Counted from the whole stretch's first letter, positions 1 through 54,128 are shown. The stretch: DNA of 54,128 bases, filler included, from Sphacelaria rigidula (GCA_964200075.2; 5 parts of 5 records of this genome joined end to end with filler, not necessarily neighbours in it), one strand, 5' to 3'. Made by a program: numbers and translations. The notes: generated from the sequence alone by a model not told the origin.

Positions 1-245
1 GCCAGAAAAGTGGCTGGTTTGAGGGGGCAAAATCTACATGTAAATCAAAATGACCAAAGCCGAGCGCACACCGAGAAGCTGGGAACTGCCACGCTTGGGG
101 AATCATTTTCGCCAATGTGGTCCGTATCAGGCGCTTCATGCAGTCTGAAACCAGCTATCATGCGCGGTATGACCATTTTCTTCGTGACTTTTTTGGGGTT
201 GGATTTGGATTTGGGGGAGGGGGGGCTTTCACGGTATCACTTGGG
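1..245 (-). mobile_element. Partial, diverged copy of the same MITE
   Basis: CCAGAAAAGTG...GGGCAAAATCT...GCTGGGAA..CCACGCTTGGG...GCGCTTCATGC is the reverse complement of 37020-37203. Confidence 0.7.
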
Positions 246-1127
246 ACATTATTCTTGCCGCGGTACCGAAAGTATTGGTTCATTCTAAATCCAACACGAG
301 CAACAATGTTTGGGATCATAGATGACGGCGGACAGCGTACCGCCGGTGAGAATGACTTGGGTCCGAAGACGTGGTCAACGGTGGTGTTCCCTGTATTCCC
401 GGTGACAACGATGTAGTACGATGTAGTACTGCCACTCTGGTGTGGGTAGGAGGTGGGAGGGTCGTCACGATGGAGGATGACATCAGGCCGATTTGCCAGT
501 GGCTGATGTCCAAAATGGTAGCAGGTCCTGTGCTCAGGAAGGTTACCGTTGACGGTATCAGCTGCTATGTCTGCGTAATGTAGTTGAAGAAGCAAAAATG
601 CACCAAACTGCCAATTTATTTGAATTACATCAAGAAGGGCAAAGGAGTACCGGACGACTAGACCACACCGACCGAAAAAAGGCTAACGAGAAAAACTTGT
701 TATCGTACAACATACAACCCAGACTTGATGAAGAAAGGTTCGTATCCATATTTGGCTTAACGCATGATATTTAAAAATCAGAGTCGTAGCCTTCTAACAT
801 CCGCAGTACTTTATATACGTGTACACGAGCCCTCTGTCGCGAGCTTGAACAATTCTGTCCATCTAACTGAATGTCGCAGAGGCAGGGCTACGCCTCTGGA
901 GTGCGGTGTCATCGTCCACGAGTCCAAGTTCTTGCATTCACTCACCTATTTTCGCTACTCAGGCTGCCCGTGGCGCTGTACCAACACGGATGGGCATCTC
1001 AACATGCAGTGCACAATTTTCGGAGCTCAAGATTTTGGAGCTGTTACTACGCTGCGCCGAACGGAACCATTACTCGTACTGAACTGATGCATCTTCTTTT
1101 CTTTTTCTTTGTTGTCGCCGAACACAG

Positions 1128-4100
1128 TCATTCGGCCGGCGCTATCAAAGATTCGCGTATAGCGTGGACACGGCGTACACCAGCAGGGGAAAGTACCAAC
1201 AAGCGCGCTGACAGGCAGCGAATAGGGAAGGGGGGGGAAGAACCCGTTGAACGACTGGGCCTGTTGCTGACCAACCTGAGGGATGCCGCCAAGAGCCCTC
1301 TTTCCCGGTTGAGGAGCCACAGGAAGTCGTGGTTCGCTCACGAAGACGTTAACCGAAAAGCACAAGCTGCCGCCAAGGCTGCGGGGTTACGTCCAGACTA
1401 CAAGCTTACTTTCTGGGGGTGCATGGTTGCAGGGGCGGTTAGCCGAAGGTGAGAGATTGGTATATGATGCTGATCTTGTTCGTGGATATTGAGGACGTGC
1501 TGGTTGGTGGTGCTGAGGCTGGCTATCACAGCGCACGATGCGCAGCTCTCGGTAATGGTGGTGTGTGTTGTGCCAAAGCTTTTACTTGTGGTGTCTGTGT
1601 GTGATGTGCGGAGTGTCAGTCTTTCAGTTGCGAAAGTAGTCCACTCGGTTGAAAATTTTGATATATGGTTGCGCATTTATCAGTCGGTCTCGTCAGAGCT
1701 ATACATTCTGCCAGAGACAAAATTATGAAATCTCGCGCCAGATCTCGGACTGCTGAAATCAATTCTTTGATTTGAGTTGTCAAGATGACGGCAGTACATG
1801 AATGATCCGAGGTGACCAGCTCAGTAAGAGCTACACATGAGAAGTGGCATTTGGCAAGTACAAGCTTGCCCAAATACTCGACTAGTACACCAGCAATACA
1901 TTGAAGCCGGTATGTTGTGGATGTTGATACTGTAGGGGTTTCAGCCGCCATTCGAGGGCACCTCCCACTCCAGCTGGTAACGAGGCCCCGCCGGGGGCAG
2001 GAAAAGCACGTGTTATGACCCTTTCTGTCTTCAAAATTCAAGTAAATATTGTATTAATAGTGCCCTCACCCCCAGTGCAGCGTTTTATGCGCACAAAGCT
2101 TTATTTTGACGTGAACAATGCCGGAAGAAAGGAGGGAAGAGGCATACAAGGACACCCATTCCGTCCTGACTGGGGCGTTCGTGCTCCGGATCGCTGCTTG
2201 AACGATCGGGTAGGGCGGTGTGCTACTGTCGCGACAGGCAACGACAGCACCTTTACCCCCCTCCCCATTGCAGCAAAACCAGAGCACAGTCAACGTGTAA
2301 CGATACTTGGAAAATGACCACGACGCGTAGGGTTATATACCAACAAAATTTGCCAATACTGTCGCCGCGCCAGGAGGGAGTGCAAGCTCAACCATGGTTG
2401 GAACCATTCTTTTTTGGGTATGAGCTGCTTATCCTACTCCCAGCATCACCGATGATGTTGTTGATGTTGTCGGGAAATACGAACACAACAAGCTGAATAA
2501 GTTGTGCGTTCACGTTGTTGTGACAGCTTGCTCACGGTCATTTGGTGGAGGTGGGGTGTTGTTGCGAGAGCGGGGATATTCAGAACTATTTTTCTGGAAG
2601 AAAAGGGGTGGGTTCGGCTGTTGCGTTCCCTTGGTTCAGTCGCTTGTTGCGTGTGAAACTTTAATTCTGTGGGTGCACATGAGTGCGGTTTGGGCGTGCA
2701 GGTGGCTGCCGGCTATGACTGGGCGAAGTGCGACGTAGTCGCGAGACGGTACCATCCCAAACGAATAGCTTCTTGCCGTGTGTTGCGGGCCTTTCTCATT
2801 TATTTACTGTACCACAACGGATGGGGCGAGGTCCCCCCTGGTGTGTACGGCCGTTACGAGGCTAGATGCTTTTTGCTTAACTTTGTTTTGGCATGGCTCC
2901 CTGCATGTATATCCCCAGTTGGTTTGCGCAAAGAATTCCGGACGAAAATAATATTTGCTGCGTGTTTTTACCGATTTAATATGATCGCACACATCTTGAA
3001 CATTTTCCAGGAAAAATACGCGAAAGTATGCCTGTACTCGATCGAAAACCCCATCAAAACCACTCGAACCGGTACTCAGCCCCCAACAAGTGTGTATAGT
3101 CACTGCACCCCGGTGGTGAAGCTTATGTATCATCGGTCAGTTTGGGCGGAGTAGCAGTAGTGGGTTGTAATTCCGACAGCAATGCCGTAATTTGTTTTTT
3201 CCCGTCGTGGGCAGGGTGGGAACTTGGGTTGACGTGACTTCGATGAGAGTCGAAGGGCTACGGGAGTGGTCATCACCCATCACGCAATGTCCAGTAGTCA
3301 GAGGCAAGGCATGTACCGGGGACGATAGGTTGATTCCTTCGGATCACGAAATCGTCTCGAGGAGCTAGAAGTGGACGGGGGTGTACTCGTGATCTTTCTT
3401 ACAGCAGTCTCTTGACCTTTGACCTCGCATCCCTACAAGCCGGGACGGAGCGCGCCGGGTTTTCGCTGGACCAGGCTCGCACTCAGTCACCCAGCGCGAA
3501 ACGCCATGGTGTGTTCGGCGAGTCGCATGAAGGTTGAGCTGCATCCTGGTAGGAATGTTCGGCCCGAAGCGTACTGATTATCTTGCATATGGATGCCAGC
3601 CTACAATTAGTTGCTTTATTTTCTGGTATCGCCACTTCCAGAGACAGCCGCGGGTTGCACACTGCCGCATGGGGTGTCTCACCAGTTGAACACTACGTAG
3701 TACGATTATCCCCACCGTGCGGAGTTGAGGTTCCTCCACGCCGCACAACATGATCTAGCTCGACCACCATCATGGTTACCGCAAAAAAAACGCAAGCGCG
3801 CCAACAGAAATCGGTAACCTGGTTGCCTAGCTTACGCAATAAGTGGCGTGTTATATAGCATCATCGCCAACCGACGCCAACCCCATCGGGGGTCTGACAG
3901 AGGGAGGTGGAGGTGGTGGGGGGGTCGAGAGCATGACGAGATGAATGAGGTAGTGAGTGAATAGTAACAGTGGGAGGGGAAGCTGATATGCAGTTGCAGT
4001 ATGTTGCCATATGCCGATATTCACCAACACGAGCTGTTTCCCACTACTTCTCCCTGCAGCAGTGGCTCTAGCACGCTTGTCACTCAACGAGTCAAATGTC

Positions 4101-7100
4101 TATCGCAGCGCTGAGATTACTCGCCGGGGGGCTGCTAAAACACGAAGCTATGAAAAATGCGTGATGGGGAATGTGTCGGTTGTTACCTGGCCTGTGCTTG
4201 ATTCCCCCTCTTTCCCCCGCCCTCTGTATGCTGTCTGACCGTTAACGATACGGCAATCCCCAAGTGTGGCACAAACAGCACTACATCCTGCCAACGTAAT
4301 CAAGACGCTACTACAAACCAAGGGTTCCTTCAGAGCCATATTCCCGCTCTCGTGGCAAACGCTCAGCAGAGGAGCAGGCGCTCAGTTCCTCTTGTCGCTG
4401 CCGAATGGCGCATTACACTTCGCTGTGTTGGAGGTGAGCACGTCCTCTAGTAGTACAGGGATGGGGAACATGTACAGTGTGTAAGGGTCTAAGCTAGGCC
4501 TAGCTCCATCTTGGTGAGGTTCGGGTAGTACGCTCGCTCACCCGAAACGGTGAGATTGATGTTCAAGTGTTGCTAGGTTCCGCTTTGAGCCCCACGTTCA
4601 CATTGACCCTAGTAACACGGACTATATTTGGTGCACAGCTCAGTCCCGATGATCGCCCCCGCCTGTCTCAGCTTCCTGCCGTTGCCGTTGCCTTGGAAGG
4701 CGAAGATGAGCATTGCGTTTGACGCATTCACCATCCCATTCTGCTCAAGCACACCAGGTCTTCCTCACAATCCTCTAAAAAAAGTCGAGAGTACGGACAC
4801 GAAAAAAAAAAAATGAAGTGTCACTGAGGTCATGTCCCAATGAAGAAGGCAATGCAGGTGGATGCTGGACTTGCAAGACAAAAACAGCAGCACCATTGAC
4901 TGATCGTCTGACGAAAATAATCACAAAGCCCAAGATTATAGGTTTTTATACACCGGTGCCTTCCGCTCACACACATGCCTTTGCTCTCCTCTGCAGAACA
5001 CCAAGGCTAGCATGGCCGAGCTATTCCCAGCTAGGTCTGCGTCGTTTCTGCTGGATTTTGCTTCTTGCTCGGCGGCGACGACGTTCTGCTCCATCATGAG
5101 CACACCCCAGGTATATTGGCTGGAAGCTGGACAAGGGAGGGTGGTGTGGTTGGATCCAATAACACGAACTCGAACTAGTCGGTACTCGATATCTCCCCCC
5201 CTCCCCTCCCCCCCTCCTCTTTTCTTGGAGAAGTTAACTAACATGACATTCGGTCGTATATCATGTAGGGAAACAACATTGCACTGCGACTTGCATCATA
5301 CTGCAGGTTTTTGCCCAAGTTCAAGCAGTCGAAATGCATGTGCCTCGACGCCCCATGTCCCTGCTACAACTTTCCCTCGACCATGTGGCCAGTTCCTACA
5401 ATATACTAACAAGCCTTTCAGGAAACGTTTGAGCTCGCCCGCGCGAAGAGTCCATACCTCGGACGAGGAATTTCATTGTCAAAAAATGTACTGCGTACAG
5501 TATAAAATCCATTGCCTATTGCAAGAGCCGCAACAGTCGGTACTGTATGCAGTACGCTTTTTGACAAAACAATCTATTGTTGTTATTCAGGCTGTGAAAG
5601 ATATGCACACCACGTGTCGAGATAGCACAACGTCGCCGAGCTTGTCGGTCAGCGCTGACCTGTTTGGCACCGTGGACATTGTGACATGTCAGCAATAGCT
5701 GGTTCCGGTGTTTGATCCATCTCCATGATCGTTATTGGCCGATGTGGTTGTGTTGGGATACAGAGAAGGGCGCTCCACTGTCATCAGAATAAACACAAAA
5801 AACCTGACGTAGCAGCACCGTTGATTACAGGCACGAAAGTCGCAAACAACCACCGAGCTGCTAATACTAAGTCAGCGCCGACGGCTTGGCGCAATGGTCG
5901 TGGTGACCTCTTAACACCGCCTACCACGACACGGCTTTCTTGTCGCTGCAGTGAGGTTCATCTACTGCATTGAGCGGAAAGGGTTGCAGTAACAGACGCA
6001 TGACCATAACATGACACCGTCAAGGTGGAAGCATAATTTCGTGCTGACGTGAAAATTGTCTCCTCAGGCTTCACTCTTTCGCTACGAACGTGGTATTCGA
6101 TGAAACTCAGTGCGCCCGTCTCTCAATCGCACTATTCCCGTAGATGGTTCTCACCAACCGAATTATGGCGGGGGTGTACCCGAATCTGCTGACGGGGGTC
6201 CGGAGCGTTGTTCGGGAAGCAGGGGTCAAGGGTTTCTACGCGGGGTGGTGGCCGGGGTTGGTGCAGAAGATTCCTTCCTACGGGCTGACGTGGGTGTTGT
6301 TTCAGCAGGTGAAGGACCTGCACTACACGATCGCTAAGCGCTTACCGACGAACAGCGAAAACTTCTGGCTAGGGTGAGCCTCTTTTTCGTAAGCGGTACG
6401 AGTAGCCTCGATCGAAACTTGCACAGCACAGCGACTTGTTGAGGTCACGGCACAGCCACGTGTGAGCTGCAGCCTTTTTTCGAGAAGCCCTCCTCCAGTA
6501 CTGTTCCAAAGATGATGCTTGACTTTTTCGTTTGTTTCCTTTCAAGCGTACGCTGGGCTGGTCGTTGCGCCTTTTACGCCCGTGCTCTCATGATTGGGCG
6601 ACCGGCCCAACGACTACTTTTCTCGTCTTGTGTTCTTCCGGTGAGACTCGGCCGCTGCGGATGTATGTGTGGTGAGTCTTGATGCTCTTGAGGGTAACCC
6701 TGTATGCTGCGTTTCGAAGTGACGCGTAGCGGAATTAAGAAGTAAACCTTAAGAGAGCTGTGATATTGATGCAGTTGTGTGTTTCCGTGCCCGGCATGAT
6801 GTGGTAGAACGGTGGTCATATCACGGGTTCAACCACAAGCACGAGTTGAACCCTCTTTTTGGTCGCTTCACAACCGGACAGGCAATACGTGCAGTCTAGC
6901 GTGGTTAGCGGATCCTTGTATACATCACCAGATGTCACCCACCTACAAGATGCCGGTGCTATTTTGGTACGATGTTCGCAGTTCACATGTCTTTGTTCTC
7001 TGTATGTATGTACTGGTTCGTGATGACAGGTCTGTTGCGGCCGCGGGATCGGTAACCATCATGATCCCGATGGACACGGTGAAGACTAGACTGGTCACGC

Positions 7101-7252
7101 AAGGCGTGGGATCGAAGTACAGCTACACGGGCATCCTCAATTGCTTCACGAGGATGATCCGAGAGGAGGGTATCGGCAGCTTTTACAACTCGCTCACCCC
7201 GCGACTCGTGTCTGTCGTGCCGATGATCGGCGTGCAGTATTTCGTGTATGAG
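1128..7252 (+). CDS. Mitochondrial carrier family (SLC25) protein, partial; exons 1128-1448, 4265-4433, 4997-5110, 6144-6373, 7030-7252
   Basis: Exons join in phase at GT-AG sites, giving ...FWGCMVAGAVSRS|VAQTALHPANVIKTLLQ...LHFAVLE|NTKAS...STPQ|MVLTNRIMAG...GFYAGWWPGLVQKIP...NFWLG|SVAAAGSVTIMIPMDTVKTRLVTQ...GIGSFYNSLTPRLVSVVPMIGVQYFVYE. Three carrier repeats are present, with a canonical Px[DE]xx[KR] motif in repeat 3. Start and terminal exons were not located. Confidence 0.9.
3238..3685. repeat. Unclassified interspersed repeat (copies at 43612-43990 and, reversed, 32539-32612)
   Basis: Long colinear similarity, including identical TGGTATCGCCACTTCCAGAGACAGCC and CTGATTATCTTGCAT. Confidence 0.8.
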
Positions 7253-9456
7253 GTGAGGACGCCTTCGAGGGGCGGACGAATGAATGATTCGTCTGGAAAT
7301 TACTTGATTTTTGTGTAAATGGTTCGTACCGTACGAATCAATCCTTGGGCTTCGTATTCAGCGTTGCAACCCAGGTACGCGCACCCTAGGCATGTGGAAT
7401 GGCGCAAACGTTGGCTCACCTCCCACAGATAGGGGTAACTAGAAATGAATTGAAATATCTTCGCGCGAAGCGCGATTATGGCTGAGCGTTTGAAAATTAC
7501 CACTGGGGCAAAAATCGAGGACCCACCCGGAATCAGGGAATAACTTATCGAATGGGACATGCCCTGTATCACTGTGCTGCAGCACAAACACACTCATGCT
7601 CTGGGTTGTGTGCTGTAGCTGTCGCTGCGTTGTGGCATCTTCGGGCCTTTGTGGAGACGGTTTGATCTCCGCTGGGGATGCCTGAGTTGCTTTATATTGT
7701 CATTCCGTTCGTTTCTATGAAAAATAATGTCGGCACGCGGTGCTCTCTACACACTGTTGAAACGTTCATGATGTGTTGGCTGTTTCGTCTCGAGTCAAAC
7801 GAATAAGGCGCTCCCCAAACCCATCATTTAAATGCTGTAGTTGTCGCTGTACTGTTGTGCATCTAAACACTCTACGGTGATCACGGTGCGATGTGCGCTG
7901 GAGAATGCCTGAGCAGTTGTTGTACTGCTGCACGCTGTGTCTCGGCCTGCACAGAGTTGGGGTGGGATCAAAGTGCTGTCCAAACAAAGAAAGGTTGAAT
8001 CAACCGTCACGTGACGGCTCTGCAGCTGTCTGCTGCGTCTTCTCTGGTACTTCAGTTATGGTCGGGTGCTGAGATCGGCGAAGACACGCAAGCCGGGTGC
8101 TTGCAGGTTGGGGCAAACAAACTGAGCCAGCACGGAGCTGCTGTATCCTCGTTTATTGACGGTAGCAGCTGTCGGTGTGGCAGCGGCTCAATGTGTGGGC
8201 CAATCAAAGCTACTTTTCGATTCATATTCCGCTCGTTTTTCTCATGTGATTGAAGAAAGGTCGCCACATTTTGGTGTATTTCAAGACGATGATTGATCGA
8301 AAAACCTCTCCACTCATGAATCTTGCCCCTATCTGTGGGCCCCGTGCCCAAAAATTGCATTGAGATCCTTTTGACCAGCGGTCAACATTTTTCCCTCTTT
8401 CAAGCAATCAGGCCTAAGAAATCGTGGGTTTGGTTATTCGAACCAGCAAAGATTCATCCAAACTGTGGAAGCTTTTGATAATGTCCTGATCGGGCCTCAA
8501 CGGAAGCAGCGCAGTTGAGAAGTTGTCTTTATGCCAAAACAGCTTGTACATGGCCAGATGTGTATCTCAACACGCATCCTCCCGGACGGTATTCTCTAGA
8601 GATCAATCTACCACTAGATGGGACGAGTAATTTATCTGGAATATGTTATGTCGAACTAACGCTGACCCTGACCCCAACCCAAGGAATACCGAGAACCCAG
8701 GGGCCCCTAGGCAAAGTGTGGCGTTTGCAGACCTCGAATCGGCGCCGATATAGACATGAGTGTGTTCTGCGCACACCAGGAGCACCTGGGACTGTCAGTC
8801 CTACTTTATTATTATGTTAGTATTATTATCCTATATATTATTAGGCTAAATGATCCGCCGCTCGATACTGGAATCAAGTAAGCGTGTGATCTTTCTCGGA
8901 ACAGTAATTTACATCAAACACACGGACTGAAGAGGAGAAAACAGTCACCCTTCTCGATCAAACTGCAAACGCAGGTCGAAAGATAGTCCGCGGCATTTGG
9001 TCAAGTTGAACCAGTACCCATAGAATTTTAAAACCCAGTAGTCTGGACATTTCCAATCCGACACATCGCACCCGTCCAAAGCAATTCAGTGTTTTTTGTC
9101 AGCATCGCAAAACACTGTACTGTCACCTAACCTGGAAACCCATCGCCCAACAACGGGACGTCCGACGCACGTGCGCTGCTAGAACGCAGTATAACGCACT
9201 GCCATGTACACTGGTGACTGGTGGGAAGAGCGTAGTGCGCTGCTGTCGAACGCTTTGTCACCTTACTGCCGGGTGGTTGTTCCCGCCTTGGATTTGAATG
9301 TGATTTGTTTGTTGTGTACTGAGCGCCGAACGTTCCCTCCAAAGGAGATCGCTTTCCTTTCCAGATGATTTGAAGCACACTGTTGTACAGCCCCCAGGAA
9401 CAGAGTTGAACTTCGATTTTCACACCGCTAATATATCTCTATCTCAGTGCTTCTAA

Positions 9457-9565
9457 CCCCTTGACCGCAAGGGTTTGTGATCTGGGTCTCATATTCAATG
9501 TTCAAGTGACTGAGGATGGTGCCGACTCTACAGATGACAGAGGACCCACCCGGGCGCTCAAAGGG
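9457..9565. mobile_element. Older degenerate copy of the piggyBac-type MITE
   Basis: CTAA-CCCCTTGACCGC...CTCAAAGGG-TTGA, with an internal TGCCGACTCTACAGATGAC similar to the 9789 copy. Confidence 0.55.
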
Positions 9566-9788
9566 TTGAAGACAATGTACAGAATGGATATACGCCTCAC
9601 AAATCGGTTTTCAAACCCAAGTCAGACCAACAAATCCCTACCAAGTGGTGAAATTCACTGCAGCAAACACTCATTTTCCGTATATGTTGTGCTGGGCATG
9701 CACCCTCACAAAGAGGTCACGAATTACGAAAAGACAAACGATGGTGTTCGTGTACCCAGCTGTGCAGTGAACCCAAGGGTTCGCTTAA

Positions 9789-9887
9789 CCCTTAGACCGC
9801 GAGATGAGTCTTTCTGGACCATGCATACTTTTTTTTCACTTGAAATTGATGCCGATTCAACAGAAGACTACCCTCGCGGTCTAAGGG
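9789..9887. mobile_element. piggyBac-type MITE (99 bp)
   Basis: TTAA-CCCTTAGACCGCGAG...CTCGCGGTCTAAGGG-TTAA: perfect 15-bp TIR and TTAA TSD. Confidence 0.9.
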
Positions 9888-10746
9888 TTAACCCTTAGAC
9901 CGGTTCCCAGAACCGTCGCGGTGTCGAGAGGTCTGAATCGGAGTTACTTTTATGCGTGCCGTCATGCATCATGTATGATGTGTACCCAGTAACACAGAAG
10001 CAACACCATGGCGACTGGCAAAGGTAAAGGGTGTGGCGTGTACTACAGAAGACATCATCATGGCGACCGTAGTATGCCGTTCTGTTTGCTGCAATTGTGT
10101 GCGTTTGGTCGGGTTAACAATTTGTGAAGGTATAACACCGTTCATTCATCTCATCCTGTCACGCCCGTAAACATATCCAAACCTATCTCCGACTGCGGGA
10201 CAATCACCCGTGTTCCCGGAAAGCGGTAGCTGGTACACACAGACACTACAACAGTGCAGCTGGTTACGATGCAGACCTCACGGCTGGCTCGAACGGTGGT
10301 CAGTCCAAAAGTGCAGTGCAGTACAGTACACAACAGTAATGAGGTCGTGCATTTCGCGGCGGTTTCGTCGGCACTGTCTGTTTCACACCGTCGTGACTCA
10401 GGGGTTCAAGGACACTTCGTAAATGGTGGTGGTACGTGCAGATGCATAGGGCATGACACACAGACGGCGATCAAGCGTCACTTTTAGAGCGGGCGGCAAG
10501 AGTGACGATCTCCAAAGGAGTAATCCGATACTCGACGATACCCGCAGAAGACGGGAGGAATGCGGCGGGGGGCACAGAGAAGATAGCATTGTACTGTACT
10601 GCGCTGCGCTGTACTGATTGTACTGTGCTGTACGGTGCACTTCGGCTTTGTCTATTTACACAGAGAGCAGCCACCTCATAACAGCCGATTTTATATTTTG
10701 GGGTTCAAACAAAATATGGGGCTGAAGTGGCATATCTCTCTTGCAC

Positions 10747-10846
10747 NNNNNNNNNNNNNNNNNNNNNNNNNNNNNNNNNNNNNNNNNNNNTTAATTAATT
10801 AANNNNNNNNNNNNNNNNNNNNNNNNNNNNNNNNNNNNNNNNNNNN
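10747..10846. other. Artificial contig spacer
   Basis: N44-TTAATTAATTAA-N44 (stop codons in all six frames). Confidence 0.97.
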
Positions 10847-10980
10847 CTAAAAACAAATAAAAAAGAACAAGCTCCTGTGATGACCTTCCTCCTTTGTGAC
10901 CCCGGCTGATGCACCCACATATCCCGAAAGGTGAAGACTGGTGTCCAGAATAGATGGGACGACAACACACAACAACACAC
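10847..10980 (+). mobile_element. 3' end of the same SINE, cut by the contig start
   Basis: CTCCTGTG...GTGACCCCGGCTG...CCCACATAT...GACTGGTGTCCAGAATAGATGGGACGACAACACAC aligns with 39663-39794. Confidence 0.8.
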
Positions 10981-12077
10981 TGCTCTGAGGGTTAACAGGC
11001 CTCTTGTTTTGCTAGAAGCCAACGTGTCGTGTAATCGTTCAAAAGGTGAGAGTCACGCCGGTCGAGAAAAAGGTCACTCTCAATGCCATATCCAGTTCTC
11101 AATCTCACTAAAACATCGTTAGCTGTGGCGACGTGCACCGAACGAATGCGGTACACACTTGTGTCGATGATGACACCACCGGAGGAGTAACGGCAGAGAG
11201 GAAGCTCCTCGCCCGCGTCCTTAGTGTCCTCGCTTAGCGATTCCAAATCGCTCGGGAGACTGGCATCATGTTACCAGCATATACCCAATTTGCCATGTAG
11301 GCGGGTACCAGATTTGCCATGTAGGCAGGTGGGTTTTTGATGAACAACCCCGTAGCGGGGAGGGATGGCTTGACCCCTCAAGACCACGGGGTTCGTCTCG
11401 AAGAAGACTTATACCATCGAGTGCGGTTCCCCTCATCACCGAGCACGTCACGTTCAAATGCTCGCGTCACCGCTACGGCAAAGAGGAAGGTGTGCATGAA
11501 AACATAACCGAGATGAAACACAACGAGAAACATTGGAGGAGCCAACACCTTCTCATGATATCCCCGCATTTATTCCGAGGCGTCGATGGTTGTCACGAGG
11601 GGGGGCTCTTCGCCCCCTCAACAGGTACTGTTCTCACAGCAAACGGAAATCCTTTGTCACATCAATCGCTTCCCACAACAACTCGAGAACAACCAACACA
11701 CAACCTCGCCGCCGCCTTCCACTGCACTTGACAGGATTTGCGCTTCCAAAAACAACAACAAATCAGCATGCATGCTCTCTGCCAGATTCGCACTCGCTTG
11801 ATACAATATATTGTTACAAGATACGCGCACAGGGAAAAAACGACAGTGTGCGGGAAGCAAGTCACTTCTCCCATCCGTCGATGGCAATTAAACCACGGAT
11901 AGACGGGGAAAACTCATGTCCCATGAAAACTATCTTCAAACAACAGCAGTCTTCAGGTCTTCCTCCAATCGAGGGTGATTTCGGAATATGGAATAATCAT
12001 TTAAATATCCATCTTACTGACTTCCAATCGTGCTTTCCTCTACATTTCAAGACATGTCACAGATCGACAACACATGA

Positions 12078-15000
12078 TTAATCCTTAAAAAAGAGCTCCT
12101 TGCACTGCGCCATGGTGTCAGCTGGCGAAGTGACCGTGTGCCCAATAGTCCTCTCCGACTCGAATATCTCATGGTCGTTCCCACCCTGTCCACGCAAGGA
12201 CACCAGCAATCATGGGAAAACGACGCAGTGCAAAAGAAGGCACGCACACGGAAGCGATCAAAACGAGGAGCACATTCTGTAACGTTTCCTTAATTTTCCC
12301 CCCGTGAGCCGGTGGACGCAAAGTAGTAAATGGCAGTCGTGCTCCACCAAATTTCGTGATATAACCGCAAAATGCCGAAGAACCATCACTGAGACGCGAC
12401 GGTATAACCTCTGGTGCGTCAAAGGCTGTGGTCAAAGCAACACAGCAATAATATCCAAGCATGGGCAAGTAGATTTGGCGTTTTTATGACCTCATGTTGT
12501 CTCACAGAGGTTGAAAGAAGAGGGAAAAATGTGTTTAACATGGTACCACAAGTAGACTTCAGGTCAAGACAGATGATGAAAATACTGCAACAAAAACCTT
12601 CAGTCGGAAGAGCGCTTCTTAGTTCGTCCATATCCGGGATGACATTTTGCCCAACGGTTCCTTTGGGTCTTCGCAACCCAGTGTCGACATGAACAAGGGG
12701 CAGCTTATCCCTCGACGGGAAGCAATTGGGGATCTTCATTATAATGTCATTTTTGACCAGTCGACACACGGAAGTCACACAGGGACATGCATAAATAAAT
12801 TTGAAACTACCTCCTTCGCGGCCAAGAAGAGCCATCAACAAGAAAATGGGGGGGGGGGGGGGGGGGGGGGGTTTCGGTTTCGTTGTGTCGTTGGTGGGGG
12901 AGGAAACGCCCCCCCGCTGTGGGGAGAGGGNNNNNNNNNNGAGGGGCGGGGAGGAGGGGAGGGGGGGGGGGGGGGCGGGGGGGAGGGGGGGGGGGGGTGG
13001 GGGGGGGGGGGGGGGGCGTACTCATTAGTTGCTCCCTAGTCGTTAGATGATAGGCCACGCATCCCTCTCGAGACGGAGCAAGAGAAGGGGGAGAGGAAGG
13101 GGTTACCTTGAAAGTCTTGTCGCCGAAGAAGTGAATTTCGTCAAACTCTGTCTTCCCCTCTCCCAAAAACTGAAGGCAGAACGTCTTGTCCCATCCCTGT
13201 TCGGGCAGACAAGAACAAAAAAGATTTCAACAGGAAGAAAAAAACGCAGCGGCCAAGTAGCCACATCAAACACGCACAAAACGTCGGGAGAAGGGGCCGG
13301 AATACACGGACACTCTAATAACGAGGGATGAAAAAAGAGAAGGGATGAAAAAGATACTCCTCGGCAGAAGGAAATATCGATAGAGTCGACTCAGTGTAGG
13401 GATGAAAGCGGCACGTTTTCATGCCACAACAAAGGCCCAAGATTATATCCCTCGTAAAAACGCACAGGAGACGCAAAAGTGGAGACGATCAGAGCGATCG
13501 ACCATTCAAATGTGACGCGTGTGTGCCGCCGTCCATTACATTCGTCCAGCGCGTCGGAAAAAAAACACGAAAGTCCATCACAACAGCACTATCAGCCTTT
13601 GACCCTCAATCAAGCTCTCACCATGTTCATCAAAAAAATTACGTGAGGTGGACTCCACGTCTGACCCTCATACGACACTCCGCCGATCCGGCCAGACACA
13701 CGGAATCAGGGGAGGGGAGGGGGGGGACGGAAAGACTAGAGAGGGGGATGGAAAATAAGCTACAGAGAGCCACCACCGCTACTTGGCCGTCTGAAAGTAT
13801 CTTCAAAAAGTGGTAATGTACGAGTGGCACACAAGCACCGTATCATACTGCTCCGACTCACGGTGGGGAAAAGGTCGAAGGAGATTTGCCCGCCTATCGA
13901 GAACGTAAGGTCGAGGTCCGCGAACTCTTTCCGCATCGCCGCCACCATTGTCTCGCGGATCTTGTGCTCCTGCAATAAAAAAAAAGGGATCAAGGACGGG
14001 GGACGAAGAAGACTTGACTAGCCCATCAGATCGGGGACCTGCCTACTCATGATAATCGCAACACGTGCGATGTGCTTAGTCGGAGAGAAGCAAGGAGTGC
14101 TGATCATGCCCCGACACAACAGGCCGCAACAAGGTACCTCGGGGGCATTTCCGACTCATGAGAACCATGGAATTACAGCGATAGTCTGTACTTCCATGAT
14201 GATGCTCCGTTGAGAGAAGAGATGCAAGCATTCAAGCCGAGAAGAGCGTTCTCAACATATGATTATGCACCACGACACAGGATTAGCTGTCTTTGCAGCC
14301 GAATGTGGAAGAAGCGGGGGGGGAGGAGGGGGGGGAGGGCTGAGGGGGCGAGAAAAAAAAGTGGGAAATTGAGTAAAAAAAGAATAGATTGCACTGAGGG
14401 CGCAAGAGCAAATAACTCCAAGATGCTTGACTGATTCAGTCCGTCACTCGTTGTTTGCTTGCTCGTCGCGCATCATCTGATACCAGAGTTATCCAACCGC
14501 TGTCACAAGAAACCTCGGGCAACACTCGCCATATGGGGAAACTTGCCTTGTCGTATATCTCGAAAGCATCTCGTTCCTCCTGGCTACAGTTCCTGCCTAC
14601 GGGAGAGATGTTGAGCATACCGGTGCGGAACTCGATGAAGGTGCCCCTGTGATATTCGGGAATTCCCCGTCGCATCCGGAAACAGACAACCCGGGGATCA
14701 GTTTCGCACGGTCGAACGGTCGGAAAGAGGAAGAAGAAGCGGTTGGTGAAGGAAGTACACATCGGCGACATCACAGCGGCCAAGCAAAAGCGCGTCAAGT
14801 TCCAGAGACGAGATGGAGCCACCTGGACAATTCGAACAAACACTATCATGGCCGTTTGTAAACTCTCACCTCCGGTCTCACAAGGCGAGTAACAAGTGCA
14901 TGAGTACGCCCCCCACTTCATAACATGCACCACAACGTGCATTCCGGATCATCACTGATCCCCGCAGCTCGTTCTTTCACACTGCTCAACAAACGCAGAG

Positions 15001-18000
15001 GTTATTCCATATTCTACGGTGGTTAATATTATGGCCGATTCGCGACATCTGGCGCTCATCGACGGTTCCAGGACGTCCTTGGAGGACTTCTTTCTTCGTC
15101 GGATTCTCGACACCACCATACAATCGGAGCGATTTTTCTCGTCCATCCATTCATCGATCTGCCCTCGTCTTTCGGATATCCCCCCTTCCCCCCCTTTCCC
15201 CCCCAATCCTCTTTCCCGACACATACTCCACTACGCCACGCACTGAGAAGAAAAAAGCATATGTTCATCATTGAAGCTCGCTGGCGGATTGCCTCACCGG
15301 TGCTGCACCAACCTACCCATATACCCATTTATTTACTTCCACTTTTGACTGGGGAGCGTTCATTCATGGACTTTCACTACAAGAGCATTGCGGCATGTAA
15401 AGCCAACAAGTTCTTTGTGGCAGATCGATTGGCCACCACACATTCGCGTGACCTCTCACGCATCCCCTCGCAGTCTCCAGAGAGACGTACCCGGAGGAGT
15501 GAAAACACACGGACGATACTTTTGTCGACGGAAGCTCGAGAAAAGTGCAGTCGGAAATTTCAAGGAGCATGATGCACGAAAAACAAAAGTGAAATGATAA
15601 ACCAAGACTGTTTTTTACAATTGGTATTGGGGGGAAGGAGGGGGGGAGCATTCTCCCCACTTGTGCGATATTTGAAACGGTCTTTGGCGCGCGAATAAGG
15701 GATGTCACTGCCACACGTCTGGGACACGTCGCAGCAGCACCCCGAGGGGAGTCTAGCCCACTTTTCCGATTCGCTTGGCTCCGAGGTTTCAAGTATTACT
15801 TGTGAACATGAGCCCAGATGGACAACAAGATGCGGTGTCTGCGAGTATTCATCCAAGATATATTCAAGACGTGTGATGTGATATCCCTCGTTCGGACACC
15901 AAAGGCCGTGTCAAATGTCCCACAAGTGAAAATAGTGTCCCCCGCGCCCCCCCCTTCCCTCCCTCTCCCCAAGAAAAAGCACCATCCGTGAGAAATTGTC
16001 GGGGAGCCGCAAAGAGATGCGGAAAAAAAAGCGAGATCAATGAATGGAGGAGCAAAACTCATAGTGAGAACTTCACAGCCCAACGAAGCCCAAAATCAAA
16101 ATCCGTGCGATTTTCTCCCCCTTTTTCATCACCCACCTTTTCACTGGGATCTCGATACCCGACATGTACTTGAGGACCCAGTTGATGATCCTCTTCAAGT
16201 TGTCCTCTCCCAAGTGGGTGGAGATTGTCTACGAGCCGCAGGAAACAAGTCGATGAAAAACACAAAAAAAACGACCGGGCACGCAGTGCAGCCAGCAGTC
16301 ACCAGCGTAGTACATGGGCAGCACACATTGCAGGGGGAACGGGCAGCGAGTTAAGGGTGTTGGGAGGGCGGACGCGCGGTCAACAGCGTTCATCATGATA
16401 TGTGCCAAACACCCATCCATGAGAATTTCTACGGAAAAAATCGCTTGTGTCGCCCACACAGATCAAACCCTAGTTGCTGGACATGAGGAAGATACGCGTG
16501 AATTTGACGTTGACGGCGAGATTTTCGGAAATTTCAGGGGTCTACACGTTACACGTGCCATAGGGTTATACGTAACGTTAACGAAAAAAAACTTTATGAT
16601 GTAACGGGGGCGTAAGGTTGAAATTCCAAGTGAAACGTCAACGTAACGTTTTTTTCCAACGTGACGTACGTAACGTAACGTGAACGTTCAATTGCACAAA
16701 CGTCCAAATCAGGTAATATGAACCGTTTCATGTAAGGTGTAACGTCTATTTACGTTACACGTTAAACGTAACGTTATATATGACGTTACACGTTACATGA
16801 AACGTCAAGAACACGTCACATCATGACACGCAGTGGTGAAACTTCAAGTTTATATGAAATTTCAAATCCTAGAAGGTGGTGCTTGAATAAACGCGAGTGA
16901 GTTTGAATGACCATGGTATAGGTATGGTACTAGTGCAGAAATTTCGCGCGCAATAGATACAGCACTCTGCTGTCGTGTCGGGGTGTACGGTCCGTACTGA
17001 CTGTGTGTACTACTGTAATACATTGCCTGAGCAACACATGGTGGGCTGCGTGACGCAAGACGATCAGTACGAACACCGCCTCGCTGTACTAGTAACTCAC
17101 TGTAGAATTGACGGCTGTACTCCTCACTGCACGGTAGGACTTGACTGAAAGGAAAGGATGGACAAGAGTACACACAACAGTACTGTGTTGTATGCATCGG
17201 CTGTGAACTTCTTCGTGGGATTGAGAGTAGAGCGCTGATTGGGAGTGGCTTTGTTCATTCGCTTGAACTCAGCCAATCATCCATCCCGTGTACGCTTCTT
17301 CTCCCCTCCATAACTGGCGTGTGCTTGAAGCTACCCGTCGATACTCTACCCAAGGATATAAAGGGCCTCAGTGACAAGTTACTACAGAAGGACTAGTGGG
17401 CCTCGTGGAGGGGCATTTCGGAACTGAAACGGGTATTTCATTAATTGGCCGCATTTCACGAAAACTTTGTTTGTAGTGATGGCTTGGCTGGCATCATCAC
17501 TGCTGTCGCTGGTTCTCGGGAGCAGTCAGTGTTTTGCTTCACTGTCCTTCGCTCGCCAGTAGCGTGATGGCCCTCACCTCTTACCCCCGTGAGAACAAAG
17601 CAGGGCAGGGTCCATGACGAGTGCTGTCAGACACTCTGTATGTAGGTTGCACAATAATGTAGTTCAGTTCCGGTTTGTGAATAGATGCAGCAGATGCAGC
17701 GTGTTGCGAACAGAACTCTAATACAGTACAGACTGCCCAAGCACCCAAGGCCTGCAGACACTACAGCAGAAGCACTATTGCTTATCCTGTGGTCTTTTAT
17801 GTACGGTCAGTGTGGTCCTGTCTCTACCATTCTTGGGTGCGTGGGCGGTCTGTACCGCATCGCGAGTGCCATTTGCATCACGCCGCATGCAGACCTGAAA
17901 TGCGAGCCATAATACTCTCTGTGCAAACCAAACACAAGAGTGTTTGTGCAGCATTCGTCATGAACCGTGCCCTGTGCTGTTGTCATGGGGTGAAGACCTA

Positions 18001-19724
18001 CCATGATACTGGCGAGCGAAGGAATATGAAGCAACACGCTGACTACCTGCGAGCACCAGCGACAGCAGTGGTGATGTTAGCCAAGCCACCCATGGCTGCT
18101 GTCATGGGCTCCAGTGTGTGCTGGCGAGCGGCGGGGGATTTCAAACGCGTTTTCTGATCACATATGGAGTGGGTCATCAGAAAACGCGCTTTTTCCTTCA
18201 GCTTTCTTCATACACGAGAACTCGCCGACGGGTCACCGTCAGCGTCACGTACACGGAAACATCACGCCTTAAACGGCACGTTACAATGCCTCAAACACTG
18301 GTAAATGAGCCGGAACATGCACAGAATGAAACGTTACATTCGAACGTTACACTTGTCAATGTAACGTTACATTAGACGTGACACGGGACATTGAAACGTT
18401 TCATATCATGTTACATGTAATGAAACGTAACGCTAACTTTCTTTTAAGTGATGAACGTAACGTGCTAATTCATTCAACGTGACATACGAAACGTGAACGT
18501 TAAGTAATTGTTACGTGATGAACGTGACGTGAACGTTAACATGTAACGTGTAGACCCCTGGAATATTTCAACTATTCCACTGTAAATCTAGCCTTGGTCT
18601 AGTCATCAGGGAGGCTTAGGTGTTGTTGGAAAATAAACAAGAGACACCGATGGACAGACACGCAGGCACACTTGTGGAGTATGACAAACCTTGGTGCCGA
18701 TGAGTTCGCCAGCCTTGTACGCCACCAGACCGTTTTGGGAGAAGCTGTAGTCGTAGTCCTGCATCACTGTTTTTTGCGTTTCGATTCATTTTCCACAAGC
18801 AGCAACAGTTTGATTATTTCAGAGTGACGCGGACAACTTCGGTTCACTCTTTTTCCAAGACCCCTGACATCATGTGTGAGCTCGTCTCCAGCTGTTGTCA
18901 CGGCTTTCACAAAAGTTCAACTAAATACCTGGTAACCAACCACGACGCTATTCCAGCACATTAGTTCTTCTACTCATGGTATTTCGGGATTTTCCTTGTA
19001 TGCACCCGTGTTCATCGTGCAGTATAGGAAATTCTACAGCGAGAATTTTGAAGAATCCCACCCACCATGATAGTGGCCATCGACAGTGAGATCACGAATC
19101 TATAATTCTCCGTACGGGAATTACTGATGAGTATACCGTAGCTACGCTTCTGCAAACTATGGTGTTTGTGTTGCATCCAACACTTCAATGCCCAGTTTTT
19201 TTAGTTGGGGTGGAGTTGAACGCGGCACAAATTAGTTGCATCGAGGCGTTCCAGCTCGGTTCGTTTCGGTCCAGTTTTCATATCTGATGAGTGACCATAG
19301 ATGCCTACACAAAAACTTAAGGATTCGAGAGCCGAAAACTGCTGTTGCCACGACAATGCCCTGTGTCATTATTCATCGTGCGTGAGCGTTTGACCTTGTG
19401 CGAAGGTGAGTCGGTGATCGCCATGCCAGCAGAGCACTCGCTATGATCATGTTTGTGCGAAGATTGCAAGGCTCGTGTGAGCGCATCTGTCCAGGGGGGC
19501 AGAATCTAGAGAAAGACAAGAATGTGCGCCCATTCCCAGACAGCTTAAATCATCCACGACTCGGCAAGAGTTAATTTTTTCACCACAAAGATAAGTCCCA
19601 CCGTCTCCTCACCAGACTCCCCCAGTTGCTCCTTTTGCTTGGGCAAGTCAGAGCCGCCCACAACGCCGATGGTGATGCGCTCCCGGAGCTTGGCCATGAA
19701 CTCCACCATATCAGGCAAAACCTC
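12078..19724 (-). CDS. PMM: Eukaryotic phosphomannomutase (HAD IIB), 5'-partial; exons 19724-19613, 18766-18690, 16228-16137, 14646-14547, 13969-13862, 13196-13107, 12185-12078
   Basis: Spliced translation has PMM motifs [81 protein letters not shown] and [28 protein letters not shown], ending KELFFKD*. All intron phases are consistent. The DxDGT first exon is absent from the contig. Confidence 0.96.
15660..15950. repeat. Interspersed repeat shared with 21195-21480
   Basis: GGAGTCTAGC.CACTTT...GATTCGCTTGG(G)CTCCGAGGT...CATGA..CCAG occurs in both places. Both are near ATTGGTATTGGGGGG tracts, and 21490-21562 also matches 13014-13080. Confidence 0.6.
17238..17364 (+). promoter_or_regulatory. 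Putative Pol II promoter: inverted CCAAT, CCAAT and TATA boxes
   Basis: ATTGG at 17238-17242, AGCCAATCA at 17271-17279 and TATAAA at 17357-17362, ~120 nt upstream of the hairpin. Confidence 0.35.
17480..18088 (+). ncRNA. Candidate long hairpin RNA (~270-nt arms, 80-nt loop)
   Basis: 17480-17750 is an imperfect reverse complement of 17831-18088. It includes a 34-bp uninterrupted stem with 3 G.U (17480-17513 with 18055-18088) and a 17-bp perfect stem (17545-17561 with 18007-18023). Transcription is not demonstrated. Confidence 0.45.
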
Positions 19725-20242
19725 CTTTAAATTCCGTAGAACACGATCACACCGCCGAGAGGCATACATTGTTTCGTGAGATTGCTTTCGTCACAAGTAC
19801 ATACGGCCGTGTATGAACGTTCGGCTATTTCCCCAAATGTCGACACTTCTGCACAGACGCATGCTCACCCATCCGACTTCATTATATCGCTCGTGCGTAT
19901 CTTTACTTTGTCCGTCTCATTCTCCCCCTCCCACTTTGACGGAATTCAGACCACCGCCGACGAAGTATGAGAGCATCATGAGCCGCAGGGTGGCGTGGGA
20001 GTGTAATCCAACAGGAATACTAAATATAAAGAGTCTTTGCTCCATACCCTGGACAACAGACAGCACTGTAAAAAAGTGTAGTCTGGACATTGACGAATAT
20101 TTCGTCCACCGTGACAGACCGTAGGTTGTAAACGGTACCCAACACATGTTTTATTGACGATGTAATTGATTGCCCAGCGCGCGCCTTGTTGTAAGTAGGC
20201 AGGCCGCGTGGAACAAAAGATGAAAGCTGTCACGGGGTTTGA

Positions 20243-20352
20243 CCCTTAGGCCGTCGGAGGTGGTCCAGTGGTGAATCGTCATCATTTCAGTCCTTTCCTA
20301 ACAGAGGAAGTGATGCCGATCGATAATTGCACCACCTCCGATGGTCAAAGGT
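20243..20352. mobile_element. Related piggyBac-type MITE
   Basis: TTGA-CCCTTAGGCCGTCGGAGGTGGT...ACCACCTCCGATGGTCAAAGGT-TCAA, sharing the internal GATGCCGAT. Confidence 0.6.
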
Positions 20353-21592
20353 TCAACCCCTAGATAGCGACCGCCCGCAAGTGGACTGAAGTGGACTATG
20401 CCACATTCGGGGTTCAGAACAGCCACGTTTTTTTGTCAACACATGAATGTTTGATTTCTATATAAAAAAAGCAGTTGAGGAGCACTCCAGGTCGGTCTAG
20501 ACGTTGCAGTCAATTGCGTGCACAGTCAGTATGTGTGCTGTGTCTTCGCTGGGTATCGGCAGGAAACAGTCAGCGTGCCATCGCTCTCCGCTGACCACCG
20601 TCTACTGCACAGTGCTGATGTCTGCTTGGTGCTCCACACCCATGCAGGTAGTGTGACGCTATGCTGGCAAGACATGAGGGGTCGGGCAGGTGGTATACCC
20701 TATGTAGAAGCACATCGTTTATGTCCATGATAATCGAGGCTGAGTTGTCGTGGCCAAATGAGAAATACGGCTCGACAGCAAATTTGTCATCTGTACGGGA
20801 GTAATATCACCATTTTGATAGCCGTGATTGGTCAGAAGTGTCAGTCCGCTCCTCTCTGGCCTCGTCCCTGGCTTATAATTCTCCATGAGAAACTTTTCAA
20901 CAGGTGGTCTGTGACTTTTCTGCCAATAGGACTCTACCCGCCTGTAAAAAAAAGAAAGTCCGCTGGGAATTCTGTCATGTGTTCCTGGACCGTCAGCCTG
21001 TGAAACTGTTCGGAGGCGACGCTCGCTGTCTGACATATGGCCACCGCGAGAGTAGGCCATCTGCTAAATCAGCATCAATTCCACTTGAAAAAGTATGCAT
21101 AATCCAGATGGACTACCCTTGCGGTAGGAAGGTCAAGGCCGTTTCCTAGGGCGGGTATTTTCTCGGGAGAGGTACGTATTTCCTTTTTGTACTTTTGTGG
21201 GACGGTTGGCACGGGTTTTGGCCGCGAAACAGGGGATATTGCCATCACACGTTTTACAAACTTTGCATCACTACATCGAGGAGTCTAGCGCACTTTATAC
21301 TGCTAGGATTCGCTTGGGCTCCGAGGTATCGAGAATGACCTCTGCACATGAATCCAGCTTGCCAAAAACTGCAGTGCCTGCAGGTATGTCGGAGGCTACG
21401 GGGCTACAAGGCTCCTCTCAGTGGGATGACGCAAACCAAGACATGTGTTGGCGATCTTCCCCGTTTAAGGGCTTCCAACGATTGGTATTGGGGGGGCGTA
21501 CTCATTTGTTGCTTGCCTTAGTCATTTGACCATTGACCACGCATCCCTTTCGAGACGGAGCATTGGTATTGGGGGGGGGGGGGGGGGGGGGG

Positions 21593-21692
21593 NNNNNNNN
21601 NNNNNNNNNNNNNNNNNNNNNNNNNNNNNNNNNNNNTTAATTAATTAANNNNNNNNNNNNNNNNNNNNNNNNNNNNNNNNNNNNNNNNNNNN
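21593..21692. other. Artificial contig spacer
   Basis: N44-TTAATTAATTAA-N44. Confidence 0.97.
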
Positions 21693-22823
21693 GAGTAGTG
21701 ATGCGGCGGCCGCGGGCGCAACCGCGAAAGAGAAAACACTCGCGGAACCTACGGAACGTTGGACTGGCAAAGGAAACCGCGGAGAGCGCTTCAACCGATG
21801 GCGGTGGTGGATCCGGCTCTCCGATTGCCGTTGACTCCGCTCCCCGTCCGCGTTGCCGTGGTTTCGCAGCAGCAGCTGCAGCCCACGCGCAAGTGAGCGG
21901 TGCCGTGGCCGGACCCTCGAATTCAACACGTCAATTGGAGAGCATCGTCCACCGAGAATTGGAGGCTTTCAAGACAACATCTGGGGTAGACATGTCGAGC
22001 TATGACAAGGATGGCAAGCTGGTTCTCGAGGACCCACTGCAGTGGTGGCGTGTTAAGGCGCGGGAATACCGCATGCTGGCCGCACCGGCTCGCCGGGTGT
22101 TGTGCATTCCCGAGTCCCAAGCCCAGTCGGAACGTGTGCTTCGGCAGCGGGCCAAATCGCAACGCCGACACGTTCTCGGCTCGACCCCGAACACGTAGAG
22201 CTCATGGTATTCCTTCGCTATCCTGCCCGAGGCAGACAAGTTGAATGGAGGGGAGAAGAGGAAAGCCTAGGAAGCGGCAGCATTGGGCCTTGCTCGCGTA
22301 CGATAGGCTTTGATTTGGGCAGTGAACAATTGGTGTAAGGCCCGAAGCGAAGACGTGGGCGTAACATTAGTAACAGTAGCATCCTCCTATCCTGAGTCTA
22401 TCTGCTACCTATCTGCTATATATTTTGGACGCGTGCACACGCGCGGAATNNNNNNNNNNCCTGCTAGCCGCTCAGCTCTACTACTTTTGGTAGCCAGCTA
22501 TCCGGCTGTTCCTAGGTGCACAAGTAGCAGCACGTGCCTACACTTCTCCTTTTTCACGTGTTTTTTTCTGTCTTTTCCCCCATGTTTTCTGCATGTAGTG
22601 AAGTCCATTCCGGTTCCAGCAACCCTCGATTTCGCACGGATTTTGAAGGCACATAAAGCCAAATGGCCCAAGTTTTCTGCCTCCGGCGGCGCCTCCAGCG
22701 AGGCCCCCTCACCAGCCGGGGGGGGGCGATGGTGACTCGCTTCGCTCGCCGTTCATCGGTATATCGGCTGCGCCGATATCCGATGTTTAACAGATCGGAA
22801 AACGTAGACGGTTCACAACCCTA
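21693..22823 (+). mobile_element. 3' part of a second hAT transposon (hATC domain remnant plus right TIR)
   Basis: DPLQWW...LAAPARRVLCIPESQAQSERV, then a frameshifted SAAGQIATPTRSRLDPEHVELMVFL. The element ends ...GGTTCACAACCCTA (reverse complement TAGGGTTG...) directly against Gypsy RT sequence. Confidence 0.8.
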
Positions 22824-22984
22824 AGGAAAATAGAAAGCGTCATCCACTCACACTTTTCGGCTCAGACATCGATAAATGTCAGTCAGCACACCTCGGAAAT
22901 ACGCCGTGGTGTTCAACACGCCCTGTGGAACACGAGTAGGCGTAAACAAACCGTCAGGCGTGACGATCGTGGAGATACCCTGAG
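22824..22984 (-). mobile_element. Continuation of the Gypsy RT between the two hAT insertions
   Basis: Minus strand reads QGISTIVTPDGLFTPTRVPQGVLNTTAYF...V*VDDAFYF, in frame with APEAQG on the far side of the hAT TSD. Confidence 0.88.
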
Positions 22985-23013
22985 TAGGGTTGCTCATCAA
23001 CTTAATAATCACG

Positions 23014-23266
23014 GGTGATTATGACTCAAAAGTTGATTTGATTATGCATCAACATTGCATCAACATTTTTATGATTAGTTGATTACAAAATCAACTAATC
23101 AACAACAATCGAATCATTCATAATAACTTGGTTTATTGGTGATTATGACTAAAACGTTTATTTGATTATGCATTAACATTGCATCAACATTTTTATGATT
23201 AGTTGGTTGTAATCGACTAATCAACAACAATCAAATCATTCATAATACCTTGGTTTATTGGTGATT
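23014..23266. repeat. Subterminal ~124-bp tandem duplication in the hAT 5' end
   Basis: GGTGATTATGACT...GGTTTATT units start at 23014 and 23138, with a third start at 23260. Confidence 0.85.
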
Positions 23267-23443
23267 TGTTGATTTTTGGGGGGAAAAGAGGAGGCGTTTC
23301 CGTGTAACGCTATTTTTTGCCTGCGGCGCAACCAATTAACGGAGAGATATGATCCTGACGGCGGACGGCAGCACACAGCAGACTGTGCGCCACACAGCAC
23401 AGCATTCCCGCAGGACGCTGAAAGTTATACACAACACTACATC

Positions 23444-26400
23444 ATGAGTGGCGCGGCTAGCGTCAGTGCAGGGGTTGCATCCGCCTCCGACAACGCGAAA
23501 AGTCCTCCCAACAGCAGTGAAATCAACGCTGAAGGTGATGGGCATACAGCCGATGATGCCTTGATGCTGGGAAGCTCTGACTACGGCTCTGACGACGGCT
23601 CTGACTCTGACCACGGTAAGGGCTTGCGCCCAGGCGGCGGCGATGGTGTCGACTCCGATGACGACAACAGCGGCGAATTTTCGGAAAGCGAAGAAGTGTC
23701 TCAACGGAGACTTGAACATGAAGAACAGTCAGTCAAGGCTATCTCTACTCATGAGTCCTTGCACACTAGGTGGAAGTCGCCTGTTCAAAACAAATTCCCA
23801 GTCTGGAAGTTGTTTTTGCAAGGCGCGGACAAAAAACATAAGGACAACGCTTTGTGCAAGGTTCCTGGCTGTAACCAGAAAATTAGTGCCAAGGCGACCA
23901 CCAACGTAAGACAGCATATGAACGCCAGACACATTAAACACACCCCGTGGGCCGACTTTCTCAAGCAGAAAGCACCTCAGAAAGCGGGGAAAATTCTTAA
24001 TGATGAAGGAGAAATTCAAAACTACTTTGTGGCTGATGAGGAGGCGAGGCACACCCGGCTCGTCCTTGGGTTCATTGTCGGCGGACACAAGCCGCTCACT
24101 GTCGTCGAAGAGCTGGAGTTCCAGAAAATGCTCCGTGGCTTCACGAAAAGGCCGAACCTCGTTGTCCCGTCTCGAGCGAGCGTCGGAGATCTTCTGACCG
24201 AAAAGGCGATCGTCGCCCGGACGGGGGTAATGGAGATGGTAAAGGGCCAACAACTGAGCATGACCTGCGATGGTTGAACTTCGGGCAACGAGATTTCTAT
24301 GATGGCCGTCACAGCGCACTGGATCGATGATGCTTGGAAAATGAAGTCGGCCTGCCTCGGTGCGTCTGAGGTCGCCGGATCTCATACTGGTGTCACGTGG
24401 CAATCGTATTTGGGGTCAACTGTCTCGTGTTTCACAGTCCTGACTCATCATCGCAAATACCAAAAACAAATGCGATCAAGCCGCAGTTACAGCAGCTTAC
24501 GGCAGCATTAGATTTCGCGCGCGTTCTAATAACATGTTGCTGTCGTTTGCTCCTCCGATTACGCAAGACTCGCTGACGTACTGAAAGGCGTCCTGGCTCA
24601 GTACAACATTCGTGAGGAGGACATTACGGCGGTGACGACAGACAGCGGCAAGCCAGAAGAACGCGATCGTGGTCCAAACAAACATGGCTTGGTTACCCTG
24701 CATCTGCCATGTGATGAAGTTGGTTATGGGCGTTCTCATGAAGCGCTTGAGCAAGGTGTGATTGAAGTAGTGTGTCCAGACCAAAACTAAAAGCCTTGAC
24801 TTCAAGAGCAAGAAGTATCAGTTCTTGGTTACCCTTCGTTTTTATGTTGGATTTTCCACATCCAGATGCAGGTTGAAATAATTGGCCTACCGGGTGGACC
24901 TGGATGACCTGCAGCAGACAAACACATTATACGTCATTCGCATCACGAAGTCGACCCATCGTTCTCCGCTTGCTCGTCGTTCGACCAATAACTCTCATTT
25001 CTTACAGGCTCTCGCCAGGTGCATCGGATAATTTCCCACATTCACCGTTCGCACGCGGCTAAGACCAAGCTGCACGAAGCGCAGAAGGTCCATCAGCTGT
25101 CCCAGACCACCCTTCCCACCCACGTGGCTACGAGGTGGTGGTCCACGACAACATCAGTCGTCGCGTTCCTCCACAACAAACAGGCGGTTGTTCTGCTGTG
25201 CGAGTGGGCGACCACGATCCAGTCAAAGGAGAACATAGCTCCCTTGGTGGACGAAGAGTGGCAGGTAGGTGGTGTGCAAATTTGTAAGCTGCGTCGGAAA
25301 TGCTATGAAGAGTCGCAATATTCTGGCGCGTATGACTTTAAGGGTCGCCGACAAGTGTGTTTCCAAAGCTTCAAAACTGGTTTCAAAGTCCTCTCGCGCT
25401 TTTTAAGTCTTCCAGGTTCTTGCAGACGTCGAAGCCATCTGCATGAAGTGGGCAAAGCTGCAGAAACAACTGGAGGCGGAAAAGAAGGTCACCATAAGCA
25501 CCCTTGACTTAATCGTCGACGACGCTTCCGACACGGTTTTCACCTCAAGCACCGACATAAACTTATGCAAGCAGGTACTATCAGGTTCGTTACTCTCTGT
25601 TGTACCGACGCCATGCTGTCCATGAGGACTGCTGTAGACATAAAGCACCACAGATCGTGGGGCGAAAAAGTGTCGATTAGGTGCCGCTACTACAGTAGTT
25701 CATGTTGTAAACGTTCATCACTTGTATAATTTTTACCTTCCAGGCCAGGGAATGCGCCGAAGCCATGATAATAATAATAAATAATGATTATATGGAGGCT
25801 GATATGTACAAGAGATTGCACCCCGAAGACGAGATCAGAAACATCGGGAGCAAGCTGCACAACGGGAACCCCCTACGGATCGCCCGTACGGCTCACGTTG
25901 TTGATCCACGTATGAAGAGCGGCATGTGGGCCGACCTAAGCGAGATGGAACCGTGAGTACAGGGGGCAGATATCTACGCGATACAAAATAAACCCTGATT
26001 GTGCTATCAGTACTCCTTATATAGGGTATGCACTCGAATATTTGGGTGTATTCCAAGCAAAATGTAAGTCTCGTTCGGCTGCATCAGCGCTCATTCAAAC
26101 GTTCTCGTGGTGTTTTTCGTCGCAGATGATGACTGATCGAGTGCTGCTCCCCATCTACCGTTTCCCAAACCAGGCTTTTTCTCGGCGACGTAGAGAAGGA
26201 GCTAGAAAGTGTCATCAGCGCGGAGGAAGCGAAACAAAGCCAGCCACCTACACAGCCAGAAGTCGTGGCGGCGGCCGTCCCGAGCGCAAAAAAAAAGGAG
26301 AAACATGGCGGGTGCTCTATCACGAGCCTCATGGAGCAGGCAGCCACGAGGAAGCAGACTCAAAGAGACATGGATATGACGGATGCCGTTGCGGATGGAG

Positions 26401-26738
26401 CCGTCCCTAGCCCAACGAGGAAGAAGACGAAAAAAGCATCCGTTTCGAAGAGGATTCAAATCTTGACTGAATGGGGCCTCTACAAAGATGAAGAAGTTTC
26501 GGCGGATGATGTGGCCGAAGCAGGCGGTGCTCTAGGGTGGTGGGCGAAAGCCCAGCGGGCATATCCCCATATCGCTACCCTAGCTCGCAAGTACCTCGCG
26601 GTTCAAGCTTCATCTGCTGCATCCGATCGTGTGTTCTCCGTAGGCGGACTCGTGGTCACGAAGACCCGAAACCGCCTTAGTGGGGAGCGGGTGGAAGACA
26701 TCGTCTTCCTTCCCGAAAGCATGAAACATGATCTCTGA
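23444..26738 (+). pseudogene. hAT transposase, intron-containing, disrupted
   Basis: BED-finger (W..F..CKVPGC..HMNARH), SMTCDG*TS (stop at the conserved W), AVTAHW, VTTDSG followed by a frameshift, CICH, TRWWS, DPR, and the C-terminal hATC region WWAK...LARKYLAVQASSAASDRVFS (D in place of the usual catalytic E). About five GT-AG introns. Confidence 0.88.
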
Positions 26739-27719
26739 TAGAAATCACACCGCTACCCTGGTGGAGATTGCTGCTGGGCTCTGGAACATGAGCTTTTCTG
26801 CTTACCACGCACTGATTACAGGGGATCGGAGTTGAACGAAATATTACACTCAGTGCAAAGTACTAGTACATCAGTTGTAGCAGCACACTAGACTTATATA
26901 TTGAAATACGGGTGGTTTTCATATATATTGTAGATATCTAGTGGGCATGTACGTATGGTTTGTGGTAGAAGATGGTAGGAGATGTACTCATGCGCACGCA
27001 CGGACCCACGATTTGACACATCGGCATTTACTTTGAGTACGGGTGGTGTTCATATATATTGTAGATATCTCGTAGGTATGTACGTATGGTTTGTGGTAGT
27101 AGATCGTAGGAGGTGCTAAAACATATCTGGTACACTACAGGCACGAGAACCCGATAGTCTTCTTGCTGTTGCAAACATGTTGCTTCAGGCAAACAAAACA
27201 CGAAGAACAACACAACGACCGGACGAAGACGAAGCGCGTGATGCCCATGCAGCTGGGATATTGAACCGAACACTGCTTCTCTGACCGTGCGCATGCGTTG
27301 GTGTGCGCATGCGTGGCGTGTCCGCTGTTCAAACGCTTCAAAAATAATCAACAATCAATAAGTAGTTGATTCAATTCCCGACTACTGCCGTGATAGCCCC
27401 CCCCCCGAACCGGCCAAAAACGTGCACGGAGACGATGACCGTAACTGTTGTTAGAGCTGCTTTCGTGCTGCACGGCGCGACTTATTCGGGCGTTATAGCT
27501 GATTTCGGACTGCTTCACGCCTCTCATGTTGGCGAATTGCTGCAAACGAGCCCAACAGTAGAATTGTAGCCGGTTTGTCGGACGGTCTCCGGTGCACTTT
27601 TTGTGAGGGGGCTATCTCGTCATGAGTATCCCGTGGTGTTAAATCAAGCCAATTTGGACAAAATAATCACGAATCAAAGCAATCTCCCCAAAAAGTTGAT
27701 GAGCAACCCCAACCCTGAG

Positions 27720-30349
27720 CCTCCGGCGCCAGAAGCATCTGCCAATATCCCTAGAGCAGGTCCAACTTTCCGAAGTATTGGGCTCCCAGCAACTCCCGCA
27801 TATCTTCTTGGCTTGGCATCACCCTCGGAGACTGTCCCACTTGCGCGTTCACCGCCTGGTAGTCCCTGGCCAAACGAAATGTGTCCCGCTTCGGCACCGC
27901 CATCACCGGACTCGCCGACACAGCCTGACTGTTCCTAACCAGCAAATGAAACTCCACCAAAGCTGCGATGCATGAAGCGAGCCACCCGGTCTTCATAGGA
28001 TCGTAACGGCAAGGCTTGGCCTTCACAGCCTTCGCCTGTGGCGTGAGCTGCACTCTCATTGGCCCCACGCGCGCTGGCGGATCACCACGCAGCGCACGAC
28101 GAAATGTATCCACGCGACGAGCCAGAATATCAAGCAGGCGATATGCGCCAAGGACGCTCAGGCCCTTCAACTCGGCCTGCTGCACGCTATCCTCTAGCGT
28201 ACGTTCTGTGGCACCTCTCCCCTCCGCAGGATCCAAGAACATGTCGGGCCTCCGATCGTCCGAGCGATCCACCGCTTCATCCGCAGGAGCCTCCTCCTTA
28301 TTGGCTCTCCGGAACGATCATATGGGTACGGTGACACGCCTCGCAGCAAGATAGCTGGGATTCTCCACGCCATTGCACCGGCACAGCACGCGGGCGTAAC
28401 TTATCCAACGCCAGCGGATACAAATCGACCCCGAGCTCCTTCATCGTCGCCATCCCAAACAGAACCACGTTGTCCCTGCCGAGCATGACAGCGAAAGTGA
28501 TGGGCTACAACTCCACAGCCCCCCACGGCGTACGCACGCTAACAGCAACCGGCACCGTTTTATGAGTAAACGTCACGGCAGTACCCGTGGCGGTCTGCGC
28601 CGTTTGCGGTCCATTTTCGAACGGAATCTGCAGCTGAGCGCCGCCAAACTGCGAAGACATTTCTTCTGGCGATCCCACACCAATCGACGTGAGCGTGGAC
28701 CCAGACTCCAGGATAGCGCGGGCCAGGAACGAACCTACGGAACCAGGCAAAGAAAGATCTTCGCGTAAACACTCTGCGTTGCGATCGACAGGCACCACAC
28801 CTGCCGAAGAACCCTGGTCGGTACCAAGAGTCACCTGATGCCAGGGCTGTGCTCCAGTACTTGGCATCGATAATTGAGAATCGGCGGTCCACCCAGACCA
28901 GGTCGCCGAATATGCAGACGGCGCTGTTACAGCCATCGCAGCAATAGGAGATGCACTGGACACAGATCCTGCCTGGCCGAGGGGTTGCGAACTATTCGCT
29001 CCAGCACTCCCCACCGAAGAACTTGCACCTCCCACGTACACTACCCGCCGCAACACGGACGAACCAGAAGATCCAGAGTCAACACCTGATGACGTAGTGG
29101 AAGAAACAGCAGCGGAGGAACTACCATCCGCCGCCGATTGCTTGCTATCGCGGGCGCGGCGGCCGCGTCCATGGTTGGCACGACCCCGTCTACCGTGGCG
29201 ACCGCCGCGAGATCCTGATGAATCTCGCGCATTTTCTTCAGCAGCACCTTGAGCGCGAGGCTTGGGGCAATCCTTAATCAGGTGTCCATTGTCGCCGCAG
29301 TTGTAATACGCGCGAGTGGACAACGCTCGCGAAGACGACTGCTGTTTCTGTTGTTGTTGCTGTTTGCGGCGCGCACCTCCTGCACTTGCTGTAGAGCCGC
29401 GGCGCCGTCCATGCGCCTCAATAAACTTCCAATGGTCGGCGGCATCAAATATCTTGTTGAACACCACGGTCGGAGTTTTTTTCCAGCCGTCTACATATGT
29501 GAGTACGCTTCTGACATACGCCTCGAATTCCGGAGGCGAAATCCCGTCCACCAAACCTGTGGAAACCGACTCGGCAGGGTCTGGCAACCAGCTCCTGTCC
29601 TCCGCACGGTACATGGCTTGCACCGTGAGATTTTCTGTGAAAAACGTTTCCATCGATGAGTTAACCATCATCGCTCTATCATGGACGGATGTTCCACCGC
29701 TTTCTTGCATTTCAAGCACTTTACGCAGGTCTGCTGCAGCCCGCGCAGTGTCATGTTTGCCGGTGGCTGTGGTGTGTACCCGGCATGCTGCTTCACAGCA
29801 TCTAGCAATTCGTCGGGGGTCACAGTACGATGGTCCTTGTACGTGCCTTCAAAGCACCGATGAATGTACGTAGGGATGAGTTGTCCAATGCTCACCCTTG
29901 CATGCCTTACGACTCCTTGTGTATTTGCGAGGTACAAACACTTTTTGTAATCAAAATAAGCGGCGTAAGAAATGCGTGATGCTTCCTCGGTCCACACCTC
30001 GCCATACTTTGGCAGGTCTAGTGGCTCTCTCAAAACCAGCGGAGCTGCCGCCGCTTGAACCATGTCGTCTCTGGCTCAAACACTTCACGGAAAGACTCTT
30101 GCTTGACTAGTGCGTCCTCCAGCCTACGGAGCGTCCTCTTCCACTGTGCGCTTAAAGTCGGTCTCCTTCCACCTGCGGGCCAAACTGCTTCAAGCTGCCG
30201 CTCCTTTTCCTCAGCCAAACTCCTACAACAGAGAGCCGCTGCTGCTGGCCGAGAGTAACATCTACATATTCTAGCCTCTGCCAGACGATCTGAACAAGAG
30301 GACTTTCAACGAGGGACTCCTCCGGTATAACTGGCCTTGTGCTCGACAA
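27720..30349 (-). mobile_element. Decayed Ty3/Gypsy LTR retrotransposon: gag, zinc knuckle, protease, RT N-terminus
   Basis: YYNCGDNGHLIKDCP (degenerate CCHC), AILESGST (protease D to E), LGRDNVVLFG, SASPVMAVPK..FRLARDYQAVN, YFGKLDLL*GYWQ. Multiple stops and frameshifts. Confidence 0.88.
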
Positions 30350-30854
30350 GTCCTTTCTTCTAACTTCTTACAATCATGAAGTGATCCTCAACAGATCACG
30401 AGCCAGACAGCAAGAGGCCACACAGAAAAGGGTTATCAATGCAGGATCCCCAGTGCCCTGCCACTGCTCCAATCATGCATGCGATTATACTGAAACCTTA
30501 CGGCTTGGTGTCATTAAGCTACAGACCACGACTGGATCCCTGGGGGGTCAGCAAAGTGCGACAATCAATCAAACCATCAAGGAAGTGAACGTCGCGATTT
30601 TCTTTTGAGTGCGAATAAGTACGAAAAAAAGAGTGACACCCAATTCTGTAGGCAGGCATCATCAGACGTGATGCCGCTGGGAGGGTATGCGTATGAGCGT
30701 ATCATGTCTGGATGTATCGGATTCATCGTACAGAGGAGTGGTACTCGGAACATGTCGATTGATTGATTGATTGAATGGCTTTTTGCCGTTGAATTATTGC
30801 ACACCTCTATTTCATTTCGATAGATTGGGGGCTGTATCGAGACGTATCTAGAGC

Positions 30855-31356
30855 TGTGGGACATGTCTCATGTCCCCCGCGGCAAGACCATGTAATCTGT
30901 CCCGCGGGGCGTATCGCGAGAACGGCTCGAGGTACGATTCCAGTCGTTCTGAATCAGAGTTGCGACCCCCTCTTGGGTCACTTTCTTTCCATCCTCCTGT
31001 GGAGATCGTGAAACTTCCGGTGACGGTAGGAACCGCGGAAGGTGGCCGATGATTTTCCTCGTGTAATGTAGTCAAGGATTGACCGTATGTCGGTGGTTGA
31101 GGCAAGTAGATCAATCGAGAAAGCTTGACGAGCGCGAGCGAGTTGACCCGGAGACGAAGTCAAAGTCGAAGTGATCCCCAGGGATAGCCAGCAATTCGCT
31201 GGGAAGATCCCTGTTCCCTCGAGGTCCCAGATCCGGCTGTGTATAGATATGGGAGTTTCGGGGCTCCTCCGAAAACTACCCCTGTAGCAGTCGTTCGCTA
31301 GGTTACACGTCATAAAAGGAAATTTCCCCGCACATGCCCAAATGGCGATTTCCACA
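30855..31356 (-). mobile_element. 3' LTR (~502 bp) of a further LTR element, preceded by a polypurine tract
   Basis: On the minus strand, AAAGGGGGGGTGA is followed by TGTGGAAAT...ATGTCCCACA (inverted TG...CA ends). Confidence 0.6.
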
Positions 31357-31929
31357 TCACCCCCCCTTTGATGTGCCTCGAGTCCATCTGTGAAGGCTCG
31401 TGGCGGGCATTCGGAGGAATGATATTTCTCGGAGTCTAATTTGTATGTACTTCTGACATACTTTTATAGTAGCCTGTTGTCGAACGCGTCATATCCTCTA
31501 TACTGGGTGTTGAGAAACACTAACGAATGATTTTTTTCGGCGTTCTCCAATAGGCTCATGTAAAAAAAAATGGAAAACAAATTATTTCCTTTAAATTTCG
31601 TGCAAATTTCGTTCAGTGATCAGCTGTACGATCTACACAGATTACCGTATCCGACGGTCTGTACCAATGAGGTCCGCTTATGACTTGCAGAGGAGTGGAG
31701 CTATGGTGGCCGCGTGAAAATATTAGGTAACCGGGGAGAGGTTGACATCGAATACAGCGGTGGTAAAAATATATTTTTCTTTTCTCGGAGCATTTTTCTC
31801 GCAGTAGGACTAGCTTTTACGGTAATCCTTGCCAGCAAGTTCCCCCTTTGTTAATGAGAGCTTGATTCAAAGACCAAGTCTCTCTTCACAGTCATTCTGT
31901 ACTCGATCGTGAGATCTGTCTCAACATTA

Positions 31930-32345
31930 TTATTAGTCGTGTAGGTATGACACGATTTTATTTTCAGCTCGCCTCACGATTTTGCTCCTTTTCTCCGGAT
32001 CTTCTAGACGGTGAGTCAAGTTAGCGCGTATTATCCAATCTTGAATCGATTCGATACGCGTTCATGTCTGAATATAATGTTAGTCGTGTAGGCCTGACAG
32101 GAACAATAATTTCAGCTCGTCTTGCGATTCTATTTTTCGCGAGTTTGGGGGACGGCGAGTCATGTTAGCGCATATTATTCAACTTGATTTGATTTGATAC
32201 CCGTTTCTTTTTTCTCTCTTTTCTTCTCCAGATATTAATTAGTAGTCGAAGTATGATAGGATCTTATTTTCAGCTCGCCTCATGTTCTTCTCTTCTTCCG
32301 AACTTTGAAACGGCGAGTCAAATTGGCGCGTATCGAATAAAGCAC
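31930..32345. repeat. Three degenerate ~150-bp tandem units
   Basis: Recurring TTAGTCGTGTAGG...TTTCAGCTCG...ACGG(T/C)GAGTCA...GCGC near 31932, 32080 and 32240. Confidence 0.7.
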
Positions 32346-32438
32346 AAAACAGCGGATCCTGAAAAATAGGGTCGATCTCAAAAATGAGGTTCAAGTGGCA
32401 TTTGTTTTTGCAGGGATGACGCAAAACAGTAACACAGA

Positions 32439-32538
32439 NNNNNNNNNNNNNNNNNNNNNNNNNNNNNNNNNNNNNNNNNNNNTTAATTAATTAANNNNNN
32501 NNNNNNNNNNNNNNNNNNNNNNNNNNNNNNNNNNNNNN
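32439..32538. other. Artificial contig spacer
   Basis: N44-TTAATTAATTAA-N44. Confidence 0.97.
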
Positions 32539-33480
32539 GCGTGCTCTTTCCGCGCATTGCAGGGATGCGGGGGTAATGGTTTTATGACCAAGGCCTGCAT
32601 GATCATGAGTACCCCCCCCCCCCCCTCCCCGTACGAGGCAGGCGCTATATGCTCGGCTTTGAGCTGCTCGTGCACAGGCGAACCTTCGGCGGGTGAAGGC
32701 ATTGTTCACATGTGTAAACCAGTTGCTAAACGGGCAGGGAAGATATTTCTGCCGAAAAATTTCCCTCCTCGCTGACCGGCTTCAACGGGACGGGGAAGGG
32801 GGGCTGTGCATCGAAGGCGGTAGTTAGTGGAGGCCGTTACCGACACCCGAATGTGGGGAATTTCAGCTGTCATGACCAGCAAGTCATTTCACACTGTGTA
32901 TAGTTTATGCCTTTCATATGCGCTGTACTCGTAGTTGCTGTACGTAGAATACGCTAGTAATTGTGAATATTTTGGTGATGTGTGCTGTATAGTTATCTTC
33001 ACCCTTTCAGGAGTCGGAGTGAAATAGGGCCAGGTGAGTTTCTCGGGGTCCCTGGTCGTCGATAATATATTGGTTCAACTTTTGCCGACTTGTGGGCAAG
33101 CTCGACTTCTTCCCTTTGCCATGGCAGTTGCGCGTTCTCTCCCTGTCGGCGAATTCGTAAGAGAGCGCCACTGAGAAATGACCAAACTGGTAGCACGCCT
33201 TGGTAGGCAGGATTCAACTCCGTGAATGCGTACTATTTGGAGTCTCGCTTATGGTGTTGTGTGCGCACCTTTCCCGACTCCAGTTTTGTTTGTTCTATAC
33301 ACACACACACACGAAAAAAAATATTCTGCTGCCAATTGAATCATATCCCGAATCGTTTGCATGAAATATCCCGAATCGTTTGCATGAATTAAGATTATCT
33401 TTTTTTGTAAGATGATATCTTGGTCCTCGAGTGACCGCATAACAGCTGTTTTATCCCGTTCGTTCGACGACGCCGAGCAG

Positions 33481-36400
33481 GGGGCCGGATCAACTTCCGA
33501 TGAGCACGAAGTTCGACCAAAGGGACGACCCGTCGGTCGTCCGCAACTATGGCGCGCTCATGATCGAGCTTGCGAGTATCGTTCCGGACGGCGTGGTATG
33601 CTTCTTTACCAGGTGAGTACCAGGAGTGGCACTGCACAACACCCGCGGGTGACCCGTTCTAGGGCTTGAAAAGTCATGATGTGTTGCTTTCATTTGGGGG
33701 GTGGTAAGCAACAAGCCGCACACGGTGCTGCAGTTAGGCACTGGTTTGCTGCCAAAGATTGAAGAGTACATCGTCACCCGGGCTTGTCCCTCGGGGGGGG
33801 GGGGGGTATATGACGTACGGATATCATAGGGTGTCAAATACGGGAGTCGGCTCTAGGAACGTTACTGCGCGGTATGGCGGGGCTTTAGTGGTGCAGCAAG
33901 TCAGGGGGGTGCCTTCTCGAGTGGTTGCTTTCCGTGTGTTTTTCCTTGACCAGATGCTGCTTCTTTTTGTTTTGCTTTATCTTTCAAGAGTTCGGTGAAT
34001 TGTGCTTGTCTTCCCTTCAGGATTTTACCTCCTCCACGTCGTTCTGTATAGTTAAACGTACCCATGGATGGATTCCCTCCGTCTGGCTTTGCAGCCATTT
34101 TTTTTCCAGCGGCGGTTATTGCATCGTATAGGTACGCTTATGAATACGGGAATGTTGCTAGAAACGTTCCTCGTCGGAGTCATTTGCTGCGTAGATCAAT
34201 GTACTGCATTAAGCTGGATGTTGGTTGGCCCGCGGACAGGCTGTATTCGTGACGTCTGCCGGGTGGATGGTACAGCATGAATTGAGGGGAAGCTTGCTAC
34301 TAGTAGTCGACGTGTTTTGCGTCTTCAGGTGGGAGTGCTACCCGCGCAAAACACGCTTGTCGGTATGATTTTCGCGCGGTGATTCGCACCGCGCTTTCCT
34401 GAGTGCGGAGGCAAGAACCGTGCGGAGGTTTGAGCGATGTCGTGCGGGTTGCGTACAACTGGATGGCATTTGCCTGGCGGCAAAGGCTTCCCCGCCGACA
34501 ACCGGATTTTCAAATTTCTCGTGGTGATTTGTACGATGATTTTACTCGCCACGTTGTGTGTGAGGTTCCAGTGTGCTGTCCTATCATTTCTCTGCAACTT
34601 GAAGCGAAACGAAAAACATTATTTTTGTTTACAATGCCTACAACTCCTCCCACTCCTCTAGACGAGTCCGTGGTCTCAAGGGGTCAGCCAACCTCTCCCC
34701 CGGTACTCGCCTCCTTACATTTTGGTATCGCTGATTGGATGATGACCACTCCCGCACCGCGTCAAATAGCATGTGTTTTTGTTAGATATTGACGATTAGC
34801 GCAATGTTTTCCCGTCTGTTTTTTTTTTTTTTTATTTGTCTCAGTTACAGCTATATGGAGATGATCATCTCCAAGTGGGACGAACTAGGAGTATTGAAGA
34901 GAGTGCTCGAGAAGAAGCTTATCTTCATTGAGACTAAGGTGAAACCCCTGCATCTATCACGCGCTGACGATCTCTGTCCTTGAACTAGAGTTGTCTTCGC
35001 TGTGTTCACTTGTTCCTCCTCACAAATTCCATTGTATGCTGATATTTTGAAGGGTTTTGTCATATATTTTCATGTAATTGCTCTGCCAAGCATTTCATTA
35101 TCCAGCGGATGTCGTGCTGATAGTTTGTTTCATCTCGTGTCGACTGTGGAGCATGGCCTGCGTGTCCGTCAGACCAGTCTTTCACGAGGAGGAGAAAAAA
35201 AAACCACCGTATAAACAAAACAAAAAAAAAGAGTGTCTGGACCGTTTTGTCAAAACCTCAGCTCACTTGCATTGCCTGCCTTTCCGTGACAACCCCGCCG
35301 CACATTGCCGTGCTCCAGTGGCGGAGCATCCAAGTACCGCACTTTTTCACCGCTGTATTTCTGTCCATTTGCGGCGGTAACCTCATTGCTGTTGTATTTT
35401 TTATTTGCCGCAGCCTTGCTCCATCGATTTTGCTAGCCCCGAAGCGCATGCTTGCTCGTGGGCAAGCGTTTTCATCTGTGTGATTTCCCCCGTTTGTTAC
35501 GCCTCGACGCCAGGACGTCGTGGAAACGACCTTAGCCCTGGACAACTTCAAGCGGGCGTGCGACTGCGGTCGAGGAGCCGTCTTCTTCTCCGTGGCGCGA
35601 GGAAAGGTGGAGAAAAAATGTACCCCCGAGCGTTCGGTTGCAACCATTTGTCGCACAGTGCGCGCATTGGTTTTTGATCCGTAAGAGAGTTTGATCACTC
35701 GTACTCCCGTCGGGGTCAGTTACAGTCGTGAGCATAATTATTTCCGGTCTTTTGTACTTCGTCTATTTTTTGCCCGATTTCTTTGGCTTCTCATCGAACA
35801 TTCCCACGTTTTCGCCGCCTCCACGAATTGAGGCTGGGGTCGTGGCGTGTTATACCTTTCGTATATTTTTGCTCAACGCGGGGGACGTGGGTACTCTATG
35901 ACATGCGGAGTGAAGGCGGTGTGGGCAACACCAGAGAGTTAGTTAGCCTTGGAAGAGGCTGCTCTTGAAGAATCGTCAGCAACACATATGTCGTTTTTGG
36001 GATTTTCCGTTGGGAGCCACGCTCTCCCTCTGAAATCGACCCCGTTCGTTCCCAATGGTGTGAGGGAACGAATCGAAGTGTGTTTGTCTTGCGCACGGGG
36101 AAAAAGAAAACAGAAAATAATGTGGTCTTCGTTCTCTGTTGCAACGTACTCGTCGGTTGATTTCTCATTTTCAACAAGGGGTGTGCCGTGCGGCTTGCTG
36201 ACTTTTGTTCAGGATTTTGTTTTTTCCATGCTGAGAAAAATCACCCCATTTTTGCTTGAGAGAAAATACTAACCTTGTTTCAACTTGGTCTGGTCGTGAG
36301 ATTCATCGCTTTATTTTTGTTCATGAGTATCCTCATATATATATATATATATATTCAGGACATACACGCTTTTCGGCCCTTCATCAGGTTGCGGAGGGAA

Positions 36401-38690
36401 TCGACTTCGACCGACATTACGGCCGAGCTGTGGTGATGTACGGCGTGCCTTTCCAGTACACACTTAGCCATGTCCTAAGGGCAAGATTGGAGTACCTCAG
36501 GACCACCTTTCAGGTACAGTGTTTTGGGGGTTGTATGTGATACTTGTACCCCCCACTCTCCCTCGTCAGGATGAGTTCGAATGCCTGACAATATAACACC
36601 AAGCACGGGATCGGCAATCCCGCGACTCGTCGTCTTACCCGAAGTGATGATAGCACCAATTTCTTTTGTTCTGGGGGTACAGGAACAAATCGGCTCGCCT
36701 GGCAGCAGAGAAAATCGATCATTCGTCCAGGTGCTTGCCCGCCAACCCCACCACTCCCCTACTGCTCTTTTGGTGACACTCTCTAATGATGGCAGAGCGA
36801 GACTTTGCCGTTGCTGTTGCGCACATATTTCAGACACTTTCTACGATACCCCCCCCCCCCCCCCCCCCCCCACCCACCCCCAAAAAAATAAAAAAAAAAA
36901 TACAAAAAACGAAAAGAGTCGAGCTCTNNNNNNNNNNTATACTTTCGCCTGCGCGTCGTCGCTCCCATCTCCTCCCATCAAACCCCCCCCCCCCCCCCCC
37001 CCCAAAGCCAGCCCAAAAGTGTCACGAAAACAATGGCCATACAGCGCCTGATGTTTGGTTTTAGGCCGCATGAAGCGCCCCATATTGGCGACGTTGGCGA
37101 GAACGAACCCAAGCGTGGGAATTCCCAGCTGCTCGTTGTGTCCGGCGTTTCCCATTTCGATTTACGTGAAGATTTTGCCCACCAAAACCATGCACTTTTC
37201 TGGGGGGGGCTATCGTAGAGAGTATCTCAAACTGTTGACAAGCTTCGAATCGGTGATATATTTTCTTACTCACGCCCTCGCTCTTCCGATGACGGTGGGT
37301 TACCATGAAGGCGTGCGGGGGAAATAGCGCCCCTGCGAAATTTTCGAGTTCGCCTTATGTGCCTCCTGACGTAGTAGGCTGTGTGCCCGGCACCGTCATT
37401 ATTGGTGTAAGTGACGGAAAGCACTCCATTTGAAGCGGGGAATGTCCATATATTGTCACGCCATGTATCAGTCGGAGTGCTCCATGTTGCACTGTTTTGT
37501 AGTCGCCTGATGGACGATGAAGCCGTCATTTTTTTCATCTCGAGACAGCACCGGTCACACGGCTCATATTCTCTCCTCGTGCGTGCGTCGTCTTCGTCGA
37601 ATTTTCAGATCCGCGAAGGGGATTTTCTGACTTTCGACGCAATTCGCCAATGTGCCCAGTGCGTTGGGCGTGTCATCCGCAGCAAGACAGACTACGGCCT
37701 GGTCGTTCTCGCAGACTCGAGATACAACCGTCACGACAAGCGGTGAGTACTCCGTCGATGCTCGCGTGCCGATCCTGATCGCCTGCCACTTGCGTACGTA
37801 AACAATCCGAGGTACCACACGAAAATGATATTGTCTGCATACCGTGCTGTACTACGCAACAGTTCTATGAATAGTGTGTGCTTGTGTTGTGAGTTGTCAT
37901 CCCATCTGTTCTGGACGCCATTCTACACCTTTCGGTTTGTATAGGGGCATCAGCCGGGGTCATGCTGGAAAATCACACACTGGTGTTCTATTTGATTTGA
38001 TTTAATTTTGTTTGTTTCAGTACGATTCCTTCCTTCTGCGGTGCTTGCCGTCCTTTTCATCGCGAAACTGGTTCGGTGGTTCCTTGCCCTCGTCGACCGT
38101 GAGGTCGAAATTTGTGCAATTCACGACATCTTCGTCGTCCAGTGTTGAGCATGATGTGAGAAATAGCCTCAGGTCGTGTGATTTCACGGAGAAAGGTTTC
38201 GAGATTACCGGCTGAGCCATCAAGGCGGCCGATTCTATATATAGTGTGCTATCTTCGTACATATGATAGTCTGGGTTATATCCTGGCTTATCGGCTGACT
38301 CTAGTTGGACGCCTGTTTCTTTGTGCTGTCTCTTTTGCGGTCTGTGCAACCTTGTTTATTTATGCGACTGCGTTTTTGTTGTGGCCTGTTTTGTTTTTGC
38401 AGATCGAAACTACCAGGGTGGGTGTTGCAGTTCCTGGAGGAGAGCCACCTCAACATGTCCTCCGACACCGCGATGGGCATGGCCCGCCTGTTCCTCAAGG
38501 TCGTGGGGACGTTATTCCGCTGAGAGTAGAATGGGACATGCGCAAACTTCCACTTGACCACAGTAGGAGCAATTCCGTCTGATTATTTTTATTTTTCGTA
38601 ATATGTCTCGTAAGGAGTAGTGGGGACGGTATTGTAAAGGCGAGCCTACGTCTGTGACCACGAGTTCGCGAGATCAGACTAATGTGCGGA

Positions 38691-38739
<49 letters not shown>

Positions 38740-39099
38740 TAATATATCCAAGCGGCGCAGACCATGTACTGACAAGCACAGGCGCAGCCATAGCTTAAGC
38801 GACTGGCGATCACTTGAAAATGGATAAGCGCTTGAAAGCACGCCAAAAACACTAGACAGTATTGATACCCAACTCAAGCCCTGCCCGATTCCCTGACCAC
38901 TACCTACCACTACCAGGAAATGGCGCAGCCGTTGGAGCCGATAAGGCTCAAGGGCACTATGCTCGACTCCAGGAAAATCGCGCAGAGAAATCGGGATAAG
39001 ACCGGAAAGGAGCAGCGTCAGTCAGATATGTTGGCCATCGCGGGATCGGGGCATCAGGCTCCCGCCACTAGCGGCGGTGACCCCATGCAAGTGGAGTAG
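33481..39099 (+). CDS. ERCC2: TFIIH helicase XPD/Rad3, 3' part; exons 33481-33612, 34845-34938, 35514-35606, 36388-36513, 37609-37742, 38403-38499, 38917-39099
   Basis: Spliced translation [24 protein letters not shown]...[16 protein letters not shown]...[17 protein letters not shown]...[28 protein letters not shown]...|[39 protein letters not shown]...|SKLPGWV...|EMAQP...* matches XPD helicase motifs IV-VI. All junctions are GT-AG and in phase. Confidence 0.96.
36832..37227 (+). mobile_element. MITE in an XPD intron (family with copies at 1-~245 and 43203-43283)
   Basis: TIRs AGACACTTTCTACGATA(C)n and (G)nCTATCGTAGAGAGTATCT. The body matches the reverse complement of 1-200 and the contig end at 43203-43283. 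Contains a 10-N gap. Confidence 0.75.
38691..38739. repeat. (AAT)n microsatellite in the last XPD intron
   Basis: Direct read. Confidence 0.95.
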
Positions 39100-39331
39100 C
39101 AGCATATTCGGGATTACGAGGGGGGTGGGAAATGAGGTTCTGCTTGGGGTGGTCCTGTGTAAGTTGAGTAGTGTGTAGGGTACAAAAGTTGAGAGCTGGC
39201 GAAGTGCACTGTGGGTTATTCAATGCGAGTGAGGAGCTTGGTGAAAGTGCTCGCTCGTGTTGACGCGATGAAGGTAAAGCAGCCGATACGTCGACAGGTA
39301 CTACTCGTGAAATGTTATGGTACCAACGTAC

Positions 39332-40031
39332 CAAGGGCAGGTCGGGTAGGGTAACCCACTACTCGGTATTTTTGAAAAGTCATACTCTTGGTACCCAAAA
39401 GTTCGGTAGAGTATTTGTAATCATACTCCAATACTGGTCGCCCCGGTGGCTCAGTTGGTGACCTCGAAACCTTCTGACAGTCGGTTCGTTGGCTCAAATC
39501 TCGGAGGGATCTGGAATTTTTTCTCACACCATGCCCAACAGTGGAGAGCGACTGTGTCGTGGGTACACAAAATCGACTTGGCCGTCGACGAGGGAAAGGA
39601 AGTGCTGAACCCCTCTCGAGATGAAAAATAAAGGTAAGCACCTCAGAAAGAAGGTGGGGTACTAAAAACAAACAAAAAAATATAAATAAAACTCCTGTGT
39701 TATCCTGCCTCCTGTGTGACCCCGGCTGCTGCGCCCACATATACCGAACAGTGTAGACTGGCGTCCAGAAGAGAAGGGACGTCAACACACACACGCTCCA
39801 TCTACCCAAGTTTGGGTAAACTATTTGAGGTCATACCCAAGTGATACTCTGTACTCCAGTATTACTGAGAGTACTTACCCAATATTGAGTAGACTATTTC
39901 AGGTCATACTCAATCTACCCAAAGTGTGAGTAGATTAGTTGAGGCCATACCCGATCTACCCAATATTTAGGTAGAGTATTGAGGTTATACCCAAGTGCTA
40001 CTCTATACTCGAGTATTGCTAAGAGTGCCTA
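39332..40031. mobile_element. Second, interrupted copy of the TACTC/GAGTA MITE family
   Basis: Starts CAAGGGCAGGTCGGGTAGGGTA. The same repeat units resume at ~39800-40030 after a SINE insertion, and the copy is truncated by an LTR at 40032. Confidence 0.8.
39436..39794 (+). mobile_element. tRNA-derived SINE with (CA)n tail (~360 bp)
   Basis: A-box TGGCTCAGTTGG at 39447-39458 and B-box-like GGCTCAAATCT at 39491-39501, at tRNA spacing. The 3' body recurs at 10847-10980 and 43384-43447, each ending in CAACACACAC. Confidence 0.8.
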
Positions 40032-43000
40032 TGTGGAAGACACAAATTTGCGGTGGCATATCAGAGACTGATGCCACATATGTATGAAGAACCAGAGCAA
40101 GCAGGTACAAGGTAGGAACGGTCCGAAAGGACCAGATCACCGAGGACCCTGTAATGCCAACGATACTAGACACCTTATGGTGATGCCAGGAAGATCCTGA
40201 TACTAGGACGGTCCAACATCAGCCGGGGAGCTGGTCGCCCCTAGGCGACCATTTCTCGTCTGACCAAACTTTTTGCCCAATTTCATGAGAGGAAATCATC
40301 GTCAGCCTCGGACTTCCTTCGGCATCAGAACGACATCTTCCGAGACAGCCTCCTCCTTAGTCTGTCTACCCTAGCGATACGCCTTCCTCACATTGGCGAC
40401 ACCGGAGAAAGAACTCAGACACGACAGGCTGTAGAAGTAAAAAACTAGAACGATAACCGACTGCTCTCCGACAACGGAAACACTAGGGTCTTCCAAGGAA
40501 CGCTACTACTACTGCAGGTGAAATGTATGAGTCAAGTATTCGAGTTGGAAGCTTATGGAGTCATGTGTACGGATCAACGCGAAATTAGCCCCCTCAGTGT
40601 GCATTATATATTACGCGCATGGCTATTCAAACAGCGAAGCACGAAATAAGACTCCTCGGTGTGCATTACATGTCACCTGTACGACTGGTCATACAGCGAA
40701 ACGCAAAATTAATATCATCAGCATGCATTATATGTCACCAGGATGGCTAATCAAACAACGAAGCCACACCTATCAACCAACATTTCACCAGCGTAATGCA
40801 AGAGACACGGCAACTAATCAAGCAGGCCGACCTCTGGAAATGCGGTGAATCGAAATAGCACTAACAAAACGTTTTACCCATCCTGCGAATGCAGTACCTT
40901 GTCATTCCCTACCATTTAGCAAGCAAAAGAAGGAGGTGTATGGGACGGTCTTACCGCACTCCCGCTCACAAGCTGAGAGGAGTTGGAAACTACAGACAGT
41001 TCAATATTCCACACCTCAGTACGCATGCGATGGAGAAAAGTGGTCACCGCCTGGTGAAAAATATTGGAGAAAAGCAGGTTCCCTAGTCAGTACAGTACCT
41101 CCTCCGGTGGGGCACCAAAACAGCCCTCAGTTGTGACGTGAAATCCCATACTGGGAGCAGAAGCTGAAAAAGAGCACGATGAGACTTGGTTCCTAAGCAA
41201 CCTTCAGAGCAGCCGTGGGGAAAGCAATACACTGCATAAAGGTCCATCATCGTCAAAAATGAAGCTCAACTTGTCAAGAATCTCAATATGCTACATTCTG
41301 CGCCATACTCCAATGAATCGGTAACGTTACATTCCGCGCTGACACATGTTCAACGGGCAGCCAGAATACAGAACACTGTTATAAGTAAGGGCTGTTGATT
41401 CCTAATCGAAACACCAGTCTTCCTTTGTAAAACCCGATCTTGAACGATCACTGTTATGACTCATACAACGCATCATGACTACTGCAGGTATACAGATACG
41501 CTCTCAGCGTTATCCTGTACATCAGTACGCGTTAGAGTCGCAGCCAGAGTGAAAGGTACCCCGCAGAAAATAATCACAATCAATTCCGCATCAGATGTAC
41601 CATGTGTCAGAAAAAAGTTCATAGATGAACACGCGGCCTGCGGCCATAATGGCAACTGATAGAAAACCAGTACCGCCAGGACCCATGGATCTCAGAAGCG
41701 CGGACGGTCCCCCCATAAAAACCCTAGGGTTCATTCGTTTCGAGCTTACGTTGGGGATAAAAACCCTGCCAGTGGAAGCGTTTGTATTACCTAATCTGGA
41801 GCTGGATTGTCTATTACTAGACAATTCCATTATGAGTGCTTTGAAAGCTATACTCGACTGGCAGGCGGAGGAACTGACATTCCGTGATGCCAGTATAAAA
41901 ATCAAAGTATCGCATCGAAAACGACAGGGTTCACAAAAAACAACACACTCTAAAACGACACACATTGTTCTATAGTTTGTGTAAATTGTTCTAACTTTGT
42001 TCCAGTCGTTCTCACAATACAAATGATGTGTGCCACCGCAAAATGAAATGACAGTACTAGTCGAAACGGGAAATACCCCGTCAACAACAACAGCAGCTGT
42101 CGTGGATCCACGCATAATGACCGAAGAATACACTCGATCGCCTGATGTACCCCAAGTATTCGCGCGCATCATTGTTGCAAGGACAGTATGCACGTGGTCG
42201 GCAAAGAATAAGACGGCAATGGTACAAATCGCCAACCCGTCGAGCCGACATGTGAACTTGAAACGCAGTACGATTCTAGGATGTATCACCTCAATACAAG
42301 AGATGAAAAACCGGAGAAAATTCATAAGAAGAAGAGGGAGAAGGAGAAGAAGGAGAAGGAGAAGGAGAAGAAGAAGAAGAAGAAGAAGAAGAAGAAGAAG
42401 AAGAAGAAGAAGAAGAAGAAGAAGAAGAAGAAGAAGAAGAAAAGCAGTTCCGGACACCCTCTCACGGCTATTCTCGTTTGAAAAGCAACAAGAATCTGAA
42501 ATCAAGCCGTTGTTTACACCAATATGTTGTAACGTGTCGGAAGACCCTGTGCAGCAAATAGCTGAACCACAGCATCAATGTTAAATATCAGCTGAGAAGC
42601 TCGACCGTTTAAAGCTGGTGCAAAGTGACCGAGAGCTGTTAGTCAACCGCGCAAAAAATGCAAAAAGAGCAAACACGGGAGTACGCACACCATGTCAGGG
42701 TTACCAACGCCGAGAGAATGATCCACAGCCGGCCGAAATTTGCCGATGGGACACGTTCCGGTAGGACGGCCATAACAAAGAAGGTCGGCAGACCTCGTCG
42801 AATACAAAATAGCTTCGATGTCAAAGCTGGAGTACTACGTAGATAGGTATTGTCCGTAATGGACCACCGCACAGGGTATGCCTTGCTCATTCCGGTACCG
42901 AATAAAGAAGCCACGTCGATAGTCAAACCTTTTACGTTTGACCACATTTGGCATTCCGGAAAAGCTGCATTCGGATCAAAAAGCCGAATTGGAAACAGGC

Positions 43001-43200
43001 TAATATACGCACGGCAACAAGAGCTGGGTTTCAATAGAACTCGCACGACACCGTTACGCCCGCAAGGTAATTCAGTGTCGGAACGAATCCACTCCACTAT
43101 GCACGCGATGTTAGCTAGGCATGTGTCAGTTGGAAATAAAAGTTGGGTATCCATGCTTCCGTTCATCCAAATGGCGTACAACACATCCTATCACAATACA
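40032..43200 (+). mobile_element. Heavily decayed Gypsy-like LTR retrotransposon (putative LTR ~40032-40496, protease remnant, integrase remnant)
   Basis: TGTGGAAGAC...GTCTTCCA inverted ends. Protease-like segment INSASDVPC / SADGPPIKTLG..CLLLDNSIM at ~41560-41950. Integrase core MDHRTGYALLIPV..TTPLRPQGNSVSERIH..W...LPFIQMAYNTSYH at 42850-43195. No RT or RNase H was recognised. Confidence 0.75.
42325..42441. repeat. (AAG/GAG)n microsatellite
   Basis: Direct read; it generates the spurious poly-R/K/L ORFs. Confidence 0.95.
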
Positions 43201-43283
43201 GTAGACACTTTCTACGATAGCCCCCCCAAAAAACCAGCTAAAAGTGTCACGAAACCAATGGCCATACAGCGCCTGATGTTCGG

Positions 43284-43383
43284 NNNNNNNNNNNNNNNNN
43301 NNNNNNNNNNNNNNNNNNNNNNNNNNNTTAATTAATTAANNNNNNNNNNNNNNNNNNNNNNNNNNNNNNNNNNNNNNNNNNNN
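43284..43383. other. Artificial contig spacer
   Basis: N44-TTAATTAATTAA-N44. Confidence 0.97.
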
Positions 43384-43447
43384 CACATATACCGAAAGGT
43401 GTAAACTGATGCCCAGAATAAATGGGACGACAACACACACACACACA
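43384..43447 (+). mobile_element. 3' tip of the same SINE at the contig start
   Basis: CACATATACCGAAAGGTGTAAACTGATGCCCAGAATAAATGGGACGACAACACACAC. Confidence 0.75.
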
Positions 43448-43611
43448 ACGTAGCATTGCTCTCAATCGGTACTGTAACGGTCGGTCAGGGTGAAGAGCCA
43501 TTGGTTCGAATCGCGACATATATTGTACAACATAAAACACTATTTTTTTCGTCAAGCAGAAGATGTTATGTTATCGTCCTTCAAGGCGTGAGGACCTGAG
43601 CAGCAAACAAA

Positions 43612-43990
43612 TTCGACGAGAGTCGACGGGGCGTGGCATTGCTGGTTGTCATCATCCAATCATCGACCTCGAATTACCAAGCAGTTACTGGGACAGTGTA
43701 CTCATGATCATGCATGCCATAGTCATAAGACCATTGATCTCGCATCCCTACAATGCTGGGACGGAGCACGCCGGGTTTTCGCCGGACCAGCAAACCACCA
43801 AGCGCGAAGCGTCGTGGTGTGATCGGCGATTCGCATGAAAGGTGAGCTGCATCCTGCTAAGATTGTTCGGCCCGAGGCCTGCTGATTATCTTGCATTTGG
43901 ATGACAGCCAACAATGAGTTGCTTTACTTTGTGGTATCGCCACTTCCAGAGACAGCCACAGCTTCTACACTGCCTCATGGGTGTCTAACC
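43612..43990. repeat. Second copy of the unclassified interspersed repeat
   Basis: Aligns by eye to 3238-3685. Confidence 0.8.
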
Positions 43991-44114
43991 GGGAGGGGGG
44001 AGATGGGTTGATCCCCTTGAGACTGCGGACTCGTCCCGACGAAGTGGGGAGGTTGGAACATAACAAAAAGTAACAGGGGCAACGGAACAGTGGCCCCGAG
44101 AGTTCTGCCTTCAC

Positions 44115-47100
44115 CTGTACGTGCAGGACATTTTTGGCCGGATCGAAGCGGCCCGCCAAAATGCCGATGATTTCCGCCGCGTCCATGGCATATGCATGGA
44201 CGTCCGCAACGAAGAGAACATTGGGGTGTACCTGCAACGACGGGCGCAACAGCAAGCGTAAACACACGCACGTTGGGTGCCCGAAATAGGTTGGCTGGGC
44301 GTGCATGACATAGGTGAAGTGCGTACGTTCATGTAAGAGGTACTACGAAACATCTAGGTGGAAGGTATGCAGCAGGTCGAGTGGGTCTGCATGGTAGGTC
44401 ATCAAGATCGCGCATACTAGATACAGAGACAAGTGCAAGGACGCACGTAACGCTTCGCCGAGTCTGGTCCAGAAACGGGAGGAGAAGGGAAAGGTGGGAG
44501 ACACTCAGAGTACGCGATGCTGCACAGAAAAACGGCTTCCTATAGATGTATAGGAGGGGGGGGGGGGGGGGGGGGCCCCTAAGGAGGAGGCAACAAAAAA
44601 AGGATGTACCTTTTTCGGGGCACCTTCTTGATGTTATACCAATGACGATCTCCATCCTACCCTACATGTACGTGGATGATCGAGCCATGGTTTGCGAAGG
44701 CACCTGGTGTAGGGCGGTCAACCGCAAAAATTCATGGGTGATATTCGAGATCCGAGTTGGGTTGTCCCAGTCTGTGTGTGGCTGAAGGTGGGGGTGTTGG
44801 TGCGGCAATACCGCGCCAAAGGACACCAGACTTGACTGGACCATGACAAAATCACAATATTATTTTGGCGGGTATTGGCGAGTGACCACAACACGATCAT
44901 TCTTGCATGATCATGCTTGGAGAATGACCACAACACGTTGAGTGTTGCAGGAAGGCAACAACACAAGCTTTCTTGGAGGATAACAATCACAATACCCTCC
45001 TCACCAAAACCTCACGCATACAAGAGCAGAAAAACAGTGTCTGACTGTATTCACCTCAACTCGGAAAGGCTGCTGCACGTGCTCGAAGTAACCACCTTTT
45101 TCCCCGTACACCTGCGCACAGCGAGCAGCACAGACGGACGGGTGCACAGCAGACAGGCAAAACACAGAATTTCACGCTCAACAGCCTCATCACATGTGGA
45201 CGGCAGAAAAGAAAGCAATTACCATGAGCAGCCAGACTAAATAACAGACAGGTAAGACACGCAGACGGTTACACGTTAGCCAGCATCGCGCACACTTCGC
45301 CACCCCGCGTCGTTTTTTCTTGGCTTTCAACTCGCTCTAGCTTTATTTTCTCTTCCATTTCGTTCCTGGTAACTTCCACTACTTTTCGCGTATTGATGAG
45401 ATGAACAATGTGTCGAAATTCCAGCTCCCAATTTCTTGACATGAACCACGGCAGAACTGTTCGACCGCCAAGATAATTTCTTGACTGGCCCAGCTTGTAC
45501 AAGAACACGCCACGACCGACCACCTACCTACTCCTCAATACTAATGAGTTTGCGGCGACTTTATGCATGACACACGCGGCCACTTGGCTATACCCCAAAA
45601 TGCCTCCGGAGGGATACGCAGCCCTCCAGGGGGAAAACAAGCCTCCGGAGGCCTTCAATCCCTCTGGAGGAAACCAAACTCTACCGACCCGGAGGGCCGC
45701 GCACCCCTCTGGGGGCGTTTGATTCCTCTGGAGGCTCGAAAAGTGTACCCACCTGGAGGAATGTTGGAGGTAGCCAAATGGCTGCGTGTGGATCTATCAA
45801 GAGATGCAACCCATCGCCAGGTGTCCAAACACGTGAAAGCCTTCCTACTTCTGATAGACCTTAGCATGGATGGCGCTCTTCTTGTCTTTCTCGCGTCCCT
45901 TTTTTCTTTCTTCCTCTCGTTCCCACTTGACTCTGTTGCGTATTTTCCTCCTCTCCTTTTTTCATATTTTCTTCCCTCTTATCCTTACCTCGACTTCCTT
46001 TGGCGAGCAAACAATGACGTCTCTTCACTCTCTTATGACCACGGCTTGGGTTAGGAAGCAAACCAGTTGATGTGCGACAACCAATCGTTCTATCATTCCA
46101 CCAGCCCTGGTGAGAAAACCTTTACGAAAACAGGTAAGGACACACACATAAAACACTCACACACGGAAGCAGCCCGGAATTTCATTCTTCGTGCCCAGCA
46201 AATCGACACGATGATGATGACCCGTACCGTTCTTGAACACTGTTCCTCTGACAAAACGGCATGCTCATACCGATTGATACACTCGTCGACCGGTCTGCTC
46301 AATTATTCGACATGTCATCTTATACTTCGTACGCAGAATCCATAAAAAAATAACATCATTTCGAAGCGACTGCCGGTTGTACAAAAAAACAGACAAGAAA
46401 GAGTCATGCCACGAGAAAGTCACCTGCGGCGGGATCAAGTTGTGATCTGTGCAGGGCTTGCCCTCAGCCACGATGTCCATATACCGATCCTGGTTCTCGC
46501 GAAGGTGCTTTTGCGCGAGATCGTCGCTTCTTGTCGGAAAAGACATGTCCCGGCCCTGTATACCCAGCAAAACAAAGAAAACGCGAACAGACACAGTAGC
46601 CGCAATCGGAAATGGATAACAACAGCAAGGGAAGGTAGTCAAGAGTCGAAGCACCCGATGAAAAGTGACGTCATAATCCGTTGCACGCCAACAGTTCCAA
46701 CGGAAGTAAACCGTTCCGATACAGCAGCCGTCCAAATAAAAGTATCGCAGACAGCGCTACGCCCTCGACAAATAACCCTGTCTTCAGAACCGGGTGTCGA
46801 GCCGGGGTACGCAGCGCAACTCGTCAGCACATTAAAAAGTAAGTACTTCCCGCCCAAGGAGACGCTACGATAACGCCCAAAAAATTGTAACCCTCTCCAA
46901 CCCCAGTTGGCGTTGAGTCTCTTCTCGAAACAATTTCACCGGCGGACTCTTTTACGCCGATAAACCCCGACGCTGTACGAGAAAAGAGAGCGAAATTGCA
47001 TACCCTCTACTTCGTGGAAGGATAGAATTTGTGGGTTTTTCCAAGGGGAAAAAAGTAAGATGGAAGTTGCTCACCCCGACTATCCGCATAAAAAGGCAAA

Positions 47101-50100
47101 CGTTCACTTCGTTCAGAACGCCCTAACCAAAACAAAAGACGAACAAACGGCAGAGCGGCAAAATAATGATAATAAAAATAACACGTGGTGAAAACACGCA
47201 TCTTTTTGTCAGACTCCGACATCAGCCAGCGAACACGGATCGAAGCCTTCCACAAGCGGATTCATCCCATAGACAAAACAAAAAACATACACACGCGCAG
47301 GGCAGTCGCAGTCATTATTTCATCACGATACAAACGATGCACGCACGCATCAAGCTATCACCAGAAGAAACACATCCGCAGCATCTATACCACCGGACGC
47401 CAATGCATATATATATATATATATACGCAGTGCGAAAACTGCCTCCTTTGGCGTATTGTCTTTTTTTATCACTGTGGATCAAGACATATTTTGATGCGAA
47501 ATCGACCGACCATCACACCCCCCTTTACTTCGTCGTTGTTATGCGTGTGTGTTGACCCCCCTCCCCCTGTTTCTCGCTCTTCAATTCATTGCTTGTTGTT
47601 TTCACCCCGGCCTTTTTCGAGCTTCCTTCAGCGAGTCTTCCGTTTCATCTCCTCTTGGTACCGTCCACCTTTATGACCACAGCTGGATTAATCTCATTAT
47701 AGGGGATCACTTAATGTGCTTCAATCAAATCAAACTCAAAAACCGAATCATGATTCCTTGTCGAGGTAAACGAGGAACGGGACGGGACATGGTAAAAGTA
47801 TGTGACCCCGGTATGCTACATGATTCGTCTGTGACATGACGCATCCGACTTATTCGTGCAGGGTGTCATCCAACACAAGCGCAGCACGAGAAGACAAAAA
47901 ACGAGAAAGTGGAACTTGATAGTAGTACCACACACAGTGCAATCACACATGACTTTAACGTGATTCCAACAACAGCCTGCCTGCACCCAAGAGACCCTAC
48001 CCCAACTTGAATTTAGGGGCTGGACTCTCACCCGCAACTACATCTTCATCACCTACATACTCCCTCTGCCCCCATAAGTCTGGTCGGTTATGGGCGGTAT
48101 TTTGTTTCGGTGTGGACTGGACGCCGGTCGCTCGTCACGCAAACGAAGGTTACGGCGCTGAAGAACGTCAACAAGCAAAATCGGTCATTTACGCTTCGGC
48201 AAATGTCTGATTAGCTGAAAGACATCGGGCTGGATTACGGTACGGAAACCGTCCGGCGGTGGTTCAAGAAAAACGGAGCGGCAAAAGGTGGCTCGCCGCA
48301 TCAAACCCTCCCCTTCCCCTGCCTAGAGGTTTCGCCGAATCGACTTCATCTGCGATCAGGTGGACGACACGACCGGGAATTTCCTCGACCGACCAGTTAT
48401 TTTTGTCCAACACTTTTTTGCCCCCGAGAAAGGAGCGAAATACGGCCATCATTTCGCCGCATAGTTTAACAGCGAGCTGCAAAAAAAGAGATATGCTTGT
48501 AACTGAAAAAACTGCCCAGGAGTCGAAACAAACATCGAAAATCAGATCGGACACAGGTGAGGGCTCGTACAAACATAACCGACGAGACTCATGGGACAGA
48601 CGAAGTACCTTAAATTGGCAGAAAGACGGGGGAAAGAAAGGCGTCAAGATGTCAATACAGTACCTTCCCCTTTTTGTCGGATCCAGACTCCCCAACAGCC
48701 GAATCGCACTCGTCGCCATCTTCATCGTCAAAACCCGTGAGATCGATCACCTGATCAGTTATGGGGGGGGGGCGGGTGTACTCTATTGGGTCGTGCAGAT
48801 ACCTCTTCAACCCCGTCCCCTCTCTCAGTCCTCCGTACATCTTCAGGTGTTCTTTCGCGTCCATTTTCCGTCTTAGTGCTGTTTCTCCCCTCTGATTTTT
48901 ATCGTACCTCTTACTTGTGTCTTGTGACTTCAACAACAGCCTGCCTGCGCCTGAGAGACTACTCCAAATTAGGGACTGGACTCGCACCCGCAAATACAAA
49001 TAAAGTATTTCTTCAACCCTTTTAGAACCCATTGACGAATTTTGACTTCCGTGAATCAGCATCATTTTTCCAGTTTGTACAAACCTCGGATTTCCGCACC
49101 TCAAAAGTTGTTACACAATGCTGGCTGCTTCCGGGTGAACGCCAAAAATCCACTCCCCACTAGATATAGAACGCAAAACTGGCCCGATCGATACATACGT
49201 GGTGTCAGAATGACCCCCACGAGCAAGCCAGTAGGGCGGTTTGGCCAAAGGTTTTTCTCACGTCCTTTGCCGTGGCGCTAATAGTGAAGATGCTCCTCGA
49301 TCAATCAGAGGCCTTCGAATTGTTCTGAAATTGAAACTGCGACTTCCCAACACAAAACGTACCAAATCTTACCACGAGTCAAACGGTAGCGACCGCTATC
49401 ATCGAGGGAATCTAGTTCTAATAAACATATTCGAACACGGTTGGTGTGGGATTGAGCTATACCCCAGAACGTGGTAATTTGGTGCTGTGGCGTTTTGGCG
49501 TCGTCGTATTCCCACTCATCATATGCGTTAAAGGCCTCGATAGCCCCATGGCATTTCCCCGTGTAACTGTCGTTGGAAAACTCCGATCATCCTCAAACTT
49601 GGCAGTTTTGTACAAATGGGTGCTACAAATGGGGAAAAAATCGTTCAAGAGTAGTTCAACGTTTATCCGCTCTTCATCGACTTGAAGGGGTCCGATCGTA
49701 AAGACCCCCCAAAAGCCGGTACAGAGTGCCCATACAAATTCAAATTTGATTCGTCCCGAGGTAGTTCAAGAAACATTTGTGTGAATTTTGGTTGTCCGAC
49801 TCAAAAATCTGATCCCAAACGGTCGATGTAAGCTTAAGCGCACAAGGAAAATGTCGACGGCACGCAATAATCAAGTAATTACGGGGAATCCGCGTACTTT
49901 CGTATGTTTCAACGCACAAACGGGCAGTTCCTCACTCCGATTTTTTTTACATGCACCCTGAAATTTTGCATACGGGTGCTCTGGAATACTTCCAAACCCT
50001 GTATGAAGCGGGGGGGTTTCCGTCAGATATCCGGGGTTCCATGAGGCGGTGTCGAATACTTCCTGAAACAAAGTGGCGCGCATCGTAAGATTTTTGTTCA

Positions 50101-53100
50101 GCCATCTTCCAAGGCCCCCACAACAACGAATCAATGATTCCCTTCCCTATCCCAAGCGTTAAGAAGATGTCAACACTCCACAGGATGTCACCGGTGCAAA
50201 CTCGTACGTGACTTGGGCTTTCGAACAGAAACTCTGCGAAGTAGAATTAACTCGGTACCGGTGACACCTTGTGTACTGTTGAACATCTTCGCGCTTGGGA
50301 TGGGGAGGGAAATACTTCATGTGTTTTTGTGGAGGCCTCAAAGGAAAGCTGGAAAAAATCATGTTGCGCGCCACTATGTTTGAGGGAGTATTCTAGGCTT
50401 CGGTTGACATCCTCGGCAGGGAAAAGAAAAAAAACGTTTATTTGGCTAGCTAAGGTTTGGGTGACGAGGGAAACAACTGGTTTCTCATGCAACATCTTCG
50501 TCCGCCGCACTCGAAAATTATGATGTGTCCGCAATTCTTAAGTCGACCGCGCCTGCCTCGCTTACCTGAGCTAGTTGTGCCGGAGCGGCGGCCGTAGGCA
50601 CCGTGTCGGAGTACGATCCGTTCGCCGGCTCTTCCTCTCTCAAGAAAAAACAGGCGGGAGTCGGAGTATCCGTGACGTCATGCAGCGGCGGCTCCGGGGT
50701 CAGGGACTGTGTGTACCTTTCCAATTCGACTTGCTCTGCCGACTTTGGGGGGGGCTTCTTTCCCTTCTTCACGGGCTTACGTCCCACCTTCTTCTTTGCT
50801 TTTGTCACCACCGGCGGCGCAGGAGAAGGCACCGGTGCAGGTACCGGCGCTGCTGCAGTAGCTATCGCCGTCGCGGTCGTCGCTCTAACCGGCGCTGCCG
50901 CCGCTGTTCCCGACCCAGGCGCTTGCTGCTCGATGGTTGGACCTGGCGAAGTAGCATTCGCTTCACTTTGATCCACGTTGGGGGGCGGAACGGCTACCCT
51001 CGTCTTCTTGCCTGCACTTTCGGTCGGCACCGCCGGCGGCAGCTCGGTTGCAACCGCGGGCGACGGCTGGACAGCAGATGCTGATGCGGTGTCGTCGCGC
51101 TGGTGATGATTTTGTCCTGGGGTCGAAGCGACCACTTTGACTCTTTTGAATCCCCTCCCCTCGTCAGCGATCGCCGCCATCACCGCTGTACGTTCTTCCA
51201 CACCAACCTCTTTTTCCTCAGCGTCTGCTCCATATTGTCTCTCCGCCGTCATCGCTCTATGTTCTTCGACACTCACACCTTCTTCAGCTTCTACTTCTTG
51301 TTGTCCTTTTGCCTCCCCCCCTGCGCTCCACTTTCTTTTCTTACCGCCCTTCACGCGATCTTCGTCAACGCAACCTCCGATGCTGGCACGAGCTGAAAAC
51401 TCCGACATCTCCCCACTATTCCCACTATCCCCCCTGTCCCCACTATGAACGGTGTAAATCGGTGCATGAACGGTCACTTTAGCCACCGCCGCTGTCGCCG
51501 TCGCCGCTCGTACCGAACTCTCACCACCAGATCTGCCGCCACACGCGCCGTCAGGGTCAGAGGGAGGCGCTGCATTGCTGTTGTCTGGATCTATCGTGGA
51601 TTTCTTCGTCTTTTGCGCTGTCGTCAACATACCACCACTTGCTGCCACGCTGCTGCCGCCGCCGAGGATAGCAGAACACACCGCCTTGCCTTTGCTCCCA
51701 CTCTTAGTTGTCTTCCGCTTGCTCTTCTTGTCCACAACCGAAACATCCTCGCCATTGCCTGCTGCGCTGCGTTCACCGCCTCCCCAGCTTGCATGGAGGG
51801 AGGTTGTGGGCGCCGGGGCAGAACCAACTGCTACTGCCGCCGTTCCCATCCCTACCGATGTTTTGTTTCTGAATGTACCACCGCTGGCACCGTCGGGGGC
51901 GGAATGAGGCGCCGCTTTGCCCTTCACCGTGCCTTTGGTAACCTTACCCTTGGCTACCGTACCCTTGGCTACCTTGCCCTTGGCTGCTTTGGGGGCCGGG
52001 CGTCGCGATTTTGCGATGGGACCGAATTGTTCAGAGACCAGCTGGAGCATGGCCTCTTGCACAGATGGTTCCAGTGTTGGTATATCGATGGAGGTCCCCT
52101 GTCTACCACTAACAGCGCCACGCCCAAAGTCCTTGCTAGCGTATAAAGTAGCTTCATCACGAGCGGTGGTCGGCGATGGTGTCGCTTCAGCGGGGGCTGA
52201 GGTTCCGACGGCGGTGTTTTTGATACTGCTGGTGTTGGCGTGGCCGGTTCGCGCCCTACCCTTCGAGACGGAAACAGCGGAAGCCCCGTCTGCAGCACCC
52301 TTCCCCGATACTTTTCCCACCGCCTTCTCCCTTCTCTGGCCGCGCGTGGCTAGCGGAGAGAACAAAAGCACTGCGGGCGCGGCTCCCCCGGGTTGACGCG
52401 TCTTCACACTCTTGCTCTTCATCTTCATATCATCCGTCCCAGAATTTTCAGCCGTGGAGCTCACGTCATCCTTTTTCCCGTTCGGTGGTGCACCCGGCGT
52501 CGGCTTCTTTTTGTTGTTACATGTATAAGCGGATACGACGGGTGGTGCCGATACAGCCAGTGCAGCCACCGCTCCTCCCGTCTTTCCTACTGCTATGCCG
52601 CCTACGCCTTCTTTGTCTACCGGGGTAACGACATGGCCATTGGTGCCAGGTGCCGCGGCAGGACGTTTCGAGCCAATCTTCCTAATCCTCTTCGAGCGCT
52701 GCCGTGCGCTCTCCGAGTCAGCGATCGACAACTGCAAAAAAAATGCATCCGCGCCTTCGACGTCGCTGCCTTGCTCTGCCAGACGCGGCGATCTTCTTGT
52801 TCCCAAGTTTTGTTCGGGAGTAAACTTCCGCTTCCGTCCGGTCAACACACCACCGCGCTTGGACCCACCACTTTCGGCGCGGCTGCTGTCGCTTTGCGCG
52901 GGCGGCGGCAGTTGCGCCGGCTCATTGCGAGCTCCGGCCGTAGGTTGACCTCCCTCGATGCTAGCGTCGCTCTTGCTGTTGCTGCTGCTGTGGCTGTTCG
53001 GTACATATACTCCGGTTGGAGCAGTCACCGCAGGCGGGGGCTTGGATGCCGGCGACGGCGAATGTTGTTGACAAGAAGAGAACTCACGGGATTCATGAAC

Positions 53101-53161
53101 TGGTTCCGTGTCGCGGCGTCCATGCGGCGGTGCTGCTGACTCGGCGTCTGCCCCGGCACAA
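44115..53161 (-). CDS. MPN/JAB (JAMM)-domain protein, MPND/MYSM1-like, partial; exons ~53161-50566, 46555-46424, 45111-45055, 44231-44115
   Basis: Phase-0 joins give ...HNLIPPQ|VYGEKGGYFEHVQQPFRVE|VHPNVLFVADVHAYAMDAAEIIGILAGRFDPAKNVLHVQ, resembling the N-terminus of MPND/MYSM1 MPN domains (QPFxVxV...DxHxH...E[VI][IV]GxLxG). The 836-aa open frame ends at CAG|gtaagc (50566). Linking the big exon to the MPN exons is inferred from strand and phase, and both gene ends are off-contig. Confidence 0.75.
45571..45790. mobile_element. MITE (~220 bp) with repeated CCTC(C/T)GGAGG palindromes
   Basis: Ends CACACGCGGCCACTTGGCTA and TAGCCAAATGGCTGCGTGTG are near-perfect inverted repeats. Confidence 0.7.
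48060..48778. mobile_element. Possible Tc1/mariner (Stowaway-like) non-autonomous element
   Basis: TA-CTCCCTCTGCCCCCATAA...TTATGGGGGGGGGGCGGGTG-TA: degenerate TIRs with TA flanks. Confidence 0.45.
48779..49000 (-). mobile_element. Non-LTR retrotransposon (LINE) 3' fragment
   Basis: KEHLKMYGGLREGTGLKRYLHDPIEY resembles LINE ORF2 C-terminal remnants (from recall, not searched). 48930-48997 is duplicated at 47967-48041. Confidence 0.45.
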
Positions 53162-53226
53162 CTGTTACGTCGAATGCATGGACGAAGCAGGAAAGACGGA
53201 GTGGGGCGTCATGGATGCGAGTACTT

Positions 53227-53811
53227 TAAGGGCAGGTCGAGTAGAGTATACTCAATACTCAGTATTTTTAAAGAAGCATACTTCTAGTACTCGGAGTTTG
53301 AGTAGAGTATTTGGGGTCGTACTCAAGTGATACTATATACTCAAGTATTACTGAGAGTGCTTACTCAATATTTGAGTGGAGTATTTGAGGTCGTCCTCGA
53401 TCTACTTAAAATTTGAGTAAGGCATTTGAGACCATACTCAACGTACTCGAAATTTGAGTAGAGGATTTGAGACCATACTCGACCTACTCAAAATTTGAGC
53501 ATTGACGTCATACTCGAGTATCACTGAGAGTGCTTACTCGATATTTGAGTAGAGTATGTGGGGTCGTACTCGGCTTACCCAAAATTCTAGGCGAGTATTT
53601 GAGGCTGTACTCGACCTACTCAAAATTTGAGTAGAGTATTGAGGTCATACTCAAGTAATACTCTATACTCAAGTATTACTGAGAGTGCTTACGCAGAATT
53701 TGAGTAGAGTATTTGAGGCCGTACTCAACCTACTCAAACGTCGAGTAGAGTAAGCACTTGAGTATATTACTCGAGTACTCAAGAGTACATACTCTACTCG
53801 ACCTACCCTTG
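53227..53811. mobile_element. hAT-like MITE filled with TACTC/GAGTA repeats (585 bp)
   Basis: TIRs AAGGGCAGGTCGAGTAGAGTAT and ATACTCTACTCGACCTACCCTT. Flanks GAGTACTT and AAGTAATT match 6/8. The interior is made of ~40-bp units of paired mini-palindromes. Confidence 0.85.
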
Positions 53812-54128
53812 AAGTAATTTGAGCTCAGAGAAACATTGAATTCTGTGCATAGTGGCTACCCACGCAATCTCAGCTGAAAACACAGCCACAAAAATAGGGA
53901 ACCACGCTGTGGCAGTTACGCCTCAGTGTACCCAAGGGTGGTGTATTTTCATTTCAAAAGGAACATAACCCCCCAACGTTAAAAAAATCGAGGCAAAAAA
54001 GGAAAAAGGGGGTTCGTCAGGGGGGGTTGGGCGCCGGGCGGCGAGCCTGCGCTAGTTACTTGAATTTAGTGTAGCGGTAGACTACTTGACTTTAGTGTAC
54101 TTGTAAACAACTTGATCTTAGTGTAATC

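Follow-up and report, generated by a model that had tools for sequence, protein, structure and literature searches.

Non-autonomous hAT transposons, known as Ds-like deletion or rearranged derivatives and as hAT MITEs, end in short terminal inverted repeats (TIRs) that fit the consensus YARNG, follow the rule of an 8-bp target-site duplication, and carry arrays of short repeats near their ends, which in Ac/Ds are AAACGG-type hexamers. The element described here lies in a window of 54,128 nt (the whole stretch of DNA analysed) from Sphacelaria rigidula. It resembles these transposons in its short TIRs that start with CAGGG, its 8-bp flanks (6/8 here), its subterminal short-repeat arrays, its lack of a transposase, its high copy number and the existence of derivatives that consist of the ends only. 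Unlike them, it has an imperfect flanking duplication, and no autonomous partner with the same TIRs, which would encode a BED/DDE/hAT-dimerisation transposase, was found in the window, in metagenome_contigs or in viral_contigs. In addition, its subterminal motif differs from that of Ac/Ds in being ACGT-based (AACGTTAC-like).

The interior of the element carries a long fold-back, for which other systems offer parallels. In the account of maize Mu killer (PMC3440606), a transposon-derived long inverted duplication yields RNA by read-through from the promoter of a neighbouring gene, and Ac/Ds composite insertions that arise through alternative transposition are described as inverted duplications that give read-through hairpin or double-stranded RNA (bioRxiv 10.1101/2020.01.07.897926). 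The intronic position of the present element offers the same read-through route. However, what is duplicated in those accounts belongs to an active element, as either its transposase or its TIR sequence, and has demonstrated siRNAs and silencing, whereas the segment duplicated here is non-coding cargo, is 22% diverged and has a hypothetical siRNA output. A transposon-supplied fold-back could also enter Dicer pathways, as described for MIRNA and hpRNA genes derived from MITEs or inverted repeats (PMC10004981; 10.1101/2022.10.17.512609). The hairpins covered there are usually formed by an element's own TIRs and their processing is documented, whereas the present hairpin lies inside the element, has no relation to the TIRs, greatly exceeds a pre-miRNA in length and bears no sign of selection. 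Finally, like fold-back or long-TIR elements, the 609-bp unit exists in many copies and is built nearly entirely from two long inverted arms, but these arms lack both a flanking target-site duplication and tandem subrepeats.

We conclude that the element is an ordinary, composite, hAT-like, non-autonomous transposon. It is probably an old and immobile copy from a high-copy family, resident in a phosphomannomutase (PMM) intron, with the hairpin being a by-product of rearrangement and not a gene maintained for its RNA.

Ends, flanks and intronic position

The element spans positions 16535-18560 (2026 nt), and its parts are listed in Table 1. Its TIRs are identical at 19/19 positions and, on extension, at 21/22. 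An 18-mer from the TIR has only two sites in the window, both of them the TIRs, and none of 100 shuffles gave at least two matches; the same 18 nt had 0 matches in metagenome_contigs and 0 in viral_contigs. Agreement at six of eight positions, as seen for the flanks GGAAATTT and GAATATTT, occurs in 232 of 51160 8-mer pairs of the same spacing in the window (0.45%), and the flanks are compatible with a decayed, imperfect 8-bp duplication. The sequence ACGT is concentrated in the two terminal 300-bp regions and occurs once in the 1426-bp interior (window background 0.31 per 100 bp); the left subterminal repeats are probably binding sites for a transposase. A short TIR (about 10-25 bp class) with a CAGGG start that fits YARNG, and subterminal arrays of short repeated motifs at both ends, are hAT features present here.

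The four largest internal open reading frames gave 0 Pfam matches, and the sole hAT transposase in the window is a relic at 22985-27711, in a second element with other TIRs. The ends of that element are TAGGG/TGGGG, its 8-bp duplication is perfect, and it encodes a hAT dimerisation domain. No part of the element has a second copy within the window, and ARAGORN found no tRNA. At E values up to 1, Rfam gave nothing above threshold: its only matches were to miRNA models, on a small subterminal palindrome at 16723-16805 (21-29 bits versus gathering scores of 53-110).

Further evidence was drawn from short assembled contigs of four public sequencing runs, here designated X1, X4, X6 and X7, in which summed depth does not equal copy number. 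The spliced joint between 16228 and 18690 (ends CT..AC on the + strand) has a depth of 3474 in X6 and 5207 in X7 and is absent from X1 and X4. X6 and X7 were taken as RNA-derived solely from this joint, and parts of the locus uncovered in them were not counted as evidence. The exon edges are set by joints at 16228/18690 and by loose ends at 16136 and 18767 (X6/X7). The element occupies 2026 of the 2461 intron nucleotides, antisense to PMM, and its insertion explains why this intron measures 2.5 kb instead of about 0.43 kb. In all of these respects (perfect TIRs, 8-bp flanks that agree at six positions, ACGT-rich subtermini, cargo without a transposase, antisense placement in a PMM intron), the original prediction is borne out.

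Table 1. Features of the element and of its host intron, with window coordinates.
Feature	Coordinates	Strand	Basis or remark
PMM exon downstream of intron	16136-16228	-	Pfam PMM positions about 61-91, 9.1e-07
PMM intron, 2461 nt, GT..AG, hosts element	16229-18689	-	spliced joint 16228 to 18690
Left copy of decayed 8-bp target-site duplication, GGAAATTT	16527-16534		6/8 versus right copy
Left TIR, starts CAGGG	16535-16553	+	19 bp, 19/19 complementary to 18542-18560
Left subterminal region, ACGT-containing short repeats and small palindromes	16535-16834		23 ACGT/300 bp; repeat families D1-D7, I2/I5
Module B, internal repeat	16835-17204		other members repeatedly break at its right edge, 17204; no Pfam match
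Module C, separate, more abundant repeat, nested beside the palindrome	17205-17479		bears ATTGG, CCAAT, TATAAA
Left arm of inverted duplication	17480-17749		78% complementary to right arm
Loop (spacer), 82 nt	17750-17831		fold and arm alignment
Right arm of inverted duplication	17832-18088		arm alignment; up to 79 distinct contigs per position (18048, X1)
Module E	18089-18260		19-nt palindrome 18143-18191 (I7); arm-segment direct echo 18095-18108 (D10)
Right subterminal ACGT-rich region, including right TIR	18261-18560		17 ACGT/300 bp
Right TIR	18542-18560		end of right subterminal ACGT-rich region
Right copy of decayed 8-bp target-site duplication, GAATATTT	18561-18568		6/8 versus left copy
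PMM exon upstream of intron	18690-18767	-	Pfam PMM positions about 31-59, 2.7e-05

A high-copy family with modular cargo

When a 3201-nt stretch was compared with the assembled contigs at a threshold of at least 85% identity, 5973 contigs of X1 and 5649 of X4 matched it. Within the element, 17-82 distinct contigs overlap at any single position counted, and each of the unique flanks is mostly spanned by one long low-depth contig (records 1, 8, 9 and 16; depths 31-73). The element therefore belongs to a high-copy family, for which an exact copy number does not follow from contigs. As evidence of its age, both junctions of element and intron are bridged by contigs of X4 (records 9 and 16), which stems from a different study.

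Repeat depth is uneven across the cargo. Module C has the highest summed depths of the examined stretch, and module E also has high repeat depth in the run contigs. At position 17212, contigs of module C have loose ends with heterogeneous upstream sequence (114 in X1, 102 in X4, 27 in X6 and 32 in X7), and the agreement among these upstream sequences is about 0.5. No TIRs were found for module C, for which the best inverted match is 8 nt. Some family members do not carry this module, and one variant drops 17205-17481. Among the joints listed (15 of 185), those that lead from 16686-16690 to 18438-18511 represent short derivatives in which the ends are kept and all cargo is gone. Two others, found in contigs of X1/X4/X7, start from 17204: the joint to 17792 skips module C together with the left arm, and the one to 18086, on the opposite strand, skips module C. 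Uneven depths and this break point at 17204 show modular reshuffling of the cargo.

The fold-back is also present elsewhere in the family. Diverged contigs span the arm/loop borders with 8-14% differences, which places the apex of the hairpin in further copies (X4 record 11, for instance, covers 17688-17844 with 22 differences). The borders between arm and loop are common to these diverged copies, so the arrangement with a hairpin exists in multiple copies. The palindrome was not seen in a foreign context among the contigs listed. No transcript start is visible near 17385 in the contigs, which resolve neither starts nor strand. Other break points, near 17398, occur in DNA runs and RNA-derived runs alike, and are thus attributed to sequence divergence rather than to RNA ends.

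Pairing between the arms of the fold-back

The fold-back at 17480-18088 (609 nt) has the arms and loop that had been predicted, as well as the 34-bp continuous stem and the perfect 17-bp stem. The former is the basal stem, with 31 Watson-Crick and 3 G.U pairs on the + strand, and the latter lies at 17545-17561. Alignment of the arms gives 193 matches, 55 mismatches and 31 gap columns (78% identity), with an inter-arm K2P distance of 0.27. Minimum free energies (MFEs) are -350.5 kcal/mol for the + strand (z = -25 versus shuffles) and -340.4 kcal/mol for the - strand (z = -18 versus shuffles). No direct repeat flanks the arm ends at 17480/18088 (flanks GTAGTGA and CCCATGG), and no target-site duplication surrounds the palindrome when module C is removed (GGCTGT on the left versus CCCATGGCTG on the right). 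The 17-nt word of the perfect stem matches 73 metagenome loci, all by chance, of which the longest extension is 35 nt and none reaches into the arms.

The original prediction held that transition differences between the arms favour G.U over A.C pairs on the + strand, and read this as a sign of selection on a + strand RNA stem. Over the full alignment, transition mismatches on the + strand comprise 14 G.U and 14 A.C pairs (binomial p = 1.0), next to 27 transversions, and the MFE folds of the two strands are alike in their inter-arm G.U pairs (17 on +, 16 on -). A G.U excess that proved non-significant had been named beforehand as a result that contradicts the prediction, and this is the result obtained. 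The excess noted by eye mirrors the basal 34 bp only, where the ratio of G.U to A.C is 3:0 on the + strand; tests for wobble bias must span the whole stem.

Comparison with the rest of the family gives a similar picture. At 13 of the 55 mismatched arm pairs, a family-majority letter is listed (from 40 of 273 variant rows), and at all 13 the majority letters pair Watson-Crick. Because the majority letters restore pairing in every such case, the mismatches of this copy represent private decay. At these 13 pairs the mismatches therefore appear to be neither compensated nor wobble-biased changes. Selection for pairing, whether as wobble bias or as compensatory change, was not detected, and the hairpin has the look of a DNA palindrome in neutral decay, not of a selected small-RNA gene.

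The motifs that had been read as a promoter for the hairpin are present (ATTGG at 17238, AGCCAATCA at 17271 and TATAAA at 17357). Within 650 bp on the upstream side of the arms, the counts of TATAAA and CCAAT/ATTGG motifs are 1, 1 and 2, and the window rates are 0.15 per kb for TATAAA and 0.82 per kb per orientation for CCAAT/ATTGG. CCAAT and TATA motifs are no denser than chance, and those considered here belong to a separate repeat module that is missing from some copies. Since the arms have decayed without bias and the motifs lie in another module at chance density, we infer that the hairpin is a structural by-product. The proposed transposon-mobilised hairpin-RNA cassette is thus retained in part: the TIR-bounded, high-copy unit with hAT-style ends stands, and the idea that its hairpin is a small-RNA gene is unsupported. 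A stable, long hairpin located 3′ of a TATA box within a transposon should not be taken as evidence for an RNA gene.

Transcription and possible roles of the hairpin

Exact-match contigs of X6/X7 bridge the junctions of element and intron on the left (16495-16654) and on the right (18505-18655), and are also found on the hairpin (17647-17797 and 17976-18126). These junction and hairpin contigs have depths of 2-4, compared with 2.7 for a plain-intron contig (16321-16513) and 3474-5207 for the spliced exon contig. Coverage of both element borders hints at PMM pre-mRNA, from which it is expected. A diverged RNA-derived contig (X7 record 28, depth 157.8) covers the point where module C meets the left arm, and therefore some family members with this arrangement are transcribed, modestly. 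The ratio of summed RNA to DNA depth was dropped as a ranking of expression, because contig depths cannot carry such a ranking.

These observations can be weighed against other accounts of the hairpin. It is extremely unlikely that the hairpin is a dedicated + strand RNA gene, driven by a CCAAT/TATA promoter in the cargo, with its stem under selection and spread by the transposon. Such a gene would fit the length and stability of the hairpin, the depth of X7 record 28, and a basal 34-bp stem that is continuous only on the + strand, as its three G.U pairs would be A.C on the - strand. The + fold is also more stable than the - fold by 10 kcal/mol, but this gap amounts to 3% of the total, or about 1.5-2 sd of the shuffle spread. 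Against this account also stand the even G.U and A.C counts, the near-equal numbers of G.U pairs in the two MFE folds, the private departures from a pairing majority at 13/13 pairs with a majority letter, and the chance-density motifs in an independent module missing from some copies; the intron-level depth of exact-match RNA-derived contigs that run over both borders hints in the same direction. Very unlikely, too, is an origin of the palindrome as an inverted duplication of a captured glutaredoxin gene fragment that would serve as a proto-hairpin against that host gene. A 158-codon open frame (17681-18154, +) has one match among 1.84 billion representatives, a protein with three glutaredoxin domains (P0001; E = 1e-4, 38.5 bits), and the match is collinear over about 80 domain residues with 32 bits to domain 3, compared with 16.9 bits or less for reversed controls. 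However, the phmmer score adds up three repeats of P0001 that are nearly identical, and we calculate that chance alone would yield about 100 single alignments of 38 bits from 2.4e11 library residues. Furthermore, Pfam Glutaredoxin gives no match at E values up to 10, and no other glutaredoxin of the library passed. A homologue search with P0001 recovered P0001 itself only, and a search for shorter proteins recovered nothing. In the left arm, the corresponding frame retains just 4 of the 14 matching residues, with a score of 25 versus 60, and therefore resembles the regression of a chance match. We take the candidate to be a probable chance match.

An unselected role for the hairpin carries somewhat more weight, yet we still consider it unlikely. 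Hairpin copies would be transcribed by read-through of host genes (here PMM pre-mRNA, - strand), and the resulting siRNAs would repress the family in trans. In its favour, the - strand RNA folds too (-340 kcal/mol, z = -18), the element sits in a transcribed intron with RNA-derived contigs over both borders, and several diverged copies share the arrangement, as seen from the arm/loop-border contigs with 8-14% differences. Precedents are provided by the accounts of Mu killer (PMC3440606) and of the Ac/Ds composite insertions (bioRxiv 10.1101/2020.01.07.897926). However, the 22% divergence of the arms leaves few perfect duplex stretches of at least 17 bp in this copy.

The history that we favour, in which the hairpin is a by-product of rearrangement, begins with the insertion of a non-autonomous hAT-like element into the phosphomannomutase intron long ago. 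Its interior is a mosaic of repeat modules, one of them the 609-bp inverted duplication. The palindrome may have originated as an inverted duplication within the cargo or as a nested fold-back repeat. Both arms probably derive from a single family sequence, and have drifted to 78% identity in this copy by ordinary, unbiased mutation. The simplest route to RNA would be passive, on the - strand within PMM pre-mRNA; this RNA would retain its fold (-340 kcal/mol) and, as with any inverted repeat of a transposon, could undergo dicing. As a counterpoint to a joint ageing of all parts in place, the TIRs are perfect over 38 bases, the flanks are changed at 2/8 positions, and the arms are 22% different. 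Some of the divergence between the arms may be older than this insertion.

The element is a record of an abundant hAT-like family whose subterminal repeats are ACGT-based, and is otherwise a matter of routine repeat annotation. It is conceivable, yet quite unlikely, that multiple hairpin copies across introns of expressed genes act together as a source of read-through siRNAs that police the family, or genes that share the arms, in trans. If so, these copies would be a mobile, self-spreading counterpart of maize Mu killer. Should small RNAs be found on the arms, the family would become a convenient case of rearranged DNA transposons that seed RNA silencing outside plants and animals.

Ends, intronic setting and age of the element

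The transposon-like element at 16535-18560 ends in terminal inverted repeats (TIRs) that are identical at 19 of 19 bases, exactly as had been predicted, and at 21 of 22 after extension. An 18-base TIR word occurs at only two sites in the 54-kb window, both of them element ends, and two matches were obtained in 0 of 100 shuffles. The subtermini consist of dense short repeats containing ACGT, a word that is present 23 and 17 times in the terminal 300 bp of the two sides versus once in the 1426-bp interior (background elsewhere in the window, 0.31 per 100 bp); the ACGT-rich subtermini of the original prediction are therefore confirmed. Its proposed lack of a transposase also holds for the four largest internal ORFs, which gave no match in a Pfam search.

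Members of the hAT family are defined by YARNG ends and an 8-bp target-site duplication. The 8-mers outside the element ends, GGAAATTT (left) and GAATATTT (right), agree at 6 of 8 positions, as do 232 of 51160 equally spaced 8-mer pairs (0.45%). The near 8-bp duplication claimed earlier thus stands as a match between flanks, although as a duplication it is imperfect. The element works like a non-autonomous hAT transposon and probably is one: it resembles such elements in its TIRs, subterminal repeats and copy number, and differs in its imperfect duplication. One subterminus also carries a small palindrome (16723-16805) with 23-nt arms that are 96% complementary. This palindrome gives sub-threshold matches on both strands to several miRNA precursor models (21-29 bits versus gathering scores of 53-110), and illustrates how easily transposon ends mimic pre-miRNAs.

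Five minus-strand ORF fragments match the Pfam phosphomannomutase (PMM) family in collinear order. A contig joint from 16228 to 18690 is found in the public sequencing runs X6 and X7, which are treated as RNA-derived, and is absent from the contigs of the DNA runs X1 and X4. The segment skipped by this joint ends in CT..AC on the plus strand, i.e. GT..AG on the minus strand. The element is therefore placed within a PMM intron, with its plus strand antisense to the gene as originally proposed. It makes up 2026 of the 2461 nt of this intron, leaving 129 nt on the side of the 5' splice site and 306 nt on that of the 3' splice site. The mitochondrial carrier domain encoded at 6800-7315 (Pfam E = 1.7e-18) reveals a second host gene upstream of PMM.

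Contigs of X4, which comes from another study, span both junctions between element and intron (records 9 and 16), and over ~635 nt of plain intron they differ from the window by 3 substitutions and a single 4-nt deletion. The insertion is therefore shared with a slightly diverged genome. The hairpin contig of this run (record 12) has 2 differences in 357 nt, so that conservation of the hairpin is not visibly higher than that of the intron, at counts too small for a test. The perfect TIRs contrast with two changes in the flanking duplication and a 22% difference between the hairpin arms, a combination at odds with simple in-place ageing; some of the arm divergence is probably older than the insertion.

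A second hAT element occurs in the window, with ends and subterminal repeats unlike those of 16535-18560. The TIRs of this second element start with TAGGGTTGC and TGGGGTTGC and are perfectly complementary over 17 nt; its 8-bp target-site duplication, ACCCTGAG, is perfect. Transposase pieces lie in several plus-strand frames and include the C-terminal dimerisation domain of hAT transposases (Pfam E = 9.5e-15), together with a candidate Cys/His zinc-finger-like stretch that is BED-like by eye; its ORF 23273-24274 has no Pfam match. The 447-codon frame may be a Gag-like retroelement gene, and the 896-codon frame matches no Pfam family and gave no usable protein-atlas match. Runs of N at 10747-10846, 21593-21692, 32439-32538 and 43284-43383, in the form of paired 44-N blocks spaced by about 10.85 kb, and three 10-N gaps (12931-12940, 22450-22459 and 36928-36937) resemble masking or scaffold gaps, and none overlaps the element.

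Coordinates of features in the window
Feature	Position	Strand	Description
Mitochondrial carrier ORF fragment	6800-7315	+	
Module C	17205-17479		holds ATTGG, CCAAT and TATAAA; variants without the module; discordant left flanks
Left arm of fold-back	17480-17749		
Right arm of fold-back	17832-18088		
Second hAT element	22985-27711		4727 bp; flanks 22977-22984 and 27712-27719; larger than the studied element
Open frame, 447 codons	28508-29848	-	CCHC zinc knuckle (Pfam E = 1e-4); GC-richer stretch, 0.55-0.59
Open frame, 896 codons	50521-53208	-	GC-richest part of the window, 0.55-0.59

The fold-back and its wobble pairs

The long fold-back predicted inside the element is a real hairpin. Its arms, separated by an 82-nt loop, align with 193 matches, 55 mismatches and 31 gap columns (22% divergence, K2P 0.27), and both predicted stems are present: a continuous basal stem of 34 bp, among them 3 G.U pairs on the plus strand, and a perfect stem of 17 bp. 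The minimum free energy is -350.5 kcal/mol on the plus strand (z = -25) and -340.4 kcal/mol on the minus strand (z = -18), an advantage of 10 kcal/mol for the plus fold that equals 3% of the total.

An excess of G.U over A.C pairs on the plus strand had been proposed as a sign of selection on an RNA stem. This excess disappears when the whole arm alignment is counted: its transition mismatches give 14 G.U and 14 A.C pairs on the plus strand, with the roles reversed on the minus strand (binomial p = 1.0), beside 27 transversions. The predicted structures likewise contain 17 inter-arm G.U pairs on the plus strand and 16 on the minus strand. Within the basal 34 bp alone the ratio is 3:0, which accounts for the earlier impression. 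There is no strand-specific selection signature on the fold-back.

The palindrome may have originated either through inverted duplication of a cargo segment or from a fold-back repeat nested in the element; a flanking duplication around the palindrome itself was looked for and not found. Just outside the right arm, a 14-nt direct echo (18095-18108) repeats the inner right-arm segment 17976-17989 at 13 of 14 positions, which hints that the rearrangement may have been more complex than a single inverted duplication.

A high-copy family with a modular interior

Contigs of the four public runs were aligned on 15900-19100, yielding assembled contigs and summed depths from which copy numbers do not follow. 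Each unique flank is mostly spanned by one long low-depth contig (records 1, 8, 9 and 16; depths 31-73). The element itself is matched at ≥85% identity by 5973 contigs in X1 and 5649 in X4, those of X1 comprising 347 at ≥99%, 1212 at 95-99%, 2599 at 90-95% and 1815 at <90%. Between 17 and 82 distinct contigs cover single element positions, and therefore the whole element, including its arms, is a high-copy repeat. Of the 40 variant rows listed among 273, the arms account for 14, which involve 13 of the 55 mismatched pairs; at all 13 the near-universal letters of the other contigs form Watson-Crick pairs. A single family sequence therefore underlies both arms, and their mismatches are changes specific to the studied copy. 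Read from these contigs, the mismatch pattern is one of neutral decay, unlike compensated or wobble-tolerated change.

Family members recurrently break at 17204. One variant, with a depth of 2801 in X1 and also present in X7, passes from 17204 through 28 other letters to 17792, omitting module C and the left arm; in a second, 17204 is followed by the arm start, oriented as in the left arm, again without module C. At 17212, 114 (X1), 102 (X4), 27 (X6) and 32 (X7) contigs run leftward into mutually discordant sequence (agreement ~0.5), and the bins 17184-17504 have the top summed depths of the aligned stretch. Module C is therefore an independent, more abundant repeat that adjoins the palindrome; searches of it revealed no TIRs, no tRNA and no Rfam family. 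The supposed promoter motifs reside within this separate module and are at chance density: the 650 bp preceding the arms contain TATAAA, CCAAT and ATTGG 1, 1 and 2 times, in a window where TATAAA has a density of 0.15 per kb and the other two 0.82 per kb each. Short derivatives retaining only the ends are represented by at least five joints from 16686-16690 to 18438-18511. Contigs that are 8-14% different span the arm/loop borders (X1 record 7, X4 record 11, X6 record 21, X7 record 29), and X6 record 20 and X7 record 28 span the module C/left-arm border; the arrangement with a hairpin is therefore shared by at least two copies.

Coding potential, transcription and the possible role of the hairpin

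An open frame of 158 codons on the plus strand (17681-18154) has a single match (E = 1e-4) among 1.84 billion proteins, P0001, which carries three glutaredoxin domains. In favour of a captured host glutaredoxin gene, the alignment is collinear across ~80 residues and scores 32 bits, above the reversed controls (≤16.9). However, the phmmer score is a sum over three near-identical repeats, and by our own arithmetic roughly 100 single alignments of 38 bits are expected by chance in a library of this size. Moreover, Pfam Glutaredoxin does not match the frame at E up to 10, no other glutaredoxin passed in the same search, and of the 14 matching residues only 4 survive in the left arm, which descends independently from a shared ancestral sequence and was read in the same frame. 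Capture is very improbable, and this lead was set aside.

Exact matches to the window among the X6 and X7 contigs extend across the element borders, at 16495-16654 on the left and 18505-18655 on the right, and fall on the hairpin at 17647-17797 and 17976-18126. With depths of 2-4, versus 2.7 for a plain-intron contig (16321-16513) and 3474-5207 for spliced exon contigs, they are only a hint, compatible with unspliced PMM pre-mRNA or a DNA trace, as contigs carry no information on the strand, start or level of transcription. Break points at 17398 and 17430 are found in DNA runs too, and therefore are divergence boundaries rather than RNA ends. In X7, a diverged family member that extends from module C into the left arm has a depth of 157.8, which indicates modest transcription of some family copies. 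Relatives of module C are plentiful in the RNA-derived runs; in X6, for example, 14 contigs with A at 17335 have a summed depth of 6616, exceeding the spliced PMM contig.

The element lacks the sole testable mark of a selected hairpin-RNA gene, and with balanced G.U and A.C counts and privately decayed mismatches the gene proposed originally is unsupported. Its likeness to Mu killer-type hairpin loci is restricted to architecture. Diced transposon hairpin RNAs have precedents in maize, as described in PMC3440606 and bioRxiv 10.1101/2020.01.07.897926. By analogy, any hairpin RNA of the element would be made passively within PMM pre-mRNA and could be diced in a similar way. The element is an ordinary composite transposon copy that may act as a passive siRNA source.
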